Notes under the pieces: generated by a model
What the model was told of the DNA's origin: nothing
Seen by the model: the letters and a program-made list of their open reading frames with translations, nothing else
Database searches by the model: none
NCBI GenBank assembly: GCA_964532425.1
Contig: CAZHIA010000001.1
Location: forward strand, 44,889-108,888
Direction of reading: 5' to 3'
Origin: an uncultured Candidatus Saccharibacteria bacterium
GTDB lineage: Bacteria > Patescibacteriota > Doudnabacteria > UBA920
DNA length: 64,000 nt
Shown: one piece after another, positions 1 to 64,000 of the stretch
How the letters are laid out: each line of letters starts with the position of its first letter
Position numbering within the stretch: position 1 is the first letter of the stretch
Program-made: the position numbers and the translations under genes

Positions 1-329
1 GCTTTCGCGCCTTCTTTGGCAGCGAATACGAAGTCAAAGACGGCGTGTTCACCGGCGAAGTCACGAACCTCGACACGTTCTATAAGAAAGCTTTCGTCCT
101 GCAGGAGTTCCTGCGAACCCATGGCGTGGATGCGGACCTGGAAGGCTCGACTGCCGTAGGGGACACGGAGAGCGACATCCCCATGCTCGAAGTGGTGGGA
201 CACCCCATAGCATTCAATCCCAATACCAAGCTCGCTGAGTATGCTCAGGAAAAAGGCTGGCGTGTTGTGGTTGAGCGCAAGGATGTCATTTACGAATTGG
301 ATACATTTACGATCCTGCCGCACAACTGA
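1..329 (+). CDS. HAD-superfamily hydrolase (SerB-like), C-terminal fragment; 5' end lies outside the window
   Basis: Frame is open from the window edge. Carries the HAD motif region ...GDTESDIPMLEVVGHPIAFNP. Confidence 0.6.
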   Translation, partial: FRAFFGSEYEVKDGVFTGEVTNLDTFYKKAFVLQEFLRTHGVDADLEGSTAVGDTESDIPMLEVVGHPIAFNPNTKLAEYAQEKGWRVVVERKDVIYELDTFTILPHN

Positions 330-345
330 ACCAGTATGCCACAGA

Positions 346-377
346 GCGCCTGGAATGCATTCCGGGCGCGTTTTTTT
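346..377 (+). terminator. rho-independent terminator
   Basis: GCGCCTGGAATG/CATTCCGGGCGC hairpin followed by TTTTTTT. Confidence 0.7.
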
Positions 378-548
378 ATGGTAACGATGAAAAACTTGCA
401 CCGTCACATACTCCAAACCTGAATTTGGAGGGTACTGGGACTGGCTTCTGGGACAACCGGGCACATCGGAGGAGTGTCCGGTCTTTTTTAATTCCTAGTG
501 GACAGTGATCAGTGACAAGTGGACAGCCTGGCGGGCTGCTGTCGCACG

Positions 549-618
549 CCCCTACGGGAAACAGAGTTGCAGTGTAGGGGCTGCCGACCCTGCCTACCGG
601 CAGGCAGGAGGCGCCCGC
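549..618. repeat. Compound hairpin repeat (family F). Other copies: 10072-10146, and variants at 45366-45418 and 56594-56630.
   Basis: About 90% identical to 10072-10146. GTAGGGG head and a 20-bp CCTGCCTGCCGGCAGGCAGG palindrome. Confidence 0.8.
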
Positions 619-671
619 ACATACATATCCTAATCTCAGAATTACAACAAACAATGTGATACAATTAACCT

Positions 672-2522
672 ATGAAAGAAAAATATCTGGTCCCGCTCCT
701 GGTGGCAGGCTGTCTCGTGGCCGCTGGACTGGCCTACGCGCTCGGAAACAAACTTATCTCGGAAATTATTTTGCAGATCGCCCTGGTGGCGGGCTTGCTG
801 CCTTTGCTGTGGAATACCGTAGTCCTTATTTTTAAAGGAAGGTTTGGTGTTGATGTGATTGCGATCACTGCTATCGCCTCATCGCTGGCTCTGCACCAAT
901 ACTGGGCTGGCGCGGTCATCATATTGATGATGAGCAGTGGCGAAGCGCTGGAGGCGTATGCCTTAAGCCGGGCTAGCAAGGAACTGACGCATTTGCTTTC
1001 AAAGGCGCCGACTATCGCTCATATTAAAACAGGCGAAGAACTTTCCGATGTGCCTGCGGCAGAAGTGCGGCCCGGTAATGTCATAGTAATCAAGCCGGGG
1101 GAGTCGTTGCCGGTTGATGGCGTGGTAATTGAAGGATCGGGTCTGGTGGATGAATCGGCCATGACCGGCGAGAGCGTGCCCGTGTCCAAACAAGTGCATA
1201 GTTATGTCAGCAGCGGCAGCGTCAACTTGGACGGAGTTCTGACGGTTAAGGCTTTAAAGCCTGCCAGTGAGAGCCAATACGAGCGGATCATTGCGCTGGT
1301 CAGGCAAGCTCAGGAAACCCGCGCTCCCATTGTGCGCCTGGCTGACCGCTACAGCATCTGGTTCACCTTCATTACATTTGCGATCGCCATTGCCGCATAT
1401 CTGGTATCGCACGACCCGGTTCGTTTCCTCTCGGTGCTCGTGGTGGCGACGCCGTGCCCGCTCATTTTGGCTACGCCCATAGCGGTCATGTCCGGCATTT
1501 CGTGGACGGCTAGTCGCGGCATTATCGTCAAAAGCGGCGGCAGCCTGGAGCGGCTCGGGGAGGCGCGCAGTTTTGTTTTCGATAAGACCGGGACCTTAAC
1601 GCTTGGCGTTCCCAAAGTGCTTGGCGCAGCCAGCAAGGAATTTGCTCCGGAAGAAATTATCTTTTTTGCCGCTTCGCTGGACCAGCTGTCCGCCCATATA
1701 TTCGCCCGCAGCCTGGTGAGTGCCGCGCGCAAGGAATTAAAGAAAGAATTGGCGTTTCCCGAGGAGTTCAAGGAACATATCGGCGACGGGGTGACGGGGC
1801 TCATTGACGGTTTGGAACATGCGTTCGGCAAGTTGAAATTTTTACAGACACTCGGATACCGCATCGATGAATTTTGGCACAGCCACTATCGCAAGGTACA
1901 GGATGACGGGCACGTGGCCGTGTATTTGGGACGGGAAGGCCGGGTAGTGGGCTGCGTGCTGTTTGCCGACGTGCCGCGGCCGGAAATAAAGAGCGTGTTT
2001 CATTCCATGCAGCACCAGGGCATTCGCCGGGTGGTCATGCTTACGGGTGACCGCCGGGCCGTGGCGGAAAAGATCGCGGCAGCGGTTGGTGTGCCGGAGT
2101 TCCGCGCGGAATGCCTGCCCGAGCAGAAGGTTGAGGAATTAAAAAAGATCCAGCAGGAATGCGGGCCGGTCGCCATGGTCGGCGACGGGGTTAACGACGC
2201 GCCAGCCCTAGCTGTGGCTGACATCGGCATTGCGCTCGGCGCCAGCGGGTCTACGGCGGCATCCGATGCGGGCGATATTGTCATTACGGTGAATAATATG
2301 GAGCGCGTGCCGGAAGCGCTCTACATTGCCCGGCGCGTCTTACACATTGCGCGGCAGGGTATCCTATTCGGTATTGGGGTTTCCATTCTGCTCATGTTGA
2401 TAGCCGCAGGCGGGTACATTCTGCCCGTGGCCGGCGCAATCATTCAGGAAGTTCTGGATGCGGTGGTAATCGTGAATGCGCTTCGGGTAAAATGGGGAAA
2501 GAGAGGGCATCGAAGGAATTGA
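672..2522 (+). CDS. P1B-type heavy-metal translocating P-type ATPase (no N-terminal metal-binding domain)
   Basis: TGES, CPC (ATPCPLILATP), DKTGTLT and GDGVNDAPAL motifs; N-terminal TM helices. Confidence 0.85.
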   Translation: MKEKYLVPLLVAGCLVAAGLAYALGNKLISEIILQIALVAGLLPLLWNTVVLIFKGRFGVDVIAITAIASSLALHQYWAGAVIILMMSSGEALEAYALSRASKELTHLLSKAPTIAHIKTGEELSDVPAAEVRPGNVIVIKPGESLPVDGVVIEGSGLVDESAMTGESVPVSKQVHSYVSSGSVNLDGVLTVKALKPASESQYERIIALVRQAQETRAPIVRLADRYSIWFTFITFAIAIAAYLVSHDPVRFLSVLVVATPCPLILATPIAVMSGISWTASRGIIVKSGGSLERLGEARSFVFDKTGTLTLGVPKVLGAASKEFAPEEIIFFAASLDQLSAHIFARSLVSAARKELKKELAFPEEFKEHIGDGVTGLIDGLEHAFGKLKFLQTLGYRIDEFWHSHYRKVQDDGHVAVYLGREGRVVGCVLFADVPRPEIKSVFHSMQHQGIRRVVMLTGDRRAVAEKIAAAVGVPEFRAECLPEQKVEELKKIQQECGPVAMVGDGVNDAPALAVADIGIALGASGSTAASDAGDIVITVNNMERVPEALYIARRVLHIARQGILFGIGVSILLMLIAAGGYILPVAGAIIQEVLDAVVIVNALRVKWGKRGHRRN

Positions 2523-2530
2523 CTAAACCC

Positions 2531-2612
2531 TGTTGAACATTTGACCTTTGACATGTAACATGTGACCTAACTGCAGTCGGTCAATGGTCAAAGGTTACAT
2601 GTCAAATGTTAT
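2531..2612. promoter_or_regulatory. ~80-bp palindromic element with TTGACC/GGTCAA half-sites ending in TGTCAAATGTT; a homologous element lies at 56327-56402
   Basis: AACATTTGACCTTTGAC...GTCAATGGTCA...ATGTCAAATGTT. The 11-mer TGTCAAATGTT recurs at 56391 and 59241. The element sits about 30 bp upstream of the ABC transporter start. Confidence 0.5.
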
Positions 2613-2640
2613 ATTTAGAATTTACTATTCATTTACCATT

Positions 2641-3390
2641 ATGGACACAAATGCAGTTGAGGTTAATAATCTTCAAAAGGCGTACCGGACGGTCCAGGCG
2701 GTAAAAGGTATTTCTTTTACGGTCGCACCTGGCGAGATCTTCGCCCTCATTGGACCGAATGGCGCGGGAAAATCCACCACGTTGCGCATACTTGCCACGC
2801 TGCTGCAACCGACCGGCGGCAGTGCAAGTGTATACGGTTTGGATGTAGTCAAAGACGGAGCGCGGGTACGCGAGAATATCAGCTATTTGCCGGAAGAGGC
2901 GGGTGCATACAAGAATCTGACCGGGCGCGGTTATTTGGAATTCATGGCAGGCTTGTTTGCCGACGATGCCGCCAAACAACGCGAATTCGTGAAATTTGCC
3001 GAAGACATTTCCGGACTTGGGCAGCGCTTGCAGGATAAGATTAATACCTACAGTAAAGGTATGACCAGGAAACTGCTGCTGGCGCGAACGGTCATGAGCC
3101 GGCCGCGGCTGGCCATCCTGGACGAACCGACCAGCGGGCTCGACATTATCAATGCCATGGAGATTCGGAAGAATATCCAGGCTTTGAGCCGTGAAGGCAT
3201 GGCTGTACTGCTCTCATCGCACAATATGCTCGAGATAGAGTTCCTGGCGCATCGGGTGGCGATAATTTACCAAGGCACTATCCATGAAACAGGGTCGCCG
3301 CAGGATCTGAAGAACAAGTATCATGCTTCTAATCTGGAAGAAGTATTTCTGGCGATCGTTCAAAGCCAGCAAGGAAAGGCGGCTGTATGA
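2641..3390 (+). CDS. ABC transporter ATP-binding protein
   Basis: Walker A GPNGAGKST, signature-like YSKGMTRK, Walker B LAILDEPTSGLD. Start taken at ATG 2641 rather than the track's 2584. Confidence 0.85.
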   Translation: MDTNAVEVNNLQKAYRTVQAVKGISFTVAPGEIFALIGPNGAGKSTTLRILATLLQPTGGSASVYGLDVVKDGARVRENISYLPEEAGAYKNLTGRGYLEFMAGLFADDAAKQREFVKFAEDISGLGQRLQDKINTYSKGMTRKLLLARTVMSRPRLAILDEPTSGLDIINAMEIRKNIQALSREGMAVLLSSHNMLEIEFLAHRVAIIYQGTIHETGSPQDLKNKYHASNLEEVFLAIVQSQQGKAAV

Positions 3391-4661
3391 AGAAATTTTT
3401 TGTACTCGTCAAAAAAGAAGTTAAAGAGTTGTTGACGCCGCAAATGCTTGTGCCGCTGCTGGTCGTCGTACTGGTATTCGTATTTATTGGTAAAGTGGTC
3501 GGAAAACAGACCCAGAAGAATACCGGCGCATCACCGGTAACCGTGGTAGATCTCGACAGGAGCGCCGCCTCAAACCAGTTAATCGCCTCAGCCAGGCAGA
3601 ACGGCCTTGAACCGATTATGCACGATACCGGCGATGCCGCAGAGCTCATGCGGTCAGACCGGACAAAGTCCGCCATCGTCATCCCCGCTGGTTTTGGCGG
3701 ACAGGTAGAGTCCGGCCAGTCTGCCGATGTGAGGGTCTATACGGTAATCTCCAATTTTTCCCTGCTCGGCAGCAAGCCGTCGCAGCAGGTTGTGGCTGCC
3801 TTAAATGCGGCTTCCCTCCAGATGTCAACGCAGTATGCCGGTCGTTTCCCAGGGGCGAATGCGGCGGTATTCCGGTCTCCGCTTAAGCCCGTTGACACGG
3901 TCATTGTCGGCAGCCGCCAGGCGCAGGTCAGTCCTTCGGCAATTGCCGGCCTTATGACCGGTCAAGCCACGTTGATACCCATCATTTTGTTCTTGGTTAT
4001 TACACTCTCTTCCCAGCTCATTGCCGTTTCTATGGCCACGGAAAAAGAGAATAAGACTTTAGAAACGTTGCTGTCTACCCCGGTTAGCCGGCGCGCATTA
4101 GTGGCTGCCAAGCTCATTGGTGCTGGCCTGGTTGCACTATTGACTTCGGTGGTCTATATGTTCGGCATGCGCTACTACTTGCAGGGCATGACCGGAGGCT
4201 CTATGACGACCGGCTCAGCCGATGCGGCAACGCATGCCGCTGCTGCTGCGCTCGGTCTGACTTTTAGCGCCCAGGATTATATATTGCTGGGACTCGTGCT
4301 CTTTTTGGCAATTTTGGTCGCTCTGTCGATCGCCATCATTTTGGGTTCATTCGCTGAGGATGCCAAGAGCGCCCAGGGAGTGGTGGCACCGTTGATGGTC
4401 CTGACGCTCGTTCCGTACTTCCTGACTTTGATGGTAGATATTTCTACGCTACCCGCCGGGTTGCGGGCTGTGGTTCTGGCTATCCCGTTCTCTCACGCTT
4501 TCCTTGCTGCGCCTAATTTAATGCTTCATCATTACGGCCAGCTGCTGTGGGGGATGGCGTATCTGGCTGTACTGTTCGTAGTCTTTGTCCTGCTTGCCAG
4601 CCGGTTGTTCGCTTCGGAAAAGATTTTGACCATGAAACTGTCGTTCAAAAAACGGTCATAA
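3387..4661 (+). CDS. ABC-2 family transporter permease
   Basis: Overlaps the upstream stop (ATGA). N-terminal TM, large extracytoplasmic loop, then a cluster of C-terminal TM helices. Confidence 0.7.
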   Translation: MKKFFVLVKKEVKELLTPQMLVPLLVVVLVFVFIGKVVGKQTQKNTGASPVTVVDLDRSAASNQLIASARQNGLEPIMHDTGDAAELMRSDRTKSAIVIPAGFGGQVESGQSADVRVYTVISNFSLLGSKPSQQVVAALNAASLQMSTQYAGRFPGANAAVFRSPLKPVDTVIVGSRQAQVSPSAIAGLMTGQATLIPIILFLVITLSSQLIAVSMATEKENKTLETLLSTPVSRRALVAAKLIGAGLVALLTSVVYMFGMRYYLQGMTGGSMTTGSADAATHAAAAALGLTFSAQDYILLGLVLFLAILVALSIAIILGSFAEDAKSAQGVVAPLMVLTLVPYFLTLMVDISTLPAGLRAVVLAIPFSHAFLAAPNLMLHHYGQLLWGMAYLAVLFVVFVLLASRLFASEKILTMKLSFKKRS

Positions 4662-4665
4662 AAAT

Positions 4666-4694
4666 AACCCCGCACCATTTGGTGCGGGGTTTTC
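4666..4694. terminator. bidirectional rho-independent terminator
   Basis: CCCCGCACC-attt-GGTGCGGGG flanked by A and T runs; lies between convergent genes. Confidence 0.7.
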
Positions 4695-4711
4695 ATACCA
4701 GGGGACTGACT

Positions 4712-5002
4712 TCAGGATCGGATGGTTTCCAGGCGGATGGCTTCCTCGTTGAGTTCCGTGATGTCCTCTTCGGACAGCGGTAGTGCTTTTGACGCGCGGT
4801 GGATGGCCACGATTTCGCAGATGCATCTTTCCGCACTCTCAGCGTCTGTTTCGATTATACCGCTGATGATCGCGCGGATGGATGACTCGTCCGTGCTCAG
4901 GACTAGGTAGTCCAGGAGCATGTCTTTGAAGAGATTGACTTCCCCGGGGGGAAGGTTGCGATACAGCGCGGTTTCGATTTTTTGCCTGAGATCCTTTGTC
5001 AT
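4712..5002 (-). CDS. hypothetical protein (96 aa)
   Basis: ORF with AGGAGG upstream on the minus strand; no recognisable domain. Confidence 0.45.
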   Translation of the reverse strand: MTKDLRQKIETALYRNLPPGEVNLFKDMLLDYLVLSTDESSIRAIISGIIETDAESAERCICEIVAIHRASKALPLSEEDITELNEEAIRLETIRS

Positions 5003-5611
5003 GAATTGAAAATGCCTCCTTCGGGTCGGTGTCGAAAGTGATAATACCGAAAAAACAGGAATAAGTCAATTCATATAGTAATCTCTAATATACGAATCAA
5101 GCACCAATCCGCCCTCTGGCGGAGGCGGACGAATGCAGCACACCGTCCTTTATTCCTTAGAACGGCCAATAGTTATTCGTATATTTGCGCTGTATTCGTT
5201 ATATTCGAGATTGCTAATAAAAATCCAGGACACCGCTGTGGTGTCCTGGATGGGAGTTCGTGCACGGCTATAGACAGCCGCGGAACGGGTCGAACCCGTA
5301 ACTGAAGAGTGGTGGGAATGGGGCGAATCGGTGGAACAGACGATCGAATTTAAGTTGAGTCCGGAAGGTCCGGTACTTGGTCTTAAACAGCCTGAAGGTC
5401 AGGCGCAGTCCACGTTGCTCGCCTTTCATACCGCGCTGGAACATGCGATCTCCTCCTACAGTTGGGATATATGGCAGTATATAACGGCTTTTTTCCAAAA
5501 GCAAGGGGTAATCAATAGAAAAATAAAAAGATAGAAAATAGAAAGATTGAGATTGCCATAATCTTTTGATCTTTTATTTTTCTATTTTTCTATTGTTTGC
5601 TATACTACAAA

Positions 5612-5733
5612 TACAACCTAAGCGTTATCGCGAGTCCGGCGAGAGCACTGGCTCTATGACCCGGCGGCAACCCTGAGTAGCCCGGCTATTCGATGGGTGC
5701 CCCATCCAGCCCATTAGTAATGGGAAAGATGAT
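5612..5733 (+). ncRNA. SAM-I (S-box) riboswitch
   Basis: TTATCgcGAG...GGCAACC...GGGTGCCCCATCCAGC...AAAGATGA matches the S-box consensus blocks. Lies directly upstream of metK. Confidence 0.75.
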
Positions 5734-5744
5734 TTGATTTTGCG

Positions 5745-5776
5745 CTCAAACCCTTTCCCGCGAAAGGTTTTTTGTT
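5745..5776 (+). terminator. riboswitch expression-platform terminator
   Basis: CCCTTTC-ccgc-GAAAGG followed by TTTTTTG, abutting the metK start. Confidence 0.6.
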
Positions 5777-5777
5777 T

Positions 5778-6812
5778 ATGTACCAGAGTAAGTTCTATAC
5801 GGCCGAGAATGTGGCCCTCGGGCATCCGGATAAGGTCTGTGATCAGATCTCGGACGCTATTTTAGATGAGATTCTCCGGCAGGATTCAAACGGCCGCGTG
5901 GCCATGGAAGCGTTCGGCAGCCACGGGCTTTTGGTTCTTGGTGGCGAGGTTACGGCTGAGGCTGAGGTTGATTATGAAGCTGTAGCCCGCCGGGTTTATA
6001 GCGATATCGGCTACCATGAGCCGCTGGAGGTGTTAGTTCATATTGCTTGCCAGTCGCCGGATATTGCCCGCGGCGTGGATACGGGCGGCGCTGGTGATCA
6101 GGGAATTATGTACGGCTATGCCACGGACGAGACGCCGGAATACTTGCCGACCGGCGTGGTGCTGGCCAGGCAACTGGCGCAAGGACTGGCGGAACTCGGC
6201 CGCAGCCAGCCGGGGATTGGGCCTGACGGTAAGACGCAAGTAACTATGGAGAACGGCATGGTGTGCCGCGTGCTGGTCAGTTGCCAGCACGGCGAAGGTA
6301 TGGAACTGTCCGAGCTGCGGCAGATGCTCGTCGAGCGAGTAATTGTTCCGGTCTGCGGCAGGTTGCAGGACGGGCAGATCCTGGTCAATCCGACGGGCCG
6401 GTTCGTGCAAGGAGGGTTTGCAGCGGATGCGGGCCTGACCGGCCGCAAAATTATGGTTGATACCTATGGCGGGCTGGCGCCCCATGGCGGCGGCGCATTC
6501 TCCGGCAAGGATCCTTCCAAGGTCGACCGCAGTGCCGCGTACCTGGCGCGCTTAGCCGCCAAACATATGGTATCTGCCGGGCTGGCGCACGAGTGCCTGG
6601 TGTCGGTGGCATATGCCATCGGCCAAGAGCAGCCGCTTATGGTTTCCGCGGTTTCGGAGAGCGGGCAGGATCTTTCGGCGGCAGTGAAGCGGCATTTCGA
6701 TTTCAGGCCGCTGGCAATTATTGAACGGTTAGGCTTGCGCCGGCCAATCTATCGACAAACTGCCTGCTTCGGCCATTTTGGCCGGCCGGGTTTGCCGTGG
6801 GAAGAGTTATAA
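5778..6812 (+). CDS. metK: S-adenosylmethionine synthetase
   Basis: GHPDKVCDQISDA and GGGAFSGKDPSKVDRSAAY motifs. Start taken at ATG 5778; the track calls TTG 5772. Confidence 0.9.
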   Translation: MYQSKFYTAENVALGHPDKVCDQISDAILDEILRQDSNGRVAMEAFGSHGLLVLGGEVTAEAEVDYEAVARRVYSDIGYHEPLEVLVHIACQSPDIARGVDTGGAGDQGIMYGYATDETPEYLPTGVVLARQLAQGLAELGRSQPGIGPDGKTQVTMENGMVCRVLVSCQHGEGMELSELRQMLVERVIVPVCGRLQDGQILVNPTGRFVQGGFAADAGLTGRKIMVDTYGGLAPHGGGAFSGKDPSKVDRSAAYLARLAAKHMVSAGLAHECLVSVAYAIGQEQPLMVSAVSESGQDLSAAVKRHFDFRPLAIIERLGLRRPIYRQTACFGHFGRPGLPWEEL

Positions 6813-6842
6813 AAAGAGCCCCGGGTTTACCGGAGCTAAAAG

Positions 6843-7364
6843 TCACAGCCGCGAAGAGTAGGGGCCGGGGTAGAGCTTGGCCCGAAACGTTCTCAGCAGT
6901 TCTATACGCGCGTCGAGCAGCGGCTTGGTGCCTTCAGTGGGATCAAGAAGCTTGGATGTCATGCGATCAATGAGCTGAAGCGCTTGCCGGTACTCGGGGC
7001 AGTTATGGCCAAGGAGTGCCTGCAGCATGAAGTATGAGCGGTCTTTGGCCCAGAGCATGCCCTGGCGCGCGCTTTCCAATTTGTCCCGGCTGTAGAAAAT
7101 AGTTTCCTGGTTGGTACTATCGGCCCAGGCAATCCCCGGTACGGATAGATTTACGGTGACCCGGAAGTTATCGTTCGGATGATGTGCAGGGTTAGTATGG
7201 ATGATACCGACGTGCAGTGAAATACTGAATTTGTAATCCTGGTGATTCACTCGGACCGTTTTTACATGCAAGAGTTCCGGATCCTGGCGGATGCATCCTT
7301 CCCGGACAGAGAATGTGCACGGGACTAGTTGGGCAGGGGCAGGCTGGACTGCGGCTGGCGTCAT
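6843..7364 (-). CDS. hypothetical protein
   Basis: 173-aa ORF convergent with metK; no recognisable domain. Confidence 0.45.
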   Translation of the reverse strand: MTPAAVQPAPAQLVPCTFSVREGCIRQDPELLHVKTVRVNHQDYKFSISLHVGIIHTNPAHHPNDNFRVTVNLSVPGIAWADSTNQETIFYSRDKLESARQGMLWAKDRSYFMLQALLGHNCPEYRQALQLIDRMTSKLLDPTEGTKPLLDARIELLRTFRAKLYPGPYSSRL

Positions 7365-7548
7365 GTTCCTCCTTGGTTTTTTGTCTCGAAAGCTTCTCTC
7401 TACCCGGTGTATGACGAAGCAATTTTGGCGCAGTTAACAGAAGAACTGGCACAAACGGAATACCGTGCTATACTGTAAACATGAATATTATCGCTTATAT
7501 ATGACATTTATAAAACCTTCTGCATCCGATTATGAAGGAGATGTAGGG

Positions 7549-8064
7549 ATGACAGAGACGGAATTTGAACGGCCCGGCACCGAGCTGCTGTATAACTCGA
7601 ACGAGACTTTAAAAACCCGTGAGTCCGGACCCATTCGTTTTTACTTTGTGTTTGATACGCCCGAGCAGAAGCAGGCTGCCCGCGAGTTCTTCAATAATTC
7701 TGACGTGTTCAATTACGCGCCGTTTGCCTATATCAAAAAAGACAGTCTGGCTATGGCCGACCCCATGCAGCCAGAACGCGGGCTTGTGATTGAGTGCTCG
7801 CAGGCGCCGGCCGGGAGGCAGGCACTGCAGGAGCAGTTCGAAAGTTTTTTGCGCGGCAAGGGATGGTCATTTGCAAGCCATCCCGTGCCGCTGGAGCGGC
7901 CGCCCTTGCAGCCTTTGAGTGAACCGATCATACCGGTGGTCGTGCCTGAGACAGAACTGACAGAATCAGCTGGCGTCACTCCGATTGATCAGCCCCGCAA
8001 GCGGCAACAGTCGGAAGAACCTGGCAAGCCAAAAACCCAACAACCCCCAGGAGTAGCCGCGTAA
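7549..8064 (+). CDS. hypothetical protein
   Basis: GAAGGAG RBS 8 nt upstream of ATG 7549; Pro-rich C-terminus. Confidence 0.5.
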   Translation: MTETEFERPGTELLYNSNETLKTRESGPIRFYFVFDTPEQKQAAREFFNNSDVFNYAPFAYIKKDSLAMADPMQPERGLVIECSQAPAGRQALQEQFESFLRGKGWSFASHPVPLERPPLQPLSEPIIPVVVPETELTESAGVTPIDQPRKRQQSEEPGKPKTQQPPGVAA

Positions 8065-8073
8065 CTGCAATTC

Positions 8074-8119
8074 AACCCTGGATTTGTCCTGCTGGACAAA
8101 TCCAGGGTTGTTTGGTATT
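8074..8119 (+). terminator. rho-independent terminator
   Basis: AACCCTGGATTTGTCC/GGACAAATCCAGGGTT perfect 16-bp stem followed by GTTTGGTATT. Confidence 0.6.
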
Positions 8120-8170
8120 CTGGGGTGACTTCGAGGCAGGCGTCAGTGTCTCAAGTGCTAAGGAGGCTGC

Positions 8171-8497
8171 ATGGAAAGAGAGTTAAAACCCGCGCATGAG
8201 GTGATCGTAGAGCTCATAGAGCAGCACTGCGCTAATATTCAGACGTTTGAAAGCGCTGCCGAAAAGCAGCGATCCGACCCTTTGCTTGACCATTTCCAGG
8301 ACATCACCCGGAATCAAAAGATCGGCGGTCTTGATGCCTTGCTGGAGGCGCTGACCAGAATGATCATCCCGCCGGACAAGCTGCCGGCAGTGGTGGAAGC
8401 ACTCAAGCGGCTGACCTACAGCCATTGCATCATCACCGATGCGATAGAAACGCTGGAACAGCGGCAGGCTGCATCGTCAGCGGTGGTGACGGCTTAG
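8171..8497 (+). CDS. hypothetical protein (108 aa)
   Basis: AGGAGG RBS upstream of ATG; no recognisable domain. Confidence 0.5.
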   Translation: MERELKPAHEVIVELIEQHCANIQTFESAAEKQRSDPLLDHFQDITRNQKIGGLDALLEALTRMIIPPDKLPAVVEALKRLTYSHCIITDAIETLEQRQAASSAVVTA

Positions 8498-9465
8498 ACT
8501 GTTACCGCACTCTCAACACAAGAGCTCTGATTGTAGTCCGCCGATTCATCGGCATTGATTCTACAGTAAACACAAGAGCCGCCCCGACTCGGAAGGTCGA
8601 GGGCGGCTTTTTTAGTTGGTTGTTTTTTGGCCTTGCGCGTCACGGCGACAACCTTTTTTGGCTGGTTCGGTTTTGGCTGGCCGATTGCATAAGCATAAGC
8701 CAGAACCACTTCGGGATAGCGGTGTGGGCTGCCGTAGTAGCGGGCCAGGGCTCCGCTTGGGTTCTGCTGCCACTTGAGCGTTTGTAAAAAGTTTGCGGCG
8801 CTAAGGTTTGCATCGTCAGCGGCGTAGAGGTTGGGGGCTCCGGAGCCTTTGGCCGAAACGCCGTAATGTTCGAGCGTGTAGGGGAGGAACTGGACCAGGC
8901 CGAGCGCACCTTCGCGCGAGCCGCGCAGGGAAAAGCAGTCAGTTTGGGCGTCCCGGCAATACGCTGCCAGGGCAGCAAAGTTCATGGCAGCCCACTTCCA
9001 TTGGCGATAGGTGCGGCTGACGGCGCGCTGGTAAAACAGCTTGTAAATTTCCCAGTCGCCGAAATTCTTGCCCAGGTCGGTTTCCACGCGCACTACGGCC
9101 GTGATTGATTCGGGCGGGACGCGGAAGCGCTGGAAGGCTGTGTCGAGAGTCTGGCGATTCTTTTCCAGATATTCCTTTCCGCGGGCTATGGATTCGGGGC
9201 ACTTAAGCCGGCGCAAGAATTCTGTCCAGGAGACGAACTCTTCCTTGGGTTTTACGAGCGGAAGCGTGAGTTCGGGACGGGCGAGTATGTCGCGCCGTTC
9301 GGTATCGCCGAATTTGCGCTTTTTAAGCTCTTGGTCCAGAAAAGCCAGACGCGGATTGGCCGTCGGAGCCTTCTGGACTGTCTTGTGTCCAACCCTCTTT
9401 TGCTTGGCTGTGCCCGATGGCGCAGCAGCCAGCATCAACGCAGTGGTGAACAAGGCTAAAAACAT
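8494..9465 (-). CDS. membrane-bound lytic murein transglycosylase (MltB-like)
   Basis: Signal peptide. LGLVQFLPYTLEHYG matches the MltB GxMQF(M/L)PxT motif. Lys-rich C-terminal tail. Confidence 0.7.
   Translation of the reverse strand: MFLALFTTALMLAAAPSGTAKQKRVGHKTVQKAPTANPRLAFLDQELKKRKFGDTERRDILARPELTLPLVKPKEEFVSWTEFLRRLKCPESIARGKEYLEKNRQTLDTAFQRFRVPPESITAVVRVETDLGKNFGDWEIYKLFYQRAVSRTYRQWKWAAMNFAALAAYCRDAQTDCFSLRGSREGALGLVQFLPYTLEHYGVSAKGSGAPNLYAADDANLSAANFLQTLKWQQNPSGALARYYGSPHRYPEVVLAYAYAIGQPKPNQPKKVVAVTRKAKKQPTKKAALDLPSRGGSCVYCRINADESADYNQSSCVESAVTV
8578..8614 (+). terminator. rho-independent terminator
   Basis: GCCGCCCCGAC...GTCGAGGGCGGC followed by TTTTTT; overlaps the 3' end of the convergent minus-strand gene. 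Confidence 0.65.
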
Positions 9466-9759
9466 AACCTGCCTCCTTGTATGAAGGCATTGTAGCAGAA
9501 AACGGCAATGGAGTGCAGGCCGCTGGCCTGCTGATAAATAAAAAGATTCAAAAATAGAAATATAAAAAATTATAAGAACTGTAGATTATGTAGGTAATAT
9601 CTACCCTACAATTTCTTGGATCTTTCTATTGGCAGGGCACGGCCCTGCACTACAAGAACAGGGGTGCATATGAATACCACTGTAGTACAGGCCCGTGGCC
9701 TGCTCCGTGTAGGGGCAGGCAGGAGGCGCCCTCTTCTTAAAGCACCAAAAACAAATCTC

Positions 9760-10052
9760 AAATTACAAATAATATCCAAATTTCAAATTCGAAATTCTGC
9801 AGATTGGATATTGAATATTGTCTCCCTCCAGGAGATCTACCGCAGGTACGAGGTATTAGGAAGTAGTCTCAAAACCTCCTTATGGCGTCATTCTGAGTCC
9901 TGAGTTCGACGAAGGACGAAGAATCTCATGATCGGTAAGAGATACTTCGGTCGTCTGACTCCCTCAGTATGACGCCGGAGAGGGAGTATCCTGGTTTTGA
10001 GACCGCTTCTAGAATAAATCTTAAAATTTGATGCTTGGGATTTGGAATTTGA
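9760..10052 (+). mobile_element. MITE-like element, copy 1 (~293 bp) with a long internal hairpin (GGCGTCATTCTGAGTCCTGAG...CTCAGTATGACGCC) and AT-rich CAAATTTCAAATTC-type termini
   Basis: About 95% identical to the reverse complement of 44737-45032; a partial core copy lies at 37694-37866. Confidence 0.8.
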
Positions 10053-10453
10053 ACGGCGGGCAGCTGCCGCTTGCCCCTACGGGGACCAGGTCTTTGCAGC
10101 GTAGGGGCCGCCGACCCTGCCTGCCGGCAGGCAGGAGGCGTCCTCTCGCACAAAGCCTAAATCCTAAATTTTAAATCCTTAATCCGTATTGATAGCCAGT
10201 CTCTTCAAAACCCGGTACAATGAGAGCAGGCTGTGACTTAATTTTTCTAGTTTCTATTTTTCTATTTATTATGTTGGCAATTATTTTCGGCCTTGTTGCT
10301 ATCGGAATATTCGTCCTGTTTCGGGAGGCGTTTTCGCATGCACCGACTTCGCCGCAGCGGCCAAAGCCGGCCGCTTCGGGTGATGCCCTCGTTCGCTTCG
10401 GCCTCGGGCAGCGCCGCAAGAGTCAGCGCCGATTGCATATAGAAAAGCCGGCC

Positions 10454-11755
10454 ATGGAGTTTAATCCCGAGAACAGCCGGGCTTTGGATTTGCTCGAGAA
10501 TTCCCGCCGCAATATTTTTCTGACCGGGCGGGCCGGGGCGGGTAAATCTACCTTGCTCATGTACTTTCGCGCTACTACCAAAAAGAACGTGGCTGTGGTC
10601 GCGCCGACCGGTGTGGCTGCCATTAACGTGCAGGGCCAGACCATTCATCGCTTCTTCCGCTTTAAGCCGGATATTACGCTCGACAAAGTGCCGAAGTATT
10701 TGGACCGCGACCGGGATCTCTATAAAGAATTAGACACACTGGTCATAGACGAGATCTCCATGGTGCGGGCTGATCTGCTCGATTGTGTGGATGCGTTCTT
10801 GCGTATGCACGGACCGGAACCGGGCAAGGTTTTCGGCGGCGTGCAAATGGTGTTCATGGGAGACTTATACCAATTGCCGCCCGTGGTCAAGGACGAGGAA
10901 GAGGAAATTTTCCAGACGCACTATCGCACGGAGTTTTTCTTTTCCGCCAAGTGCCTGCAGCAGACCACGCTCATTCCGCTGGAACTGACCCGCGTGTACC
11001 GCCAGAGCGATGAAGGCTTTAAGAAAATTTTAAACGACATCCGCGACGGTACAGTCAGTGACCAGGACTTGGCAGTTTTGAACTCCCGCGTTGACCGCGA
11101 TTTTTCGCCTGCACAGGAAGAGGGTATTGTCCGCGTATGGTTGGTACCGACGCGCGCCCAAGCCGCGGAAATTAATGGCTGGCACATGGAACATCTGCCT
11201 GGCGCCATGCGCATGTACCACGGTTCGGTAGAGGGTAGGTTTTCCGAGCGCGACATGCCAACACCGTTGGAATTGGAGTTGAAAGTCGGTACGCAGGTTA
11301 TGCTGCTCAATAACGACAGCAAGGGGCGCTGGGTTAACGGCGACGTGGCCCGGGTGGTAGATTTGCGCCAGGATTTTATCCGCGTCAAGTTCGACGACGG
11401 CACGTTCGATGATGTCGAACGCCATACCTGGGACGCGTTCCGTCATACGCTCGAAAAGGGGAGTAATAAGATTGTCGCGGTTTCCGACGGCAGTTTTACC
11501 CAGTTTCCGGTCAAGCCGGCTTGGGCGTTAACCATCCACAAGTCGCAAGGTAAGACGTATGATCATGTGGCCATCGATTTAAGCCGCGGTACTTTTGCGG
11601 CCGGCCAGGCTTATGTGGCCTTGTCGCGCTGCCGCACGCTTGAAGGTCTTATTTTAAAAACCCCGCTGCGCCGCCATCACGTTATGATAGACAAGGAAGC
11701 CGCGGAGTTCATGAAGGTGGTATCATTTTTAGCGGAGAAGGGACATATCCCCTAA
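10454..11755 (+). CDS. PIF1-family 5'-3' DNA helicase (paralog 1)
   Basis: Walker A GRAGAGKST and the C-terminal TIHKSQGKTYDHVAIDLSRGTFAAGQAYVALSRCRTLEGL motif. Start set at 10454 by alignment with paralog 2. The track's start at 10220 adds a doubtful TM segment that overlaps an AT-rich repeat. Confidence 0.8.
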   Translation: MEFNPENSRALDLLENSRRNIFLTGRAGAGKSTLLMYFRATTKKNVAVVAPTGVAAINVQGQTIHRFFRFKPDITLDKVPKYLDRDRDLYKELDTLVIDEISMVRADLLDCVDAFLRMHGPEPGKVFGGVQMVFMGDLYQLPPVVKDEEEEIFQTHYRTEFFFSAKCLQQTTLIPLELTRVYRQSDEGFKKILNDIRDGTVSDQDLAVLNSRVDRDFSPAQEEGIVRVWLVPTRAQAAEINGWHMEHLPGAMRMYHGSVEGRFSERDMPTPLELELKVGTQVMLLNNDSKGRWVNGDVARVVDLRQDFIRVKFDDGTFDDVERHTWDAFRHTLEKGSNKIVAVSDGSFTQFPVKPAWALTIHKSQGKTYDHVAIDLSRGTFAAGQAYVALSRCRTLEGLILKTPLRRHHVMIDKEAAEFMKVVSFLAEKGHIP

Positions 11756-11837
11756 ATCACCGCTGAAGGTGCGCTGATTACGACGCTGAAAGGTCGCTTA
11801 TGTAGGGGCGGCCATTGGCCGCCCTGTCCGTGATTCA

Positions 11838-11865
11838 GTAGGGGACGGTCGCGACCGTCCCGTAC
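11838..11865. repeat. REP-like palindrome (family E): GTAGGGGACGGTCGCGACCGTCCCGTAC. Related copies at 11797-11822, 11937-11965, 21590-21613, 22897-22924, 46565-46590, 50870-50899 and 51115-51144.
   Basis: Near-perfect palindrome with the GTAG head typical of RAYT-mobilised REPs; eight copies in the window. Confidence 0.8.
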
Positions 11866-11983
11866 GGGATTCAGATCATTTTATCCAAATAAGAGCGTAT
11901 CAGAGTTCATTTCACACTGAATGATTGCATATATAGAGGCGGCCAATGGCCGCCCTATCCGTGAACCAGGAACTATAATAACA

Positions 11984-12026
11984 AAAAAACGTCCCGGCTG
12001 CTTGCGCAGTCGGGACGTTGTTGTTT
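11984..12026. terminator. bidirectional terminator
   Basis: AAAAAAA-ACGTCCCGGCTG...CAGTCGGGACGT-TGTTGTTT. Confidence 0.7.
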
Positions 12027-12033
12027 GGCCTGC

Positions 12034-12951
12034 TCAGTCTTCCAGATCAAGCAGGGCTACAATGCGGTTGTCGAGGGACGGGTGCGTGGAAAGCAGGTCG
12101 TCCGGGTTCGGATCAGCGGTACAGAGGAAGCCGAACGCAGCGGCTGTGGCAGCTGAAGCTATGTGCGGTCGCCGGCAGACCTTTTTTAAGGCCGACACCA
12201 GAGGCCGCCCCGAACCCATGATGCGCGCGGAGGTTGCATCTGCCGCATATTCGCGCTGCCGCGAAACGAACATCTGCAACACCACGGCCAGGCCTCGTCC
12301 GACGAGGTAGAGGAGTACGCCTATCAACAAGGCGACAATCAGGGCCCATCCGCTGCCCTTGCGGTCGTCATCGTCGCTCGAACCTCCATACGGCGAGATG
12401 CGAAGCAGGAGCCAGCCGGTGAAGGCCATCATCATGACCGAGATGGTCAGCGCAGTGGAGACTAGGATGTCCTTGTTCACGATGTGGCCGGCTTCGTGCG
12501 CCATGACCGCGGAGAGCTCTTCATCGGTCAAGCCGCTAATGATTCCTTTGGTGGCGGCAACGGCCGAAAAGTAGGGGATGCCCCAACCAAAGGCCATGGC
12601 GTTCATGCCATCATCAGGAATGAGGTAGATGCGCGGGCAGGGCTTGGCCAGCATCGGAGTAGCGCGCAATACCGCATCCCAGAGCTTGGGATTTTCCTCC
12701 CGGACGTAAATCCGTTTGGCTCCCAACGAGATGACCACCAGCCATTCGTTGAATACGAGCATGAGTACGCCAATAATGCCGGCGCCCCACGCGCCATACC
12801 GGAAGTAATTCAGGTAGCCGTGGGCAAAGGTTGCCGTGAGCCAGTAGCACAGCCACCAGAACAGGCCTATGAGCCCGACAGCCAGAACGAACGAGAGCCA
12901 GCTGCGAACCCAGACAGCGAGTACGCGTTCCAAGCGCACCTTTGTACGCAT
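12034..12951 (-). CDS. M48-family zinc metalloprotease (HtpX-like)
   Basis: HEXXH motif (MAHEAGHIV) and TM helices. Start at 12951, preceded by AGGAGG; the track's longer N-terminus is rejected. Confidence 0.75.
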   Translation of the reverse strand: MRTKVRLERVLAVWVRSWLSFVLAVGLIGLFWWLCYWLTATFAHGYLNYFRYGAWGAGIIGVLMLVFNEWLVVISLGAKRIYVREENPKLWDAVLRATPMLAKPCPRIYLIPDDGMNAMAFGWGIPYFSAVAATKGIISGLTDEELSAVMAHEAGHIVNKDILVSTALTISVMMMAFTGWLLLRISPYGGSSDDDDRKGSGWALIVALLIGVLLYLVGRGLAVVLQMFVSRQREYAADATSARIMGSGRPLVSALKKVCRRPHIASAATAAAFGFLCTADPNPDDLLSTHPSLDNRIVALLDLED

Positions 12952-13022
12952 TGTGTATTTCCTCCTGAAGTTGAATAGGTACGATTCTTGCAAACTAGGT
13001 ATAGTACTAGATTTTGTCTTAT

Positions 13023-13051
13023 TTGTCAAGAGTATGAAAGAGGCATACAAT
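13023..13051 (+). promoter_or_regulatory. sigma70-like promoter upstream of radC
   Basis: TTGTCA, 17-nt spacer, TACAAT. Confidence 0.55.
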
Positions 13052-13072
13052 AGGGGCAAGAAAAGTTATATT

Positions 13073-13119
13073 TGTGTCATTCCGGAATCCGCCTCTTGCG
13101 GATATCCGGAATCTACACA
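13073..13119. repeat. hairpin repeat (family A): TGTGTCATTCCGGAATCC...GGATATCCGGAATCTACACA. Other copies at 16109-16156 and 24387-24455.
   Basis: Three copies sharing the GTCATTCCGGAATCC arms with variable loops. Confidence 0.75.
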
Positions 13120-13138
13120 TGCTTAGTCTCGAAACCAA

Positions 13139-13801
13139 ATGCCAATCAAAATGTTAGAGAGAATGTTACAACCACGCGAACGGCTCATGAAGTACGGTCC
13201 GGGGCGGCTTTCTGATGCCGAACTTCTCGCAATCATGCTCCGCACCGGGCCCAAAGGGTGCAATGTGGTTGAGCTTTCAAAGAAGCTGCTGAAAAAATAT
13301 CCGGACGCAAAACTGGCCCAAGCCAGCGTCCAGGAATTGTCCGAAGTACACGGCCTTGGCCCAGCCAAGGCCTGCGAGCTGTCTGCCTGTTTTGAACTGG
13401 GCAGGCGGATGCTCAAGGACAAGCAGTCCGTGCTCATTCTTTCCCCGCGCGAGGTGTGGGATCAGATGCAGGATATTCGCAACCACAAGAAGGAACACTT
13501 TGTCGTGTTCTTTTTGGACACCCAGAACCAGGTGGTCAAAAGGGAAGTGGTGAGCATCGGCACGCTGAATGCCAGCCTCATTCATCCGCGCGAGGTTTTC
13601 GAGCCAGCAGTGCGCTTTCTGGCCGCACATGTTATTGTCTCACACAATCATCCGTCAGGAAGTTTGGAGCCCTCGGACGAGGACCTGCGCATCACTAAGC
13701 GTCTTTGTGATGCGGGAAAGCTTTTGGGCATTGAACTGCTCGATCATGTCATTGTCACCGCATCCGGTTATGCAAGCTTCAAGGAGAAAAATCTGTTATG
13801 A
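13139..13801 (+). CDS. radC: RadC-like JAB-domain protein (UPF0758)
   Basis: N-terminal HhH region and JAMM motif region ...HVIVSHNHPSGSLEPSDED. Confidence 0.85.
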   Translation: MPIKMLERMLQPRERLMKYGPGRLSDAELLAIMLRTGPKGCNVVELSKKLLKKYPDAKLAQASVQELSEVHGLGPAKACELSACFELGRRMLKDKQSVLILSPREVWDQMQDIRNHKKEHFVVFFLDTQNQVVKREVVSIGTLNASLIHPREVFEPAVRFLAAHVIVSHNHPSGSLEPSDEDLRITKRLCDAGKLLGIELLDHVIVTASGYASFKEKNLL

Positions 13802-13812
13802 TGGTATAAGAG

Positions 13813-13843
13813 CCTATCCATCCTATCCATCTTATTCATCCTA
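13813..13843. repeat. period-9 tandem array (CCTATCCAT x3-4) directly after the radC stop and upstream of the PIF1-2 start
   Basis: cctatccat cctatccat cttattcat cc... Confidence 0.8.
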
Positions 13844-13865
13844 GAGGCCTTATTCCCTTTATTCC

Positions 13866-15968
13866 ATGTCCGAAGACAATTCTCCTCTTTACACGAAATC
13901 CTATTACGAAGAAGTCCGTAAAATCCACCCCCGCATGGGCAAGAAGTGGACTGCGGACGAAGACCAACAGCTTAAGAATGCCTACCTGCAATTCAAGGCG
14001 CAGCCGTCGGCGAATTTTGACGTGTTCCTGCAGGAACTGGTCGAGCAGTTCGGCAGGGCTTCGGGCGGCATTAAGGCAAGGTTAGCTAAATATTTTGAGG
14101 ACGTCCCGGGTTGGGACTATGGCCGCGATGCGTTCCGGCAGGAACAGCTCAATAAGGAGGCAGAGTCAGCCATTCCCAAAGACGACGAGGAGGTGCTGGT
14201 TCGGGCGTACCGCTTGTATGAAGAATCAAAAAATGAGACGTACATGGCCTTTTTACGGCGCATGTCGGAACGCCTTGGAAATATTGAGGGGAGGCTTATA
14301 ACGCACCGTTTATCGCAATTGGTCGGCGAGGTAAAAAAGTACAATAAGGAAGATGTAGGGGCGGCCAGTGGCCGCCCGCACCCAGGGAGTGATCGCGAAA
14401 AAAATACTCCCGACGTCTCAGATATCGACTTTTCTGGCAACCTTGAAGCAGGCGAGGCCTTGCGCCTTATGGAGCAGACCCGGGAAAATCTGTTTTTGAC
14501 CGGAGAGGCTGGAACCGGGAAATCGACCCTGCTGCAGTTCTTCCGCTATACCACCCAAAAGAACGTGGTGGTGCTCGCTCCGACCGGGGTGGCTGCTTTG
14601 AATGTGGAAGGCCAGACCATTCATTCGTTTTGCGGGTTCGGTCCGGATATTACGGTGCACAAGGTCAAGAAGCTAGGCCCATGGGCGCCCAAGCGCAAGC
14701 TGCTTAATAAGCTCGATGCGATTATTATAGACGAGATCTCCATGGTCCGCGCTGATCTGCTTGATTGCGTGGACAAGTTTTTGCGCATGAACGGGCCGAC
14801 TGGGACGCAAGCCTTTGGTGGCATTCAAATGATTTTCATCGGTGATCTTTATCAACTCCCGCCAGTATCCGCCGAAAGGCCTGTTGGCCAATCAGGCGGA
14901 CCCGCCACAATGTCCCGTTTTGGCGGGGCTTTGGGCGGGGAGAAGGGTTTTTATGGTGATCCTCTCCTGTCCCAATACGCCTCTCCTTATTTTTTTGATG
15001 CCCTTGCATATAAGCAGACGAAGTTCCACCACATCGCCCTCAAGCAAATGTACCGGCAGAAGGACCGGGTGTTCATCGACGTGCTGAATGCGGTGCGCAA
15101 CAATGCAGCCATGCAGGAACATTTGACCGTCTTAAACCAGCGCGCGCAGACTGCGGGTGCCAAGTTCACGTTCGAGAAATTTGCAATTTATTTAACTACT
15201 ACGAACCAACGCGCGCGGCAAGTGAATAATTTTTTCATTGAGCGCTTGAAGGGAGAGCTGAAGACTTTTCAGGGGCGCACTGCCGGAACCTTTGAGGACC
15301 GAGAGCTGCCCACAGACTTGAATTTGCAAATCAAGGTCGGCGCCCAAGTCATGATGCTCAACAACGACCGCAAGAAGCGCTGGGTCAATGGCACTATGGG
15401 GAAGATAGTTGCCATAGGTTTTGGTAATACCGATGTTGAGCAGGCCCGCGGCCTGCCCTCCCGGATGGAGAATGGTAGTGTGGTTTCTTCTCCCCAGGCG
15501 TGGGAAGATGCCCCGCAGGGGCAGAGAGGTCGAACCCTGGAAGCTGAAGATCAATCTCCCGAACTCACCTACGAACCCATCTCTCCATATGACTACCGCC
15601 CGCAATCTTCTGGCATGGTGGTAACCGTGGAATTGGAAACAGGGGAGACCGTAGACGTGACGCCGTTCACCTGGGAGATGCACAAGTTCGTGCTCGACAA
15701 GGAAACGGAGAAAATAGACATTCAGACCACGGGCACGTTCACGCAATACCCGTTCAAGTTGGCTTGGGCCGTGACCATACACAAGGCCCAGGGCAAGACG
15801 TTCGACAAGGTGTATGTGGATCTTTCCACCGGCACCTTCGCGCACGGCCAGCTCTACGTTGCCCTCTCGCGCTGCCGCACTCTGGAAGGTCTCTTCCTCC
15901 GCCGTCCCATCACCCCCGCCGACATCCTCCTCGACCAGCGCATTGTCCAATTTCTGAATTCGTTATAA
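13866..15968 (+). CDS. PIF1-family DNA helicase (paralog 2) with an ~200-aa N-terminal extension containing a Myb/SANT-like motif, plus two internal insertions
   Basis: Core ~65% identical to paralog 1 (GEAGTGKST ... TIHKAQGKTFDKVYVDLSTGTFAHGQLYVALSRCRTLEGL). N-terminus has GKKWTADEDQQLKNAYLQF...GGIKARL. Confidence 0.8.
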   Translation: MSEDNSPLYTKSYYEEVRKIHPRMGKKWTADEDQQLKNAYLQFKAQPSANFDVFLQELVEQFGRASGGIKARLAKYFEDVPGWDYGRDAFRQEQLNKEAESAIPKDDEEVLVRAYRLYEESKNETYMAFLRRMSERLGNIEGRLITHRLSQLVGEVKKYNKEDVGAASGRPHPGSDREKNTPDVSDIDFSGNLEAGEALRLMEQTRENLFLTGEAGTGKSTLLQFFRYTTQKNVVVLAPTGVAALNVEGQTIHSFCGFGPDITVHKVKKLGPWAPKRKLLNKLDAIIIDEISMVRADLLDCVDKFLRMNGPTGTQAFGGIQMIFIGDLYQLPPVSAERPVGQSGGPATMSRFGGALGGEKGFYGDPLLSQYASPYFFDALAYKQTKFHHIALKQMYRQKDRVFIDVLNAVRNNAAMQEHLTVLNQRAQTAGAKFTFEKFAIYLTTTNQRARQVNNFFIERLKGELKTFQGRTAGTFEDRELPTDLNLQIKVGAQVMMLNNDRKKRWVNGTMGKIVAIGFGNTDVEQARGLPSRMENGSVVSSPQAWEDAPQGQRGRTLEAEDQSPELTYEPISPYDYRPQSSGMVVTVELETGETVDVTPFTWEMHKFVLDKETEKIDIQTTGTFTQYPFKLAWAVTIHKAQGKTFDKVYVDLSTGTFAHGQLYVALSRCRTLEGLFLRRPITPADILLDQRIVQFLNSL

Positions 15969-15970
15969 AT

Positions 15971-16033
15971 CCTATCCATCCTATTCATCCTATCCATCTT
16001 ATCAATCCTATCCATCTTATAAATCCCATTTCA
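15971..16033. repeat. period-9 tandem array (7 units: CCTATCCAT, CCTATTCAT ...) directly after the PIF1-2 stop
   Basis: Seven consecutive 9-bp units; this array is the source of the spurious NPIHPIHPIH ORF. Confidence 0.85.
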
Positions 16034-16180
16034 CCCCTTCTTCCCCTTGGCTTCCATTAACCCCCCTTTACCCCCTTAAACCCCTTTTCACCCTTTCTTC
16101 CCTCACTCTGTGTCATTCCGGAATCCGAGTGCAGCCGAGGATGTCCGGAATCCAGTTTATTTCCCCATAAATTCTCTTAT

Positions 16181-16208
16181 TTGACAGGAATTTACCCGGT
16201 GCTATGAT
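16181..16208 (+). promoter_or_regulatory. near-consensus sigma70 promoter
   Basis: TTGACA, 16-nt spacer, TATGAT. Confidence 0.6.
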
Positions 16209-16214
16209 GGAAAA

Positions 16215-16302
16215 AACAACAAACATGCCAGTCGAGTCTCCCGTAAATAAAATAATAACTTAAACCAAAGCTCCAAGCCGCCGTTTTCGGCGGCTTTGTT
16301 TT
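16215..16302 (+). ncRNA. candidate small RNA (~85 nt) defined by a promoter and terminator
   Basis: Consensus promoter at 16181-16208. Terminator GCCGCCG-ttttc-GGCGGC followed by TTTGTTTT at 16277-16302. Contains only a 19-codon ORF with no RBS. Confidence 0.4.
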
Positions 16303-16489
16303 CCGGGCCTGCTCTCCTTCTACCGAAGGTCCAACGTAGCCTCGTGCGAAGTTGGAATAGGAGGAGTGCCCGCCGACTCGTCCGCCGTAGCTTTAGCGAA
16401 GGGGGAAGGCGGGGGAAGTGGTACGGGGTCTGTAGTGCCCCTCTCCCTTTCAAGGGAGAGGTAGGGTGAGGGTATTAATTAAAAATCCT

Positions 16490-16840
16490 ATGACAAAAAT
16501 TCAAAAAATCTGGCTCTCTATCTTCATTGCCATGTTTGCATTGCCTGAGATTTTATGGAGTCCAGTAATAAATCTGATTTACGAATTTTTACAAAATACT
16601 AATAAAGTTCAACCCTGGCGTGATAATTTTTTGATGAATAGCGATAACATTGCCTGGCTTAGTGTAATATACCTTATTCAATTGGTGGGATTGCTGGGGT
16701 GTTTGATGTTGATTATTTCACTTAAGCCAAAGAATATAGCTATGTGGTTAGTAAACTCGGTATTGATAATATGCAGTCTCACAGTTGCATTCTTGTTATT
16801 TGCCTCATTGACAATTGGGGGTCATGGAATTGGTTTCTAA
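16490..16840 (+). CDS. hypothetical small membrane protein (AT-rich gene)
   Basis: Three or four hydrophobic helices. Low GC compared with the flanks. ATG 16490; the track calls GTG 16466. Confidence 0.5.
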   Translation: MTKIQKIWLSIFIAMFALPEILWSPVINLIYEFLQNTNKVQPWRDNFLMNSDNIAWLSVIYLIQLVGLLGCLMLIISLKPKNIAMWLVNSVLIICSLTVAFLLFASLTIGGHGIGF

Positions 16841-16883
16841 CATACTCTAAAGATGCCCGTTAAATATAAGTATTCTAAATTTT

Positions 16884-19718
16884 ATGAGAGTTAGTAAACT
16901 TAATAGGTGTTTATTAGTGTTGGGCTGCTTAGCTCTACTAGGCGGTCAAGTAAGAATAGCGGCGAATGCTACTAGTGCTATTGTAGTCTGTGACCCAGGC
17001 TATAATGCTGGTAACTCTCCTATACAAGGTATTCCTACATATGATTACGGAACGGACGGAATGGTCCGTTTTCATTTTACCTTGGATGGTAATGGCTGGG
17101 CTCCCTCAAATAATTTTGTGGCCGTGTATGGAGAGAATTGTGAGTACCTTTATACAAAAGGTTATACGTACGCAAGTTCAGGTAGTATTCCGCAAGGTGT
17201 AATTCATCTTATGGTGAAAGCGCAAGAAGTAACACCAGGAGGCGGGTGGTATGTGTTCACAGCTTATGACGAGGACACAAACGAACCGGTAGGACTGGGA
17301 GGTATGCCGACCCAAGTAAACGAGCCGTTTGTTAGCTTTGCAATTTTACAGAACCCTAGCTACTACGTGTACAACGGAGCCAAAAGCCCTGCTGTGCCAG
17401 TGAGAGATCCGACACGAATGATTTCTAAGACCCCGGTATTGATTGTGCCAGGGGTGATGGGTACTGAATTAAAGATGGAGGGTGAGTTACTTTGGGTTGA
17501 TCTAGATAGAATGTTGGGTGATGTTGGTGACCAGTTTATGGATAAGTTGCAATTTAAGGAAGATCTTCAACCCGAAAATGAGAGTGTGTCACCAGATCAA
17601 GTAATTGCGCAAAAACCGTTATTTGATTACACGGGCTCTTTGGCTGATGAATTTAAAACCCAAGGGTATACCGAAAATCAGGATCTCTTTACTTTCCCAT
17701 ATGACTGGCGTTACGGGGTAACTGGAGTCGTAGATACTACAACAGGTAAAACAACGGTCGACTTACTGCAGCAAAGAATTGAGGAAATTAGTCAGCAAAC
17801 AGGAAGTTCTCAGGTGGATGTAATCGCACATAGCACTGGTGGCTTATTGGTGAAAAAGTATGTTATGGATCACCCGGATTCTCATCGGATTCGTAAGGCT
17901 GTATTTGTAGGTGTGCCAAACGTCGGCGCTCCCAAAGCCATAAAAACTCTTTTGATGGGGGATGGGTTTGGTATCCCTTGGCTTGCCGACGGAGAAATGC
18001 TAAAACTGTCTCAAAATCTTCCGGTTGTTTATGACCTCATGCCTAGTGCTCAATATTACTCTGTTCATACTAGCCCTATAAACATCCTTTCGGGTAAGGT
18101 TTTTGTTTCCGAGATGAAAAATCTTTCTTATGATGAATCCATTTCTTATTTGACAGAAAAAGGATTGAACATTTCTGCAATAACACAATCGCAGTCATTG
18201 CATTCAAGATCGTTCGATAGTTATGACATGAGGACGGCAGGTGTGGATGTATATAATATTGTCGGGTGTAAATCAGGGACTGTGACGCAAGTGTTGGACT
18301 ACGAACATCAAGACGGATCCCATATTAGATATGACGTGTATGAAGAAGGGACAGGTGATGGAACAGTACCGCTCGAGAGTTCAACTTATTTGCCAGTAAA
18401 CGATGACCATAAATTTTATGCGTTAAAGACAGAGCATGCGAAAATGTTGAGCCAGGATGGTGTTCGCCAGACAATTGTTAATGTTGTGTCCGGAGCCAAT
18501 CTTGCAGTCAGTGATAAAGCTGTTACCTCAGACATTGGAAAGTGTAAGTTGAAGGGGAAGGCTGTGGCTATATATAGTCCAGTTGATATTCAAATTTCCG
18601 ACCAATTTGGTAATAAACTAGGACTCGCGGAGGATGGGAGTATACAAAACACAATTCCCGGTGCGGATTTTGAAATCATGGGTGAACACAAGTATGCATT
18701 TTTGCCCGATGAGGATGGTGAAGTATATTCTTTAAATTTAAAAGGTACCGGGACCGGGCTCTTTACCGTGAAAGTTGATGATATTGATGGTTCGGTGATA
18801 GGCTCAAAAATCTTTGCGAGTCTCACCGTTACCCCTTCGCTAGTGGGTACCTTGTCTTTAACTGGGGACACTAAGATGGATTTGGACACGAATAATGATG
18901 GTTCAGTGGACCAGGAACTAACACCTTCAACACTTTCAAACCCCTCCCAATCCCAAGACTATCTTCCTCCCATCTCCACCTCCACCCTTTCTGGCATTAT
19001 GGGACAGGCGGGGTTTTATAGGAGCGAGGTGGTGGTGGCGCTGAATGCGACGGATACGGTGGTGTCGGGACTTGAGGATCAGACTTCCGGTGTTTTGGAC
19101 GTGCGCTATGCGCTGGACGACCATTCATCCAATCCATCCTATTCTTCCTATGCCAGCCCTATCACTGTTTCCACCGAAGGTCCTCACACCCTCTCGTTCT
19201 ATTCCGTGGACCGGGCGGGGAATAGGGAAGCGGTGCAGACGATTAATTTTACCATCGACAAAACCGCGCCAGAGGTTTCTTTGCAGTTTGACCAGAATGC
19301 AAAGGATCTGGTTTTCAGCGGCATCGACAATTCTCCGGTCTCGGTCAGCGACAAGGACGACATTATTACCGTAACCGATCAGGCCGGCAATGCCACAGTT
19401 ATGAAGCTCAAAGACAAGAACCGCAAGCGCTCGCTGAAGGCTGAAATTAAATCCATTAGCTACAACGGGCAGGTTGCGGATCTTTCTAAGAACAGCATGG
19501 CGTTCTCCTGGGCCTATGACAGAAAGGACAAAGACAAGCTTGTCTTGCTTTCGCAAATCGTGACTGCGAAAAAAGACTACCTCGTCTCAGCCATCTACAA
19601 TGGCAAGTCTACGGTGCTGCTTGGCCGTGACGCTTCGGGCAAAATAAAGAAAACTCTCCCCGGCCTGACTCTCCTCAAAATTGCCACCTCCACCGGCGAC
19701 TTGAATTGGAGTTATTAG
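16884..19718 (+). CDS. secreted LCAT/PGAP1-like alpha/beta hydrolase, fused through an S/T/P linker to a chitobiase-C-like Ig domain and a C-terminal region
   Basis: Signal peptide. PVLIVPGVMGTELK is LCAT-like. Nucleophile elbow VIAHSTGGL. A YYSVDRAGNRE-type beta-sandwich motif. The 5' 2 kb is AT-rich and the 3' 0.8 kb is GC-rich. Confidence 0.65.
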   Translation: MRVSKLNRCLLVLGCLALLGGQVRIAANATSAIVVCDPGYNAGNSPIQGIPTYDYGTDGMVRFHFTLDGNGWAPSNNFVAVYGENCEYLYTKGYTYASSGSIPQGVIHLMVKAQEVTPGGGWYVFTAYDEDTNEPVGLGGMPTQVNEPFVSFAILQNPSYYVYNGAKSPAVPVRDPTRMISKTPVLIVPGVMGTELKMEGELLWVDLDRMLGDVGDQFMDKLQFKEDLQPENESVSPDQVIAQKPLFDYTGSLADEFKTQGYTENQDLFTFPYDWRYGVTGVVDTTTGKTTVDLLQQRIEEISQQTGSSQVDVIAHSTGGLLVKKYVMDHPDSHRIRKAVFVGVPNVGAPKAIKTLLMGDGFGIPWLADGEMLKLSQNLPVVYDLMPSAQYYSVHTSPINILSGKVFVSEMKNLSYDESISYLTEKGLNISAITQSQSLHSRSFDSYDMRTAGVDVYNIVGCKSGTVTQVLDYEHQDGSHIRYDVYEEGTGDGTVPLESSTYLPVNDDHKFYALKTEHAKMLSQDGVRQTIVNVVSGANLAVSDKAVTSDIGKCKLKGKAVAIYSPVDIQISDQFGNKLGLAEDGSIQNTIPGADFEIMGEHKYAFLPDEDGEVYSLNLKGTGTGLFTVKVDDIDGSVIGSKIFASLTVTPSLVGTLSLTGDTKMDLDTNNDGSVDQELTPSTLSNPSQSQDYLPPISTSTLSGIMGQAGFYRSEVVVALNATDTVVSGLEDQTSGVLDVRYALDDHSSNPSYSSYASPITVSTEGPHTLSFYSVDRAGNREAVQTINFTIDKTAPEVSLQFDQNAKDLVFSGIDNSPVSVSDKDDIITVTDQAGNATVMKLKDKNRKRSLKAEIKSISYNGQVADLSKNSMAFSWAYDRKDKDKLVLLSQIVTAKKDYLVSAIYNGKSTVLLGRDASGKIKKTLPGLTLLKIATSTGDLNWSY

Positions 19719-19727
19719 TCTTATACG

Positions 19728-19772
19728 TCCTATTTGTCCTATTAGACCTATCTGCCCTATAGGTCCTATTCA
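19728..19772. repeat. period-9 tandem array (5 units, GTCCTATTn-like) directly after the hydrolase stop
   Basis: tcctatttg tcctattag acctatctg ccctatagg tcctattca. Confidence 0.75.
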
Positions 19773-19812
19773 AAATGCGCTATAATTAAAGCAAATTATA
19801 TTTAAACTTTTT

Positions 19813-20463
19813 ATGCAAGAAAAAGGATTCAGCGGGGCAGAGGCAAGCCTTGAGACCGAGTCTAAATTGTTTGGGGTTATAACGGAAGACCAAGCACGGG
19901 CTATTTGCGGCTCGCCGGAAAAGTTCGAGCAGGTAAAAGATGACTTTGTATCTCATGGCCAGCATGAATACTTGCTCAAAGGCGGTGGCAAGCTGGTCTT
20001 TCATCCCCGGGAGAACGAATGGACCATGAGTGGTTATGGAGACCGCAGTGATATTAAAGACGTCTTAGAAGCGGTGGAAGCGGGCTATACCGGTTTTATA
20101 GACGGCGAGCATGGGACTATGGAATATATAGACGGTGCGGACATTTCCAAAGCCCCTGATCGGGAAAAAATTTACAGCCTGGCTAGTCGCGTGGGGGTGG
20201 AGATCTCACTGTTCAACCGCGCCTTCCTGCAGGTCATAGAAGTTCGTCCGCATTTGAAGTTTAAAATTTATTCCAGCGGGTTTGGTGGGGAGCATAGCAT
20301 TTTGGAAGTTCAAAACGCGATCAAGGCAGGTAAGCCACTCCTGGCCGAAGATGCCGAAGAGCGGGTCAAGGACAGCATTGCCAGAATGGACAGTTTCCAA
20401 AGAATGTATGGCGAACCACTTTACGACCCCAACTCCATCGACAACCGTCCTAAGAAGAAATAA
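19813..20463 (+). CDS. hypothetical protein (216 aa)
   Basis: Clean ORF; no recognisable domain. Confidence 0.5.
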   Translation: MQEKGFSGAEASLETESKLFGVITEDQARAICGSPEKFEQVKDDFVSHGQHEYLLKGGGKLVFHPRENEWTMSGYGDRSDIKDVLEAVEAGYTGFIDGEHGTMEYIDGADISKAPDREKIYSLASRVGVEISLFNRAFLQVIEVRPHLKFKIYSSGFGGEHSILEVQNAIKAGKPLLAEDAEERVKDSIARMDSFQRMYGEPLYDPNSIDNRPKKK

Positions 20464-20654
20464 CCTCCCTGTTTTAAATGTAATGCAGGCTCTTGGCCTG
20501 CTTGCAGGTGCAGTACTCTCCTCCTGGGATAGGAGGAGTACCCGCCACAGGCGGGGGAGGTGGTATAGAGAAGTTGCGATGTAAATGTAGTGCAGTCCCT
20601 TGGCCTGCCTGCTTGTAGGGAACGGTTTGAAACCGTTCCCAACGGATCCAAGAT

Positions 20655-20885
20655 ATGTCCAAACATTCCAAAGAATCAGAACAATATCTGCGCGATATGC
20701 AGGACTGGCAGAACAAGCAATACCTCCCCGGGGCCTATACCGGCCACGAGATGCCTTTTGCAGTTAAACAATTGGGTAAGAAAAAATGGTTCCGCATTTG
20801 GACAGTTTTCTATCTTATTGTCTTTTTTGTCTTGGTCATTTTTGGTTTGGTGCAAATGGCAATTTATATTCTGCATTCGCGATAG
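20655..20885 (+). CDS. hypothetical small membrane protein (76 aa, one TM)
   Basis: ORF with a C-terminal hydrophobic helix; preferred over the overlapping 20590 ORF, which reads through repeat sequence. Confidence 0.4.
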   Translation: MSKHSKESEQYLRDMQDWQNKQYLPGAYTGHEMPFAVKQLGKKKWFRIWTVFYLIVFFVLVIFGLVQMAIYILHSR

Positions 20886-20958
20886 CTTTATGGCATTTTT
20901 GTCATCAATTTGGTATTTTTTCCTTAGCCCGCCTAACGGGGTTCGGGCAGCGAGGAAA

Positions 20959-21489
20959 ATGGTCAAGCGCATTCATAAGCGGTTGTTGCGGCTGATTTTT
21001 AATCCTACATATTGGGCAGCAGTGGATTACTTCCATATGGATGATGAAGAGGAAGAAAAGATTGTTAGCCTCTTGCGGTTTAATGCCCTTGCCATGACCC
21101 AACTTATGTTGGATTTTGCCGCAGATTCAGTGCATAACCCGGATCAGCGTGAGTTGTACCGCGAGACTAAGAACTGTTTGATTTCGGAATTCTTGGCAAC
21201 GCTTCAGCCGGACGATGACGAAGAGGGGGACGGAGATGCCGGATGGCGACAAATGGTAGCCATCCAGTACGAGCAATTGCGGCAGACGCATGATGCTTTA
21301 AAAGACCAACTGCCCGATCCTAAGCTTATCAACAACTGGGTTCTCGTTACCACGCTGAATACGTACATTAATATTCGGGAGAAAGAACCGGACTCTGAAG
21401 ATGACTTGTTCGAACTGCTTTATAATACCTTTGGAGAAATGTCCTCCGATGTCCTTGATCCTGTCATTAGCGAACTAAAACGGATTTGA
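20959..21489 (+). CDS. hypothetical acidic protein
   Basis: GAGGA immediately upstream of ATG 20959. The 5' part of the track's ORF 20590.. lies in a repeat, so it is trimmed. Confidence 0.45.
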   Translation: MVKRIHKRLLRLIFNPTYWAAVDYFHMDDEEEEKIVSLLRFNALAMTQLMLDFAADSVHNPDQRELYRETKNCLISEFLATLQPDDDEEGDGDAGWRQMVAIQYEQLRQTHDALKDQLPDPKLINNWVLVTTLNTYINIREKEPDSEDDLFELLYNTFGEMSSDVLDPVISELKRI

Positions 21490-21644
21490 GATTTGAGCTG
21501 TTTCCCTCTTCTCCTTCCAGGAGAAGATGTCCGCCTCCGGCGGACAGATGAGGTGATTATGTAGTGCAAGCCATTGACCTGCTGTTTCCTGTAGGGGCGG
21601 ATAGTATCCGCCGAAATCAAATAGTGTCATCCGGAATAAAAATA

Positions 21645-21674
21645 CCAGCACCAAAATTTGGTGCTGGCTTTTGT
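21645..21674. terminator. bidirectional terminator
   Basis: CCAGCACC-aaaattt-GGTGCTGG followed by CTTTTGT. Confidence 0.7.
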
Positions 21675-21699
21675 AATGGCACACGAGTGCCGTTTTGTG

Positions 21700-22779
21700 T
21701 CAGACTGTTGCACGTTTGAGAGTAGCAGGCAGTGGCTCCATTTCCATGACCGCTTTGCGGAGTGCTTCGGCTGCACGCTCGGGCGGCAGGGGGTTAATGT
21801 AGTACCCGGTGCTGAATTCGAATCCGGCAACCTTGGTGATGCGCGGAATAATGCGCAGGCGCCAGCGGAAGAATTCCTCGGGCTTGCAGTACACGTTGGG
21901 CGGGGCTTCCTCGAGGAACATATTAAACGGCGGCAAGTACTTGAGGACCTTGTCCAGGGCCTTGAACGACATACTCATCATGGTGGCCAGTTCCTGGAAC
22001 TGGGCGCGGTTGTCGGTCAGCCGGGCCGTACTCTTCAGGGGCAGGATGGTCATTTCGAACGGGACCTTGCTGGCATACGGGCAGTAGCAGAGGAAATTGC
22101 CGCTGTGGCGCACGACCAGTTTGTGCTGGTCGGCCTGGTTGATGGCGTCCTGGAAAATGTCGCGGTTGTGCTGCTGCTGGTATTCGCGGCAGCGGAACAG
22201 CCGGTGATTGATCTTCTCCGGAACATCCGGCAAGGCAATAATCTGCCAGTGCGGATGCTCCAGGCTGGCGCCGGCTTCGCTGCCGAAGTTCTTGAATAGC
22301 TGGACGTAGCGGATCCGCTCGTGGCTGTACAGCGCGGAGAAGCGGTCGTCGGCCACCTGCAGGACGTTGAGGAGTTTCCAGACCGGCATGGCCGAGATTT
22401 CCTCGTTGTGCACGGCGGTCTCAATAATGACTTCGTGCGCGCCGAACGCGTTGGTAATAACCGAACTGCCGGCATCCTGAATGACGAACGCGGACCGCTC
22501 TTCGGGCGTGGCGGCAGGGTACTTGTTGGGCACGACGCGGAGCGTCCACTTCTGGCCGGGTTCGCCGAGCCGGATAATTTCCGGCGGGGGAACCATGTCC
22601 TCGTTACCGGTACAGAACGGGCACTTGGGATCGTGGCACGGCTTTTCGAGCTTGGCTTCGACATCAACTTTCTTTGCAAAATCGTCGGGGCGCATGGCCC
22701 GGTCGGTTGCAACAATGACCGGAGTCTCGCTGATCAATGATCGCCTGATATCTGACATACAGGCCTCCTTTGCACCCAT
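21700..22779 (-). CDS. galT: galactose-1-phosphate uridylyltransferase (HIT superfamily)
   Basis: CPFCTGNE zinc motif and the SLEHPHWQI HPH active-site motif. Confidence 0.8.
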   Translation of the reverse strand: MGAKEACMSDIRRSLISETPVIVATDRAMRPDDFAKKVDVEAKLEKPCHDPKCPFCTGNEDMVPPPEIIRLGEPGQKWTLRVVPNKYPAATPEERSAFVIQDAGSSVITNAFGAHEVIIETAVHNEEISAMPVWKLLNVLQVADDRFSALYSHERIRYVQLFKNFGSEAGASLEHPHWQIIALPDVPEKINHRLFRCREYQQQHNRDIFQDAINQADQHKLVVRHSGNFLCYCPYASKVPFEMTILPLKSTARLTDNRAQFQELATMMSMSFKALDKVLKYLPPFNMFLEEAPPNVYCKPEEFFRWRLRIIPRITKVAGFEFSTGYYINPLPPERAAEALRKAVMEMEPLPATLKRATV

Positions 22780-22835
22780 TGTAGTCCAAAGCTAACTTAA
22801 TAGCAAAGGCTGGTGAAATAACCTTCTCCACATAG

Positions 22836-23200
22836 GTGTAGTGCAGGCCCTCTTGTCCGCCGAAGCCTTGGCGAAGGTGGATGACCTGCTCAGCCCCTGT
22901 AGGGGCGGATACCATCCGCCCGGGATTAAAGCAGACGAGGTAGAATGGTAAGTTTAAGCTGTCAGTAAATGTAGTGCAGGCCCTCGGCCTGCTGGGAGAT
23001 GGCGTTTCTCCCTCTCCTTATTCGCAGATCTGCCATAGTTTTAACGTAGGAGGACATAGGAGAGGATGAAGGTGAGGTTATTGACACAGAGAGTACTGAA
23101 GGTAGAGGTTGCAGTCACCCCCTCTCCTTGCATAGGAGAGGGTAGGGGTGAGGTTATTTGGTGTATGTAGTGCAGGCCCTTGGCCTGCAAGGTGCAGGAG
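22836..23200. repeat. cluster of hairpin repeats: family D (TGTAGTGCAGGCCCTTGGCCTGC; copies at 22838, 22968 and 23165), family E (22897) and CTCTCC/GGAGAG palindromes (23108-23160)
   Basis: Several dispersed families sit together here. D copies elsewhere: 9632, 9681, 20478, 20585, 21560, 46459 and 46517. Confidence 0.8.
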
Positions 23201-23272
23201 TTTAAATCCAATTCGCCATCATCTTCAAAACAAGTTACAATTAAGACAAGAAATTCTTAATTTGAAACACAT

Positions 23273-23536
23273 ATGGACCAAGTTTATAACAATTGCCAGA
23301 GCTGCGGCATGCCGCTCAAACGCGATCCTCAAAACGGGGGAACGAATGCGGATGGCAGCAAATCGACCATGTACTGCAGCTATTGTTATGTGAATGGCCA
23401 GTTTATGAATCCCACCATGACCGCCCAAGAGATGCAGGTCTTCTGCAAAGGCAAGTTAAAAGAAATGGGGTACCCTGGTTTTGTTGCCTCATTCCTCACT
23501 TGGAACATCCCCCGCCTCGCCCGGTGGAAGAAGTAA
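23273..23536 (+). CDS. zinc-ribbon domain protein (87 aa)
   Basis: CQSCGMPL...CSYCYVNG, i.e. two CxxC pairs. Confidence 0.55.
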   Translation: MDQVYNNCQSCGMPLKRDPQNGGTNADGSKSTMYCSYCYVNGQFMNPTMTAQEMQVFCKGKLKEMGYPGFVASFLTWNIPRLARWKK

Positions 23537-23798
23537 TCTGCATTTTCTCCTCTCCTTATGAGGAGAGGGATTAAGGGAGAGGTTGCAGTCACCCCCTCTC
23601 CTTGCATAGGAGAGGGTAGGGGTGAGGTTATAAACCCTCCTCTCTTTGCTCGAAGATCCAACGCAGCCTCGCGCGAAGTTGGATAAAGAGAGGGGTTAGG
23701 GGTTCCGTTGCATTTCCCCCTCTCTTTGTCTAAAGAGAGGGGTTAGGGGTGAGTTTAAAGCTAGGCACTATTTACTCGTTACTATTTACTCGTTCCCA

Positions 23799-24344
23799 AT
23801 GACCTGGAAAACCCACGCCGCCATCGGCGCCAATAGTATTTGGCTTGTTCCATTTTTCAGCACGGTCGACCAGACCATGCTTATGTATTTAATCGTGGCC
23901 GTAGTGGCCAGCCTTTTGCCAGACATCGACGCTGTCACCGCCAAAATCCATTACATTGGCGGGGGAGCGCTTGGTATTTTCCGCGGCATGTTCCGGGGCA
24001 AGCTCTTTCACCACCGTGGTATGATGCATTCCGTCTTCGTGGCACTGTTGTTCTCTATGATAATCTGGATCTTTTCGCGTCACACGTACCCAATGCTCGG
24101 CGCGGTCTTCTTTGTTGCCTACCTGAGCCACTCCGTCATTGACGGCTTTAACACTTCGGTGGGATTTCTCTACCCCTTCATCCCCAAACGCTTCGCCCTC
24201 GTCCCCAAACCCCTCCAATCTCACGTCGGCGGCCTCACCGACAACCTCTTCCTCTTCATCGGCCTCCTCGGCCTATTGCTATTCTTTATGACCTTCCGCG
24301 ATCAGCTTCTATTAAACAACCTCTCCACTCTCCCGAAATATTAG
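23799..24344 (+). CDS. YdjM-family membrane-bound metal-dependent hydrolase
   Basis: LLPDID, HHRGMMHS and HSVIDGFN motifs with TM helices. Confidence 0.6.
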   Translation: MTWKTHAAIGANSIWLVPFFSTVDQTMLMYLIVAVVASLLPDIDAVTAKIHYIGGGALGIFRGMFRGKLFHHRGMMHSVFVALLFSMIIWIFSRHTYPMLGAVFFVAYLSHSVIDGFNTSVGFLYPFIPKRFALVPKPLQSHVGGLTDNLFLFIGLLGLLLFFMTFRDQLLLNNLSTLPKY

Positions 24345-24561
24345 CTGTAGTATTTCCTCTCCTTGTCCAAGGAGAGGTGGAATGAGGTAATCCCCATTGT
24401 GTCATTCCGACCTACGACAGTGTCCGCCGTAGCTTTACGCGAAGGCTGGAGCCGGAATCCATGCCATACAGAACATCCTACCCGCCCATTTGGCGGGTTT
24501 TTTAAATGGGTGTAAAATACTTATAGAATGGCTGTTTTTGATAGCTTAATTACAGAAATGC

Positions 24562-27507
24562 ATGAGAATAACAGACTGCCACGCTAAATATTTTGCTTAC
24601 GAGTTGACTAAGCGGTGTTCGTCTGATAGTTTAGAAAAATTATCTTCTACTTTATCAAACGCGCAAGTCGATCTAAATCCGCACCAAATTGAAGCGGCTC
24701 TTTTTGCGTTCCGCTCACCATTATCAAGAGGTGCAATTTTAGCCGACGAAGTGGGCTTAGGCAAGACCATTGAAGCCGGTCTGGTGTTGTCCCAAAAATG
24801 GGCGGAGCGTAAACGTAATCTACTGCTAATAGTACCCTCAAGTTTGCGCAAACAGTGGAATGCGGAATTACAGGAGAAGTTTTTTTTGCCCTCGACAATT
24901 TTAGAAACCAAAACATTTAATCAGTATATCAAAGATGGAAACCTAAATCCGTTTATCCAAGAAGACAAAATAATAATTTGTTCTTATCACTTTGCTCGTT
25001 CCAAGGCGCCTTATATTAAACAGACTAAATGGGACCTGGTAGTAATTGATGAAGCTCATAGGCTACGCAATGTCTATAAGACCAGCAATAAAATCGCTAA
25101 AGAGATTAAAACTACACTGGCTGATTTTCCAAAAATCCTCTTAACGGCAACCCCACTACAAAATTCCCTTCTCGAACTTTATGGTCTTGTTAGTATTATC
25201 GATGACCATGTGTTTGGTGATTTGAAAAGCTTTAAAGCCAACTACGCAAGAGTTTCCCGGCAGCAAGATATCTACGAAAGCGAGGTCGGCTTAGTAGAAC
25301 CAAAGCAGGAGATGTTTTCAGACTTGCGGGACCGACTAAAAACTATCTGCATCAGAACGCTTAGGCGGCAGGTACTGGAATATATCAAATATACCAAGCG
25401 TATCCCTTTAACCCAGGACTACGTTCCGACTGAACAGGAAATTGAGTTATATAACGGCATGTCTGCGTATTTACAAAGACCCAGACTTTTTGCCCTACCT
25501 TCCAGCCAGCGCCAACTCATTACTCTTATTTTACGCAAATTACTTGCTTCTTCGTCTTTTGCCATTGCTAGCACACTCAATGGCCTGGTATATAAATTAT
25601 CTAAACTGATTGAAGAAGCCGAGAAGCAGAAGGCTTCAGCTCAAGATGCTGATATTGCTGGAATTGACCAAAACTTTGAAAACTTCGAAGATGTCTCTGA
25701 TGAGTGGATCGATGATGAAGAAGAGGAAGAAACCGGGGCTGATAAGAAGAGTGTTATTTATACCGAAGAAGAGATCGCTTTAATGAAGGAAGAAAAAGCT
25801 GAACTGGAAAAATATCGGGAATTGGCAAAAAAAATCTGGACCAATTCCAAAGGGGATGCTCTGCTGATTGCTCTGCAAAAAGGCTTCGAGATGACCGAAG
25901 ATCTTGGAGCCAAGAAGAAGGCCATCATTTTTACAGAATCGACAATAACCCAAAATTACCTGTTAAACTTGCTTTCTGAAAATGGTTACAAAGATAAAAT
26001 TGTACTCTTTAATGGCTCCAATAATGATGACAAGTCAAAGCAGGTTTATGCCGACTGGATCAAAGCCAATAAGGACACGGATAAAATAACCGGCTCTAAG
26101 ACGGCTGATATCCGCGCTGCGCTGGTAGAGTATTTCCGTGATGATGCGGAGATTATGATAGCAACTGAAGCTGCCGCTGAAGGTGTTAACCTACAATTCT
26201 GCTCCCTGCTTATAAATTATGATTTGCCATGGAATCCTCAAAGGATTGAACAGCGCATTGGTCGCTGTCATCGTTATGGACAAAAGCACGACGTGGTGGT
26301 TATTAACTTCGTAAACCGTAAAAATGCCGCTGATCAGAGAGTTTACGAACTATTGGACCAAAAGTTTAGCCTATTCAAAGGTGTGTTTGGTGCAAGCGAC
26401 GAAGTACTTGGCAGTATTGAATCCGGGGTAGATTTTGAAAAGAGAATCGCTGATATTTACCAGACTTGCCGCACTGAAGAAGAGATTAATACAGCATTCG
26501 ACAACCTGCAGAAGGATATGGATGAAAGCATCCAGGACAGCCTACGGGAAACCAGGCAAAAATTATTAGAAAACTTCGATACCGAAGTACACGAAAAGCT
26601 AAAAGTTAATCTAAAGGAAACTCAGGCCTGTCTTGATACCTTTGAACACTGGCTTTGGGACATTACCAGATATTATCTCAAGGAAAATGCGGATTTCTCC
26701 GAGCATGAGTACTCATTTACCTTAAAAAATAATCCTTTCCCCAAGGAGTCTATTGACGCTGGTCCTTACAGGATTGGTAAGAATATTGAAGATGCTCACA
26801 TATACCGTCCTGGTCACCCGTTGGCACAAAGGATATTAAACCAAGTTAAATTAAAACCTATCGAGGAAGCAGAGGTTATATTTGATTATTCCAACAATCC
26901 AACCATCGTTTCAGTATTGAAACCACTGGTAGGTAAAAGCGGAGTGATGAAAATTTCTAACTATACAGTCGAAGCTTTTGAGGCCGAGGATAATATTATT
27001 GCCTCTGCTATCGATGAATCTGGAGAAGCTATTAACCCCGAGGTTGTGAAAAAACTTTTTTCTTTGTCGGCAGAACATAAGAAGTCAGCATTAGTACCGC
27101 CGGATGTTAAAACTCACCTTGAAAAAATTGAGCAGGAAACGGTTGCTGTAACATCCACTAATATTGCCGAACGCAATAGCACTTTTTTTGACAATGAAGT
27201 CGATAAACTTGAAAAGTGGGCGGACGACGTTAAAAAATCTTTAGAACTGGATCTAAAAAAACTGGATATTGAGATTAAAGCGTCCAAAACAAACGCAAAA
27301 AAAATCGTAAACTTGGAAGATAAGCTAAAAACACAGCGAGAAATTAAAGAAATGGAGAAAAAAAGGAACGAAATGCGAAAAAAGCTTTATGATGCTCAGG
27401 ATGAAGTGGAAGAAAAAAAAGAAGAACTTATAAATAAAGTCGAGGCACAATTGCACCAGAGATCGCATTTAGAACCACTATTTACGATTTACTGGAGAGT
27501 GGTTTAA
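24562..27507 (+). CDS. SNF2-family helicase (SNF2_N plus HELICc) with a C-terminal coiled-coil extension; first gene of the low-GC island operon
   Basis: LADEVGLGKTIEAG (motif I), DEAHRLRN (motif II), and ...GVNLQFCSLLINYDLPWNPQRIEQRIGRCHRYGQKHDVVVINFV (motifs V and VI). The C-terminus has heptad-like KE-rich repeats. Confidence 0.85.
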   Translation: MRITDCHAKYFAYELTKRCSSDSLEKLSSTLSNAQVDLNPHQIEAALFAFRSPLSRGAILADEVGLGKTIEAGLVLSQKWAERKRNLLLIVPSSLRKQWNAELQEKFFLPSTILETKTFNQYIKDGNLNPFIQEDKIIICSYHFARSKAPYIKQTKWDLVVIDEAHRLRNVYKTSNKIAKEIKTTLADFPKILLTATPLQNSLLELYGLVSIIDDHVFGDLKSFKANYARVSRQQDIYESEVGLVEPKQEMFSDLRDRLKTICIRTLRRQVLEYIKYTKRIPLTQDYVPTEQEIELYNGMSAYLQRPRLFALPSSQRQLITLILRKLLASSSFAIASTLNGLVYKLSKLIEEAEKQKASAQDADIAGIDQNFENFEDVSDEWIDDEEEEETGADKKSVIYTEEEIALMKEEKAELEKYRELAKKIWTNSKGDALLIALQKGFEMTEDLGAKKKAIIFTESTITQNYLLNLLSENGYKDKIVLFNGSNNDDKSKQVYADWIKANKDTDKITGSKTADIRAALVEYFRDDAEIMIATEAAAEGVNLQFCSLLINYDLPWNPQRIEQRIGRCHRYGQKHDVVVINFVNRKNAADQRVYELLDQKFSLFKGVFGASDEVLGSIESGVDFEKRIADIYQTCRTEEEINTAFDNLQKDMDESIQDSLRETRQKLLENFDTEVHEKLKVNLKETQACLDTFEHWLWDITRYYLKENADFSEHEYSFTLKNNPFPKESIDAGPYRIGKNIEDAHIYRPGHPLAQRILNQVKLKPIEEAEVIFDYSNNPTIVSVLKPLVGKSGVMKISNYTVEAFEAEDNIIASAIDESGEAINPEVVKKLFSLSAEHKKSALVPPDVKTHLEKIEQETVAVTSTNIAERNSTFFDNEVDKLEKWADDVKKSLELDLKKLDIEIKASKTNAKKIVNLEDKLKTQREIKEMEKKRNEMRKKLYDAQDEVEEKKEELINKVEAQLHQRSHLEPLFTIYWRVV

Positions 27508-27516
27508 GCAAGGTTT

Positions 27517-28176
27517 ATGCACCCCCAATTATATTATCAACACCATTTTTATCCATTATGCTATGGTATTCTACAATCCCATGAGTCTTTTTACTTAACC
27601 TCTGAATTTTGGACCGCCATGGCAGTTGTGGTGGCATTGATTACACCTTGGATTGTAAATTGGCTGAGTAACAAACCTAAGTTGAGTAAAATAAAAGCGA
27701 TAGGAACGAGGGTAGTGGACCAGACAAATTATGATCATGATGAGACTCTAAGAGAAGCATATACTCTCCATGTTGGCAGGCTAGTGTTAAAAAATGAGGG
27801 GGAATACACAGCTAGATCAGTAGAAGCATACTTGGAAAGGATTGTATACGAAGGTGAAGAGAGGAAGGATTTTCTACCCATGCCTCTTTCTTGGACCCAT
27901 GGACAACTTAATAAAGATGGAATTACAGTAAGAGATATCTATCCTAATCAAGCAGTTTATTTGGATGTTTTCAACCATTTTTTTAATCCTTATATTGTTG
28001 GTGATAGGGAAACTAAATTTGCTGTTGGGACTGGCGAGAACTTCGAAAATCTATCTTATGTCAATACTGGAAAATCAGATGTATATATAAAGTTTTATCA
28101 AGAAAGTGGACAGGTTAATACAGTACATTTAATCAGTAATTGGGATAATGGGGTCCCTGAATTATCAATTGTATGA
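27517..28176 (+). CDS. hypothetical protein (219 aa, one N-terminal TM), sitting between the SNF2 gene and the methyltransferase
   Basis: Starts 10 bp after the SNF2 stop. Its stop overlaps the mod start by 4 bp. No recognisable domain. Confidence 0.5.
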
Positions 28177-29843
28177 ATGACCATAAACAAAAACTGGAAT
28201 TAACATGGATTGGTAAGAATGAAGAGCTTAGGCTCGAACCTCGAATTCTGATTGAGGATCCCGATAAATCTTATGGTGATGTGGAATCGGAGAATCTTCT
28301 CATTCATGGTGACAATCTTCTCGCTCTGAAAGCTCTTCAGCAAGACTTCGCAAGTCGTGTTAAGTGTGTGTATATTGATCCACCCTATAATACAGGTAAG
28401 GCTTTCGACAAATATGATGACGGTATCGAACATTCAATTTGGCTCAATTTAATGCGCCCACGGATTGAGTTGCTTCACAGCCTTTTGGCTACCGATGGGA
28501 TAGTTTGGATCTCTTTAGATGACGTAGAAGTACATTATATGAAAATATTGTGTGACGAAGTATTCGGAAGAAATAATTTTATAGCTTCGTTGCCAACTAT
28601 TATGAATCTCAAAGGTAATAATGATGAATTTGGCTTTGCTGGTACTCATGAATACACTTTGGTTTACGCAAAAGATATATCCACCGCAAAAATTGGAATG
28701 TATGAGATTGATGAAGAAGAGATGGAGGATTGGGAAAAGGATGATATTGGGTTTTTCAAAAGAGGTGCAAATTTAAAAGCGACTGGAACAAACGCTCCCA
28801 GAGAAAAAAGACCAAACTTATATTATCCTTTATATGTTAGCGAAGATAATACCGTATCTATTACAAGACAGTCTGCTTCAGATGTAGAAATATTGCCTAT
28901 TACTGATGGGAAAGAAATGTCTTGGAGATGGAGTAAAGATAAAGTAACCAATGAGCCTTACAATATTATCATAGTTAGGAATGGTGATAATGTCTCTGTT
29001 TATAAAAAACAAAGGCCAGAGATTGGTGAACTGCCAAGTAAAAAACCAAAAACGTTATTTTATAAACCAGAGTATAGTAGTGGTAATGGAACTTCCCAAT
29101 TAAAGAGGTTGTTTGGGGAGGTGGTTTCTGTTTTTCCTTATCCAAAACCAGAAGAATTGATAGCTGATTTTATAAAGTTAACTACTTCTCCAGGAGATAT
29201 TATCCTGGATTCATTTCTTGGTTCTGGTACTACAGCTGCGGTGGCGACAAAGTTAGGAAGAAAATGGATAGGTGTTGAGATGGGGGATCATTCCTATACT
29301 TTGTGTGTACCACGTTTGCGATTAGTAATAGATGGTAAAGATGATGGAGGTATATCAAAAAAAGTAAACTGGAAAGGTGGTGGGGGGTTTAAATTTTATA
29401 ATCTTGCTCCCAGCTTGTTACGGAAGGACGGCTTTGGAAATTTTGTAATTGATGAAAAATATAATGCAAACATGTTGGCTGCAGCTGTGTGCAAGCATGA
29501 AGGTTTTAAATACTTCCCTGACGAAACTTTGTATTGGAAACAGGGTAGATCCACGGAAGCTGACTATATTTTTGTAACCACAGGTTTTGTTACAGTTGAA
29601 CAGCTTGATAAAATCCACGCGGAGATGAAGGAAGGGGAGAGCTTGTTAATTTGCGCCAAAGCTTATGCTTCAGGGTGCGAAAATCATTGTGGAAATATCA
29701 CTGTCAAGAAAATCCCCCAAATGATTTTGGGGAAATGCGAATTTGGGAAAGATAATTATGATCTAAACATTATCAAAGCCACAGAGGCTGAAGCTGAAGA
29801 AGCCGAAATGGCGCAAGTAATCGAAATGTCAGATGAACAATAA
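28173..29843 (+). CDS. mod: DNA methyltransferase (N6-adenine/N4-cytosine family, type III Mod-like)
   Basis: Motif [12 protein letters not shown], and an FxGxG-like AdoMet-binding region [10 protein letters not shown]. Confidence 0.85.
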
Positions 29844-32520
29844 AGCACAAAATATCGAAAACAGGTTAAGCCTAAGAACTCCGCAGTCAGATAGCTTGCA
29901 GATCCTGGAACAACTAGCAGACGTGCTGGGGCTTAAAAAAGATGTTAATGTCGCTGCTGAACTTTCTAAGGTCCAGGCGCTTTATCCAACCTGTTCTGAC
30001 TTTGAGCGGGATTTTCCCTCTGTCTGCTTTTCGCTGGCTACCGGCGTGGGCAAAACCCGTCTAATGGGTGCTTTTATTTCTTATCTCTTTACGGCAAAGG
30101 GAATAAAGAACTTTTTTGTTCTAGCCCCAAATTTAACCATATATGAAAAATTAAAAGCTGAATTAAGCGAGCCTAATCATCCTAAGTACGTATTTAAGGG
30201 GATTAGCGAATTTGCAGTTGATAGACCCGTAGTTATAAGCGGAGACGATTATACCCAAGCCAGCTCAACGCTATTTAGTGATAAGGTCAGTATAAATATT
30301 TTTAATATTTCCAAAATAAATTCGGAAGTCCGGGGAGGAAAAGAGCCTAGAATTAAACGGCTATCTGAATATTTAGGTGAATCGTACTTTAACTATCTCG
30401 CGTCACTACCTGATTTAGTGTTACTGATGGACGAATCCCACCACTACAGGGCAGACGCCGGCTTACGGGCTATTAACGAGCTTAAGCCGATATTAGGTTT
30501 GGAGCTTACGGCTACGCCTATAGATGCCAATGGCAATAAATTTAAAAATGTAGTATTTGATTACCCTCTAGCCCTGGCTTTAAAAGACGGCTTCGTAAAA
30601 GAACCCGCAGTAGCCACGAGGAGGAATTTCAACCCTATTCAATACAGAAATGATCCAAAGGAGTTGGATTTGATTAAACTGGAAGATGGGATAAGGATTC
30701 ATGAGGATACCAAAGTTGCTCTTGATATATATTCCCGAGACTCAGGCCGTAAACTAGTAAAGCCATTCGTGTTAGTCGTGACTCAAAATACAGACCATGC
30801 CAAAGAAATACATGAACTTATAGAGTCAGACAAATTCTTTGAGGGACGATACAAGGGAAAGGTTATCGAAGTTCACTCCAGGCAAACAGGAGAAGAAAAG
30901 GAAGAGAATATCGAAAAACTTCTTGCCTTGGAAAAACCTGAAAATACAATCGAAATTGTCATTCACGTGAACATGCTCAAAGAAGGTTGGGATATTGCCA
31001 ACTTATACACCATCATTCCTTTGCGTGCTGCAAATTCGGTGATCTTAACTGAACAAACCATTGGTCGTGGGTTACGGTTGCCTTACGGCGAGCGTACTGG
31101 CGATGCAAAAGTAGATAAATTGACCATAATAGCGCACGATAAATTCCAAACTATTGTTGACGCAGCTAATGACCCCAACTCTATAATTCGGCTGGAGAAT
31201 ATTATCGAGATTGATCCGGAAATCCTATCTGGTACCCAAGAAGTGATAGTGTCCACTTCAAGTTTGGATTTTGCTTTAGAACAACAGCGAACGGAAATTG
31301 CCACGATAACGAACGCTGAAGAAAAAGAGAAAGCGGAATTAGGGCTTGAGACACAAAAAATTATTTCTGAAACCATTGCCCATATTGGCAGCGGTATCAA
31401 AAATATAAATGATCTAAAAACCGACGAAGTCCAAAAGATAGTCTATCAAAAAATGGCCGAAAGGATTGACTTAAATCCGCAAAAACTTTTGCCAAACTTC
31501 AAAGCCCAAATTATGGAACGGGCTAAGGAAGCTTATACTACGGTTGTCGATAAATTACTAGAAAAGACCATACCCATTCCTCGAATATTAATTCAGCGAA
31601 AAGATGAAATCAAAAGCGGGTTTCATGATTTTGACTTAGATATAAGCAGTCTCAACTACCAGCCTGTAACGGACGAGATAATCAGGCGCACTTTAAGAAC
31701 CAACACTAGCGAGATTTTACACACCGAAGGAACGGGTATAATTAAAGATCTACCAGAAAACATTTTGGTAAACGAGCTAATTAATTATCCTGAAGTGGAT
31801 TACGACCGGGAAGCAGCTCTCCTCTACAAGCTTGCTAAACAGGCCATAGCTAAACTGGGTGTAAACCGCTGCAAGGAAGATTTAGAAAATATTGTCTGGT
31901 ACTACAAACGAGAGATCGGAAAGTATATATATGCCCAACTGCAGCAACACTTCTATCTAGAAGAGAGCGGTTTTGAAGAACCAGTGGTATATCCCTATAC
32001 GAAGATTGAGCCACATAATTATTCGAAGTTCACTGCAGACAGCATTTTCAATTACAGCGAAACCATCAACCCAACGAGCGCAATACCAACCAAAATTTTT
32101 GGTGGGTTTAAGAAAGCCTGTCATAACTTATACAAATTTGACTCTAAAACAGAAAAGGATTTCGCGTCAATTTTAGAGAGTGACAGGAATGTATTAAAGT
32201 GGTTGCGTCAATCACCTAGTCAATTTAGGATATACTGGGCCAAAAATTCCAAACAGTATTATCCCGATTTTGTAGTAGAGACATCGGATTCGATTTACTT
32301 AGTCGAAACGAAAGCACAGGATCAAGTAGGCTCGCCGGATGTATTAGACAAAAAAGAATCAGCACTCAGATACTGTAAGTTTGCCAGTGATTATAATGCT
32401 AAAAATGGTGGGAAGCCGTGGAAATATGTTTTGATCCCTCATACAGAAGTTTCCTCGAATATGAGCTTTGACTACTTTGTTGATAGATTCCAACAAGAAC
32501 TAAATGTGATCCCTGCATAG
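29833..32520 (+). CDS. res: type III restriction enzyme Res-like subunit (superfamily 2 helicase plus C-terminal PD-(D/E)xK nuclease)
   Basis: [11 protein letters not shown] (motif I), LLMDESHHY (motif II), TATP (motif III), and a C-terminal YYPDFVVE...LVETK nuclease motif. Overlaps the mod stop. Confidence 0.8.
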
Positions 32521-32785
32521 AATAGATAACATACCAGGTACCTTTTTTATAATAATGTAAGGTTATGGCTAATTTCAATTTAACAGTAGGAGTGTTAAAG
32601 GAGGTGAAGGGCGTTGTTTAGATTTATCGAGAGAACAGCCGTACAATATTTTGTTGGGAACTACTAGAAGAGGGAAAGGGGTATTGTATAATCATTTATA
32701 TAGTCAGTTGGCCAGGCAAAACTCGCCGGAGGAGGTGGGTTTGTTTTTATAGAGGGTATAAAACTCAAAGTTATTTACCATCTGC

Positions 32786-32875
32786 CCTAATCCTACTGGA
32801 CCATTCGCTCGAAAGGTCCAGTGCCCTCGAGTGCTTATTCCCGCCAGAGGCGGGCAGGCGCACGAATAAGCACTC
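32786..32875. repeat. composite hairpin repeat (H: GGACCATTCGCTCGAAAGGTCC; G: GAGTGCTTATTCG..CGAATAAGCACTC). A direct-orientation copy lies at 35388-35457.
   Basis: The H+G composite is present twice in direct orientation, bracketing genes 33110-35221. Further G copies lie at 36231-36264 and 36562-36591. Confidence 0.8.
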
Positions 32876-32889
32876 CCAATAAGTAATGC

Positions 32890-32917
32890 AAAACTGCCAT
32901 TGACAGGCAGTTTTTTG
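32890..32917 (+). terminator. rho-independent terminator
   Basis: AAACTGCC-attgac-GGCAGTTT followed by TTTTGG. Confidence 0.65.
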
Positions 32918-33109
32918 GTGATTTATACTAATATGAAATCCTTAAGGAGGATCAGAGTCAGCTTATAGGTTTGGAGGCGGTTGCCACGATTGTTCGGCAA
33001 TTGATGCTTTCATGCTATTTGACTCTGGTTTAATCCTTCGGGATTGAATCTATACTTGCTTGCCCTGGTTAACACCGGGGTGTAGTAAGCGAAAGGAGAA
33101 ACAAATAAC

Positions 33110-33463
33110 ATGAATGCATCTACCCGAGTAATCCAGGGTGATGTGATCAATATGTATGTCTCGAATGAGCATACGTACGTCCAGATACGAAACAACGGAT
33201 TCGTGAAGACAGTGGTCATCACGGCTGTTGAATCGGTCGATCCGCGCCAAGAACCGCTGGAACTGTTTTGGCCTAAGGGGATGATTCGTGAATTGCACTA
33301 TCTCCAAAAGGCCGGGTACTTTACCTGGGGCGATGTGAGCAAGCAGTATCAGTCAGTGGTCGAAACCACTAAACACATTGGACCCGAGACCTGGAAAATT
33401 CTCCGACAGGGGTTGGAAAACCGGGGACTGAAGTACTTTAGCGATCAAATGAGCATGTTCTGA
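33110..33463 (+). CDS. hypothetical protein (117 aa)
   Basis: GAAAGGAGA RBS; terminator hairpin at 33479-33507 directly downstream. Confidence 0.55.
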   Translation: MNASTRVIQGDVINMYVSNEHTYVQIRNNGFVKTVVITAVESVDPRQEPLELFWPKGMIRELHYLQKAGYFTWGDVSKQYQSVVETTKHIGPETWKILRQGLENRGLKYFSDQMSMF

Positions 33464-33632
33464 CTCTGACATCATCTTGGTGCGCTGGCTCCCAGCGCAC
33501 CTTTTTTAGTTGGCTTACTTGTGCCATTCATGGTTATTTTATGGTATTATAGAGGCGTAATATAGCTTTATGAGTGAGCAATTTGCCCAATTTCTATACT
33601 GACTTTTAAATTAACGATTAAAACACTCTTAT

Positions 33633-34466
33633 ATGTCGAGCCAAGGTATCAAGATTTTTTTACCTGAAGGTGACCCGAACAGTTTACAAGTCATCACTGT
33701 TGAAAATTGGGCAGGCAAAGCCTTTGTTATTCCAAGAGCCAAATTAAAGGAAATGAACACCAGGGAAGAAAAAGACTGGCCGGGGGTGTATTTTCTTATA
33801 GGTGAGTTTACTGATTCGATATTACCAGAGGTATACATAGGCGAGTCGGAGCATTTTTGTGATCGTTTATATACTCATGATAGTGAAAAGCAGTTTTGGA
33901 ATCGCGCTGTTGTGTTTACTGGCTCTATTGATAAAGCTGATGTAAAGTTTCTAGAAGATAAAGCTATCAAAGTTGCTAAAAAGATAAACCGTTTTCATAT
34001 TCATAATGACCAGGGAACAACCCCAAATAAACTTTCTGAATTTAAGCAAGCAGCTATTGAGAATTATTTTGAATATATAAAGCTGGTTATGGCAGTACTT
34101 GGGTATACTCTTTTTCAGGAGGTGCCGAGTAATATTCGTCCCGAAGAAATGTATTTCTGCAAAGTTGATGAAGCGGTGGGTAAGGGAAAGTTGTTGGACT
34201 CTGGTGAGTTTATTGTATTCAAGGGTTCTACAGCTCGGGTCAAAGAAACACCTAATTATCAAGCACATAATTCTGGGATTCGGTCTCGATTGTTAGCTGA
34301 AGGTGTATTGTCTCAGATTGGGGATGGTCTGTATTATTTCCAGTCAGATTATATCTTTACCAGTCCGAGTGCAGCAGCAGACACTATAGCCGGTAGGTCA
34401 ATGAATGGTTGGAAGGAGTGGAAAGATTCTCAAGGGAAAACATTAGATGATAATAAGAGGCAATGA
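33633..34466 (+). CDS. GIY-YIG nuclease-domain protein with a C-terminal extension
   Basis: PGVYFLIGEF..(10)..VYIGESE...R...H...E...N matches the GIY-YIG core. Confidence 0.6.
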   Translation: MSSQGIKIFLPEGDPNSLQVITVENWAGKAFVIPRAKLKEMNTREEKDWPGVYFLIGEFTDSILPEVYIGESEHFCDRLYTHDSEKQFWNRAVVFTGSIDKADVKFLEDKAIKVAKKINRFHIHNDQGTTPNKLSEFKQAAIENYFEYIKLVMAVLGYTLFQEVPSNIRPEEMYFCKVDEAVGKGKLLDSGEFIVFKGSTARVKETPNYQAHNSGIRSRLLAEGVLSQIGDGLYYFQSDYIFTSPSAAADTIAGRSMNGWKEWKDSQGKTLDDNKRQ

Positions 34467-35221
34467 TCACTCTGGCAGAAATATTCTCTAACTTGATTAC
34501 TCCCGCAATCCTGCTGGCGGTTTTAGGGTATCTTATTAGATTATTCGGACGAATTATTACCGATGCTGAAGCGTTCGTTGATGACTACAAATGGCATGTT
34601 GAACTTTCCGGTTTAATGTTTGCTATAAATTATATAGCTTTCCCTGGGTTAGTTGCTGTTCTGTTATTATATTTTAATCCGATAAAGTTAATATTTAGTT
34701 TTTGGGTGGGATTGGTCATGCTTACGCTAGTGACCGGAATGTTATATGTAAACGGTTCAATGTCAGGAAAAACATTTTATAAGTTGCCAGAATTGAAGTC
34801 AGGAGCAGAAAGTAAAAATAATGATGATAGTTTTCAGCTATTTTTCGAAAAATTTTTGAGCTGGTTAAATAAACCATTTTCGAACTATGGACTATTTTTG
34901 ATCTCAATAGTTTTAATGTTGATTTTGTGTGCTCAGGCAGGATCTACTTCTACCATAAAGTTAGCTATTTTGATCCTCTACAATTTTATTGCCTATATTT
35001 TCATTTGCGTTTTGTACTCCTTGAATAAATCTAAACAATTGAGTCAAGCGAATATATATTTTATTTCCGGTGTAGAGCCTGTACGAGATTGTTTACTTTT
35101 AAAGATCAATAATGATAATTTGAGGGTTAGGGTTGGGGATCAGTTATTCATAATCAACAAGAATCAAGTATTAAAAGTGGAAATTTATAAGAAAATATCT
35201 ACGAAGGCCAAAAAGAACTAA
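34463..35221 (+). CDS. hypothetical multi-pass membrane protein, translationally coupled to the GIY-YIG gene
   Basis: ATGA overlap with the upstream gene. Five or six hydrophobic helices. AT-rich. Confidence 0.55.
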   Translation: MITLAEIFSNLITPAILLAVLGYLIRLFGRIITDAEAFVDDYKWHVELSGLMFAINYIAFPGLVAVLLLYFNPIKLIFSFWVGLVMLTLVTGMLYVNGSMSGKTFYKLPELKSGAESKNNDDSFQLFFEKFLSWLNKPFSNYGLFLISIVLMLILCAQAGSTSTIKLAILILYNFIAYIFICVLYSLNKSKQLSQANIYFISGVEPVRDCLLLKINNDNLRVRVGDQLFIINKNQVLKVEIYKKISTKAKKN

Positions 35222-35499
35222 AACAAATAATTGATATATATGCCGATCAACAAAGAATGGCACCTGAAGAACAGGATGCCGAAGAATGCGACACGGGAGC
35301 AACGTATAGCCTGGCATGAGGGGCATGCCAAGCATTGCTCGTGCCGGGATTCCAAGGCTCATCTTAAGAAACTAAAATCTTCCTAATCCGACCATGGGAC
35401 CATTCGCTCGAAAGGTCCGCTACCCTCAAATGCTTATTCGCACGAATAAGCACTCGGGGGTTTGCAGCAAAAGCAAAAAAACATTATTGGGGTGAATGT

Positions 35500-36204
35500 A
35501 TGAGCAAATCATCAAACACATCAAGCTGGTCCTTGAAGCTATTGGGGTTCATGCTGCGCCCGTTTGTGAAGCCTATCCGGTACGGCGCTTTGAAGTTGAT
35601 GAAAACTATGCACCAGCCTAATGACCGAAGGCCATCTATGGCGGCGGCTGAACATGTTTTGGAGGAGTATGTTTTTCCTTCCGTCTACCAGACATTTCAG
35701 GATGTACAACTCCGACAGCTAGCCCATTTCGAAAAATTACCGACATCGGAGCATGACCGGATCTTCAATGAATTGCTGGTGGCGGGAATCATCTCAGTTG
35801 AAAATTATTTAGACGCCCAGAAAGAACATGTCAGAGACGGGGACTTTCATTTTTGGCGTAATGTCCTGGAAGAATTGCCCAGACAATATACCAAAAAAAT
35901 GATCAGTCTCGGAGTGGATAGTGGCAATGCCAAATTAATGCGTCAGCTGGTGGAGATGCGATATACGGAATATGAAGAGTTGGCTGATGAAGTTTGGCAA
36001 GCCAGTAACGGTGCGAGTAAAGAGTTTCGTGACCTGGAGCCCGAACAAAAACGCCTCGCTTCCATGATTCAGGGTATAGCCATTGGTACCGCGAGTCATA
36101 TCTTCCGTGGAAAATTACAAGATGGCGATCCATTGACTCAGTACCTTGCCGCCTGGAACTTGCAGCTTCAGAGGAAGGTGGGAAAGTTCACGAGAAATCT
36201 TTGA
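35500..36204 (+). CDS. hypothetical protein (234 aa)
   Basis: Clean ORF; no recognisable domain. Confidence 0.45.
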   Translation: MSKSSNTSSWSLKLLGFMLRPFVKPIRYGALKLMKTMHQPNDRRPSMAAAEHVLEEYVFPSVYQTFQDVQLRQLAHFEKLPTSEHDRIFNELLVAGIISVENYLDAQKEHVRDGDFHFWRNVLEELPRQYTKKMISLGVDSGNAKLMRQLVEMRYTEYEELADEVWQASNGASKEFRDLEPEQKRLASMIQGIAIGTASHIFRGKLQDGDPLTQYLAAWNLQLQRKVGKFTRNL

Positions 36205-36300
36205 AGTTAGATCATTTGAATTACGATTCCCCGGAGTGCTTATTCGCACGAATAAGCACTCCGGGAAGAATACAACAAAAATATTAAGCGGAATAAAAGT

Positions 36301-36561
36301 ATGAAAGAGCTTGAACGACAGCTGAAAGCCCTGGCCAACCGGCGGCGGCTGGGGATAGTCAAGTTCTTGGGCAAGGCCAAGTCGGCTTCGGTAGGAGAGA
36401 TTGCGAAAGAGATTAAACTCTCTTTTAAATCCACTTCCCGTCATTTGGCGGTGCTCCGGTCGGCGGATATTGTCAGCCGCGACCAGGCGAGCCTGCAGGC
36501 TATTTATAGCCTGCACAATGCGCCGCATCCGATCTCGCGCTACATAATCTCGCAGTGTTGA
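36301..36561 (+). CDS. ArsR/SmtB-family transcriptional regulator
   Basis: wHTH region ...SASVGEIAKEIKLSFKSTSRHLAVLRSADIV...; flanked on both sides by 13-2-13 G palindromes. Confidence 0.75.
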   Translation: MKELERQLKALANRRRLGIVKFLGKAKSASVGEIAKEIKLSFKSTSRHLAVLRSADIVSRDQASLQAIYSLHNAPHPISRYIISQC

Positions 36562-36622
36562 CCAGTGCTTATTCGCACGAATAAGCACTGGGGCGGAGAG
36601 TGGGGTGGGGTGGGAGGGGAAT

Positions 36623-36657
36623 AAAAAAGACCCGGGGTGATCGGGTCTCAGAGTTTT
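36623..36657. terminator. bidirectional terminator
   Basis: AAAAAA-GACCCG-gggtga-TCGGGTC followed by ..TTTT. Confidence 0.65.
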
Positions 36658-36673
36658 GCTGGCAGGGTGCGGG

Positions 36674-36964
36674 CTATCGGGCGCCGCGCCGTATGAGTTC
36701 CATTTCCATGGCTTTGCCATGGGCTTCCCGCGCGTACTGCAGGGGAGTCTTGCCGTCTTTGTCCGGCTTGTTCACATCTACGCCTCGCGTGTTCATCACT
36801 GCTGTGAACAGGGTGAACTGGTTTCTCCGGATCGCCTCGATGAGCGGTGTCACGCCGTCGCGGCTGAGAGCATTGATGTCGTTGTTGCTGTAGTGTGCGA
36901 GCTGCAAAAACGTCATGACGTTTCCGTCCCTGATGGACTCCACGAGCATGGAAGAATCTGCCAT
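36674..36964 (-). CDS. ankyrin-repeat protein (96 aa)
   Basis: Two ANK repeats (DGVTPLIEAIRRNQ..., DKDGKTPLQYA); AGGAGG RBS. Confidence 0.7.
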   Translation of the reverse strand: MADSSMLVESIRDGNVMTFLQLAHYSNNDINALSRDGVTPLIEAIRRNQFTLFTAVMNTRGVDVNKPDKDGKTPLQYAREAHGKAMEMELIRRGAR

Positions 36965-37112
36965 TGCTAATTATTGCCTCCTGTAGAATGTAAGATATTC
37001 TATGGTGGCATTTTTTTTAAAAAAAGTCAAGGAATAATGCCGTCGAGAGAAAAAAATGGTATGATATAAGCGCAAAAGATTTGAGCTGTAACCGCATGAT
37101 TAACATATTTGT

Positions 37113-37682
37113 ATGCAGATAACTTCCGCAAAATTCGTGAAAGGGGTAGTGGGTCCGGACGGGGTCTTAGACGACGGAACGCCGCAGATTGCGGTCATTG
37201 GCCGCTCTAATGTGGGCAAGTCCAGTTTGATCAATTCCCTGACGCGGCAAAAAAGTCTGGCCCGGACCAGCTCGTTTCCCGGGCACACCCAGGAGATCAA
37301 CGTCTTTTCCATCAACAAATTATTTTACCTTATTGATCTGCCCGGTTACGGGTTTGCCAAGGCCTCGAAAGAAACCCAGGAGCGGCTGCAGCGGATCATC
37401 TATTGGTATTTGTTCGAATCGGGCTGCGAGCAGAAAAAAGTCGTATTGATCGTGGATGCTGTCGTCGGTCCGACAGTCAATGACGAGCAGATGCTGAACA
37501 GCCTGGAAGAGCACGGCAAGGATGTGGTCGTGGTGGCCAATAAGGTAGACAAGCTCAAAAGTTCCGAGTACAAAAAGAAACTGAAGGTCATTCAGGATAT
37601 GGCCGGCGCAATCCCGGTGGTGCCATACTCGTCGGAAAAGAAGATCGGCATTCAGGAATTGACGAACTTATTATTTGATTAG
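37113..37682 (+). CDS. engB: ribosome-biogenesis GTPase EngB (YsxC/YihA)
   Basis: G1 GRSNVGKSS, G3 DLPGYG, G4 NKVDK. Confidence 0.85.
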   Translation: MQITSAKFVKGVVGPDGVLDDGTPQIAVIGRSNVGKSSLINSLTRQKSLARTSSFPGHTQEINVFSINKLFYLIDLPGYGFAKASKETQERLQRIIYWYLFESGCEQKKVVLIVDAVVGPTVNDEQMLNSLEEHGKDVVVVANKVDKLKSSEYKKKLKVIQDMAGAIPVVPYSSEKKIGIQELTNLLFD

Positions 37683-37693
37683 GGAGTAGTTTT

Positions 37694-37866
37694 AAAATCT
37701 CCTTGTGGCGTCATTCTGAGTCCTGAGCCTGCCAACTCCTCGAGTCTGAGCGATCTCGGAATCGAAGACCAACAGGCAGGTTCGAAGAAGGACGAAGAAT
37801 CCCATTATCGGTAATAGATGCTTCGGTCATCTGATTCCCTCAGCATGACGCCGGAGAACAGATATT
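37694..37866 (+). mobile_element. partial (core hairpin) copy of the MITE-like element, carrying a 53-bp internal insertion
   Basis: GGCGTCATTCTGAGTCCTGAG...CTCAGCATGACGCC, homologous to the cores at 9885-9978 and 44800-44905. Confidence 0.7.
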
Positions 37867-37897
37867 TTTGTTACGAAACTATCTCTAGGCTTATTGT

Positions 37898-38317
37898 ATG
37901 GTATTTGAGTGTACGGAGGACGAACAATATTTTAAAAAGCTGCTCGGCGCGCGCGATTTGGAGCCTTACGCCGCCTTGTTCGATTTCCGTCCGGTTGCCG
38001 TTAAGCGCGCGGAGTTTAATAGGTTGCATATACAGCTGTATCAAAAGCTCGTCGAACGAGACGGGAGGCGGTGTGCCTGGCACCTGGTTGATGATTGCGA
38101 ACAGGACAATCACCTGGCTATAGACCATCTGGTACCGCTGTCCAGCAACAAGCTGAACAAAGACCTGAGGCGCATGCAACCTTCGCGCGGCAAAAAAGTG
38201 CCGACCCAAAGTTTGGGATCGAATAATCCGGCTAACTTGGTCCTGGCCTGCGCCAAATGCAATAACCATAAGAAACACCGGCTGCTGGATATTCGCCAGT
38301 TCATCCGGGGCCTGTAA
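37898..38317 (+). CDS. HNH endonuclease-domain protein
   Basis: CAWHLVDDC...DHLVPLSSN...LACAKCNNHKKHR. Confidence 0.7.
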   Translation: MVFECTEDEQYFKKLLGARDLEPYAALFDFRPVAVKRAEFNRLHIQLYQKLVERDGRRCAWHLVDDCEQDNHLAIDHLVPLSSNKLNKDLRRMQPSRGKKVPTQSLGSNNPANLVLACAKCNNHKKHRLLDIRQFIRGL

Positions 38318-38349
38318 ATCGTCATATATACATCAGTAATCCCAGACGT

Positions 38350-38829
38350 ATGGAAAAATTGAAATATAAACTTACCACGCCGCAGCTGATGTGGGCCATC
38401 GTGCTGGCCGGTGGCGTGGTGCTCGCCTTGGCAGTACCTAAAGGGAAATTGTTTGATAGCGGCTGGTGGGGTATTGCGGTGCTGGCGCTCGGCGTGATCA
38501 ACTGGATCGCAGTAGCCCGGGCCGCCGGCCACATTCACCGCCAGGCTTTGCGCAGCGTGCAGGGAATTGACCACATTGTTACCGAAGGCATGTATGGGGT
38601 TGTCCGGCATCCGATGTATGCGGCCGGCATGATGGCAGCCTGGTCCATCTTTATTTGGCAGCCGTACTACCGGGTACTGGCCGTGGTCATGTGGGCCACA
38701 GTGGTATTGTTGTTCTGGTCGAACCTCGAGGATCGCATGCTGGAGGAGAAGTTTATGGAAGAATACCGGGAATATAAAAAGCGCGTGCCGATGATTGTGC
38801 CGAGGATAGGGGGAATAGTAAACAGATAG
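38350..38829 (+). CDS. isoprenylcysteine carboxyl methyltransferase (ICMT/PEMT) family membrane methyltransferase
   Basis: VVRHPMYAAGMMAAWSIF motif with TM helices. Confidence 0.65.
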   Translation: MEKLKYKLTTPQLMWAIVLAGGVVLALAVPKGKLFDSGWWGIAVLALGVINWIAVARAAGHIHRQALRSVQGIDHIVTEGMYGVVRHPMYAAGMMAAWSIFIWQPYYRVLAVVMWATVVLLFWSNLEDRMLEEKFMEEYREYKKRVPMIVPRIGGIVNR

Positions 38830-38939
38830 AAAAATAAAAAGATAGAAAAATAGAAAGATGGAAATTAGAAAGATTTAAAATGATGGATTCCGGATGGCAC
38901 TTCGCTCCGCTTCGTTGCCTCCGGAACGACACAGAGAAC

Positions 38940-39209
38940 ATGAACAAGTACGAGCGCCAGCCGGAATACATTGTCGATTTGCACGGCTACACCACGCGGG
39001 AAGCCAAAGAGGTTTTGGATGACCTCATTGCAGGCCGGGAATACCGTCACGTCCGCATCATCACGGGCAAGGGACTGTTCCGCGGTACGGGCCCGGTGCT
39101 GCGATCGTATGTTGAAAATTATCTCCGTAATCACGACATCCGCTACGAGTACGCAAAGCTCTATAACGGCGGTGAAGGAGCACTGGAAGTGTATTTCGGA
39201 GGCAATTAA
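38940..39209 (+). CDS. Smr (small MutS-related) domain protein
   Basis: VDLHGYTTREAKEVL...VRIITGKG...GPVLRSYVENYL. Start trimmed to ATG 38940. Confidence 0.65.
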   Translation: MNKYERQPEYIVDLHGYTTREAKEVLDDLIAGREYRHVRIITGKGLFRGTGPVLRSYVENYLRNHDIRYEYAKLYNGGEGALEVYFGGN

Positions 39210-39298
39210 TCATTTCGGATTACGTATTGGAAACAGTCATCAAAGCAGCAATCAGGAATTGCTGTTCTTTTTTGGTGTATAATACAGTTACGAGAGCT

Positions 39299-39853
39299 AT
39301 GAAATATTTTATTCTCATTATCGTGATCGTGGTTGGGTTGGGTACAGCCGTCTCTGCACATGCTGCCTGGGTGCCCATTCAGCCGCGCGGGCCTGAGCCA
39401 AAACCAGTGGCGCAAAAACTGCTGGAAGCCGTGCTGGGAGTGCAGACGGAGGTACAGCCCGGTTCGGCAGAAGCGCCTGCGCAAGCGGCGCCGGACAAAC
39501 GTATTGTCGTTAGCCTTAAGGACCAGGACCTTAAATATTTCGAAGACAACAAACTCATCGGCGAATTTAAGATCTCGAGCGGCATTAAAGGCCGGTCCAC
39601 TCCCGCAGGGGAATTTGAGGTGCTGGCGAAGAAGCCGTTCGTGGACTATATCGGCCCGGATTACAACTACCCGCACACCAAGTGGAACCTGCAGTTCAAG
39701 AAAGGCCAACCCCTCGGGTATTACATCCACGGCGTATATTGGCACAAGAATTTCGGCCATCCCATGAGCCACGGCTGCATTAACGTTTCGTATGCCGACA
39801 TGGAACCGCTCTATAATTGGGCGGACGTGGGGACTAAGATCAGCATAGAATGA
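39299..39853 (+). CDS. L,D-transpeptidase (YkuD domain), secreted
   Basis: Signal peptide MKYFILIIVIVVGLGTAVSAHA. Catalytic HG...SHGCINV. Extended -10 TGGTGTATAAT at 39274. Confidence 0.75.
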   Translation: MKYFILIIVIVVGLGTAVSAHAAWVPIQPRGPEPKPVAQKLLEAVLGVQTEVQPGSAEAPAQAAPDKRIVVSLKDQDLKYFEDNKLIGEFKISSGIKGRSTPAGEFEVLAKKPFVDYIGPDYNYPHTKWNLQFKKGQPLGYYIHGVYWHKNFGHPMSHGCINVSYADMEPLYNWADVGTKISIE

Positions 39854-39994
39854 TTTGTAGCGAGTTGCGCGTCTGAATAGTAACAAAGTACTCTGAAAAG
39901 AGGTAATTAAATAATTTCAAATTTCCAGTATCCAATCAAATAATATATAACAAATATTAGAATTTAGAAATTTTGATCAAAAAATTTCAGTTAT

Positions 39995-40195
39995 ATGAAC
40001 GGACAAAATAGGGATGATATTTACGAGGGATTGGAGGTGGACATAGTGCTCAAAGAAGACCAGGGTACGGGACAGCTGACGCGCGGCATCGTACAGGATA
40101 TTTTAACTAATTCGCAGTTCCATCCCCGCGGCATCAAGGTGCGTCTGACTACGGGCCAAGTGGGCCGGGTCCAAAGCATTGTCGGGAAGCCATAG
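39995..40195 (+). CDS. YwbE-like (DUF2196) small protein
   Basis: GLEVDIVLKEDQGTGQLTRGIVQDILTNSQFHPRGIKVRLTTGQVGRV. Confidence 0.55.
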   Translation: MNGQNRDDIYEGLEVDIVLKEDQGTGQLTRGIVQDILTNSQFHPRGIKVRLTTGQVGRVQSIVGKP

Positions 40196-40258
40196 TTGAC
40201 AGAACCCAATAGCAGTGTATGATAGGGGTACTATTATCCGCTTACATAAAGGCAATTT

Positions 40259-40402
40259 ATGCCTGACGTGCAGGAAAAAGAAAAGCTGGAAGACGAAACG
40301 GATGCACTGGCAGACGACCTGCCGGATGACATCTTAAACGATGGAACCGGCGAGCCTGCTGCCCAGGACGACAAGAGCGACCTGGACGATTTCGACGTGT
40401 AG
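40259..40402 (+). CDS. candidate 47-aa highly acidic small protein (not in the ORF track)
   Basis: MPDVQEKEKLEDETDALADDLPDDILNDGTGEPAAQDDKSDLDDFDV, followed by the terminator at 40426-40460. Confidence 0.3.
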   Translation: MPDVQEKEKLEDETDALADDLPDDILNDGTGEPAAQDDKSDLDDFDV

Positions 40403-40425
40403 TTTTTGAGCGGCGCGTATACATA

Positions 40426-40460
40426 AACCCCGCAAGGTCTTTTTCCTTGCGGGTTTTTTG
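40426..40460. terminator. bidirectional terminator
   Basis: ACCCCGCAAGG-tcttttt-CCTTGCGGGTT followed by TTTTTG. Confidence 0.7.
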
Positions 40461-40463
40461 CGG

Positions 40464-40982
40464 CTAGTTCGGGCCATATGGGCTCTGGAGTCGGCGGCGT
40501 TTGGCAGCCGGTTTTGTTGTTCGGGGCGGGAAAAAAGGCGCGCCTTGGGACGAGGCAATCCAGTGGCGCATAGCCTGGCGAAAACGGCAGTCGCGGAATG
40601 TTCCTGCGAGCAGTTCGGGCTGGGCGCCGGCTAGGACTATGGGTGCCAGGGCCATCTGCGCCAGAAAAGCTTCTTTCCTGCCGGAAAACCTGCCGTCGGT
40701 GTTTCCCTGGTAGCGTTTGGCTGCGTTCCGGATTGGCAATAGGTCGTCTTCAGCCAGGATATCGCAGAACAGGCGCAGGGGAGTGAACGCCAATACCTGG
40801 CGGATTTGAAATATGCTACTGCGCCAGTGGGCGCTGCCAGCACTTTGGGCGGCGGCTTCCGCTGCTTTCTCCCGGATAAAATCATAGAGAATTGCAAGCG
40901 CCTGTTTGGCGGAATGGGAATCTTCACAGGGGCGCGCGATAAAATGGCGGCTTATCTGCAATAAAAATTCAGAGCTGTCCAT
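40464..40982 (-). CDS. hypothetical protein (172 aa)
   Basis: ORF with GGAGGA upstream on the minus strand; no recognisable domain. Confidence 0.45.
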   Translation of the reverse strand: MDSSEFLLQISRHFIARPCEDSHSAKQALAILYDFIREKAAEAAAQSAGSAHWRSSIFQIRQVLAFTPLRLFCDILAEDDLLPIRNAAKRYQGNTDGRFSGRKEAFLAQMALAPIVLAGAQPELLAGTFRDCRFRQAMRHWIASSQGAPFFPPRTTKPAAKRRRLQSPYGPN

Positions 40983-41069
40983 TGGTCCTCCGTCAATGCA
41001 ATGCGTCCCTTTCCGTGTCGAAAGGAAACAATTGTAAAGACGTCAGGATATCTGTAATCATACATCGGT

Positions 41070-41567
41070 ATGCATACAGACACATATTACGAAATCCTAA
41101 AAGTGCGGGGAGATGCCACGGATGAAGAAGTTTTTTTGAATTTCCTGCGCCTGGAGTATGAATGCCGCCAGCGTCAAGATGAGGCGAGCTTTTTAAAGTT
41201 GTGCGAAGCTTTTTATGTGCTGCGAGATCCGATTCTGCGCCAGGGGTATGACCGCTGGCTGGACAAAACATTCATCCAGCCGAAGCTGCGGGCCCGGAGC
41301 GCCCTGTTCATATTTTGGACTACGTTTTTTTCCATAGAAGTTCTGGTGCTGTGCCTGTCCCTGCGCGCCACTGCCCGGTTCTGGAGCGGACTGGTCCTAT
41401 TTTTAGCCAGCCTGTTCGCGGTGCAATGGGTGGTGCGTGATCCCAGTTTTCATGTCAAAATACAAAACATGGATTTTTCGGCAGACGGCCCACTCCAGTA
41501 TCGCGGGGACAATAATGCGATACTGGTGAACTTCAAACGGTTTTGGTGGAGAAAAATTTTGCGGTAA
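41070..41567 (+). CDS. J-domain-like membrane protein lacking the HPD motif
   Basis: TYYEILKV...FYVLRDPILRQGYD resembles a J domain with HPD absent; two C-terminal TM helices. Confidence 0.45.
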   Translation: MHTDTYYEILKVRGDATDEEVFLNFLRLEYECRQRQDEASFLKLCEAFYVLRDPILRQGYDRWLDKTFIQPKLRARSALFIFWTTFFSIEVLVLCLSLRATARFWSGLVLFLASLFAVQWVVRDPSFHVKIQNMDFSADGPLQYRGDNNAILVNFKRFWWRKILR

Positions 41568-41582
41568 AGAATTTGCTGCCAT

Positions 41583-41618
41583 AAAAAAACAGCAGACATC
41601 ACAGTCTGCTGTTTTATG
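41583..41618. terminator. bidirectional terminator
   Basis: AAAAAAA-ACAGCAGAC-atcac-GTCTGCTGT followed by TTTAT. Confidence 0.7.
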
Positions 41619-41633
41619 ATGGCAGTCCCGCGC

Positions 41634-42014
41634 TCAACGGCGCCGGGTGCAGTTGATGAAGCATATCAGCATGTGGTGCATGCCCATGCGGCCGTACTGG
41701 CTGGCCTGGACCAGCGGTGACAAGCCGCTTTTGTCCGGCGCGAGCGGATCGATAGCATCTTTGAGCATAAGCCGGGTAAAGGCGAAGTGATCGCCTTGTA
41801 CAATCGCCTCAGTAAGGGGAGTGGTGCCAAAGCTGCCCGGCCGGTTGATATCGATATCATCGCGCTCGAGCATGGCAGCGAGCCCTATTTTGTCCTTGTT
41901 GCGGATGAGTACGGTCAGGTCTGCGGTTTGTCCGGCAACTGCAGTCATGAATCCTCCTGGATACCGCATTGTAAAATAGGCCGGTGTAAAAGTAAAGCCT
42001 GCCTCCATGGACAA
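41634..42014 (-). CDS. ankyrin-repeat protein (paralog of 36674..36964)
   Basis: ANK repeats (FGTTPLTEAIVQGDH..., DKSGLSPLVQASQYGR). Confidence 0.65.
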   Translation of the reverse strand: MSMEAGFTFTPAYFTMRYPGGFMTAVAGQTADLTVLIRNKDKIGLAAMLERDDIDINRPGSFGTTPLTEAIVQGDHFAFTRLMLKDAIDPLAPDKSGLSPLVQASQYGRMGMHHMLICFINCTRRR

Positions 42015-42091
42015 GCCGGATTCGTAAACGGCAATTGACTTTTCTTCGGGTTTGGCCTACGCTCAGGGAGCTATACGGAGGAAATTTCCCA

Positions 42092-42346
42092 ATGACCTGG
42101 GTTTTAAGCCGCCTGTCCCTGCTCTGTTCTATTGTTGCCGCCAGTGTCGCGCGCAGCCTTCGCTACGAGCGTCCAGTGACCGTCTGCCGCCTGTGCCAGC
42201 GCCCCATTTACAAATCGGACCCGTTTGAGCGGCGCTTTGCATACATCTCGGATGCGCAAGATTTTGGCTTGCATCCCGATACCTATGGCAGCTGCCTCGT
42301 GCATGCATGTTGCCAGGGCATTCCTGTCATTGTGCCCGGTGAGTAA
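42092..42346 (+). CDS. hypothetical Cys-rich small protein
   Basis: GGAGGA RBS 8 nt before ATG 42092; CRLC...CLVHACC. Confidence 0.4.
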   Translation: MTWVLSRLSLLCSIVAASVARSLRYERPVTVCRLCQRPIYKSDPFERRFAYISDAQDFGLHPDTYGSCLVHACCQGIPVIVPGE

Positions 42347-42448
42347 CGCGTTTCTGTCCCGCCCTTTTTCTTATTAGGGCGGGACAATTTTCTTTTATGC
42401 CCAATTTTGATATAGTGTAAGAAAGCATTCTTCCCGAAATAAACATTC

Positions 42449-43168
42449 ATGGCACCTGTATACGGATCTGACAGTTCATACCTGTCCCGCAAAGAGCGTG
42501 ATTATTACTTGTGGTGGCTGGCGCTGCTTTTGGTTCCCATTGCCGGCGTGGCCGTTGCGGCGCGGTTCGGCTCACCGCTGGCACTTTTGGTAACGGCGGT
42601 GGCCGGCTTGGGATTTGTCTTTTTCATTTGCGAACCGGCAGTAAAGTGGATGCGCAAAAAGACCGGACAGGTCTACACCGGGCGCTGGGGCGAAATCAAC
42701 ATTAAAGAAGTACTCAAAGCATTGCCGTCCGACTATGCAGTGTTCGAAGGTGTGGTAACGGAAGCGGACAGGGGAGATATTGACTACGTCGTGATCGGCC
42801 CGACTGGGGTTTTTACAGTAGAGGTTAAAGCCCACAAGGGGGAAGTGGGGTATGATGGTTTTGGTATTACGCTGGATGGCCGTCCATTTCCTGACAAGAA
42901 TATCCTGCGCCAAATGCATGGCGAAACCCATGGGTTGAAGATTTTTTTGCAGGAGCGCGTGCATGCGGATTTTTACGTCCGTCCCATCCTCGTGTTTTCG
43001 AATGACCGGGCCCGGGTGTCCATTGGCGGCACTCCAGTCCAGAACGTCCATGTCGTCCATAAGAGCGGGCTGCTTGACCTCATTCAAGCGTTTCCCTATT
43101 GCCGTTTCCCCGTACCCCAACCGGTGGTAGAAAAAGCTCTGCGCCGCACGGTGAGTAGGAATAGCTAA
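42449..43168 (+). CDS. NERD (nuclease-related domain) protein with N-terminal TM helices
   Basis: GEINIKEVL...DYAVFEGVV...IDYVVIGPTGVFTVEVKAHKG. Confidence 0.7.
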   Translation: MAPVYGSDSSYLSRKERDYYLWWLALLLVPIAGVAVAARFGSPLALLVTAVAGLGFVFFICEPAVKWMRKKTGQVYTGRWGEINIKEVLKALPSDYAVFEGVVTEADRGDIDYVVIGPTGVFTVEVKAHKGEVGYDGFGITLDGRPFPDKNILRQMHGETHGLKIFLQERVHADFYVRPILVFSNDRARVSIGGTPVQNVHVVHKSGLLDLIQAFPYCRFPVPQPVVEKALRRTVSRNS

Positions 43169-43213
43169 ACATTAAAAACTCTCAAAACCCCAATAAAAAT
43201 GGGGTTTTTTCTA

Positions 43214-43242
43214 TTGACAAAATATTGTAATTATGCTATAAT
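43214..43242 (+). promoter_or_regulatory. consensus sigma70 promoter
   Basis: TTGACA, 17-nt spacer, TATAAT exactly. Confidence 0.7.
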
Positions 43243-43273
43243 ATTAGGTTATTATTTATCTTATCTTTAGCAT

Positions 43274-43894
43274 ATGTTTATATACACCTTGCTCGTCATT
43301 CTTCTGTTTGTGGTCATCGGACTCACTGCCTGGCAGCGGTCTGATTTCCAGTTTCCGGCAGATTCCGTCCGCCGCCGCAAGAAGGTTTCCAAGATTCCCG
43401 AACAGGACGTGTTCCCGCCGCACCTGGCCGGTGCTCTGCATAAAGCGGTTGAGGCAGGCGAGTCGCTGTTATCCAGGACCGAAGCGGAAATATATTCCGT
43501 TGTCCAGCGGGTAGTCGGGGACCTCTATTATGTATTCCCTCGCATGCAGTTGTCGCACTTGTTGGAAACCAAGGCACAGAAGAAACGGCTGACCGGTTGG
43601 CAGCGCTGGAAAATGTCTGGGCACACTGTTGATCTTGTCGTGTGCGAAAAAAATACCTGCAAGGCAGTTGTCGCCATCCAGATCATTAATACCGATCATT
43701 ACCGCCAAAGTGAAATGGAACATGACGCATTTGTGGTCCAGTCGCTCGATAATGCCGGCATCCGCACCGTGCGGCTGGCCTCCCACTGGGCAGGAGACAT
43801 TAACCGCCTCCGCGCAGTCGTCGGCGAAGCGCTCTGCGATCATAAGCTCGACCAGCTGAAATACCGCATAGTATTCCCGGCACTTGTTCAGTAG
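43274..43894 (+). CDS. membrane-anchored DUF2726-like (restriction-endonuclease fold) protein
   Basis: N-terminal TM; YVFPRMQL...VDLVVCEK...AVVAIQI resembles a PD-(D/E)xK arrangement. Confidence 0.45.
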   Translation: MFIYTLLVILLFVVIGLTAWQRSDFQFPADSVRRRKKVSKIPEQDVFPPHLAGALHKAVEAGESLLSRTEAEIYSVVQRVVGDLYYVFPRMQLSHLLETKAQKKRLTGWQRWKMSGHTVDLVVCEKNTCKAVVAIQIINTDHYRQSEMEHDAFVVQSLDNAGIRTVRLASHWAGDINRLRAVVGEALCDHKLDQLKYRIVFPALVQ

Positions 43895-44102
43895 CTGTAT
43901 ATTTCTCCACCCCCTCTTTCCTAGAAAGAGAGGGTGGTTTTTATTTGTCCCAGGACAAGGTGTCTGGCACTGTTCTGAAGAGTTCCTGCCACCTTCGGAT
44001 TCCAACAGGCATTCAAGCGCCGGTTCGCGCCTTTTTTCTGTCTGTCAGGAGATCTGGTCATATAGTATAATTAAGAAAAGCTTTCCGCGTCCGTTGCTTC
44101 AT

Positions 44103-44657
44103 ATGAGCAAAATATTAATATTTTTTGTGCTTGTTGCAAGTTTGGGGGCGTTTTCCTGTTCCAGGGAGACACCCGCTGAATCGCACCGCCAAGGAGAGAA
44201 AGGCCGACCTATGCTCGTTATTACCAGCCCGGAATTCGAACAAGAAGGCACCATCCCAGCCAAGTTCACCTGTAAGGGTCAAAACGCCAGCCCGCCCCTG
44301 ACAATCTCAGGTTTTCCGAATGATACCCAGAGCGTGGCATTAATATTAGATGATCCCGATGCACCAAAAGGGACGTTCACCCACTGGGTCGTTTGGAATA
44401 TTATGCCGAGTGTGCAAATTAAATTTCCCGAAGGACAGATGGCCGAGGGGGGAATTAGCGGAGTGAATTCTACGGGCGGCTCCGGGTATGTTGGCCCTTG
44501 TCCGCCGTCCGGCACTCACCGTTATTATTTCCGCGCGTACGCGCTGGACCAAAAACTGAACCTGCCGGAAGATGCCGATCATACCATGCTCGAGCAGGCC
44601 ATGGCAGGGCATGTGTTAAGCACTGGCGAACTGATGGGGAAGTTTTCGGCAGAGTAA
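44103..44657 (+). CDS. PEBP/YbhB-YbcL family lipoprotein
   Basis: Signal peptide with lipobox-like ...GAFSCS. DDPDAP...HW...GPCPP...HRYYF motifs. Confidence 0.75.
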   Translation: MSKILIFFVLVASLGAFSCSRETPAESHRQGEKGRPMLVITSPEFEQEGTIPAKFTCKGQNASPPLTISGFPNDTQSVALILDDPDAPKGTFTHWVVWNIMPSVQIKFPEGQMAEGGISGVNSTGGSGYVGPCPPSGTHRYYFRAYALDQKLNLPEDADHTMLEQAMAGHVLSTGELMGKFSAE

Positions 44658-44736
44658 CAACATGGAGAGTGATCACTCGTAATTGTTTTCTTGCGAATAG
44701 CATCTGTCTAGGGCAGATTGTGGTTGCCTGTTACTA

Positions 44737-45032
44737 AAATTCCAAATTTCAAGCATCAAATCACAAATAAACTCGAAGCGGTCTCAAAACCAGGACACTC
44801 CCTCTCCGGCGTCATACTGAGGGAGTCAGACGACTGAAGTATCTCTTACCGATCATGAGATTCTTCGTCCTTCGTCGAACTCAGGACTCAGAATGACGCC
44901 ACAAGGAGGTTTTGAGACTACTTCCTAATACCTCGTACCTGCGGTAGATCTCCTGGAGGGAGACAATATTCAATGTACAAATCCTTTTTGGACTATTGAA
45001 TTTGAAATTTGGATATTATTTGTGATTTGAGG
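44737..45032 (-). mobile_element. MITE-like element, copy 2 (inverted relative to copy 1)
   Basis: Reverse complement is ~95% identical to 9760-10052. Confidence 0.8.
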
Positions 45033-45311
45033 CTTGTTACTTCTATAAGCGGGCGGATCCAGCCTTCGCGTAAAGCTCCCTCCTTCGCTTAAGCTACGGA
45101 GGACAAGACGGCGGACTCAGTAAATCTCGTCCCTACACTGCATGGAACGCTTGACTGAAGTTAAAAACAGCCTTAGACTAAAGGAACTATGAATAAACTT
45201 CGCGCATCCAACATGCTGGCATCCAGCAATAAGTTCTATTTTGCGGCCTCTGGCAAGAGGCTGGTTTTTGGGTGCCGAAGGCTGCGCGTTCCATAATTCC
45301 TTCGACGTCTG

Positions 45312-45342
45312 TAACCGGCCTGTTGTCAGGCCGGTTTTTTTA
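45312..45342 (+). terminator. rho-independent terminator with no evident upstream gene
   Basis: AACCGGCCTG-ttgt-CAGGCCGGTT followed by TTTTTT. Confidence 0.6.
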
Positions 45343-45464
45343 GTGGAGGTTTAGGTGAATGTTACCATGTAGGGCCGGTCGCGCCTGCCTGCCGGTAGGC
45401 AGGACCGGCCCCTACACAGTTACCCATGGTACAAAACCACCGGACCTTTCTATAGGAGGACTCT

Positions 45465-46385
45465 ATGAACATCGAACGCGAATGGAATATTCCCGCGATC
45501 AACAACCGCCCCATCAGTATTTACGCACTACTCATGGACGGCGAGACCATGCTGCTCGGCTGCGGCCTTTGGGACCGCAAGACCCAGGAGCATTCAATGG
45601 AAATCAAGAATGCCACGCCGGGCATGGTCCTGCGCGTTGGCATGGATGGAAAAATCATCAGCCAGAGCCCGCAGCTCGACAATATAGTCTATCCGCTCAT
45701 TCGCAGCCCGTGGGGCGGTTTGTTTGCCGGCTGCCGGACCGGGGCAGGATATTTTGTCGACGTGGCCCTGCATGCAATTAAAGCCGGTGATTTCGGGGGA
45801 GGCATTTACGGTATTTCTTCCAGCAGGTCCATGAAGGGGATTCTGCTCGGATGCCGCAACGGCCAACTGGTGGCTATTGATGCGGCAGGAAGGCCGATGG
45901 TAGTCACCACAACCTCGGCGAATCGGCTGTGGAATTTGTGTCCCGATCCTTCCAGTGACCACATTGTCTGGGCGTCTTCGTACGAAGGGGTGTTGCGGAA
46001 GATTGACGCCTATCGCAGCCGCATTACTTATGAGCGGCCATTCGGTCCCGGGGCATTGACGCTCATCTGCCGCCTGCAGGGTGATATGCTGGCAGTCGGC
46101 TCGCTGAAGAAGAAAATCCATTTGCTCACGCGATTCGGGCAGCCACAGAAAGAAATTTCCGTGCTGGGCGGTATTTGTTTTATTGCAGACCTGCCCGAGC
46201 TGGAAAACTTCTATGCAACAGACCACGACGGCCGTATCTACCGGTTCGATTATGAAGGTACATTGCTCGACCGGTTCGACGGCGATGTCTCGCGCAATAA
46301 TCCTATTTGGATTGCCCAATCAAGCGGGCCGGGACGCTTGATTGCCGCCTGGGCCAACGGGATCGTGCGGGAACTTTCGCTGTGA
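45465..46385 (+). CDS. beta-propeller repeat protein (PQQ/WD40-like), hypothetical
   Basis: AGGAGG RBS; repetitive beta-strand-rich sequence with D/G-rich turns. Confidence 0.5.
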   Translation: MNIEREWNIPAINNRPISIYALLMDGETMLLGCGLWDRKTQEHSMEIKNATPGMVLRVGMDGKIISQSPQLDNIVYPLIRSPWGGLFAGCRTGAGYFVDVALHAIKAGDFGGGIYGISSSRSMKGILLGCRNGQLVAIDAAGRPMVVTTTSANRLWNLCPDPSSDHIVWASSYEGVLRKIDAYRSRITYERPFGPGALTLICRLQGDMLAVGSLKKKIHLLTRFGQPQKEISVLGGICFIADLPELENFYATDHDGRIYRFDYEGTLLDRFDGDVSRNNPIWIAQSSGPGRLIAAWANGIVRELSL

Positions 46386-46662
46386 ATGTGTTCGTGATGC
46401 TTTGACGGGTACTTGTCTCTAAGACGGTGCCCGTCATTTTTAATCCATTGGAGAGGATTGTAGTGCAGGGCCACGCTAAGCGTGGCAGGGCCTTGCTCTG
46501 CCCAACATTCAACTATGCGGCAGGCCGAGGGCCTGCGCTACATTATTGGCAATCAGCGGACAAGGAACGGTCGCGACCGTTCCCTACAGGCAGACCCCCG
46601 GGCTTGCGCCACAGCCTTACAATAGACATCAAGGCCAGCACTGTATCTTCGTCTTACACAAC

Positions 46663-47067
46663 ATGAACAAAAGCGTATCGCAGGGAATTAAAGTCGTCAC
46701 TGCACTGGCTGAAGATGTCTATCGAACGCTCGGCAGCGGTTTTTCCGAAGTGGTCTATGACAAAGCCATACAAGTCGGCTTGCGGTTGGCCGGCATCCGC
46801 TACGAAACACAGCGGGTAGTTGAGCTCACCTACAAAGGCCACTTTGTCGGTGAAGGGTACCCGGACTTGGTCGTGCACTTTGGCCGGCAGCGATTGGTAG
46901 TTGAGCTTAAAGCTATAGCAGGCGAGTTGGGTCCGCCGGAAGAACAGCAACTGAAAAATTATTTGCGGTATCTAAAAATCCCTCGCGGCCTCCTCATTAA
47001 CTTCCAATATCCGCCGTACCGGAAAGAAGCGAAGACGAAGCTGGAAGTGAGGGAAGTAAGGCTTTAA
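46663..47067 (+). CDS. GxxExxY protein (PD-(D/E)xK nuclease superfamily)
   Basis: LGSGFSEVVYDKAIQVGL...YKGHFVGEGYPDLVV...LVVELKA. Start trimmed to ATG 46663; the track's N-terminus runs through repeats. Confidence 0.75.
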   Translation: MNKSVSQGIKVVTALAEDVYRTLGSGFSEVVYDKAIQVGLRLAGIRYETQRVVELTYKGHFVGEGYPDLVVHFGRQRLVVELKAIAGELGPPEEQQLKNYLRYLKIPRGLLINFQYPPYRKEAKTKLEVREVRL

Positions 47068-47165
47068 GAATTTCAAACTTAAAATTTCAAATCAAATCCT
47101 AATGTCATAATATCAAATCTGACATTGAGTTATTGGACATTGATTTGGAATTTATCATTTGAAAT
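47068..47165. repeat. AT-rich palindromic element with GAATTTCAAA/TTTGAAATTC termini; related copies at 52907-53001 and 39890-39990
   Basis: Perfect 10-bp terminal inverted repeat; AATTTCAAAT-type motifs also terminate the MITE-like element. Confidence 0.65.
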
Positions 47166-47180
47166 TTGAAATTCATATTT

Positions 47181-47570
47181 ATGAAGTCTCGTCTTCTCAC
47201 CGCCATCCTTATCATTCAAGGTTTGTACTACGCCGTGTTTGGTGCATTGGCGATCTTTAACTTGCCGATTTTTTTCCGCATCGTGCGCGATGCTGCCGAT
47301 CCGTACAAAAGCCAGGTCAATGCCGTGCTGTTCTTGGCACTGGGGTTGTGGTACCTCTATGGGGCCTGGCGGCCTGATGCCCGCCGCCTGGCCGGCGCCT
47401 TGGCTGCCCTGGTGGCGCTGATGGTCGCTGCAGTGACTATCTTTTATGCGGTACAGCTGCCATGGACCTTCCGGCTCGATGCGGTAGAAGAGATTGCCGT
47501 CGCGGTGTTACTGATACTCAGTTTATATCAGAAAGAAAAGCCGTTGTTACCGGGCGGTAACAACGGCTGA
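47181..47570 (+). CDS. hypothetical membrane protein
   Basis: Four hydrophobic helices; ATG 47181 (the track calls TTG 47166). Confidence 0.5.
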   Translation: MKSRLLTAILIIQGLYYAVFGALAIFNLPIFFRIVRDAADPYKSQVNAVLFLALGLWYLYGAWRPDARRLAGALAALVALMVAAVTIFYAVQLPWTFRLDAVEEIAVAVLLILSLYQKEKPLLPGGNNG

Positions 47571-47588
47571 ATGTGCGATCTTTCGTTG

Positions 47589-48344
47589 TTATACTGCTTG
47601 AGACAGTGCTTCCTTGCCCTGGCTGGCAGCATCGTTCATCATCGACAAGCAGTCTTTTATGTCGGCCAAAGGGCCTGCCAACTCGGGTCGGTTCAGGCAA
47701 TCCTTTTCAGCTTGGACAACAGCTTTTTCCAGGTGTGCAATGCTGTTGGATAAATGGTCCCATGCCGTGCGTGCGCGGAAAGTCCCTTCGCTCACCTCTC
47801 CTTTTGGCGGGAGGGGCGTGCTTGGGGGCTGGGGGAGAGGGTGTGATTCGGAAGGGAGTACGGCAGGATGTCTGAGCGGCGGTTTGACCGGGCTTGCCGC
47901 GGCTGCGGCAGGCGGGATTGTCACCAGTGGGGCAGGCAGGCCTGCAGCAGGTGCAATTGGCGGACGAACGGCGGATGAGGTCCCATTGGTGTGAGGTGTT
48001 ACTGGGGTCGTTACGATTCGGTCGTTTATCACGACGAGCTGCTTGAGTACTTCGGACGCCTCAGGCTTGTTTTGCGCGTATCGGATCTTCGATCCCTGCT
48101 GACGCTGTTCCAGTAGTTCCGTCAGTTGGGATTCGACCTTGTCGAGGCGGCTTTCAACGATCAGGATGGCACCGATACTGTCCTGGTTTGGAATATGGCG
48201 GCTCGCAAGAATGCGGCGAACCTCGGCCAGGTCCCAAGCCGTCATGATGTGGCGGTGGTGGTGCTCGGCCAGCAGCGGTCCTGGACGGTCGGCGACCAGG
48301 ATGAGCTTTTTACTGCGTTCGACTTCCAGTTGTTCGGTTCCCAT
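47589..48344 (-). CDS. hypothetical protein with a Pro-rich central region
   Basis: AGGAGA RBS; PPIAPAAGLPAPLVTIPPAAAAASPVKPP linker. Confidence 0.5.
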   Translation of the reverse strand: MGTEQLEVERSKKLILVADRPGPLLAEHHHRHIMTAWDLAEVRRILASRHIPNQDSIGAILIVESRLDKVESQLTELLEQRQQGSKIRYAQNKPEASEVLKQLVVINDRIVTTPVTPHTNGTSSAVRPPIAPAAGLPAPLVTIPPAAAAASPVKPPLRHPAVLPSESHPLPQPPSTPLPPKGEVSEGTFRARTAWDHLSNSIAHLEKAVVQAEKDCLNRPELAGPLADIKDCLSMMNDAASQGKEALSQAV

Positions 48345-48539
48345 GGCTTATCTCCTTATAGAGGTGATGAACCGAGGAGAAGATCCCTTCCTGTCCGCCC
48401 CAAAGGGACGGGTACACGAAAGATCATTTCCGCCTCCTTTGGCTTATCTGTAAGCATCAAACCAGATAATTCGGGACTGGTCAAGCATAAAAAAGCACCC
48501 GGTGAGCTTCGCGGAGAAGCGGCGGGTGCAGGAAGGTCC

Positions 48540-49163
48540 TCATGCCAGTGATGTGTTGATAACATCGAATGAGAACCGTTCCGGAGGCAGTGACGATACC
48601 GGGTCGGGCGCCGTATGAGCCCATCGGTTGAACGCGGAAGCGGCTATTTCCCCATTGAGGTACTGGAGGAAGTCGCTCGTGAAGTAATGGATGGGCGGCA
48701 AATGACGGAACGACAGCCGGGCGCCCACTGCGCTGTGCAACGGTACATTGGTCTGGATCCCTTTGTCGATGAGTAGGTCGACAAAACTTTTGCGGCTGGC
48801 GTGCGGCCAGATGTCTGCACGCAGGAGGCTGCGTAGCGGCGCGCGCATTTCGAAGGTCTCTTCGCATTGGCGGATCCAATCCATGATCCCGTCGCCCCAT
48901 TGCCACAGGCACTTGAATTCCAGGTATCGGTCAACCTGGGCCAGGGCCAGGCCCATGCGTCGGCGCTCCAGCATCACATCCAACTCCGGGTCATCAACGG
49001 GTACAAGCGGTATCAATTCCTCCTGGTCGATGTTCTCTTTTGACATCTCGATGATCTTATCGCTTTTTGCTTTGGCAGACATTCGAACGAGCAACGGCGG
49101 CAATTCGTACGGATGGTCTGCGGGCGGCAGTTCTACATACCGTCTGTCTCCTACGATATCCAT
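48540..49163 (-). CDS. hypothetical protein (207 aa)
   Basis: ORF; a minus-strand terminator-like hairpin lies at 48487-48530 downstream. Confidence 0.45.
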   Translation of the reverse strand: MDIVGDRRYVELPPADHPYELPPLLVRMSAKAKSDKIIEMSKENIDQEELIPLVPVDDPELDVMLERRRMGLALAQVDRYLEFKCLWQWGDGIMDWIRQCEETFEMRAPLRSLLRADIWPHASRKSFVDLLIDKGIQTNVPLHSAVGARLSFRHLPPIHYFTSDFLQYLNGEIAASAFNRWAHTAPDPVSSLPPERFSFDVINTSLA

Positions 49164-49356
49164 TTCTGTGTACCTCTTTCAAACGGAGTAATACAACAAT
49201 AATAAACACTTTCGTGTGAAATTGGCAAGCCCCGCCCTTTGCCAGCAAAGGGCGGGGCAAGTCCAAGTATACTCTTGATGGCTCTCGTCAGGGAGCCAAG
49301 GGAAGATTTCCTTTCAGAAAATGTGAAGCTTTGGTATGATGAAAGAAAGGAGCTTT

Positions 49357-49818
49357 ATGGCACATAATCACGATTCAGGCTATTTGTTCGGGGAAATGGA
49401 CCCTTCAAGGCGCTTTTCGGCTAGTCCCAATAGCCCGGATGGGCCTTCCCGCCCATCCCGCCGCGAGAGCAGGATAAACGATGAGAATGAGGGCGATGTT
49501 TGGCATATTCGCGTGGATGAGGAGGCTGTTTCCAGACGGCAAAGAGTGAGAGTTAAAACAGAACGCGCAGATGCCGACCCGTTTGACCGGGTATGTGCGG
49601 AAGTGGAAGCGGAAATGAATCGCAAGCTCAAGGCTGCCGAGCGCAATGACATCCAGTTTGCCGTGCTGCAAGCAGAACGGATCGAAAAGAATCACGCTGA
49701 TGCCAAGATGGTGGATTTTTACAAACGGGATACGGAAAAATTTCTTCGGACCATTGCCGGCCATCGTCCAGGGGTCCAAAAGAAGATACGGGAGATTTTG
49801 GAACCGTATCTCAAATAA
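49357..49818 (+). CDS. hypothetical protein
   Basis: AAGGAG RBS before ATG 49357. Confidence 0.5.
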   Translation: MAHNHDSGYLFGEMDPSRRFSASPNSPDGPSRPSRRESRINDENEGDVWHIRVDEEAVSRRQRVRVKTERADADPFDRVCAEVEAEMNRKLKAAERNDIQFAVLQAERIEKNHADAKMVDFYKRDTEKFLRTIAGHRPGVQKKIREILEPYLK

Positions 49819-49829
49819 ATTTGAAATGC

Positions 49830-49971
49830 TGTCATTGCGAGCTTCGGGGCTTTGACCGAAGCGCGGCAATCTTTCCATTTAAAGAGATCCCTCGGATGCA
49901 CTCGGGATGACGCCAAAGGCATCAGATTGCTTCGTAAGCAAGCCCAAGCCCTTGCTTCCTCGCAATGACAT
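49830..49971. repeat. nested hairpin repeat (family B): GTCATTGCGAG ... GCAATCT..AGATTGC ... CTCGCAATGAC. Other copies at 53660-53756, 55538-55627 and 56469-56631.
   Basis: Four copies with conserved outer and inner stems and variable loops. Confidence 0.8.
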
Positions 49972-50021
49972 ACTAAGAAGCCTATTATTAGCATGGCCTG
50001 ATTTGCCGAAACGTCTTTTAT

Positions 50022-50555
50022 ATGAAAGTCAATCATACTGAAATCCAAATCATCCAAGACGACATTACCCGGCTTGCGGTCGACTGCATCGTCAATGCCG
50101 CGAACAAAAAATTGTCAGGCGGGGGAGGGGTGGACGGCGCCATCCACCGCGCGGCGGGGGATGAGCTGACCAAGGCCTGTTTGCGTTTGGGCGGGTGCAA
50201 TACCGGGGAGGCCAAGATTACGCTCGGCTACAATTTGCCGGCCAAGTTCGTTATCCATACGGTTGGGCCGGTCTATGGGGCTATGGACGGCATGGAAGCG
50301 TCCTATTTGGAAGACTGCTATAAAAATTCCCTGGCCTTGGCCGATGTGAAGCATATCAAGACCATTGCTTTTCCTTCTATTTCCACCGGCGCATACGGAT
50401 TTCCCATCGAGGAAGCGGCACCCATCGCACTCGAGAGTGTGCGGGAATATATAGAGGAGCATCCGGACACAGGACTTAAGCAAATTATCTTTGTCTGCTT
50501 TGACAGCACGGATGCGGGGGTATATAGAAGGACGGCGGGAGAAATGGGGATGTAG
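50022..50555 (+). CDS. macro-domain protein (ADP-ribose binding / O-acetyl-ADP-ribose deacetylase family)
   Basis: IQDDITRLAVDCIVNAANKKLSGGGGVDGAIHRAAG. Confidence 0.85.
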   Translation: MKVNHTEIQIIQDDITRLAVDCIVNAANKKLSGGGGVDGAIHRAAGDELTKACLRLGGCNTGEAKITLGYNLPAKFVIHTVGPVYGAMDGMEASYLEDCYKNSLALADVKHIKTIAFPSISTGAYGFPIEEAAPIALESVREYIEEHPDTGLKQIIFVCFDSTDAGVYRRTAGEMGM

Positions 50556-50584
50556 AGACAGGTCGTGACCTGTCCGTATAGGGG

Positions 50585-51118
50585 ATGAATATGTTTCAAA
50601 GAAAAGTCCATCGTTTGCAAGAATACGACTATTCCCAGCCAGGGTATTATTTTGTTACCCAGTGCGTACAAGATCGGAGATGTTGTTTGGGAGCGATGGC
50701 AGGAGGGGAGGTAATGTTGAATGAATACGGGAAGATCGTGCAGCGACAATGGCAATGGTTGGCCGAACATTTTCCAAATGTACAATTAGATGAATTTCAG
50801 ATCATGCCCAACCACGTGCATGGGATTGTGATCATAACCCCGGCGGGAAACGGCCAGGGTGGTGTGTTTGTAGGGGACGGTCGCGACCGTCCCGTACAGA
50901 AACCGCTTCCCGATTTAATCGGCGCATTTAAAACTACATCGTCAAAACTAATCCATCGTGCAGGTTTTACCGATTTCTCTTGGCACCGGTCCTTCTACGA
51001 CCACATCATCCGTAAAGACGAATCGTTAGACAAAATCAGGGAATACATTCGTACCAATCCCAAGCAGTGGGAATTGGATGAGGAGAATCCAAAAAAATTT
51101 AATAATGTTATTTCGTAG
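50585..51118 (+). CDS. REP-associated tyrosine transposase (RAYT; IS200/IS605 TnpA-like HuH Y1 transposase)
   Basis: HuH motif MPNHVHGIV. Catalytic-Tyr region SWHRSFYDHIIR. A 30-bp REP (GTAGGGGACGGTCGCGACCGTCCCGTACAG) lies in frame at 50870-50899 and another copy overlaps the stop codon (51115-51144). Confidence 0.8.
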   Translation: MNMFQRKVHRLQEYDYSQPGYYFVTQCVQDRRCCLGAMAGGEVMLNEYGKIVQRQWQWLAEHFPNVQLDEFQIMPNHVHGIVIITPAGNGQGGVFVGDGRDRPVQKPLPDLIGAFKTTSSKLIHRAGFTDFSWHRSFYDHIIRKDESLDKIREYIRTNPKQWELDEENPKKFNNVIS

Positions 51119-51160
51119 GGGCGGGTCGCGACCCGCCCGTACAGAAAAAGACGACAAAAT

Positions 51161-52906
51161 ATGAAACTAAAAATATTTATCTTGGCTACTGCTGCCATCT
51201 TCGTCCTCCCGTTTGCGGCCAAGGCGGAAAAGATCACGGACTTCCAGAGTGATATCTCCATCAAGGCAGATGCTTCCATCTCGGTCCGCGAAACCATCCA
51301 GTATGATTTCGAGGGTGCGAGCCGGCACGGCATTTTTCGCAACATCCCCGTATCCTACAAGGCCCGGGGCGGCAATTTTAACCTGCGCCTGGCCAACGTC
51401 CGTGTGACCGATGACGGCGGTGCATCGATACCTTTTACCAGCTCCAAGAGCGGAGCCAATATGCAGATCAAGATCGGCGATGCCAACACGCTGGTGAGTG
51501 GAGTAAAGACATACGTGATCTCGTATGATGTCAGCCGGGCTATTAATTTTTTTAAGGATCATGATGAGCTGTACTGGAATGCCACAGGCAACAACTGGAC
51601 CGTCCCAATAGAAAAATCACTGGCAACGGTCACGCTGCCGAAATCAACTGCTCGAAACGGCCTGCAATTCGACTGCTTTGCGGGGCCGTATGGTTCATCC
51701 GCCAAATGCCCGGTCATTATGGAGAGCGGCGCGTCTGAGGTTGATCGCGTGCTCTTTGGCCAGCCGGCGGAGCTTGCTTCGGGCGGCGGATTAACGGTTG
51801 TGGTCGGCTTCCCGAAAGGGCTGGTGAGCCAGCCGACGTTCTGGCAAAATCTTGTAGAAATCATTCGTGACAATGGGGTGCTGGCCGTGCCGCTACTGGT
51901 GTTGGTACTGATGTATTACCTGTGGCATACGCGCGGCCGGGACCCGAAAGGTTTCGAGACTATTGTACCGCAGTACGAAGCGCCGGAAGGGTTAACTCCG
52001 ACCGAGGTTGGGACTATTGTGGATGGGTCTGCAAGCAACCAGGATATAACGGCTGATATTATTTATCTGGCATCGCGCGGGTTCATCAAGATTACCCGGC
52101 TCGACAAGAAGATTTTGTTTTTCAACAATACCGATTACCAGCTCGACCTGGTCAAGAATCCTACCGGCCAGCTGGCTCCGTTCGAGGAGCGCATGCTCCT
52201 TGGCCTGTTCGGTATTATTGCGCCGATCGATGGCAAGGGGAGTATTCAAATTTCCGAATTGAAAGGAAAGTTCTATAAGGACCTGGCAGAAATTAAGAAC
52301 CAGGTGTACAAGTCCACGGTAGACAAAGGATATTTTGTGAGGAACCCGAAGAACGTACGCGCGGCGTACATGGCCGCAGCCTTCTTCGTCCTGGCGCTAG
52401 GGATATTTTTGGGGGCCAAGATGGGGTCGCTCTATGCGATCATAGCATTTGTGCTTTCGGCTATCATCATTTTCATTTTCAGTTTCGTGATGCCTGCCAG
52501 GACAGGCAAGGGTGCTCAGGCCCGGCAGTATATTTTAGGCCTCAAGCGCTATTTGTCTGTGGCCGAAGCTGACCGCTTGAAGTTCTTTAATGCGCCGGAC
52601 AAGACGCCGGAACGATTTGAAAAATTATTGCCCTATGCCATGGTTCTCGGCGTGGAAAATGAATGGGCCAAGCAATTTGAAGGCATGTATGTTCAGCCGC
52701 CTTCATGGTATTCAGACCCGAGCGGGCATGCATTCAATTCTGTCCTGTTGGCAAGCAGCTTGCATGGTTTTAGTAGTGCGGCCAATACCACCTTCGCGTC
52801 CCAGCCGTCCAGCCATGGCAGCGGAGCCTGGGGTGGGGGCAGCGGCTTAGGAGGAGGCGGTTTTTCTGGCGGCGGTTTTGGCGGGGGAGGAGGAGGGAGC
52901 TGGTAG
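51161..52906 (+). CDS. DUF2207 family membrane protein with a Gly-rich C-terminal tail
   Basis: Signal peptide, central TM helices, C-terminal GGGSGLGGGGFSGGGFGGGGGGSW. Confidence 0.7.
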   Translation: MKLKIFILATAAIFVLPFAAKAEKITDFQSDISIKADASISVRETIQYDFEGASRHGIFRNIPVSYKARGGNFNLRLANVRVTDDGGASIPFTSSKSGANMQIKIGDANTLVSGVKTYVISYDVSRAINFFKDHDELYWNATGNNWTVPIEKSLATVTLPKSTARNGLQFDCFAGPYGSSAKCPVIMESGASEVDRVLFGQPAELASGGGLTVVVGFPKGLVSQPTFWQNLVEIIRDNGVLAVPLLVLVLMYYLWHTRGRDPKGFETIVPQYEAPEGLTPTEVGTIVDGSASNQDITADIIYLASRGFIKITRLDKKILFFNNTDYQLDLVKNPTGQLAPFEERMLLGLFGIIAPIDGKGSIQISELKGKFYKDLAEIKNQVYKSTVDKGYFVRNPKNVRAAYMAAAFFVLALGIFLGAKMGSLYAIIAFVLSAIIIFIFSFVMPARTGKGAQARQYILGLKRYLSVAEADRLKFFNAPDKTPERFEKLLPYAMVLGVENEWAKQFEGMYVQPPSWYSDPSGHAFNSVLLASSLHGFSSAANTTFASQPSSHGSGAWGGGSGLGGGGFSGGGFGGGGGGSW

Positions 52907-53001
52907 GAATTTCAAATTTCAAATTACAAATTTCAAATTGATTTCAGTAAGAATTTGTTATTTGTAATTGATTTGAAATTTGACATTAGGAATTTGAAAT
53001 T

Positions 53002-53655
53002 ATGGATTATCGACTGTTCCGTTCCCGTCGCCGTACTGTCTCACTCTGTATCTCTGAAGGTCAATTGGTCGTCAGGGCGCCTCTGCGATTGCCGGCTCCT
53101 GAGATCGAACGATTTATAGCCCTAAAGCAAAAGTGGATACAGAAGCATCTCCAGCACTCAAAAGCCAAAGCCCCTGCCCATGCATATAACGCAGGTGAAT
53201 TATTTTGGTATCTCGGCAAGCAATACCCGCTCTTAATAACGGATCATTTCCGCAGTAGCGTGGAATTCGACGGCGCATCATTTCATCTTTCGCGGCACAA
53301 GGCCATGCACGGCAAGAGCGTGTTCGAAAAGTGGTACCGGCAGCAGGCAGAAAAGTTGCTGGCAGAACGCACCAGGTATTATGCGGGATTGATGGAGTTA
53401 TCATATAAACGCATTACCATCAAAGATGCAAATTCGCGCTGGGGCTCGTGTTCCAGTCTCGGCAACATCAACTATTCCCTGCGCCTGGTAATGGCCCCAC
53501 TTGAGGTGATTGATTACGTGGTAGTCCACGAACTCTCGCACCTCAAACATCAGAACCATTCATCACGTTTTTGGGAGTTAGTCGGCCGGTTTTGTCCCGC
53601 GTACCGAAGTTTCAGGATGTGGCTCAAAAAGAACGGGCAGAAATTAACATACTAA
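53002..53655 (+). CDS. YgjP-like (DUF45) metal-dependent hydrolase
   Basis: WGSCSSLGNINYSLRL...YVVVHELSHLKHQNHSSRFWELV. Confidence 0.8.
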   Translation: MDYRLFRSRRRTVSLCISEGQLVVRAPLRLPAPEIERFIALKQKWIQKHLQHSKAKAPAHAYNAGELFWYLGKQYPLLITDHFRSSVEFDGASFHLSRHKAMHGKSVFEKWYRQQAEKLLAERTRYYAGLMELSYKRITIKDANSRWGSCSSLGNINYSLRLVMAPLEVIDYVVVHELSHLKHQNHSSRFWELVGRFCPAYRSFRMWLKKNGQKLTY

Positions 53656-53785
53656 CAGGTGTCATTGCGAGCCCGAGTGCAGCCGAGGGCGTGGCAATCT
53701 TACAAGATGAGATTGCTTCGTCAGCAAGATAAGGCCCTTGCTTCCTCGCAATGACAGCGCCATAAATAATTTTGTCAATTGTACT

Positions 53786-54244
53786 ATGCTCGTTATTACT
53801 CCTCCTCATCAATATTTTAAAACTGGTCAATCATCGGTAATCTTTTTAGCCGGCAGCATAGAAATGGATAAGGCTGAACCGTGGCAGGATCGGGTCATTG
53901 ACCAGCTCAAAGAGCTGGATGTAACTGTTTTAAATCCCCGCCGAGAACACTGGGACACCAGCTTGCGCCAAGCGGTGGACGAGCCTAAATTCAGAGAACA
54001 GGTGGAATGGGAGCTTGAGGGGCTCGAACAGGCGGATGTTATTGCCATGTACCTGGACCCAGCAACCAAGTCGCCCATTTCTCTATTGGAGCTTGGTCTC
54101 CACGCCCGCAGCGGCAAACTCATTGTCTGCTGCCCGAACGGTTTCTGGCGGCAGGGGAATGTGGCAGTAACCTGCCAAAAGTACGGTGTGCCATATTTTA
54201 CCAACGAACAAGACTGGTTGGCAGAAATTCGGAAAAGATTATAA
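53786..54244 (+). CDS. nucleoside 2-deoxyribosyltransferase-like domain protein
   Basis: Rossmann-like VIFLAGSIEMD...VLNP...SLLELG...KLIVCCPNGF pattern; start trimmed to ATG 53786. Confidence 0.5.
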   Translation: MLVITPPHQYFKTGQSSVIFLAGSIEMDKAEPWQDRVIDQLKELDVTVLNPRREHWDTSLRQAVDEPKFREQVEWELEGLEQADVIAMYLDPATKSPISLLELGLHARSGKLIVCCPNGFWRQGNVAVTCQKYGVPYFTNEQDWLAEIRKRL

Positions 54245-54253
54245 AGATCACCA

Positions 54254-54316
54254 TACAAAGAGAGTCTTTTGCTCCGTTAATCGGCGGAATGCAAAAGACT
54301 CTCTTTGTATTTTAAT
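54254..54316 (+). terminator. rho-independent terminator with a long stem
   Basis: ATACAAAGAGAGTCTTTTGC...GCAAAAGACTCTCTTTGTAT (20-bp perfect stem) followed by TTTAAT. Confidence 0.65.
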
Positions 54317-54371
54317 GGTTGACCGTATTGCCTTTTTCCATTAAAATAGTGAGAATATATACGGAGGAATT

Positions 54372-54779
54372 ATGGCTGAACTGTTTGTGTTGGCATTGCT
54401 GGGCCATTTGGTTGGTGATTATTTGCTGCAAAGCAAACGCATGGCCTTGGGAAAATCCCAAGAGGGGATCGCGGGAATTGGATGGTGTGCTTTCCATGTT
54501 GCACTCTACACCGCAGCAGTTGCCGTATTCTGGCAGCGGTTCGATCTCGTGACGTTGCTGCTCATCTTCGTACCGCACTTTGTGATGGATCGGTATTCAC
54601 TGGGGAGTGCATGGCTGAAACTGATCCGCGGCCGGACGTTCGAGTCGGCCTACACCTCGACCGACAAATACCGCGAGTTCGACATTGCCTTTACCTGTCT
54701 GGTCTACGCGGTGGTTGACAATACCTTCCACTTGCTGTCGCTGTGGGCGGTAGCAAAATTCTGGTTACTCAGGAGCTGA
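54372..54779 (+). CDS. DUF3307 family membrane protein
   Basis: HLVGDYLLQ motif; GGAGGA RBS. Confidence 0.65.
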   Translation: MAELFVLALLGHLVGDYLLQSKRMALGKSQEGIAGIGWCAFHVALYTAAVAVFWQRFDLVTLLLIFVPHFVMDRYSLGSAWLKLIRGRTFESAYTSTDKYREFDIAFTCLVYAVVDNTFHLLSLWAVAKFWLLRS

Positions 54780-54780
54780 T

Positions 54781-55272
54781 ATGGCACGCACAATCGCTGT
54801 TTTTCCGGGCACATTTGACCCTCCGCATCTGGGACATCTCGACACGCTGAATCAGGCTGTTGCCACCTTCGACCAGGTCTATTGGGTGGTAGGCACTTCC
54901 GGTGCCAAGGTCCCTATGTTTCCTTTGCCGGCCCGTACGGCCATGATGCTTGCTATGGCCGAGAAGCATCCGGACGCTTCCAAAATCGTCGTGGCCGACT
55001 TCCCGGACCTGTTGGTTGACTATGCGGATTCGGTCGGGGCGACTCACATTGTGCGCAGCTTGCGCATGGGTACGGATTTCGAGTTTGAATATCCCATGAC
55101 CCTGACGAATCGCCATATGAAACCAGGGTTGATAACGGTCTACTTTCCGGCTTTCCAAGAGCACATGCACATCAGTTCCACCGCGGTGCGGGAATTGATT
55201 CGCCTCGGGAAAGACCCGGAATTCATGGTCGGACCGACTATTGCCCAGATGATCAGAGTGGCAGCGCGGTGA
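54781..55272 (+). CDS. coaD: phosphopantetheine adenylyltransferase
   Basis: PGTFDPPHLGHLD (H/TxGH), SLRMGTDFEFEYPMTLTNRHM, ISSTAVRELIRLGKD; 163 aa. Confidence 0.75.
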   Translation: MARTIAVFPGTFDPPHLGHLDTLNQAVATFDQVYWVVGTSGAKVPMFPLPARTAMMLAMAEKHPDASKIVVADFPDLLVDYADSVGATHIVRSLRMGTDFEFEYPMTLTNRHMKPGLITVYFPAFQEHMHISSTAVRELIRLGKDPEFMVGPTIAQMIRVAAR

Positions 55273-55281
55273 ACAACGCCT

Positions 55282-55311
55282 GGCGTTCCCTTCGGGGAAC
55301 GCTTTTATTTT
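55282..55311 (+). terminator. rho-independent terminator
   Basis: GCGTTCCC-ttcg-GGGAACGC followed by TTTTATTTT. Confidence 0.7.
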
Positions 55312-55642
55312 ATAATATCCTTGATGGAAATCTTCCTGAGGTATGCGCTCAGCGTTATATCCGCGTAGAAATCCGCGATAGATCAGCGGTTAGATCTATC
55401 GGTATTTTGGTCGCTTGCGAAATTAAAGTGGGTTGTGGATAATAAGTATTCTTGCGAGTTTTCGGGCACTTGACAGGTTTTTGAAAGCGGTTTAATATGT
55501 GTATGTAATACACTAATTGGACGTCAGACAGCGTAGGTTGTCATTGCGAGTGAAGCCGAAGCAATCTTCTGATGGGGGAAAGATTGCTTCGGCTAAAAGA
55601 TAAAGCCCTTTTAGGCTCGCAATGACAAGGAGAAGAGAAGAC

Positions 55643-56317
55643 ATGAAGACTATTACCCAAAAATATGAGTTTGCCGTAATAGCTACCGATGTGGTCATTT
55701 TTACGGTCAAAGACGGCCAGCTCCAGGTTCTGCTCATCAAAATGAAAAAGGCTCCGTTTACGGGCAAGTGGGCGGTACCGGGTGGGTTGGTTCGGGGTAA
55801 TGAATCGGTGGAAGCTGCGGCTCTGCGGCAGCTGCTCAGTAAGACCGGGGTAGGCGACGTGTATTTGGAGCAGCTCTATACTTTTGGCGACGTTGGACGG
55901 GATCCGTTTGGGCGGGTGGTCTCCGTAGCTTATTTTGCCTTAATTCCGAATGCGGGCATGAAAATTTTTACCACAGACGAATACGAGGATATTGCCTGGT
56001 TCCCGGTCAACAAGCTGCCGGTCTTGGCTTACGATCATGACAAAGTCATCAAGACCGCTGTCTCGCGCCTGCGCAGCAAGCTGGAATATACTAACGTAGT
56101 CTATAGCCTCTTGCCGGCAAATTTCACTCTGAGCGAACTGCAGGAAGCATATGAAGTCATTTTGGGCCGGAAGCTGGATAAGCGCAATTTTCGCAAGAAG
56201 ATCTTGTCTTTAGGGCTCATTAAAAAGACTGGCAAGAAGCGCCTCGGGGGAGTGGGCCAGCCAGCAGAGTTGTTCTGCTTTGCCAAACGCAAGCCGCAGA
56301 ACGTGGAGATGTTGTAA
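55643..56317 (+). CDS. NrtR-like regulator (Nudix-like domain with a degenerate Nudix box, plus C-terminal winged helix)
   Basis: GGLVRGNESVEAAALRQLLSKTG (REx2EE degenerate); C-terminus ...FTLSELQEAYEVILGRKLDKRNFRKKIL; AAGGAGA RBS. Confidence 0.55.
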   Translation: MKTITQKYEFAVIATDVVIFTVKDGQLQVLLIKMKKAPFTGKWAVPGGLVRGNESVEAAALRQLLSKTGVGDVYLEQLYTFGDVGRDPFGRVVSVAYFALIPNAGMKIFTTDEYEDIAWFPVNKLPVLAYDHDKVIKTAVSRLRSKLEYTNVVYSLLPANFTLSELQEAYEVILGRKLDKRNFRKKILSLGLIKKTGKKRLGGVGQPAELFCFAKRKPQNVEML

Positions 56318-56326
56318 AGCTTGAAA

Positions 56327-56402
56327 AAACATTTAACCTTTAACAATTGACCTTTGACCGGTTCGATTAAGTTAAATGTCAATGGTCATATGTCAAATGT
56401 TG
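56327..56402. promoter_or_regulatory. second copy of the TTGACC/GGTCAA palindromic element ending in TGTCAAATGTT
   Basis: AACATTTAACCTTTAACAATTGACCTTTGACC...AAATGTCAATGGTCATATGTCAAATGTT; homologous to 2531-2612. Confidence 0.5.
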
Positions 56403-56771
56403 GCCCCCTATATTTTTTTCTTCTTAATTAGTGTAAAAAATACACCATATGTAAACTATCCATTGGGTATGTCATTGCGAGGAGTACAATCGATCGAAGA
56501 TCCGCCATATCCGTCTTGGCGGAGGAGGCGGACAAAGCAATCTTTATTTTTTACTCTTTGTTCATGGGTAGGAAAGATTGCCACGCTCGGATGCACCTGC
56601 CTACCGGCAGGTAGGCTCGCTCGCAATGACAGATAAGTCGCAGGTTTTGCCAGGGAGCCTTTGGGCCACTGCTTGATGTCGCGTTGGGCAGCGGTATCCA
56701 TGGGCTCCCCGGCAAGCCCTGCCTCAAAAGCAGAGCCTGAAGCAGTACCTTGTTTGGCATAAGGAGGAACT

Positions 56772-57659
56772 ATGTTAGGTTTAGGATACTACCGTCCCCA
56801 TTCGACGACGGATTTCGTCGCCAAGTTTGTGGAAGGGAAGCTGCGCAGCCAAGGCCAGGGTAAGCCGTTCTTTTACGGCCCCCGCACTTCCATTGCCCGC
56901 GTGCCCACCACCGAACAGGCCATTACGTTCCTGTTCCGTGAAGCGACGAGCGACAGCCAGCAGCTGGTTGTCCAGGGTACGTGCTACGTGAAGTTCGATC
57001 CCGCCCGGCTCATCCAGCGGTACGATTTCACCATCAACCCGGTGCGCGACGCGTACGTGGATGCCGATGTACTGGAACGGATCAAGAACGAGATTCGGTC
57101 CCAGCTGCAGCAGTATGTTCGCGAACAGGTTCAGGACAAGGAGTTGGAAGAGCATATGGCCAATACCGCCGTGCTTGACCAGTCCATCAGCTCCTCGGCA
57201 ACAGCCGGCAAAGAAAAGTTTGCCGCGCTCGGCGCGCTCGACCTTCGGCTGTTCGTCAGCGGTATCGAGCCGGGTAACAAAGACCTGCAAAAGGCTTTGG
57301 AAGCCAAAAAGCGCGAAGATCTGCTGTCGCAGGCTGACCGCGCCCAGGCCGATCGCCACAAGGCTGCCGCTGAGAACCAGCGGGAGCTGCGCGAGTACGA
57401 ATCGGAGACCGAGCTGATCATGGAGAAAAAGCGCGAAGAGCTGATCGCCGTGCAGAACGGCAACTTGGTCAAGGAAGCTGAAGCGCAGGCCGAAGCATCG
57501 TCCAAAAAACTGGGACCCTACGTGAACCTCGAGCCTTCGCTCGTATTTGCCCTGGCGCTCCAGGAACTCGCCCGCGAAGGCCATGTCGGCCAGCTCAACA
57601 TCAGTCCCGATCTGCTGACCGCGCTGCAGCACGCCACTAATGGCAGTGTGCGGTCATAA
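56772..57659 (+). CDS. SPFH/band-7 (flotillin-like) domain protein, putative, with a coiled-coil C-terminus
   Basis: AGGAGG RBS; beta/alpha N-terminal domain followed by an EA/Q-rich coiled coil (QADRAQADRHKAAAENQRELREYESE...). Confidence 0.45.
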   Translation: MLGLGYYRPHSTTDFVAKFVEGKLRSQGQGKPFFYGPRTSIARVPTTEQAITFLFREATSDSQQLVVQGTCYVKFDPARLIQRYDFTINPVRDAYVDADVLERIKNEIRSQLQQYVREQVQDKELEEHMANTAVLDQSISSSATAGKEKFAALGALDLRLFVSGIEPGNKDLQKALEAKKREDLLSQADRAQADRHKAAAENQRELREYESETELIMEKKREELIAVQNGNLVKEAEAQAEASSKKLGPYVNLEPSLVFALALQELAREGHVGQLNISPDLLTALQHATNGSVRS

Positions 57660-57671
57660 GGAGCAATCCAT

Positions 57672-58592
57672 ATGTTCGAACGTATCGTTGTCGTGACGAA
57701 GAAGACGCCGCTCGAGGAACTCCTCGAGCGGCACTACAGCAGGGAACAGGCTGCGTTCTTTCTGAAAAGCCGCGGCAACGACATTGCGGCATATGAGGCA
57801 GTGCATGCCCGGTACCAATCATCACTCCAGTACCTGCTCTCCGCGCTACCTGAAACCGTTCCAAACCACCGCATCGAACGCGGTTCAGTCGCCAGTTTTT
57901 TATTCCGGGCGACAGATCTCATTATCGCGATCGGACCGGACGGGCTGGTGGCTAATGTCGCCAAGTATGCGGCTGGTCAGCCTATTCTTGCGGTGAATCC
58001 CGACCCGGCCAACATTGACGGCGTCCTGGTAAGGTTCCAAGTTCAGGAGGTTATCCGGATATTGCCCGAAATTTTGCGCGAGAAATATTCCGTCGATGAA
58101 TTGACGCTCGCGGAAGCGACTACCAATGACGGCCAGCGCCTGCTGGCCGTCAATGACTTCCTGGTGGGCCGCCGTGACCAGATCTCGGCCCGTTACACTA
58201 TTGAATTCGCCGGTTGCCGCGAGCGGCAGTCCAGCAGTGGCATTTTGGTCTCGACCGGGGTTGGTTCCAGCGGTTGGCTGTCCTCCGTGGCCGGCCAGAT
58301 AGAACGGCTTTCCGGTTGCCGGCCTGTCATAGCAGGGGAGAATATCCCGTTTTCTTGGCAGGCTAAACATCTGGTATTCGTGGTCCGCGAACCATTCGCC
58401 TCACGCTCCACCGGGACCGGGATTGTCTGTGAGAAGATTACCGGGTCCCTACCGCTGACCGTCTATTCCGAAATGCCGGAAGGTGGCGTCGTCTTTTCCG
58501 ACGGCGTTCCGGAAGATGCGTTGGAATTCAACTCGGGAAGTGTCCTAACTATTAGCCTTGCATCCCAGCGAGCTCGGCTCATTGCCATATAA
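57672..58592 (+). CDS. ATP-NAD kinase family (NAD kinase-like) protein, divergent
   Basis: DLIIAIGPDGLVANV (GGDG-like), NDFLV (NE/D motif), GILVSTGVGSSGWLSSVAG (DGxxxSTxxGSTAYS-like). Confidence 0.5.
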   Translation: MFERIVVVTKKTPLEELLERHYSREQAAFFLKSRGNDIAAYEAVHARYQSSLQYLLSALPETVPNHRIERGSVASFLFRATDLIIAIGPDGLVANVAKYAAGQPILAVNPDPANIDGVLVRFQVQEVIRILPEILREKYSVDELTLAEATTNDGQRLLAVNDFLVGRRDQISARYTIEFAGCRERQSSSGILVSTGVGSSGWLSSVAGQIERLSGCRPVIAGENIPFSWQAKHLVFVVREPFASRSTGTGIVCEKITGSLPLTVYSEMPEGGVVFSDGVPEDALEFNSGSVLTISLASQRARLIAI

Positions 58593-58698
58593 TCAAATAC
58601 TGCGGCAGTATTACATACTGCCGCAGTTCCGCTTTAAATCCTGTTGTAAAGAAAAGAACGCCGAGAATTATTCCCGGCGCTCGAGCTGCACTCTGCTT

Positions 58699-59178
58699 TT
58701 ATTCGATCCAGACGATGATCCCTTCCTTGGGATCCATCTCGTAATCCGACGGTTCCCGTCCCATAACGTTCCGAAACAACTCAAGGAATAACGGTTTGAA
58801 CGCCGTGCTCAGTGTTGGCCTTGATTCCCGCATGAAGCTTTCGCTGTTTCTGAATCTGCCCCACAGTCTAATAGCGCTCAGGATATCGAACTCCTTTCCT
58901 TTGAAAAAGCTTTTGTCATCGGGGAAAATTGGCCCGAGGAATTTGTGGTGGACGCGGCATGCCAGACCTTTCCAGATGTCAAATTTACCTTCGTTTATGA
59001 CGAGAATGCAATCTTCGCCTTCACACTTGCACTTTTTCAAATCGGAATTTCCGTGACTGAGAGGGACTTCTTCGGCGGTCTCGTAGAGGGTGGCGAGCAT
59101 TAATTCGCTCGTCCCGTAGTACCGGCCGTAGAGTCGGAAACCGTCTTTGAAGACAACCTCGGTTGGATAGTGTGCCAT
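58699..59178 (-). CDS. hypothetical protein
   Basis: AGGAGG RBS on the minus strand before ATG 59178; divergent from the phosphatase-kinase operon. Confidence 0.5.
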   Translation of the reverse strand: MAHYPTEVVFKDGFRLYGRYYGTSELMLATLYETAEEVPLSHGNSDLKKCKCEGEDCILVINEGKFDIWKGLACRVHHKFLGPIFPDDKSFFKGKEFDILSAIRLWGRFRNSESFMRESRPTLSTAFKPLFLELFRNVMGREPSDYEMDPKEGIIVWIE

Positions 59179-59277
59179 ATTTTCCTCCTGAAATCGTAAT
59201 GAAAATGTTGACCACATACTATACATTAATATGTTAATTTTGTCAAATGTTTCAACGTTTTTATAATAATTAATCTC

Positions 59278-59306
59278 TTGACAATAAGTGGTTTGTTATG
59301 TATACT
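59278..59306 (+). promoter_or_regulatory. consensus-like sigma70 promoter with a ~170-nt structured leader
   Basis: TTGACA, 17-nt spacer, TATACT. The leader contains the GCAAGAG...CTCTTGC hairpin. A second TTGTCA-16-TATAAT promoter at 59240-59267 overlaps a TGTCAAATGTT copy. Confidence 0.6.
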
Positions 59307-59473
59307 CCTAGGTCAACAAAAATTGAGAAAAGCAAGAGGCCAGGGACTTGGAGTCACAACGCGACCACTCTAAGTCTCTTGCCTTATGCCCAAAAAGCTT
59401 TAAGACAAGAACGAACCTTAAAAATTTGCTCTCACTCGATTTACGCAGTTAGTTTAGAATCAGGAGGTAACGG

Positions 59474-60358
59474 ATGCCCCAGCAATACCAGGAGTTTGAA
59501 ATAGCCGGTGGCAGCATTGTGGGAACGGACCATGTCGGACCGCCCCAGCTGCTGCTCGGTAAGAATAACCAGGATGCGTACGCCATCGTAGACCAGCCGA
59601 CCTATAAGATCGGTATCGTGTGCGACGGCTGCGGATCTGGATCCCATAGCGAAGCTGGCTCCCAGTTAGGCGCCATCCAAATTGCGACCGCTCTCGACAA
59701 TTGCCTGGTCCGGCAAGGCTTCGGTTCCCTAAGCTTTGAACAAGCTGAAGGTTCCGTCGCCATGATGCTGGAACGGGTGCGTCAGGACGTTCTCGCACAT
59801 TTGCGCATACAAGCGCTGACCATGGGGAGCAGCCTGTCTAAGACTGTGAACGAATATTTTCTGTTCACGGCCGTAGGCGCGGTTTTGACCCAAGGTTGGA
59901 CGGCGATTTTCACTCACGGCGACGGAGTGTTCCGCCTCAACGGAGAGGAAGTGTTCATTCCTCCCGAGGAGGGGAACCAGCCGCTGTACATGGCCTACGC
60001 CCTCACCGGATCTTCATTGACGGATACCAGGCCGGAACTGCTTCAGTTCCGCATTCACCGTTTGATCAAGACCTGGAACGTCAACGACATTGTCATCGGT
60101 TCCGACGGTGCGGCAGACTTCGCCTCGATCGCCAACAAAATCGTTCCCGGCAAACAGGAGCCGGCAGGAGACCTGTCCCAGTTTTTAGCGGACAAGTACT
60201 TTGCCATTCCTGATGCCATCCGCAGAAGACTCGCCATGATCAATACCCGCAGAACTCGCATGAATAGCGAGCGAAACGGACTATCGATCGAGAATGGCCT
60301 TCTGCCGGACGATACGACTGTTGTCGCTATCCGGCGCAAGCCGGCCCAGGAGGGCTGA
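59474..60358 (+). CDS. PP2C-family (PPM) Ser/Thr protein phosphatase
   Basis: NQDAYAI...IGIVCDGCGSGSHSEAGS metal-binding motifs; AGGAGG RBS. Confidence 0.7.
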   Translation: MPQQYQEFEIAGGSIVGTDHVGPPQLLLGKNNQDAYAIVDQPTYKIGIVCDGCGSGSHSEAGSQLGAIQIATALDNCLVRQGFGSLSFEQAEGSVAMMLERVRQDVLAHLRIQALTMGSSLSKTVNEYFLFTAVGAVLTQGWTAIFTHGDGVFRLNGEEVFIPPEEGNQPLYMAYALTGSSLTDTRPELLQFRIHRLIKTWNVNDIVIGSDGAADFASIANKIVPGKQEPAGDLSQFLADKYFAIPDAIRRRLAMINTRRTRMNSERNGLSIENGLLPDDTTVVAIRRKPAQEG

Positions 60359-60359
60359 G

Positions 60360-62231
60360 ATGTACGTCTATATCAACGGCAAGCGCCTCAATCTCGATCC
60401 GACGAAGTCGATCGGCAAAGGCGGCGAAGCTGACGTGTATGACATCGGCTCCGGGCTGGCAGGCAAGATCTTCAAGACTCCGGACCATCCGGATTTTGAG
60501 AACCAGCCGGTCGAACAGCATGCCGCAAAGATGCGCCTGGAAGAACATCAGCGAAAACTGCCGGCTTTCCCCAAAGGACTGCCGGAAACCGTGATCACGC
60601 CGCAGGACCTGCTCAAAAACCAGGCCGGCGACCGCATTCATGGTTACACCATGAAGTTCATTCGGGGCGCTGAACTCTTGCTCCGTTATTCGCAGCAGGA
60701 TTTCCGCCAGGCCGGCGTTTCGAGCAATGAGGTAGTAGAAGTCTTTCGAAATCTGCACACAACCGTCGACGGCATTCATAAAGCCAAGGCGGTGATCGGC
60801 GATTTCAACGACCTTAACTGCCTGGTGCTCAACAAGCAGGTTTACATTATCGATGCCGACAGTTTTGCGTTCGAGCAGTTCCCGTGCCGGGTGTTTACCC
60901 AGCGCTTTGTCGACCCGACCCTTTGCGATCCGAACGCGAACGCTCCGCTGCTGATGCAGCCGCACAACGACAATTCCGATTGGTACGCTTTTAGCGTAAT
61001 GCTCATGCAGTCGCTTCTGTTTGTCGATCCGTATGGCGGTATGTACCGTCCGAAGGATCCATCCAAACGAATTCCGCATGACAAGCGGCCGCTGCTGCGC
61101 GTAACCGTATTCGATCCGGAAGTGAGGTATCCGAAGCCGGCCATCCCGTATGGCAGGCTGCCGGACGACCTTCTTCAGTACTATCATAAGCTGCTCAAGG
61201 AAGATGCGCGCGGAACTTTTCCGTTCAAGCTGCTCCAGCAGCTCCGGTGGACCGTCTGTACCCAGTGCGGCACCGAGCATGCGCGAGGCGCTTGTCCGGA
61301 GTGCAAGTTCGCGGCCCCCGGGGCGGTGAAAGAGGTGACTCAGGTGCACGGCCAGGTTATTATCAGCAGAATTTTTACCACGCCGGGCACTATTCTGTAC
61401 TCTACCGTGCAGAAAGGGAAGCTTTTGTGGTTATACCATGAGAGCGACCAGTTCAAGCGGGAAGGTAATGTTGCCGTGCTGCCCGGGGAACTGGACCGCA
61501 ACCTGCGGTTTAGGATCCAGGGGCAGTCGACATTGCTCGGCAAAGGCAACACGATGGTCACTCTGACCCCGGACAAGCCTCCTTCACGGACCATGATCGA
61601 AAGCGTGGGAACGCTCCCGGTCTTTGACGCCAATAGCCAATTCAGTTATTGGATAGAGAACGGCCGGCTCATGCGGAGCGGTGAGTATGCTTCCGAGTAT
61701 CTCGGCGATGTTCTTTCCGGCCAGACCCTGTTCTGGGCCGGGGAGCGTGTCGGTTTCGGTTTTTACCGCGCCGGCAACCTCTGCGTGTTCTTTGTGTTCG
61801 ACGCCAAGAATCCGGGCATTAATGACCGGGTCAAGCTGCCGGTCCCGAAAGGCCAGCTGGTCGATGCGTATTGTCTGTTCTCAAGCGGGAGAATTTGGTT
61901 TTTCCTCTCTACGCGCGAAGCCGGCAAAACCATTAACCAGTGCATGGTCCTGAAGGAGAACGGCGAGCTGGAGGCGAGCGCCTCTCAGGAAGAAGGCTCA
62001 AATGGCTGGTTGTCTACATTGCGCGGCAAGTGTGCAACCGGCAATCTGCTATTTGCCCCCACGGACGAAGGAATCGTGCGCGTGGAACCGAAAGGCGGCA
62101 GCCTGGAAGTTACGAGCCGGTTCCCTGATACGGAACCGTTTGTGAATTCCGGCAGCCAGATGCATGTTGGCGCTGATGGATTGTATATCGTCGGCTCCAA
62201 AGAGATCGTTCGCCTGCAACTCAAGAAGTAG
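60360..62231 (+). CDS. Ser/Thr protein kinase-like protein with a zinc ribbon and a large C-terminal beta-rich domain
   Basis: Gly-rich loop IGKGGEADVYDI, Lys AGKIFK, catalytic-loop-like IGDFNDLNCLV, DFG-like IIDADSFAF. CxxC...CPEC. Start 2 bp after the phosphatase stop. Confidence 0.65.
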   Translation: MYVYINGKRLNLDPTKSIGKGGEADVYDIGSGLAGKIFKTPDHPDFENQPVEQHAAKMRLEEHQRKLPAFPKGLPETVITPQDLLKNQAGDRIHGYTMKFIRGAELLLRYSQQDFRQAGVSSNEVVEVFRNLHTTVDGIHKAKAVIGDFNDLNCLVLNKQVYIIDADSFAFEQFPCRVFTQRFVDPTLCDPNANAPLLMQPHNDNSDWYAFSVMLMQSLLFVDPYGGMYRPKDPSKRIPHDKRPLLRVTVFDPEVRYPKPAIPYGRLPDDLLQYYHKLLKEDARGTFPFKLLQQLRWTVCTQCGTEHARGACPECKFAAPGAVKEVTQVHGQVIISRIFTTPGTILYSTVQKGKLLWLYHESDQFKREGNVAVLPGELDRNLRFRIQGQSTLLGKGNTMVTLTPDKPPSRTMIESVGTLPVFDANSQFSYWIENGRLMRSGEYASEYLGDVLSGQTLFWAGERVGFGFYRAGNLCVFFVFDAKNPGINDRVKLPVPKGQLVDAYCLFSSGRIWFFLSTREAGKTINQCMVLKENGELEASASQEEGSNGWLSTLRGKCATGNLLFAPTDEGIVRVEPKGGSLEVTSRFPDTEPFVNSGSQMHVGADGLYIVGSKEIVRLQLKK

Positions 62232-62335
62232 CGGGTTGCGGCAGAATTCCTTCTGTACTATTTTAGCGGCCTTGGCAACAGCCGGGTCGTAAGCAATTGC
62301 GTAAATCCATTCAAACAAAAAAAAGGAGAGAAGTT

Positions 62336-63400
62336 ATGACGACTTCCACGAAGTCTAATGTTATTGCGATCAATGAGTTTCCGCCGCATTACAACCCGGC
62401 GAACTCCCGCAAAGCCGACTACCAGGCGAACCCGACTCAACTGCAGAAGGCGGCTGAGGACTGGAAGAAGCGGTTCGGCCTGAAGCCGGTGGCCAGCGAC
62501 CAGAACCAGATCGTCGTGCTCGATATCGATGACCAGGGTGATTTCGACTTTCCGTCGGGCTCCTTGTTCGTCGCCGGGCGCAGCGGTACTGGTGCAATGG
62601 ATGCCATGCGTCGCCGCGTCGAATTCGGCTATCGCTACATGGCAAACATCTCGGAATGGATCGACACGATGGACAGCCATCTGCCATACCAGGTGTTCTA
62701 CGGCAGTGCCCATATGACGCGCGACGGCGAGCTGGTTCAGCCCAATACCATGATCTCGGCTGACGAATACAAGGGTGGCGTGTACCGGCCCAATCCGGCC
62801 ATGGCTGCCCAGATCGGTGCAGACACGAATTGGCTCCACCGTCAGTGGATCCATTACTGCGAGCGGCTCGAAGAAAGCGGCAAGTATAAGCTCTTCATTT
62901 GGCCGTACCACTGCATGATCGGTTCACCCGGCCATCGCCTGGCAGGCCTGACCGAAGAGTTCCGCCTGTTCCATTCGTTCGCCCGCGGCGCTGCCAATAA
63001 TCCCGAGATCAAGGGCGGCAACCCGCTAACCGAACATTACAGCATTTTCGCTCCCGAAGTGACCACGACGTGGGACGGCAAAACCATCCCCGGCGCGCAA
63101 AAGAACACCCGGCTCATTAACCGGCTGCTCCGCGCGCACCGTGTGTTCATCATCGGCGAGGCGGCGAGCCACTGCGTGCGCACGAGCATCGCCGACCTGC
63201 TGACCGAGATCAAAGCGGTCGATATCAAGCTGGCCCAGAAAGTGGTCATCTTGCGCGACTGCACTGCTGCAGTGGTTATCCCGAACGTGGTTGACTTCAC
63301 TGACGAGGCCGAGAAGGCGCTGCAGGAGTTCCAGGATGCCGGCATGAACGTGGTCAGCTCCACGGACTATGGCCGCATTGAGGAATTGATGGCGGCGTAA
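62336..63400 (+). CDS. isochorismatase-family (cysteine hydrolase / nicotinamidase-like) protein, extended
   Basis: VVLDIDDQGDF..PSGSLFVAG ... DSH ... VFIIGEAASHCVRTS (D-K-C triad context); AAGGAGAG RBS. Confidence 0.55.
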   Translation: MTTSTKSNVIAINEFPPHYNPANSRKADYQANPTQLQKAAEDWKKRFGLKPVASDQNQIVVLDIDDQGDFDFPSGSLFVAGRSGTGAMDAMRRRVEFGYRYMANISEWIDTMDSHLPYQVFYGSAHMTRDGELVQPNTMISADEYKGGVYRPNPAMAAQIGADTNWLHRQWIHYCERLEESGKYKLFIWPYHCMIGSPGHRLAGLTEEFRLFHSFARGAANNPEIKGGNPLTEHYSIFAPEVTTTWDGKTIPGAQKNTRLINRLLRAHRVFIIGEAASHCVRTSIADLLTEIKAVDIKLAQKVVILRDCTAAVVIPNVVDFTDEAEKALQEFQDAGMNVVSSTDYGRIEELMAA

Positions 63401-63455
63401 CAGCCGATCAAGATTTCAGAACCGACCGAAAACCAGACCGTACAGGAGATTGAAA

Positions 63456-64000
63456 ATGAACTACTCAACCCCAGACGTTTCGTCGTTGTTCCAGACTGCC
63501 CACGAAGAGGGCGATATTTCCGCAGCTTCCCTAAACGTGCTGAACATCGCTGACGTCGGCGCCGCCATTCAAGGCGCGCTCGGCGTGAACGTGAGCGTGG
63601 TTCAAGCGGGAGAGACCATGCTGGTGACCGTTGTTCCTGACGATTCCGGTTCCATCCGATTCGTCAGCGGCAATGCACAGGCTGTTCGCGAAGGCCACAA
63701 CGGCGTCATTGCCGCGCTGAAAGGCTCAAAGCAGACTTCCAACATCCTGGCCCAGTGCCGGTATCTGAACGGGACCGTGCTGTACCCGTTCGTGCCGTTG
63801 GACCAGGCAGTGCTGATGACTGCCCAGAACTACAATCCCAACCTCGGGACCCCGCTCTACGACCAGGCGGTGCTCGTGCTCGGCACGGTTATCGCCAAGT
63901 GCCAGGAGTTTATCGACAACGGCCAAGTCCCGCGCAGCGCCACGCTGTTTGTCACCGACGGCAAGGACGAGCATTCGCCCGTTTACGCCGGCGGTAAAGG
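63456..64000 (+). CDS. hypothetical protein, 3' partial (runs off the window); not in the ORF track
   Basis: AGGAGA RBS before ATG 63456; I translated it by hand to the window end and saw no stop, but this was not machine-checked. Confidence 0.4.
   Translation, partial: MNYSTPDVSSLFQTAHEEGDISAASLNVLNIADVGAAIQGALGVNVSVVQAGETMLVTVVPDDSGSIRFVSGNAQAVREGHNGVIAALKGSKQTSNILAQCRYLNGTVLYPFVPLDQAVLMTAQNYNPNLGTPLYDQAVLVLGTVIAKCQEFIDNGQVPRSATLFVTDGKDEHSPVYAGGK

What the first reader, a model, noticed from the sequence alone, without database searches (positions are those of the whole stretch)
13813..13843. Period-9 CCTAT tandem arrays placed immediately after stop codons at three loci
Arrays of 9-bp units with a CCTAT core occur at 13813-13843 (3-4 units, after radC), 15971-16033 (7 units, after PIF1-2) and 19728-19772 (5 units, after the LCAT-like hydrolase). 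Each starts within 10 bp of a + strand stop codon.

They are neither hairpins nor repeat-spacer arrays.

A 9-bp periodicity and this fixed position suggest arrayed protein-binding sites (iteron-like) or a non-canonical 3'-end element.
Basis: seen in the sequence. Interest (0 to 1): 0.55.

Follow-up and report, generated by a model that had tools for sequence, protein, structure and literature searches.

The report
Nine-base repeat arrays abutting stop codons
Three short runs of a 9-base repeat with a CCTAT core really do sit directly after three genes in this candidate-phyla-radiation bacterium, but they look like a young, lineage-specific kind of intergenic repeat rather than replication iterons or a proven new signal.

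Summary
The three period-9 C[CT]TAT arrays are real: shuffles give 0 matches, and two independent assemblies reproduce arrays 2 and 3 base for base. All lie on the coding strand in co-directional gene spacers.

New here: each array is in 9-nt register with a GTTAT that spans the last codon and the stop of the upstream gene. Only 4 of 70 genes in the window end that way, and 3 of them carry an array (p = 7e-5).

The arrays do not fold and are G-poor. They are absent from the orthologous radC-PIF1 spacers of the nearest relatives (59-71% aa identity).

They are one of at least six short-period (7-9 bp) repeat families filling this genome's spacers; repeat coverage is 2.7% intergenic against 0.12% coding.

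Similar CCTAT nonamer arrays occur in many phyla, mostly between genes, with no fixed orientation and no associated gene family. A palindromic version, (CCTATAGGW)n, is an abundant hairpin element near gene 3' ends in soil metagenomes.

Best reading (confidence 0.45): a nonamer variant of STRR-type intergenic tandem repeats, amplified by slippage from the gene-end seed. Rivals are a Rho-loading or 3'-end RNA tract and an array of protein-binding sites. Iteron membership is rejected.

The parts
13795..13865 (+). Array 1. The in-phase seed GTTAT (13795-13799) overlaps the radC stop TGA (13799-13801). Three good units (CCTATCCAT, CCTATCCAT, CTTATTCAT) occupy 13813-13839. Three degenerate in-phase units then run to the PIF1-2 ATG at 13866.
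15962..16033 (+). Array 2. The seed unit GTTATAAAT overlaps the PIF1-2 stop TAA (15966-15968). Six C[CT]TAT units with an 18-bp super-period follow, then CCCAT. The array contains no G at all.
   Evidence: identical in Logan contig L459
16034..16105 (+). Second period-9, C-rich and G-poor tract (CCCCTTCTT ... CCCCCCTTT ACCCCCTTA ...), contiguous with and in phase with array 2. Its complement carries a G-quadruplex motif at 16071-16102.
19711..19773 (+). Array 3. The seed unit GTTATTAGT contains the stop TAG of the LCAT-like gene (19716-19718). Six units follow: CTTATACGT, CCTATTTGT, CCTATTAGA, CCTATCTGC, CCTATAGGT, CCTATTCAA. The core is conserved, the spacer is variable, and G is at unit position 8 in 5 of 6 units.
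   Evidence: identical in L459 and L460
13139..13801 (+). radC (RadC JAB domain plus UPF0758_N). This is the gene upstream of array 1. It ends ...CTG TTA TGA.
13866..15968 (+). PIF1-family helicase of 700 aa, flanked by arrays 1 and 2. No Shine-Dalgarno sequence precedes its ATG. The radC-PIF1 gene pair is conserved in relatives.
16884..19718 (+). LCAT-like alpha/beta hydrolase of 944 aa in a low-GC (about 44%) block. This is the gene upstream of array 3. It ends ...AGT TAT TAG.
19813..20463 (+). Hypothetical 216-aa gene downstream of array 3. A TATAAT hexamer lies between the array and its ATG, there is no matching -35, and there is no Shine-Dalgarno sequence.
   Evidence: the promoter reading is taken from the sequence only
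13801..13809 (+). TGGTATAAG, an extended -10-like sequence overlapping the end of radC. If it is used, array 1 would be the 5' leader of the PIF1-2 mRNA. This is an inference, not a tested feature.
   Evidence: read; not reported by the consensus scan, which requires a -35

Best explanation
The arrays are a nonamer variant of the short, dispersed intergenic tandem repeats known from cyanobacteria as STRR sequences, and echoed by the intergenic tandem repeats of Borg elements.

**Proposed origin (inferred).** Each array arose locally and recently by slipped-strand or template-switch amplification. The seed was the xTTAT that closes the upstream gene (GTTAT plus stop). The array then grew downstream into the only DNA free to vary, the co-directional spacer. 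A 9-nt unit keeps the reading frame where the array overlaps a gene end.

**Relationships between the arrays.**
- Arrays 1 and 2 share a 16-mer three times and are evolutionarily young.
- Array 3 is older, or of the GWCCTAT subtype.

**What the arrays do (inferred).** They are transcribed with the flanking genes as a G-poor, structure-free, pyrimidine-rich spacer. Any effect is generic: it keeps the SD-less starts of PIF1-2 and of the 216-aa gene unstructured, and exposes naked RNA after the stop. It does not depend on a dedicated sequence-specific partner.

**Shown versus inferred.**
- Shown: the anatomy, the register with the stop codon, the lack of structure, the lineage specificity, and the genome-wide style of repeat-filled spacers.
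- Inferred: the slippage origin, co-transcription, and the absence of a specific binder.
For: **Register with the gene end.**
- All three arrays are in 9-nt phase with a GTTAT that spans the last codon and the stop.
- Only 4 of 70 genes end this way, and 3 of them carry arrays (p = 7e-5).
- The Borg tandem-repeat paper (PMC9879509) describes intergenic repeats that start within gene ends and are flanked by partial repeats.

**The arrays look young.**
- Arrays 1 and 2 show uniformly low divergence among units, with no difference between core and spacer positions (p = 0.46).
- ATCCTATCCATCTTAT occurs three times across the two arrays.

**The arrays are not conserved.** Relatives keep radC-PIF1 synteny but have no array in either spacer.

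**Repeat-filled spacers are the style of this genome.**
- Short-period repeats cover 2.7% of intergenic bases against 0.12% of coding bases.
- Other families are (AATTTCA)n, (ATAGAAAA)n, (TTGACCT)n, (AAATCCT)n and (CCCCCTTTA)n.
- Two of these elements begin 1 nt after a stop, as TAR|GAATTTCAAA.
- Relatives carry other heptamer arrays between co-directional genes.

**Nothing points to a dedicated partner.**
- The 125 genes flanking 70 similar arrays in other genomes hit 210 Pfam families, none in more than 3 genes. Orientation relative to the genes is mixed.
- Permuted-unit control patterns are at least as frequent in viral contigs: 15, 39 and 78 hits against 9 for the real unit.

**No structure.** The arrays do not fold.

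**The STRR description matches.** STRRs are 7-bp units between genes, often hairpin-forming, of unknown function, possibly acting in transcript stability or translational coupling (PMC2670836).
Against: - Array 3 keeps CCTAT almost perfectly (1 deviation in 30 cells) while its 4-nt spacers are nearly random (11 in 24; p = 2e-4). That looks like constraint on a motif rather than neutral decay. The core was used to find the array, which inflates this contrast.
- The same core-plus-G8 pattern (CCTAT W N G W) recurs in hundreds of metagenome elements.
- Three independent slippage events converging on CCTAT from a GTTAT seed is not expected. It needs gene conversion or template switching between loci, or selection.
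- No copy-number variation was seen between the window and two other assemblies. These may come from the same community.
- Slippage itself was not observed.
Confidence: 0.45

Rival explanations
1. RNA-level 3'-end element. The transcribed arrays are Rho-loading (rut-like) tracts. They are C-rich, G-poor and unstructured, they are exposed as soon as the ribosome leaves at the stop codon, and they offer one YC dinucleotide patch per 9 nt to the six Rho subunits. Each array has six or seven units, about one hexamer's worth.
For: - Array 2 plus its C-rich continuation is 142 nt with 42% C and 2% G, has an MFE of -0.3 kcal/mol and carries 53 YC dinucleotides.
- It is the only intergenic stretch in the window with G<=2 and C>=18 per 60 nt on the + strand.
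- The 60 nt after PIF1-2, radC and the LCAT-like gene rank 1st, 3rd and 6th of 70 genes for C-minus-G skew.
- The position immediately after the stop fits Rho biology. That fit, and the footprint of about 57 nt per hexamer, are from my own knowledge and were not tested here.
Against: - Rho recognition does not explain the conserved TAT of the core.
- Array 3 is 11% G.
- Array 1 sits in a 64-nt spacer inside a conserved gene pair, where termination would silence PIF1-2.
- Canonical intrinsic terminators are common in this genome.
- In other genomes the same arrays lie more often in the opposite, purine-rich orientation next to a stop: about 18 against 8.
- Whether this organism has rho could not be checked, and no paper on Rho in this radiation was found.
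Confidence: 0.2
2. Arrayed DNA-binding sites, in the manner of an operator or activator array. A small sequence-specific protein binds CCTAT cooperatively at 9-bp spacing. Ribbon-helix-helix repressors do this on contiguous 7-bp heptads (omega) or 8-bp metboxes (MetJ). The protein would control PIF1-2 and the 216-aa gene, whose promoters lack a -35.
For: - Array 3 shows a conserved 5-bp core with variable 4-bp spacers.
- Arrays 1 and 3 lie directly upstream of SD-less genes. Array 3 ends 5 bp before a TATAAT that has no -35.
- The three arrays cluster within 6 kb around DNA-maintenance genes.
- The comparison with omega and MetJ is from my own knowledge.
Against: - No candidate binder is encoded nearby.
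- Array 2 is about 500 bp from the next + strand gene, with hairpins and a separate promoter-terminator unit in between.
- The arrays are absent from the orthologous spacers of relatives.
- At least five other array families with other units occupy equivalent positions. Each would need its own protein.
- No gene family is associated with similar arrays elsewhere.
Confidence: 0.15
3. Decayed or one-armed relatives of a mobile, REP-like hairpin element. The palindromic nonamer element (CCTATAGGW)n spreads to gene 3' ends, where it acts as an mRNA-end hairpin. The window's arrays would be degenerate copies (array 3) or non-palindromic offshoots (arrays 1 and 2).
For: - The consensus is GTTAT AGGW CCTAT WNGW CCTAT AGGA CCTAT, with the unforced positions 71-87% conserved.
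- This element folds into a 12-bp hairpin (-16.1 kcal/mol, z = -4.9).
- Of 112 elements, 87 are intergenic. Twenty lie in convergent spacers against 7 in divergent ones. The median distance to a stop is 22-32 nt, against 54-58 nt to a start.
- Array 3 fits the W N G W pattern, and shares an 18-mer (CGTCCTATTTGTCCTATT) with a Saccharibacteria array in L154.
Against: - Arrays 1 and 2 contain no G and cannot pair.
- Array 3 folds no better than shuffles (z = -0.6).
- No transposase or RAYT-type gene is in the window.
- In the metagenome family the GTTAT overlaps a stop in about 1 of 46 cases, unlike the window.
- The GTTAT was forced by the search pattern.
Confidence: 0.12
4. Coding or read-through sequence. 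A 9-nt period equals three codons, so the arrays would encode tripeptide repeats added to the upstream protein by stop-codon read-through or by a reassigned stop.
For: - After the stops of radC and PIF1-2 the array is open in frame and would read LSILSILFIL... and ILSILFILSILSILSIL* (read).
Against: - The frame relative to the core differs in array 3, which would read SYTSYLSY*, so there is no common product.
- The three genes use three different stop codons.
- The C-termini of RadC and PIF1-2 match homologues in length (NLL*; FLNSL* against FMNSLR*).
- The public protein record for PIF1-2 ends at the same stop (P0001, 700 aa).
Confidence: 0.02

Closest known systems
STRR (short tandemly repeated repetitive) sequences of heterocystous cyanobacteria
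   Same: Both are short units repeated head to tail. Both occur as dispersed families with the same unit at several intergenic loci, often between co-directional genes. In both the function is unknown, with proposals of transcript stability or translational coupling (PMC2670836). The window also holds genuine heptamer-arm hairpins of this style at 47068-47165 and 52907-53001.
   Different: STRRs have 7-bp units and usually form hairpins, and they are defined in cyanobacteria. The arrays here have 9-bp units, only one arm and no structure, and they come from a candidate-phyla-radiation genome. Only three loci are seen in 64 kb.
Intergenic tandem repeats of Borg extrachromosomal elements (PMC9879509)
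   Same: Both are arrays that begin within or at the end of an ORF and are flanked by partial repeats. Both are on the coding strand with biased composition, evolve fast and are absent from relatives. Units divisible by three are tolerated at ORFs.
   Different: Borg repeats are perfect, A-rich and unique to each locus. The arrays here are imperfect and pyrimidine-rich, and three loci share one core.
REP/BIME-type palindromic elements, including the (CCTATAGGW)n nonamer hairpin element found here in soil metagenomes
   Same: Both are dispersed intergenic elements and prefer gene 3' ends. The CCTAT core and 9-nt period are the same. Array 3 fits the family's W N G W spacer pattern.
   Different: Those elements are palindromic and fold stably. 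The window's arrays do not fold.
Plasmid and phage iterons
   Same: Both are direct repeats in tandem that could, in principle, bind a protein cooperatively.
   Different: Iterons are about 17-22 bp, usually phased at about 22 bp, and sit in an origin next to a rep gene with AT-rich DNA and DnaA boxes. None of that is present here.
Rho utilisation (rut) sites
   Same: Both are C-rich, G-poor, unstructured RNA directly downstream of a stop codon. Array 2 plus its C-rich tract is an extreme example.
   Different: rut sites have no fixed repeat or TAT core. Presence of Rho, and termination itself, were not tested.
Contiguous short-repeat operators of ribbon-helix-helix repressors (omega heptads, MetJ metboxes)
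   Same: Both are contiguous direct repeats of 7-9 bp upstream of genes, with a conserved core in each unit.
   Different: No cognate protein was identified, and one array is far from any promoter. The comparison rests on my own knowledge.

Membership tests
Iterons (replication-origin repeats) | Located in a replication origin next to a gene for the initiator (Rep) that binds them | tested here: not met
   The flanking genes are radC, a PIF1 helicase, an LCAT-like hydrolase and hypothetical genes in a chromosomal housekeeping context. No Rep-like family is present. There is no match to plasmids or phages.
Iterons (replication-origin repeats) | Units of about 17-22 bp, typically phased about two helical turns apart | tested here: not met
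   The unit and the period are 9 bp.
STRR sequences | Tandem repeats of a short unit at several intergenic loci of one genome | tested here: met
   Three loci share the C[CT]TAT unit, and all are intergenic. Repeat coverage is 2.7% intergenic against 0.12% coding.
STRR sequences | Heptanucleotide unit | tested here: not met
   The period is 9. Heptamer arrays do exist elsewhere in the window.
STRR sequences | Cyanobacterial host and high copy number across the genome | tested here: not met
   The nearest homologues are Patescibacteria / Ca. Doudnabacteria. Only 64 kb of the genome could be read, so the genome-wide copy number is unknown.
REP-like palindromic elements, including (CCTATAGGW)n | Self-complementary sequence folding into a stable hairpin | tested here: not met
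   Fold z-scores are -0.25 to -1.1. Array 3 gives -7.4 kcal/mol at z = -0.6, against -16.1 kcal/mol at z = -4.9 for the metagenome consensus.
REP-like palindromic elements, including (CCTATAGGW)n | Unit pattern CCTAT-W-N-G-W | tested here: inconclusive
   Array 3 has G at unit position 8 in 5 of 6 units. Arrays 1 and 2 have none.
Rho utilisation site | About 70-80 nt of C-rich, G-poor, unstructured RNA downstream of a stop codon | tested here: inconclusive
   The feature is met by array 2 plus its C-rich tract. It is only weakly met by array 1 (6% G over 53 nt) and array 3 (11% G).
Rho utilisation site | The organism encodes Rho, and transcripts end downstream of the site in a Rho-dependent way | not testable with these tools
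   The rest of the MAG could not be fetched. No transcript data are available.
CRISPR or other repeat-spacer arrays | Repeats of 20 bp or more separated by unique spacers of similar length | tested here: not met
   The 9-bp units are contiguous, with 4 variable bases in each.
Borg-type tandem repeats | Perfect units, unique to each locus | tested here: not met
   The units are imperfect, and the core is shared by three loci.
Borg-type tandem repeats | Array begins in or at the end of an ORF and is flanked by partial repeats | tested here: met
   In-phase GTTAT units overlap all three stop codons, and degenerate units lie at the 3' ends of the arrays. The description is in PMC9879509.

The most novel reading that the evidence does not exclude
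CCTAT nonamer arrays are recognition arrays for an as yet unknown sequence-specific factor, acting on DNA or on RNA. On this reading the arrays in this genome are one-armed and G-free, and in soil Acidobacteria they take the form of palindromic 32-nt hairpins. The factor would mark gene 3' ends in register with the stop codon across distant phyla. This would be a new class of 3'-end or gene-boundary signal, not a by-product of slippage.
Probability: 0.12. Interest if true: 0.7.

Novelty: new variant of a known kind. Interest (0 to 1): 0.35.

Why it matters
Intergenic DNA of candidate-phyla-radiation bacteria is hardly studied. This window shows spacers built largely from short-period repeats and REP-like hairpins.

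The three nonamer arrays are locked in register to the stop codon of the upstream gene. If that register reflects function, such as 3'-end formation, Rho loading or protein binding, it would be a compact and easily testable gene-boundary signal. If it reflects origin, meaning slippage seeded at xTTAT-stop, it gives a clear example of how spacers are created and remodelled in streamlined genomes.

The by-product may be of more general use. This is an abundant 32-nt (CCTATAGGW)n hairpin element near gene 3' ends in soil metagenomes. It has no Rfam family, and none of its sequences was found in the searchable literature.

Tried and rejected
**Ideas considered and rejected**
- **DnaA-box cluster.** CTATCCATC matches TTATCCACA at only 6 of 9 positions and lacks the conserved CCACA part. 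Array 3 and related arrays lack even that. This is rejected from the sequence, on my own knowledge of the consensus.
- **PIF1-2 as a mobile cassette bounded by arrays 1 and 2.** The radC-PIF1 pair is conserved in L332-L338.
- **Stop-codon read-through extension.** The frames are inconsistent and the C-termini are native.
- **Promoter inside the arrays.** No sigma-70-type match was found in the arrays on the + strand.
- **Known RNA family.** Rfam finds only a SAM riboswitch in the window and only a tRNA in 20 related loci.
- **A universal, specially enriched motif.** Three permuted-unit control patterns gave 15, 39 and 78 hits in viral contigs, against 9 for the real unit. The real hits are less often inside long open frames.
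- **Association with a gene family or mobile-element gene.** None was found among 125 flanking ORFs.

**Searches that led nowhere**
- **Phage or plasmid origin.** No megablast match.
- **Literature.** No paper holds the array sequences. Nothing was found on Rho in this radiation.
- **Fetching more of the source genome or strain variants.** The genome is not among the species representatives. Most exact-protein look-ups failed. The two Logan contigs that were found are identical to the window, so nothing could be learned about copy-number variation.

**Other**
- **G-quadruplex link to PIF1.** The G4 motifs inside the PIF1 genes coincide with a G-rich stretch that I read as glycine (P-loop) codons, an inference. 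Only the motif at 16071-16102 is intergenic.

Full report

Yes. Reading the three loci, Tandem Repeats Finder, a chain search and the repeat finder all recover period-9 arrays with a C[CT]TAT core. They lie on the + strand at 13813-13843, 15971-16033 and 19720-19772. The pattern CYTAT(N4) x4 matches six times, all within arrays 2 and 3, and never in 100 dinucleotide-preserving shuffles. No such chain lies on the minus strand.

The only other occurrence is a two-unit stretch at 19138 inside the LCAT-like ORF. There it encodes the motif ...NPSYSSYASPI... and is a coding coincidence.

Pfam finds RadC, two PIF1-family helicases and an LCAT-like hydrolase.

Two Logan assemblies from other sequencing runs are 100% identical to the window over 8,987 and 2,855 bp, arrays 2 and 3 included. 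The arrays are therefore not assembly artefacts. The same result means no copy-number variation was seen.

**2. Anatomy, refined**

When the sequence is laid out in 9-nt register, array 1 does not stop at 13843. Three degenerate units (CCTAGAGGC, CTTATTCCC, TTTATTCCA) continue in phase up to the ATG of PIF1-2 at 13866. Array 2 runs on, in phase, into a second period-9 C-rich tract up to about 16105. Array 3 begins at 19720.

The most informative new fact concerns the upstream side. In all three cases a GTTAT lies in register with the array and spans the last sense codon and the stop:
- radC: G TTA TGA
- PIF1-2: G TTA TAA
- LCAT-like gene: GT TAT TAG

Of 70 predicted genes in the window, only four end with GTTAT over the stop. 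Three of these carry an array, and the fourth is metK (Fisher p = 7.3e-5). The C-termini are native. RadC ends NLL*, as in relatives, and PIF1-2 ends FLNSL*, against FMNSLR* in a homologue.

Composition on the coding strand is pyrimidine-rich and G-poor. G is 0% in array 2, 6% in array 1 and 11% in array 3.

Neither strand folds better than shuffled sequence. The 142 nt of array 2 plus the C-rich tract have an MFE of -0.3 kcal/mol. There is no inverted partner arm.

Units of arrays 1 and 2 differ little, and evenly across positions. Array 3 keeps the pentamer (1 deviation in 30 cells) while its 4-nt spacers are almost random (11 in 24; p = 2e-4). This contrast is inflated because the core was the search criterion.

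**3. Organism and context**

The closest homologues of PIF1-2 are from Patescibacteria / Candidatus Doudnabacteria, at 60% identity or less. The identical protein sits on one NCBI contig of 334,850 bp.

The window is ordinary chromosome. It carries metK behind a SAM riboswitch, an ABC transporter, a P-type ATPase and a GTPase, plus low-GC islands. There is no match to phages or plasmids.

Canonical intrinsic terminators and sigma-70-like promoters are common in its spacers.

The spacers are also crowded with repeats:
- GTAG-type REP hairpins;
- 'gtcattccggaatcc' hairpins;
- at least five other short-period array families: (AATTTCA)n, (ATAGAAAA)n, (TTGACCT)n, (AAATCCT)n upstream of PIF1-1, and (CCCCCTTTA)n.

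Two (AATTTCA)n hairpin elements start exactly 1 nt after a stop (TAG|G..., TAA|G...) and fill the whole spacer. Short-period repeats cover 2.7% of intergenic bases against 0.12% of coding bases. Adjacency to stop codons is therefore in part a general property of how spacers are built in this genome.

**4. Orthologous loci**

The radC-PIF1 pair is conserved in the nearest available relatives (L332-L338). RadC is 62-71% identical and PIF1 is 59% identical.

Their radC-PIF1 spacers (73-78 bp) and the spacers after PIF1 contain no CCTAT array. They do carry other heptamer arrays between co-directional genes, for example L332 2191-2230.

The caveat is divergence: nothing closer than 60% exists in the searched collections.

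**5. The same repeat elsewhere**

*Genome scan.* A scan of 185,579 species genomes with TCCTATYCATCYTATNNATCC gave 70 loci. They come from Verrucomicrobiota, Planctomycetota, Chloroflexota, Bacteroidota, Saccharibacteria, Peregrinibacteria, Chlamydiota, archaea and others. Eight genomes were hit twice.
- About three quarters of the arrays are intergenic (52 of 71).
- They lie in all four gene configurations and in both orientations relative to the nearest stop.
- Six of 71 have an inverted partner array.
- The 125 flanking ORFs hit 210 Pfam families, none in more than three ORFs. No gene is associated with the arrays.

*Controls.* Three control patterns with the unit's columns permuted gave 15, 39 and 78 hits in viral contigs, against 9 for the real pattern. 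The motif is therefore not specially enriched. The control hits are mostly inside long ORFs, whereas the real unit is more often non-coding.

It revealed a distinct family.
- The positions that were left free are strongly conserved. The consensus is GTTAT AGGW CCTAT WNGW CCTAT AGGA CCTAT. This is a palindromic nonamer, (CCTATAGGW)n, usually four units long.
- It folds into a 12-bp hairpin (-16.1 kcal/mol, z = -4.9).
- Of 112 non-redundant copies, 87 are intergenic.
- Twenty lie in convergent spacers and 7 in divergent ones.
- The median distance to a stop is 22-32 nt, against 54-58 nt to a start.
- One neighbouring gene's closest named relatives are Pyrinomonadaceae of the Acidobacteriota.
- Rfam has no family for it, and no paper holds its sequence.

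Array 3 fits this family's W N G W spacer pattern, and it shares an 18-mer with a Saccharibacteria array in L154. It does not fold, however. Arrays 1 and 2 have no G and cannot belong structurally.

**6. What it most likely is**

I commit to the following reading at 0.45. The arrays are a nonamer variant of STRR-type intergenic tandem repeats. They were generated locally and recently by slipped-strand or template-switch amplification, seeded on the xTTAT that closes the upstream gene.
- They are tolerated because they lie in co-directional spacers and because a 9-nt unit preserves frame at the gene end.
- They are transcribed as a G-poor, structure-free spacer.
- Shown: the anatomy, the register, the lack of structure, the lineage specificity and the repeat-rich spacer style.
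- Inferred: the mechanism of origin, co-transcription, and the lack of a dedicated partner.

The two closest descriptions in the literature are:
- cyanobacterial STRRs (7-bp units between genes, often hairpin-forming, function unknown; PMC2670836);

**7. Rivals**

*(a) A rut-like RNA tract, 0.2.*
- For: array 2 plus the C-rich tract is the most extreme C>G stretch in the window. The 3' flanks of the three genes rank 1st, 3rd and 6th of 70 for C-minus-G skew.
- Against: the conserved TAT is unexplained. Array 1 lies inside a conserved gene pair. The orientation is opposite in most other genomes. Presence of Rho could not be checked.

*(b) An operator-like array of binding sites, 0.15.*
- For: the core and spacer pattern of array 3, and the position upstream of two SD-less, -35-less genes.
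- Against: there is no candidate binder, array 2 is far from any gene start, and many other array families occupy equivalent places.

*(c) Decayed relatives of the mobile hairpin element, 0.12.*

*(d) Coding or read-through sequence, 0.02.*

Iterons are rejected on period, context and the absence of a Rep gene.

**8. Novelty and score**

The weight of evidence still places the arrays within a known, poorly understood class of dispersed short tandem repeats. They are a new variant of that class: nonamer, one-armed, in a candidate-phyla-radiation genome, and seeded at the gene end.

Interest is 0.35. The most novel reading still open is a conserved factor that reads CCTAT every 9 nt at gene boundaries across phyla. 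I put that at about 0.12.

Noticed in passing
L339-L458 (metagenome loci), e.g. L340 926-957, L412 12767-12798, L401: An abundant 32-nt palindromic nonamer element, GTTAT AGGW CCTAT WNGW CCTAT AGGA CCTAT. It folds into a 12-bp hairpin and lies mostly 0-30 nt from stop codons; 20 copies are in convergent spacers and 7 in divergent ones. At least one locus is from a Pyrinomonadaceae-like acidobacterium. It has no Rfam family and no literature hit. Some copies sit between heptamer-array arms, (GGTCAGT)n ... (ACTGACC)n.
   Followed up: partly
L130, L132, L138, L139, L150, L172, L174, L177, L180, L182: Verrucomicrobial genomes (Haloferula, Akkermansia, Luteolibacter and others) share a defined element, (TCCTATCCA)2-6 followed by TCCTGGTCC. 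It recurs twice in some genomes. Its meaning is unknown.
   Followed up: no
window 47068-47165 and 52907-53001 (also 44740-45060): STRR-like hairpin elements whose arms are (AATTTCA)n heptamer arrays. Both start exactly 1 nt after a stop codon (TAA|G, TAG|G followed by AATTTCAAA) and fill the whole spacer up to the next start codon.
   Followed up: partly
window 5515-5594, 9550-9580, 38819-38879: (ATAGAAAA)n octamer arrays. One forms a long hairpin just upstream of the SAM riboswitch and metK. Another, one-armed, runs right up to the ATG at 38880.
   Followed up: no
window 2535-2571 and 56330-56361; L332 2191-2230: Heptamer arrays of TTGACCT / TTAACCT / TGTAACA type lie between co-directional genes. 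A relative has (TAACTTG/TCACTTG)n in the same kind of position.
   Followed up: no
window 13073-13113 and 16109-16152; 16353-16423 and 20525-20565: Pairs of near-identical REP-like hairpin modules bracket gene blocks. TGTGTCATTCCGGAATCCG...GGATNTCCGGAATC flanks radC-PIF1-2. TGGRATAGGAGGAGTRCCCGCC...AGGCGGGGGARGTGGTA flanks the low-GC block that holds the LCAT-like gene. GTAG-type REP hairpins are frequent elsewhere (11790-12000, 21560-21620, 22840-23300, 46470-46545).
   Followed up: partly
window 16181-16296: A near-consensus promoter (TTGACA-16-TATGAT with TG), a 15-codon ORF (MMEKTTNMPVESPVNK) and a strong intrinsic terminator (16275-16296). This may be a small protein or a small RNA unit. 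It lies between array 2 and the LCAT block.
   Followed up: no
window 16071-16102 (minus strand): The complement of the C-rich nonamer tract is a canonical G-quadruplex motif (GGGAAGAAAGGGTGAAAAGGGGTTTAAGGGGG). It lies about 100 bp downstream of a PIF1-family helicase gene. It is the only intergenic G4 motif of the seven in the window.
   Followed up: partly
window 35430-35453, 36236-36259, 36565-36588 (related copy near 32830): Perfect 24-bp palindromes, GTGCTTATTCGCACGAATAAGCAC, lie directly after successive small genes in the low-GC island. They are probably terminator or REP-like hairpins.
   Followed up: no
window 24562-32520: A low-GC (38-43%) island encodes an SNF2-family helicase, a 219-aa unknown protein, an N6/N4 DNA methylase and a type III restriction Res-like helicase. 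It is probably a horizontally acquired restriction or defence cluster.
   Followed up: no
window 5622-5735: A SAM riboswitch (Rfam RF00162, 55.5 bits) lies upstream of metK (5772-6812). metK is the only gene ending in GTTAT-stop that has no CCTAT array.
   Followed up: no
L124 about 5275-5380; L154 6920-7110 (Saccharibacteria MAGs): Other candidate-phyla-radiation genomes carry composite tracts very like the window's. L124 has a TCCTAT nonamer array followed by a CCCCTTT-type C-rich tract. L154 has an array of about 20 units that mixes GTCCTATTN and ATCCTATTC units and shares an 18-mer with array 3.
   Followed up: partly

What the first reader, a model, noticed from the sequence alone, without database searches (positions are those of the whole stretch)
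16028..16302. Polypyrimidine tract followed by a promoter-terminator-defined candidate small RNA
A ~90-nt almost purely C/T tract lies on the + strand at 16028-16118, directly after the CCTAT array. It is then followed by a family A hairpin.

Next comes a near-consensus promoter (TTGACA, 16 nt, TATGAT) at 16181-16208, then about 85 nt with no credible ORF. An intrinsic terminator at 16277-16302 ends it (GCCGCCG-ttttc-GGCGGC plus TTTGTTTT).

This layout fits an independently transcribed sRNA. The pyrimidine tract could form H-DNA.
Basis: seen in the sequence. Interest (0 to 1): 0.5.

Follow-up and report, generated by a model that had tools for sequence, protein, structure and literature searches.

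The report
Promoter-terminator pair making short leader RNA
A strong promoter followed about 65 bases later by a strong transcription stop signal should yield an ~88-base RNA in an uncultured CPR bacterium, but comparison with relatives suggests it is the cut-short start of the next operon's message, not a dedicated regulatory RNA, so it is a fairly ordinary feature.

Summary
The core observation holds. The promoter at 16181-16208 (TTGACA, 16 nt, TGc-TATGAT) and the intrinsic terminator at 16275-16296 (plus U-tail) are both real signals. The window has 7 such promoters against 0.7 expected, and 14 such terminators against 0.15 expected. Only two promoter-terminator pairs lie within 250 nt of each other.

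The predicted RNA (~16215-16302, ~88 nt) is an unstructured A/U-rich stretch followed by the terminator hairpin. It has no Rfam match, no paralog and no homolog anywhere. The organism is Doudnabacteria-like (CPR) and has no close relative in the collections searched, so conservation cannot be tested.

The "polypyrimidine tract" is only 82% C/T, and its longest pure run is 15 nt. It is a degenerate continuation of the 9-nt CCTATCCAT array. H-DNA is not supported, although a G-quadruplex motif lies on the minus strand.

Comparison of 10 homologous loci favours a different reading. In L015, with the same PIF1-to-membrane-protein gene order, an identical TGCTATGATG element directly drives the downstream gene. 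In L012, the same promoter type, AU-rich stretch and terminator lie 22 nt before the homologous gene.

Best reading (0.42): a terminated 5' leader of the membrane-protein/LCAT-like operon. Main rival: a stand-alone sRNA (0.25).

The parts
13866..15968 (+). PIF1-2 helicase gene (700 aa), the upstream neighbour. Its transcript probably ends at hairpin A or at the 16275 terminator.
   Evidence: ORF; Pfam PIF1 E=1e-26. Its paralog PIF1-1 has 233 nt of repeats between its stop codon and its terminator.
15963..16027 (.). Tandem array of 9-nt units, about 7 copies of (C/T)TAT(C/A)(C/A)ATC.
   Evidence: Similar arrays at 13813-13852, 19120-19159 and 19720-19770, and in other CPR loci (L005, L007, L033).
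16028..16107 (.). C/T-rich, G-poor tract with 9-10-nt periodicity. It is a degenerate continuation of the array. A G-quadruplex motif lies on the minus strand at 16061-16102.
   Evidence: 82% pyrimidine, longest pure run 15 nt. Periodicity. G4 motif.
16110..16152 (+). Repeat-family hairpin (GTGTCATTCCGGAATCC...GGATGTCCGGAATCC) followed by AGTTTATTT. Possibly a weak terminator for PIF1-2.
   Evidence: Fold -17.1 kcal/mol, z -1.3. Exact 17-nt copy at 13074. Same hairpin type in a Berkelbacteria locus, L033.
16181..16208 (+). Sigma-70-type promoter: -35 TTGACA (16181-16186), 16-nt spacer, extended -10 TGc (16200-16202), -10 TATGAT (16203-16208).
   Evidence: The same TGCTATGATG lies in the syntenic locus L015. 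The same TTGACA-16-TGnTATGnT design is in L012.
16215..16302 (+). Predicted primary transcript of about 88 nt: roughly 60 nt of unstructured A/U-rich RNA followed by the terminator hairpin and U-tail. The start site is inferred, not observed.
   Evidence: Fold: the only stable structure is the terminator. No Rfam family.
16225..16263 (+). 12-codon mini-ORF (MPVESPVNKIIT). Its stop codon lies 12 nt before the terminator stem. It has no Shine-Dalgarno sequence.
   Evidence: Read from the sequence (for the 19-codon version). Not conserved: the matching ATG in L015 opens only 3 codons. L012 has a 19-codon ORF that ends in the terminator loop.
16275..16302 (+). Intrinsic terminator: 9-bp stem (7 G-C), loop TTTT, tail TTTGTTTT.
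   Evidence: Its dG of -16.7 is in the range of the gene-end terminators of this window. Unique in the window.
16303..16489 (+). Stretch between the terminator and the gene start, built from genome-specific repeats. No consensus promoter was found here.
   Evidence: Repeat copies at 23651-23683, 45082-45114 and 20529-20565. No promoter with at least 9 of 12 matches.
16490..19718 (+). Downstream two-gene operon: 116-aa membrane protein (16490-16840) and 944-aa LCAT-like alpha/beta hydrolase (16884-19718).
   Evidence: Pfam LCAT E=2e-19. The gene pair is conserved in relatives.

Best explanation
The promoter at 16181-16208 is the promoter of the downstream operon (116-aa membrane protein plus LCAT-like hydrolase). 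The strong intrinsic terminator at 16275-16302 sits inside that operon's 5' leader, and it probably also ends PIF1-2 transcription.

Most transcripts therefore stop after about 88 nt, giving a short terminated leader RNA. The operon is expressed only by read-through of the terminator, that is, by attenuation, which may be leaky or conditional.

The 187 nt between the terminator and the start codon are genome-specific repeats that expanded the leader.

Shown:
- Both signals are present and statistically exceptional.
- There is no recognisable promoter between the terminator and the gene.
- The same design recurs upstream of a homologous gene.

Inferred:
- The start site (~16215).
- That read-through occurs.
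- What controls read-through. One possibility is a ribosome on the 12-codon leader ORF, whose stop codon lies 12 nt before the stem.

The pyrimidine-rich tract upstream is a decayed part of the 9-nt array, not a separate functional element.
For: 1. Signals. The promoter matches 11 of 12 positions and has an extended -10. The terminator has a 9-bp stem, 7 G-C pairs, and 7 U in the 8-nt tail. Each class is at least 10-fold enriched over shuffles, and only 2 promoter-terminator units exist in 64 kb.

2. Orientation. The unit points toward the operon, and no promoter with at least 9 of 12 matches lies in 16303-16489.

3. Synteny. In L015 (Doudnabacteria MAG), the PIF1 stop is followed by TGCTATGATG, identical to window 16200-16209. 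About 47 nt later comes the ATG of the membrane-protein homolog. There that element is clearly the gene's promoter.

4. Recurrent design. L012 has TTGACA, 16 nt, TGa-TATGCT, then 55 nt of unstructured AU-rich RNA, then an 11-bp terminator, then the ATG of a membrane-protein homolog 22 nt later. There is no room for another promoter.

5. Rarity. Only 4 such units occur in 1.24 Mb (both strands) of 80 related loci. One falling directly before this gene family by chance has a probability of roughly 0.01. This estimate is post hoc.

6. Gene pair. The membrane-protein/LCAT pair is a conserved unit, with its promoter immediately upstream in all relatives examined.

7. Genome habit. Repeats sit between stop codons and terminators elsewhere in this genome: PIF1-1 has 233 nt of them. 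This makes a shared PIF1-2 terminator plausible.
Against: - In 8 of 10 homologous loci the order is terminator, then promoter, then a short 27-47-nt leader with no terminator in it. Attenuation is therefore not a conserved trait of this operon.
- No antiterminator alternative structure was found.
- The mini-ORF is not conserved and has no run of regulatory codons.
- The leader sequences of the window and L012 are not significantly similar once the promoter and terminator are excluded. The similarity to L015 is limited to the 10-mer at the -10.
- A weak -10-like sequence next to the ATG (GGGTATTAAT, 16470-16479) resembles the promoter region of the closest homolog, L082. It could be the operon's real promoter, which would leave the upstream unit independent.
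- There are no expression data.
Confidence: 0.42

Rival explanations
1. A stand-alone, trans-acting small RNA gene. It has its own promoter and its own terminator, with a roughly 60-nt single-stranded 5' region as seed and an AU-rich stretch before the terminator. It regulates mRNAs elsewhere in the genome by base pairing. The downstream operon uses a separate weak promoter near its ATG.
For: - A strong promoter and a strong terminator lie 66 nt apart, and the pair is unique in the window.
- The layout is single-stranded 5' part, then an A/U-rich stretch, then a hairpin with a U-tail. By general knowledge, this is the layout of many enterobacterial Hfq-dependent sRNAs.
- 187 nt of repeats separate it from the next gene.
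- Most homologous operons have the order terminator, then promoter, then gene. That fits a terminator belonging to an upstream unit.
- A promoter-like GGGTATTAAT lies next to the ATG and resembles the sequence in L082.
Against: - No Rfam family matches. The best hits are terminator-driven, at 25 bits against thresholds of 45-55.
- No homolog was found in 81 related loci, in two exact-match metagenome scans or in one viral scan.
- There is no paralog in the window.
- Complementarity to the window is at or below that of shuffled controls.
- L015 and L012 suggest the promoter belongs to the downstream gene.
- Whether this lineage has an RNA chaperone is unknown.
Confidence: 0.25
2. A tiny protein-coding gene. 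The transcript is the mRNA of the 12-residue peptide MPVESPVNKIIT (16225-16263).
For: - The stop codon lies 12 nt before the terminator. This is the usual spacing for real genes in this window, which is 6-30 nt.
- The A-rich sequence before the ATG, with no Shine-Dalgarno, resembles the start regions of neighbouring genes.
- The only other promoter-terminator unit in the window (40196-40453) holds a 47-aa ORF.
Against: - Twelve codons is within chance expectation.
- It is not conserved. The equivalent ATG in L015 opens 3 codons, and the L012 ORF is unrelated in sequence.
- The 5' UTR would be only about 10 nt long.
- No similar peptide can be searched at this length.
Confidence: 0.06
3. A juxtaposition with no dedicated function. 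The terminator is simply the PIF1-2 terminator. The promoter is a relic or bystander, for example the ancestral operon promoter cut off from its gene when repeats were inserted. Any short RNA is transcriptional noise.
For: - This genome places repeats between stop codons and terminators.
- The intergenic region is a mosaic of repeat families.
- Relatives have much shorter intergenic regions here, for example about 100 nt in L015.
- No conservation can be shown.
Against: - The promoter is nearly perfect, including the extended -10. A decaying relic would be expected to drift.
- Strong promoters are 10-fold enriched over chance in this window, so most are probably functional.
- The same arrangement is seen in L012.
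Confidence: 0.2

Closest known systems
Terminator-containing 5' leaders (transcription attenuators, including ribosome-coupled ones such as E. coli pyrBI/pyrE, and leader-peptide operons)
   Same: The order is promoter, short leader, intrinsic terminator, then a co-oriented operon. A short ORF in the leader ends just before the terminator stem (in L012 it ends inside the stem-loop). The default product is a short terminated RNA.
   Different: - No antiterminator structure is present.
- The mini-ORF has no run of regulatory codons and is not conserved.
- 187 nt of repeats separate the terminator from the gene.
- The downstream genes are a membrane protein and an LCAT-like hydrolase, not a biosynthetic operon.
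- Most homologous operons lack the terminator.
Promoter/terminator-defined intergenic sRNAs (the class predicted by tools such as sRNAPredict or SIPHT; layout like enterobacterial Hfq-dependent sRNAs)
   Same: It has an orphan sigma-70 promoter, a span of about 90 nt, a single-stranded 5' part, an AU-rich stretch, and a Rho-independent terminator with a U-tail.
   Different: It belongs to no known family and shows no conservation, no detectable target and no second stem-loop. The organism is a CPR bacterium, for which a literature search here turned up nothing on sRNA biology.
sRNAs that share the terminator of the upstream gene's mRNA and have their own internal promoter (e.g. DapZ, MicL; from general knowledge)
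   Same: If the terminator also ends PIF1-2 mRNA, the short RNA would share its 3' end with that mRNA's 3' UTR and would be made from a promoter downstream of the stop codon.
   Different: The promoter lies 213 nt beyond the stop codon, after repeat elements. Nothing indicates a regulatory seed.
H-DNA-forming homopurine/homopyrimidine mirror repeats, and G-quadruplex motifs
   Same: It is the most pyrimidine-rich stretch of the window. It contains a 13-nt mirror repeat, CCCCTTCTTCCCC. A canonical G4 motif lies on the minus strand at 16061-16102.
   Different: For H-DNA, the tract is only 82% pyrimidine with runs of at most 15 nt, and 24 runs of at least 14 nt occur elsewhere in the window. For G4, PIF1 loci of relatives show no association between G4 motifs and the gene.

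Membership tests
Any Rfam RNA family | Score at or above the family's gathering threshold | tested here: not met
   The whole-window scan found only a SAM riboswitch at 5622-5735. A sensitive scan of 15900-16600 gave a best hit of 25.4 bits (STnc40, threshold 45), aligned only over the terminator.
Independent trans-acting sRNA gene | Own promoter and own Rho-independent terminator in an intergenic region | tested here: met
Independent trans-acting sRNA gene | Conservation of the unit in related genomes | tested here: inconclusive
   No homolog was found. However, the nearest relatives share only 54-60% protein identity in the flanking genes, so absence says little.
Independent trans-acting sRNA gene | Complementarity to target mRNAs above chance | tested here: not met
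   The longest complementary match in the window is 10 nt, while shuffled sequences usually give 10-12. Duplex energies against 65 start regions fall within the shuffled range. Only 64 kb of the genome was available.
Independent trans-acting sRNA gene | A discrete transcript of the predicted size | not testable with these tools
   No expression data are available.
Transcription attenuator / terminator-containing leader | Promoter, then intrinsic terminator, then a co-oriented gene with no other promoter in between | tested here: met
   No promoter with at least 9 of 12 matches lies in 16303-16489. A weak -10-like GGGTATTAAT at 16470-16479 cannot be excluded.
Transcription attenuator / terminator-containing leader | Alternative (antiterminator) structure, or a sensor domain | tested here: not met
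   The 60 nt before the terminator are unstructured, and no segment is complementary to the 5' arm of the stem.
Transcription attenuator / terminator-containing leader | Same arrangement upstream of homologous genes | tested here: inconclusive
   It is present in L012 and absent in 8 other loci. One further locus (L140) has a leader hairpin without a U-tail.
Leader-peptide attenuator | Translated leader ORF with regulatory codons, positioned to affect the terminator | tested here: inconclusive
   The 12-codon ORF ends 12 nt before the stem. In L012 a 19-codon ORF ends in the loop. There are no codon runs, the ORF is not conserved, and translation was not tested.
H-DNA-forming tract | Long, essentially uninterrupted homopyrimidine mirror repeat | tested here: not met
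   The tract is 82% pyrimidine. The longest run is 15 nt (16034-16048), which is shorter than runs elsewhere in the window.
G-quadruplex motif | Four or more runs of at least 3 G, with loops of 1-7 nt | tested here: met
   Present on the minus strand at 16061-16102. The window has 7 such motifs against 1.5 expected. Folding was not tested.

The most novel reading that the evidence does not exclude
The unit is a regulated, ribosome-coupled transcription attenuator. Translation of a tiny leader ORF that ends at the foot of the terminator (window) or inside it (L012) stops the hairpin from forming. This couples expression of a membrane-protein/secreted LCAT-like lipase operon to the cell's translational state. 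It arose or was kept in at least two distant CPR lineages. To my knowledge, and as far as two literature searches showed, it would be the first attenuation mechanism described in CPR bacteria.
Probability: 0.1. Interest if true: 0.5.

Novelty: new member of a known kind. Interest (0 to 1): 0.25.

Why it matters
Gene regulation in CPR/Patescibacteria is almost unexplored. A searchable-literature check found nothing on sRNAs or attenuators in these organisms.

If the unit is a working leader terminator, it shows two things. These reduced genomes use classical sigma-70 promoters and intrinsic terminators, and they may control a conserved membrane-protein/LCAT-like lipase pair by read-through. That pair could plausibly be involved in host-membrane interaction; this last point is my inference.

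The practical lesson is broader. An intergenic promoter-terminator pair should not be called an sRNA gene before checking whether the promoter belongs to the next gene.

As it stands, this is an untestable orphan candidate in a single metagenome-assembled genome, and its importance is modest.

Tried and rejected
- Rfam, by gathering scan and by sensitive scan: nothing. tRNA/tmRNA scan: none.
- Paralogs in the window: none for 16181-16302. Only the flanking repeats recur.
- Homologs by blastn and nhmmer in 81 loci around PIF1 homologs: none.
- Exact 22-mer from the middle of the RNA, in metagenome and viral collections: 0 hits.
- Exact 20-mer of the terminator in metagenomes: 52 hits, all unrelated generic terminators with no upstream similarity.
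- Strain variants: the only other copy (Logan SRR11567520, L001) is 100% identical. The next relatives are at most 60% identical at protein level, so no covariation analysis was possible.
- The source contig could not be fetched.
- Target search by complementarity and duplex energy within the window: at chance level. A first attempt timed out.
- Minus-strand ORF 16202-16453 (83 aa): an Arg-rich translation of repeats with no Pfam hit. Rejected as spurious.
- Remnant of the upstream gene seen in relatives (155-aa protein of L084): no similarity.
- G4 motifs as a PIF1-linked feature: no association in relatives.
- Sequence homology of the leaders: window against L015, L012, L082 and L084 not significant; L083 marginal, in low-complexity A/T sequence.
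- Literature searches for the sequencing run accession and for CPR sRNAs: nothing useful.

Full report
**What is there**

The finding lies in a 521-nt intergenic region (15969-16489). Upstream is a PIF1-family helicase gene (13866-15968; Pfam PIF1 E=1e-26). Downstream is a two-gene unit: a 116-aa membrane protein (16490-16840) and a 944-aa LCAT-like alpha/beta hydrolase (16884-19718).

The best homologs of both flanking proteins come from Patescibacteria/CPR metagenome-assembled genomes, several of them labelled Candidatus Doudnabacteria. Identity is only 54-60%. The one other copy of this DNA in the collections is a Logan contig from SRR11567520, which is 100% identical. The organism therefore has no close relative available, and tests based on conservation or covariation are impossible.

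**Checking the observation: promoter and terminator**

The promoter-like site is as described: TTGACA (16181-16186), a 16-nt spacer, and TATGAT (16203-16208). TG at 16200-16201 gives an extended -10. The match is 11 of 12.

The terminator is a 9-bp stem, AAGCCGCCG/CGGCGGCTT (16275-16296), with 7 G-C pairs and loop TTTT. It is followed by TTTGTTTT, and its dG is -16.7 kcal/mol.

Neither signal is a chance match:
- Promoter matches of at least 11/12: 7 in the 64-kb window against 0.7 in dinucleotide-preserving shuffles.
- Terminators of at least this strength: 14 against 0.15.
- Promoter followed by terminator within 250 nt: 2 against 0.

The other strong terminators mostly lie 6-30 nt after stop codons, with similar stabilities. 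The other strong promoters lie in front of genes. This genome clearly uses classical signals. The second promoter-terminator unit (40196-40453) holds a 47-aa acidic ORF.

**Checking the observation: the pyrimidine tract**

Positions 16028-16118 are 82% C/T (12 A, 4 G), and the longest uninterrupted pyrimidine run is 15 nt. Twenty-four homopurine or homopyrimidine runs of at least 14 nt occur elsewhere in the window, the longest being 21 nt. H-DNA is therefore not supported.

This is the most pyrimidine-rich 90-nt stretch of the window, and only two G occur between 15963 and 16109. The tract has 9-10-nt periodicity and continues the CCTATCCAT 9-mer array in degenerate form.

On the minus strand it forms a canonical G-quadruplex motif (16061-16102). 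The window has 7 such motifs against 1.5 expected. PIF1 loci of relatives show no G4-PIF1 association.

The 'family A' hairpin (16110-16152) has one other copy of its 5' arm in the window, at 13074. Hairpins of the same type occur in a Berkelbacteria locus.

**The predicted RNA**

With a start about 7 nt after the -10 (an inference), the transcript would span ~16215-16302, about 88 nt. Folding shows no structure other than the terminator hairpin. The first 60 nt are A/U-rich and single-stranded.

The search for relatives or a function gave nothing:
- No Rfam family reaches threshold. The weak hits align only to the terminator.
- The unit has no paralog in the window.
- It has no homolog in 81 related loci.
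- An exact scan with a 22-mer from the middle of the RNA found nothing in metagenomes or viral contigs.
- An exact scan with a 20-mer of the terminator found 52 loci, all unrelated generic terminators.
- Complementarity to the rest of the window is at chance level.

The only ORF inside the transcript has 12 codons (16225-16263, MPVESPVNKIIT). Its stop codon lies 12 nt before the stem. The minus-strand 83-codon ORF is an Arg-rich translation of repeats.

**What relatives show**

The membrane-protein/LCAT-like pair is conserved in many CPR contigs. I compared the upstream regions of 10 distinct homologous loci with the window.

Eight show the ordinary layout. There is sometimes an upstream gene's terminator, then a -10 element (often extended, TGnTAT..), then a 27-47-nt A/T-rich leader, then the ATG.

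Two loci are directly informative:
- **L015** (Doudnabacteria MAG) has the same gene order as the window, PIF1 and then the membrane protein. Its roughly 100-nt intergenic region contains TGCTATGATG, identical to window 16200-16209, about 47 nt before the ATG. There it is plainly the gene's promoter.
- **L012** has TTGACA, 16 nt, TGa-TATGCT, then 55 nt of unstructured AU-rich RNA, then an 11-bp terminator with a U-tail. Only 22 nt later comes the ATG of a membrane-protein homolog. No second promoter can fit, so that gene must be expressed by terminator read-through.

Such promoter-then-terminator units are rare. Only 4 occur in 1.24 Mb (both strands) of the 80 PIF1 loci. Finding one directly before this gene family is unlikely by chance, roughly 0.01, although this estimate is post hoc.

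A third locus, L140, carries an 18-bp hairpin without a U-tail in a 92-nt leader.

Sequence similarity between the leaders themselves is not significant once the promoter and terminator signals are set aside. What recurs is the design, not the sequence.

**Interpretation**

The most economical reading has three parts:
- The 16181 promoter is the operon's promoter.
- The terminator lies in the leader. It probably also ends PIF1-2 transcription, as the paralog PIF1-1 has 233 nt of repeats between its stop codon and its terminator.
- The 187 nt between terminator and ATG are genome-specific repeats that inflated the leader.

The ~88-nt RNA would then exist, but as a prematurely terminated leader. 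What controls read-through is unknown, and no antiterminator structure is present. One speculative possibility is ribosome occlusion by the small leader ORF. It ends 12 nt before the stem here and inside the hairpin loop in L012.

I give this reading a confidence of 0.42.

**Rivals**

- **Stand-alone trans-acting sRNA (0.25).** It fits the clean promoter-terminator layout and the usual terminator-then-promoter order of the gene family. A weak -10-like GGGTATTAAT sits next to the ATG and resembles the closest homolog, L082. It has no positive support from Rfam, homologs or target complementarity.
- **A 12-residue peptide gene (0.06).**
- **A functionless juxtaposition (0.2).** A PIF1-2 terminator with a stranded promoter.

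These readings are not fully exclusive. Under the first two, a short RNA is produced.

**Verdict**

The signals are real and a short transcript is likely. The H-DNA idea is rejected. The 'independent sRNA' label is not the best-supported reading.

It is a new instance of a known kind of feature, in a poorly studied lineage. It cannot be tested by comparison at present, so interest is modest.

Noticed in passing
window 5622-5735 (+), gene 5772-6812: A SAM riboswitch (RF00162, 55.5 bits) lies directly upstream of a SAM synthetase (metK) gene.
   Followed up: partly
window 13813-13852, 15963-16027, 19120-19159, 19720-19770; L005 2206-2275; L033 ~4635-4694: Tandem arrays of a 9-nt unit (CCTATCCAT and variants) bracket PIF1-2 and lie in and just after the 3' end of the LCAT-like gene. 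Near-identical arrays (CCTATCCGT, 8 copies) occur in other CPR genomes, for example between a promoter and a gene start in L005. Their function is unknown.
   Followed up: partly
window 13074-13115 and 16110-16152; L033 4560-4720: Hairpins with conserved feet (GTCATTCC...GGAATCC(AG)) and variable interiors recur in this genome and in a Berkelbacteria contig, next to 9-mer arrays. This looks like a CPR-wide intergenic repeat family that is not in Rfam.
   Followed up: partly
window 9804-10012 and 44772-44980 (inverted), partial copy 37780-37888: A 209-nt element is present in two copies that are 97% identical, plus a third partial copy at 79%. It has a long internal hairpin and is flanked by heptamer arrays (AATTTCA type). 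It may be a MITE-like element or a multi-copy structured RNA.
   Followed up: no
window 40196-40453 (+): This is the only other promoter-terminator unit in the window. TTGACA, 16 nt, TATGAT is followed by a 47-codon, very acidic ORF (40260-40403) and then a 9-bp terminator that could serve both strands.
   Followed up: partly
window 16316-16372 and 23640-23700: A repeated element has a conserved core (CGAAGGTCCAACGTAGCCTCGTGCGAAGTTGGA). Its outer stem differs between the two copies, but complementarity is kept (CTCCTTCTA/TAGGAGGAG against CTCTCTTT/AAAGAGAG).
   Followed up: no
window 1928-1951, 10526-10542, 14925-14947, 36602-36619, 47809-47841, 55762-55797, 16061-16102: Seven canonical G-quadruplex motifs occur against 1.5 expected from a first-order Markov model. 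Two lie inside the two PIF1 genes and one lies just after PIF1-2. PIF1 loci of relatives show no such pattern.
   Followed up: partly
window 24562-32520: A low-GC island (37-41% against about 52% elsewhere) encodes an SNF2-type helicase, an N6/N4 DNA methylase and a type III restriction Res-like helicase. It is probably an acquired restriction or defence module.
   Followed up: no
window 32895-33110 and 59278-59474: Two strong promoters are followed by long 5' UTRs of about 170-180 nt with no Rfam match. At 32900 the -35 hexamer sits in the loop of the preceding terminator hairpin.
   Followed up: no
window 45244-45263 and 45313-45336 (+): Two strong intrinsic terminators lie in tandem, about 600 nt from the nearest upstream ORF of at least 100 aa. 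They sit just after the 209-nt repeat region.
   Followed up: no
window 10220-11755 and 13866-15968: Two PIF1-family helicase paralogs lie 2 kb apart, with stretches of 70-85% nucleotide identity. A RadC gene (13139-13801) and an M48 peptidase gene (12034-13059, minus strand) lie between them.
   Followed up: no
L140 2453-2492 (also L141, L142): In another CPR lineage, the leader of the homologous membrane-protein/LCAT operon carries an 18-bp hairpin without a U-tail, 8 nt before the start codon (fold z-score -6.9).
   Followed up: partly

What the first reader, a model, noticed from the sequence alone, without database searches (positions are those of the whole stretch)
16460..18930. AT-rich block ends inside an ORF: compositional chimera in a secreted LCAT-like hydrolase
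GC content drops sharply from 16460 to about 18930. This covers a small membrane-protein gene and the N-terminal ~680 codons of the 944-aa hydrolase: signal peptide and the LCAT/PGAP1-like alpha/beta hydrolase domain.

It then returns to genome-typical high GC exactly at a Ser/Thr/Pro-rich linker (..TPSTLSNPSQSQDYLPPISTST..). That linker precedes a chitobiase-C-like Ig domain.

This suggests a foreign catalytic domain was recombined onto a resident C-terminal module.
Basis: seen in the sequence. Interest (0 to 1): 0.5.

Follow-up and report, generated by a model that had tools for sequence, protein, structure and literature searches.

The report
Mosaic secreted lipase gene in Patescibacteria
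A secreted phospholipase-like gene of an ultra-small (Patescibacteria) bacterium has imported-looking DNA in its first 690 codons and in a small partner membrane gene, but native-looking DNA in its last 250 codons. This is an ordinary recombination mosaic, though relatives of this gene show similar splices, often near the same point.

Summary
GC falls from 0.53 to 0.415 at about 16461-16481. It recovers inside the 944-aa ORF (16884-19718). GC3 is 0.38 for codons 1-695 and 0.65 for codons 696-944, and host genes are about 0.65. The change-point LLR is 27.2, against a maximum of 9.9 in 5000 permutations. An independent Logan contig reproduces both junctions exactly.

This is not a new domain fusion. 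The C-terminal 250 aa is present in all 120 listed homologues, and the small membrane-protein gene lies next to the hydrolase in at least 18 other loci. The family is Patescibacterial, and the host is itself a Parcubacteria-type Patescibacterium. Both halves hit the same family at no more than 58% identity, and no donor was found.

The best reading is that a segment [small TM gene + first ~690 codons] from a lower-GC lineage replaced part of a resident homologue. The splice lies at the domain boundary before an Ig-like domain.

Relatives show the same behaviour. Protein or DNA breakpoints fall at about aa 260, 548, 707, 710 and 756. GC3 change-points fall at about aa 653-682 in three other loci.

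The protein is an LCAT/LPLA2-type serine hydrolase, probably acting on lipids outside the cell. I rate it a new member of a known kind, of moderate interest.

The parts
16461..16481 (.). Left compositional junction, where host-like 53% GC switches to the 41.5% GC block. It lies about 10-30 nt upstream of the small TM gene start.
   Evidence: Nucleotide change-point 16473, LLR 25.7, support reaching 16481 at most. Sequence read. Sequence to the left (16324-16402) shares 33-nt repeats with 23651-23683 and 45082-45114.
16490..16840 (+). Small membrane-protein gene (116 aa, three hydrophobic segments, no Pfam, NCBIfam or PADLOC family). It is the conserved partner of the hydrolase and part of the low-GC block.
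   Evidence: GC3 0.38. Codon-usage score -0.24. Hydropathy peaks at about residues 8, 57 and 90. Homologues lie next to the hydrolase gene in at least 18 other loci, with three tandem copies in L010.
16884..19718 (+). ORF of 944 aa encoding a secreted LCAT/LPLA2-type serine hydrolase with C-terminal beta domains. The whole gene is intact.
   Evidence: AlphaFold2 mean pLDDT 89.3. Foldseek top hit LPLA2 4x90, TM 0.75 normalised to the target.
16884..18968 (+). Low-GC (imported-looking) 5' segment of the ORF, codons 1-695. It encodes the signal peptide (helix 6-18), a variable N-terminal beta-sandwich (about 52-172), the alpha/beta hydrolase (about 185-540), a beta-sandwich (557-668) and a connecting stretch (669-695).
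   Evidence: GC3 0.38. Codon-usage score -0.21. Domain limits from the model's secondary structure. Residues 1-170 are recognisable in only 19 of 120 homologues.
17832..17834 (+). Codon of Ser317 in the motif AHSTGG, the predicted catalytic nucleophile. Asp492 (18357-18359) and His518 (18435-18437) are the likely partners.
   Evidence: S317, D492 and H518 are invariant in the 57-sequence alignment. S317 aligns with the residue mutated in LPLA2-S165A, entry 4x92. Coordinates checked.
18936..18969 (+). GC3 change-point (codons 685-696), the inferred recombination joint. It lies between the second beta-sandwich and the Ig-like domain.
   Evidence: Best change-points at codons 685-696. Max LLR 27.2 against a null maximum of 9.9. 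Codon-by-codon view.
18969..19718 (+). Host-like 3' segment, codons 696-944. It encodes an Ig-like (OmpL47-type) domain (696-791) and a terminal beta domain (797-943).
   Evidence: GC3 0.65 and codon-usage score +0.19, both equal to host genes. NCBIfam NF047446, 61.8 bits, residues 726-791. Present in all 120 homologues.
19719..19769 (+). Array with a 9-nt period (..CCTAT..) directly after the hydrolase stop codon. The same kind of array follows the RadC and PIF1 genes to the left of the block.
   Evidence: Pattern search gave 13 matches against 0.13 expected, all between 13812 and 19769. Sequences compared.

Best explanation
**What it is.** The AT-rich block (about 16461-18968) is a piece of DNA from a lower-GC Patescibacterial lineage. 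It carries a small three-helix membrane-protein gene and the first ~690 codons of a secreted LCAT/LPLA2-type hydrolase. I infer that it replaced the equivalent part of a homologous two-gene cassette already present in this ~52% GC Parcubacteria-type genome.

**Where the joins are.**
- The right-hand crossover lies inside the hydrolase gene, at the boundary between the second beta-sandwich and the Ig-like domain.
- The last 249 codons and the downstream DNA keep the host's codon usage.
- The left-hand join lies in intergenic DNA just upstream of the small gene.

**How it probably happened.** One homologous anchor and one illegitimate join, after uptake of foreign DNA, would give this result. 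That mechanism is inferred, not shown.

**Consequences.**
- The product is a full-length, apparently functional enzyme with the family's usual architecture, so no new domain combination was created.
- Segmental exchange of this kind recurs in the family. Breakpoints often fall near this domain boundary, and a second cluster lies at about aa 260.

**Function (inferred).** The protein is exported. It acts as a phospholipase A or acyltransferase on lipids outside the cell, possibly host membrane lipids. The N-terminal part and the small membrane partner behave as the exchangeable unit.
For: **Shown in this window.**
- A step in GC3 (0.38 to 0.65) at codons 685-696, far beyond chance.
- The small TM gene and the short spacer share the low GC.
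- The C part has host codon usage.
- Both flanks have the same composition. They share dispersed short repeats and the 9-nt arrays.
- A Logan assembly of run SRR11567520 is identical over 14147-23133, across both junctions.

**The architecture is conserved, so this is a replacement and not a fusion.**
- All 120 homologues carry the C part.
- TM-gene homologues lie next to the hydrolase in at least 18 loci.

**Precedent in relatives.**
- L002 and L085 are 85-96% identical in DNA from about aa 710 to the gene end, and 86.5% identical in a patch upstream. They are only 59-74% identical across aa 175-700.
- L085 carries a truncated copy of L002's TM gene followed by a second, different TM gene. 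The exchanged unit there is again [TM gene + ~700 codons].
- L082 and L089 share an internal patch of 85-95% identity at aa 611-760, inside genes that are otherwise about 60-70% identical.
- Five recent mosaics map to aa 260, 548, 707, 710 and 756.
- Significant GC3 change-points occur in homologues from other higher-GC genomes: L023 at aa 682, L070 at aa 653, L022 at aa 658 (reversed direction) and L010 at aa 338 with a further rise.
- Most family members sit in 34-41% GC genomes, so an incoming piece would normally be AT-rich.

**Function.**
- PF02450 hit and fold match to LPLA2 and LCAT.
- Ser317 aligns with LPLA2 Ser165. S317, D492 and H518 are invariant.
- An N-terminal signal-peptide-like helix.

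**Context from papers.**
- CPR bacteria lack complete lipid synthesis and may derive lipids, including lysolipids, from other cells (PMC7242380).
- Patescibacteria retain homologous-recombination genes and competence machinery (PMC12455944).
Against: - No donor and no unreplaced 'resident' allele was found. Neither half has a relative above 58% identity in 5.8 billion proteins, in 1.84 billion representatives or in JGI metagenome contigs.
- The nearest neighbours of the two halves are not significantly different. For this gene, composition is the only direct evidence.
- The junction is not at a peak of sequence conservation. What served as the homologous anchor is therefore unclear.
- One precedent, L084, could be a chimeric scaffold. 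It equals L089 on the left and L082 on the right, and the three share a near-identical stretch.
- Reads were not available, so coverage across the junctions could not be checked.
- Enzyme activity, export and any role in lipid acquisition are untested.
Confidence: 0.68

Rival explanations
1. The whole two-gene cassette arrived as foreign low-GC DNA. Its 3' end (codons 696-944) was later overwritten by gene conversion from a resident, high-GC paralogue elsewhere in the genome.
For: - Some genomes carry two paralogues. L027 and L029 come from one MAG.
- L082 and L089 show an internal conversion-like patch around aa 611-760.
- The C part's host-like codon usage fits this reading as well as the main one.
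Against: - No paralogue exists in the 64-kb window.
- The host-like composition continues without a break from codon 696 into the downstream intergenic array and genes. That is simpler if the 3' end never moved.
- The rest of the genome could not be examined.
Confidence: 0.14
2. Assembly artefact. The contig joins reads from two organisms that both carry a homologue of this gene, so the chimera does not exist in any cell.
For: - The window comes from a metagenome-assembled genome.
- A related contig (L084) looks like the left part of L089 joined to the right part of L082 at a shared near-identical stretch. Such misjoins are therefore conceivable in this family.
Against: - A low-GC block embedded in host-like DNA needs two misjoins, and one of them would lie in non-homologous intergenic DNA.
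- Both flanks share composition, codon usage and short repeats.
- A second assembler (Logan) gives an identical 8,987-bp contig across both junctions.
- The reading frame and all invariant residues are intact.
- No sequence close enough to share assembly k-mers was found anywhere.
Confidence: 0.06
3. No transfer took place. The 5' two-thirds of the cassette is kept AT-rich in place by selection or a local mutational bias. This would explain why several higher-GC genomes show the same low-to-high direction.
For: L010, L023, L070 and this window all have an AT-rich 5' part and a host-like 3' part. L010 shows a gradual rise rather than a step.
Against: - Homologues in other high-GC genomes are uniformly GC-rich (L037, L039, L017) or have the opposite polarity (L022).
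- The step here is sharp and coincides with a domain boundary.
- Protein- and DNA-level mosaics with near-identical segments show that real exchange happens in the family.
Confidence: 0.07
4. One reading: a foreign catalytic domain was fused to an unrelated resident C-terminal module, creating a new architecture.
For: - The junction precedes an Ig-like domain.
- That domain type also occurs as tandem repeats in giant surface proteins.
Against: - Every one of the 120 listed homologues has the same N part plus C part, with invariant residues in both.
- The full 249-aa C part is found only in this family.
Confidence: 0.03

Closest known systems
Mosaic genes made by intragenic recombination after DNA uptake (for example pneumococcal pbp2x/pspA and Neisseria penA; from general knowledge; pspA clades 'arose through recombination' per the abstract of PMC3018475)
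   Same: A block inside an intact gene has a different history from the rest. The architecture is unchanged. The phenomenon recurs across related genomes, and the organisms are thought to be naturally competent (PMC12455944).
   Different: The block here is recognised by composition, not by identity to a known donor allele. The partners are far more divergent (about 50-60% protein identity among known members). The block also carries an upstream partner gene.
Human LCAT and lysosomal phospholipase A2 (LPLA2; PDB 4x90, 4x96)
   Same: Pfam PF02450. Same fold (TM 0.75 to LPLA2). PYDWR and AHSxG motifs. The nucleophile Ser aligns with LPLA2 Ser165.
   Different: About 19% identity. The bacterial protein adds an N-terminal beta-sandwich and three C-terminal beta domains, and has a small membrane-protein partner gene. 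Substrate and reaction are untested.
Unit of evolution spanning adjacent genes rather than one ORF (tandem paralogue clusters; PMC2568036, abstract)
   Same: The exchanged unit does not coincide with a gene. It runs from one gene into part of the next.
   Different: In that case the unit is the 3' part of one ORF plus the 5' part of the next, within a tandem paralogue cluster of one species. Here it is a whole small gene plus the 5' part of the next, exchanged between lineages.
Genomic islands in Patescibacteria (for example R-M islands; PMC12455944)
   Same: A low-GC insert in a higher-GC Patescibacterial genome. A defence island of similar composition lies 5 kb away in this window.
   Different: No integrase, tRNA or flanking repeats, and one boundary lies inside a coding sequence.

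Membership tests
LCAT/LPLA2 family of alpha/beta hydrolases (Pfam PF02450) | Sequence match to the family model above the curated threshold | tested here: met
   PF02450: E 1.6e-19, 70.9 bits against a cut-off of 21, residues 251-431. The family profile matches LCAT and LPLA2 chains at E about 1e-10.
LCAT/LPLA2 family of alpha/beta hydrolases (Pfam PF02450) | Same three-dimensional fold as solved members | tested here: met
   AlphaFold2 model with pLDDT 89.3. Foldseek top hits are LPLA2 4x90 (E 9e-16, TM 0.75 on the target, rmsd 3.7 A) and LCAT 4x96 (TM 0.69).
LCAT/LPLA2 family of alpha/beta hydrolases (Pfam PF02450) | Ser-Asp-His catalytic triad with the nucleophile in an AHSxG motif | tested here: inconclusive
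   Ser317 (AHSTGG) aligns with LPLA2 Ser165. S317, D492 and H518 are invariant in 57 sequences and lie in the order Ser-Asp-His. Asp and His were not superposed on the solved triad.
LCAT/LPLA2 family of alpha/beta hydrolases (Pfam PF02450) | Phospholipase A or acyltransferase activity on glycerophospholipids | not testable with these tools
   No biochemical data. Inferred from fold and motifs only.
Mosaic gene by recombination with a homologue from another lineage | A sharply bounded segment inside an intact gene that differs in composition or divergence from the rest | tested here: met
   GC3 changes from 0.38 to 0.65 at codons 685-696. LLR 27.2 against a null maximum of 9.9.
Mosaic gene by recombination with a homologue from another lineage | Both segments belong to one homologous gene family, so this is replacement and not fusion | tested here: met
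   All 120 homologues contain both parts.
Mosaic gene by recombination with a homologue from another lineage | The segments have different nearest relatives, or a donor or parental allele is identified | tested here: inconclusive
   The best relatives of either half are no more than 58% identical, and their rankings do not differ significantly. Discordant halves are clear in other family members.
Classical genomic island (integrase or tRNA associated) | Insertion next to a tRNA gene, with an integrase and flanking direct repeats | tested here: not met
   No tRNA in the 64-kb window. Neighbouring genes are PIF1 helicase, RadC and unknowns. Only short, weak repeats lie at the edges.
Phage- or plasmid-borne cargo | Close relatives on viral or phage records | tested here: not met
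   IMG/VR holds only distant hits at 22-26% identity. GenBank phages give no match. Plasmids were not searched.

The most novel reading that the evidence does not exclude
The pair [small membrane protein + N-terminal two-thirds of the lipase] is an exchangeable 'specificity cassette'. Patescibacteria swap it repeatedly, by transformation and recombination at one or two preferred joints. The C-terminal domains that tie the enzyme to the cell's own surface are kept. Under this reading, selection for new host or lipid targets, or for escape from host defences, drives the turnover. Tandem arrays of the small gene (three in L010, several in L087, a truncated older copy in L085) are the debris of successive swaps.
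Probability: 0.15. Interest if true: 0.65.

Novelty: new member of a known kind. Interest (0 to 1): 0.4.

Why it matters
Patescibacteria cannot make their own membrane lipids, and where those lipids come from is an open question (PMC7242380). A widespread, exported LCAT/LPLA2-like enzyme with a dedicated membrane partner is a concrete candidate for taking lipids from other cells.

Part of this gene pair is exchanged between lineages, which suggests it is under pressure to change, as host-interaction genes often are.

For genome annotation, the case is a reminder that horizontally acquired segments need not respect gene boundaries. Gene-by-gene HGT screens would score this ORF as intermediate and miss the event.

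As evolutionary mechanics it is not new. Mosaic genes are textbook in competent bacteria.

Tried and rejected
1. **Separate searches of the two halves for different taxa.**
   - Both halves hit one Patescibacterial family. The C-only search returned only short fragments at no more than 58% identity.
   - That search seems to favour proteins of similar length, since it did not return the query's own protein. I therefore relied on the full-length search and the representative search as well.
2. **GC of nearest neighbours as a proxy for donor and recipient.** The N-best loci L086 and L087 are 41-44% GC. The C-best locus with DNA, L088, is 36% GC. At about 55% identity this is uninformative.
3. 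**Rank-correlation test.** The query's N-versus-C correlation is -0.08 against a family median of 0.33. I do not lean on it, because all identities lie in a narrow band.
4. **Search for the source genome or close relatives.** GTDB representatives did not include the source genome. JGI metagenome contigs gave nothing for the C part. Look-up of the NCBI form of the protein failed.
5. **Paralogue or silent copy in the window.** None found.
6. **Remnant of an ArsR-type regulator upstream.** Such a gene is seen near the cassette in L010, L086, L087 and L088. The only window hit is at 36322-36534, which is unrelated to this locus.
7. **Idea that the joint is a conservation peak serving as a recombination anchor.** Rejected. 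Conservation around aa 676-720 is moderate.
8. **tRNA, Rfam and phage links.** No tRNA, no Rfam family near the locus and no phage relatives.
9. **Literature.** No paper in the held library links LCAT-like proteins to Patescibacteria.
Full report
**1. The observation**

Sliding-window GC falls from about 0.53 to 0.37-0.46 between 16.4 and 18.9 kb, then returns to about 0.52.

- Over exact blocks, 13866-16460 is 0.531, 16461-18968 is 0.415 and 18969-19718 is 0.519.
- The left edge is sharp. The nucleotide change-point is 16473, with support no further right than 16481.
- The right edge is best seen at third-codon positions of the 944-codon ORF 16884-19718. GC3 is 0.38 for codons 1-695 and 0.65 for codons 696-944, with equally good change-points between codons 685 and 696.
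- GC1 and GC2 hardly change, so amino-acid composition is not the cause.
- The change-point statistic is 27.2. In 5000 codon permutations the mean was 2.5 and the maximum 9.9.
- Thirteen other long genes of the window reach at most 9.6. Where those values are high, they reflect only the first 30-40 codons.
- Typical genes of the window have GC3 of about 0.65.
- I built two codon tables, one from host-like genes and one from the window's other low-GC island. The N part scores -0.21 per codon and the small upstream gene -0.24. The C part scores +0.19, the same as the adjacent PIF1 helicase gene.

**2. Is the sequence real?**

A contig assembled independently by Logan from run SRR11567520 (8,987 bp) is identical, with no mismatch, to window 14147-23133. 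It spans both junctions.

- The low-GC block is embedded. DNA on both sides has the same composition and codon usage.
- The two sides share short dispersed repeats. For example, 16324-16356 matches 23651-23683.
- Arrays with a 9-nt period (..TCCTAT..) follow the stop codons of RadC (13812-13835), PIF1 (15970-16020) and the hydrolase itself (19719-19769). The pattern search gave 13 matches against 0.13 expected.
- A misassembly would need two wrong joins, one of them in non-homologous intergenic DNA.
- Reads could not be inspected, so a small residual doubt remains.

**3. What the genes are**

*The small gene.* The gene at 16490-16840 encodes a 116-aa protein with three hydrophobic segments. 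It matches no Pfam, NCBIfam or PADLOC family.

*The large ORF.* It has a signal-peptide-like N-terminus and an LCAT-type hydrolase domain (PF02450, 70.9 bits).

*The structural model.* An AlphaFold2 model built on 57 homologues is confident (mean pLDDT 89.3). It shows these elements:
- a helix at residues 6-18
- a beta-sandwich at about 52-172
- an alpha/beta hydrolase at about 185-540
- a second beta-sandwich at 557-668
- a well-ordered connecting stretch at 669-695
- an Ig-like domain at 697-791
- a final beta domain at 797-943

*Similarity to solved structures.* The best structural matches are lysosomal phospholipase A2 (4x90, TM 0.75 on the target) and LCAT. The T6SS lipase effector Tle4 ranks lower.

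*Catalytic residues.*
- Ser317 in AHSTGG aligns with the residue mutated in LPLA2-S165A.
- S317, D492 and H518 are invariant in the family alignment.

*The Ig-like stretch.*
- It passes NCBIfam's OmpL47-type barrel model (61.8 bits against a cut-off of 40).

**4. The family and the host**

The full-length search found 691 relatives. The best 120 are mostly 860-1000 aa long (a few are truncated or extended), and those that carry a source name are named as Patescibacteria: Nomura-, Staskawicz- and Doudnabacteria and 'Patescibacteria group'.

- All 120 contain the C-terminal 249 aa, at about the same identity (50-58%) as the catalytic part. Invariant columns occur in both parts.
- I searched the C part alone against 1.84 billion representatives. 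Its first ~105 residues are a repeat domain of giant surface proteins.
- The whole 249 aa matches end to end only in this hydrolase family, at no more than 58% identity.
- The small membrane protein is a conserved neighbour. Homologues lie beside the hydrolase gene in at least 18 loci. L010 has three tandem copies, and similar small genes precede the hydrolase in L082-L089.
- The host's MetK is closest (no more than 67%) to proteins named Ryan-, Jorgensen-, Lloyd- and Liptonbacteria. The host is therefore itself a Parcubacteria-type Patescibacterium of a poorly sampled lineage.
- 'Foreign' can thus only mean another lineage within the phylum.

**5. Evidence that this family recombines**

Across the 120 homologues, N-part and C-part identities are only loosely coupled (Pearson 0.46). 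Some pairs are grossly discordant, for example N 0.63 with C 1.00, N 0.55 with C 0.91, or N 0.81 with C 0.47. Sliding identity shows steps. A change-point scan over pairs with one nearly identical side gives breakpoints at query positions 260, 548, 707, 710 and 756.

At DNA level there are two informative comparisons.

- **L002 and L085**, from different studies:
  - They are 59-74% identical over aa 175-700.
  - They are 85-96% identical from about aa 710 to the end, and 86.5% identical in a patch upstream.
  - In L085 that upstream patch is a truncated copy of L002's small TM gene. It is followed by a second, different TM gene and then the divergent N part.
  - The exchanged unit is again [TM gene + ~700 codons], the same shape as the block in this window.
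- **L082 and L089:**
  - These genes are about 60-70% identical, except for an internal stretch of 85-95% at aa 611-760.
  - A third contig, L084, equals L089 on the left (3 mismatches in 10.3 kb).
  - It equals L082 on the right (100% over 8.6 kb), with the switch at about aa 710-784.
  - L084 may be a true recombinant or a chimeric scaffold. The internal patch shared by L082 and L089 does not depend on that.

**6. Composition in other members**

Most homologues sit in 34-41% GC genomes and are compositionally uniform. In higher-GC genomes the picture varies:

| Locus | Background GC | GC3 pattern | Statistic or position |
|---|---|---|---|
| L010 | 0.57 | rises from 0.22 to 0.70 along the gene | LLR 38.9 against null maximum 12.9 |
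| L023 | 0.49 | steps from 0.38 to 0.57 | at aa 682 |
| L070 | 0.46 | steps from 0.36 to 0.55 | at aa 653 |
| L022 | 0.58 | steps the other way, 0.65 to 0.42 | at aa 658 |
| L037, L039 | 0.55, 0.57 | uniformly GC-rich | none |
| L017 (N-terminally cut contig) | 0.51 (locus GC) | uniformly GC-rich | none |

- The window's gene is thus a sharp example of a recurring pattern.
- The existence of uniform GC-rich members, and of a reversed case, argues against a built-in compositional gradient.

**7. Best explanation and its limits**

*The inference.* A segment from a lower-GC Patescibacterium replaced the corresponding part of a resident cassette. That segment carried the small TM gene and the first ~690 codons of the hydrolase. 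The right crossover lies at the domain boundary before the Ig-like domain, and the left join lies in intergenic DNA.

*What is shown:*
- the compositional step
- its significance
- its location at a domain boundary
- the conserved architecture
- real segmental exchange in relatives, several with breakpoints near the same position

*What is inferred:*
- the direction (N part incoming, C part resident), from the match of the C part to host codon usage and its continuity with host-type downstream sequence
- the mechanism (uptake plus one homologous anchor and one illegitimate join)
- the lack of amelioration as a sign of recency

*What is missing:* a donor and an unreplaced allele.
- Neither half has any relative above 58% identity.
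- The nearest neighbours of the two halves do not differ significantly.
- The joint is not at a conservation peak. I attribute the clustering of breakpoints to tolerance of chimeras at domain boundaries rather than to a recombination signal. This is an inference.

**8. Function**

By fold and motifs the protein is a serine hydrolase of the LCAT/LPLA2 type with an export signal. I infer that it acts on phospholipids outside the cell.

- CPR bacteria lack complete lipid synthesis. They are proposed to obtain lipids, including lysolipids that phospholipase A can generate, from other cells (PMC7242380).
- The role of the small membrane partner is unknown. Anchor, chaperone or protection against the enzyme are all possible.

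**9. Comparison with known systems, and novelty**

Mechanistically this is a mosaic gene of the kind long known in competent bacteria. Patescibacteria are reported to keep recombination and competence genes and to carry genomic islands (PMC12455944).

- No tRNA, integrase or phage link was found.
- I found no paper connecting LCAT-like proteins with Patescibacteria.
- The finding is a new member of a known kind.
- The added value is the family-level picture of a conserved two-gene cassette whose 5' portion is repeatedly exchanged.

**10. Verdict**

- Interest is moderate (0.4).

Noticed in passing
window 24562-35221: A second, larger low-GC island (GC about 0.39, GC3 0.29-0.39). It encodes a DrmD-like SNF2 helicase, an unknown 219-aa protein, a type III methyltransferase, a type III restriction enzyme, a PDC-S14 candidate defence protein and an unknown 252-aa protein. 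It is a horizontally acquired defence island only 5 kb from the mosaic gene.
   Followed up: partly
window 13812-13835, 15970-16020, 19128-19151, 19719-19769: Arrays with a strict 9-nt period (TCCTATNNN), all on the + strand. The search gave 13 matches against 0.13 expected. Three arrays sit immediately after the stop codons of RadC, PIF1 helicase and the hydrolase, and one lies inside the hydrolase C part. All are confined to this 6-kb stretch. Their function is unknown; terminator, binding-site array or recombination debris are possibilities.
   Followed up: partly
window 16181-16305: A near-consensus promoter (TTGACA, 16 nt, TG-TATGAT; 11 of 12 matches) is followed about 70 nt later by a strong hairpin plus T-run (16275-16296). 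This could be a short independent transcript, or a tiny ORF, in the host-like spacer just left of the low-GC block. No Rfam family matches.
   Followed up: no
window 5622-5735: A SAM-I riboswitch (RF00162, 55.5 bits) lies directly upstream of the S-adenosylmethionine synthetase gene (5772-6812) in this Patescibacterial genome.
   Followed up: no
window 10220-11755 and 13866-15968: Two PIF1-family helicase genes lie within 6 kb, separated by an M48 peptidase gene and a RadC gene. The second has a ~200-aa N-terminal extension without a family match. A PIF1 gene also lies downstream of the cassette in L089.
   Followed up: no
L010 1746-2845; L087 4250-5984; L085 601-1401: The small TM gene next to the hydrolase occurs as tandem arrays: three copies in L010 and several small genes in L087. 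In L085 a truncated older copy sits beside an intact one. An ArsR-type HTH gene is often nearby (L010, L086, L087, L088). The arrays may record successive cassette replacements.
   Followed up: partly
L082/L083, L084 and L089 (hydrolase gene at 8001-10913): Three contigs form a triad. L084 equals L089 upstream (3 mismatches in 10.3 kb) and L082 downstream (100% over 8.6 kb). The switch lies inside the hydrolase gene. This is either a natural recombinant or rearrangement between two loci, or a chimeric scaffold.
   Followed up: partly
window 19813-21489: The genes just downstream of the hydrolase (216 aa, and ORFs within 20590-21489) have intermediate GC3 (0.51-0.55). They match no Pfam, NCBIfam or PADLOC family.
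   Followed up: no
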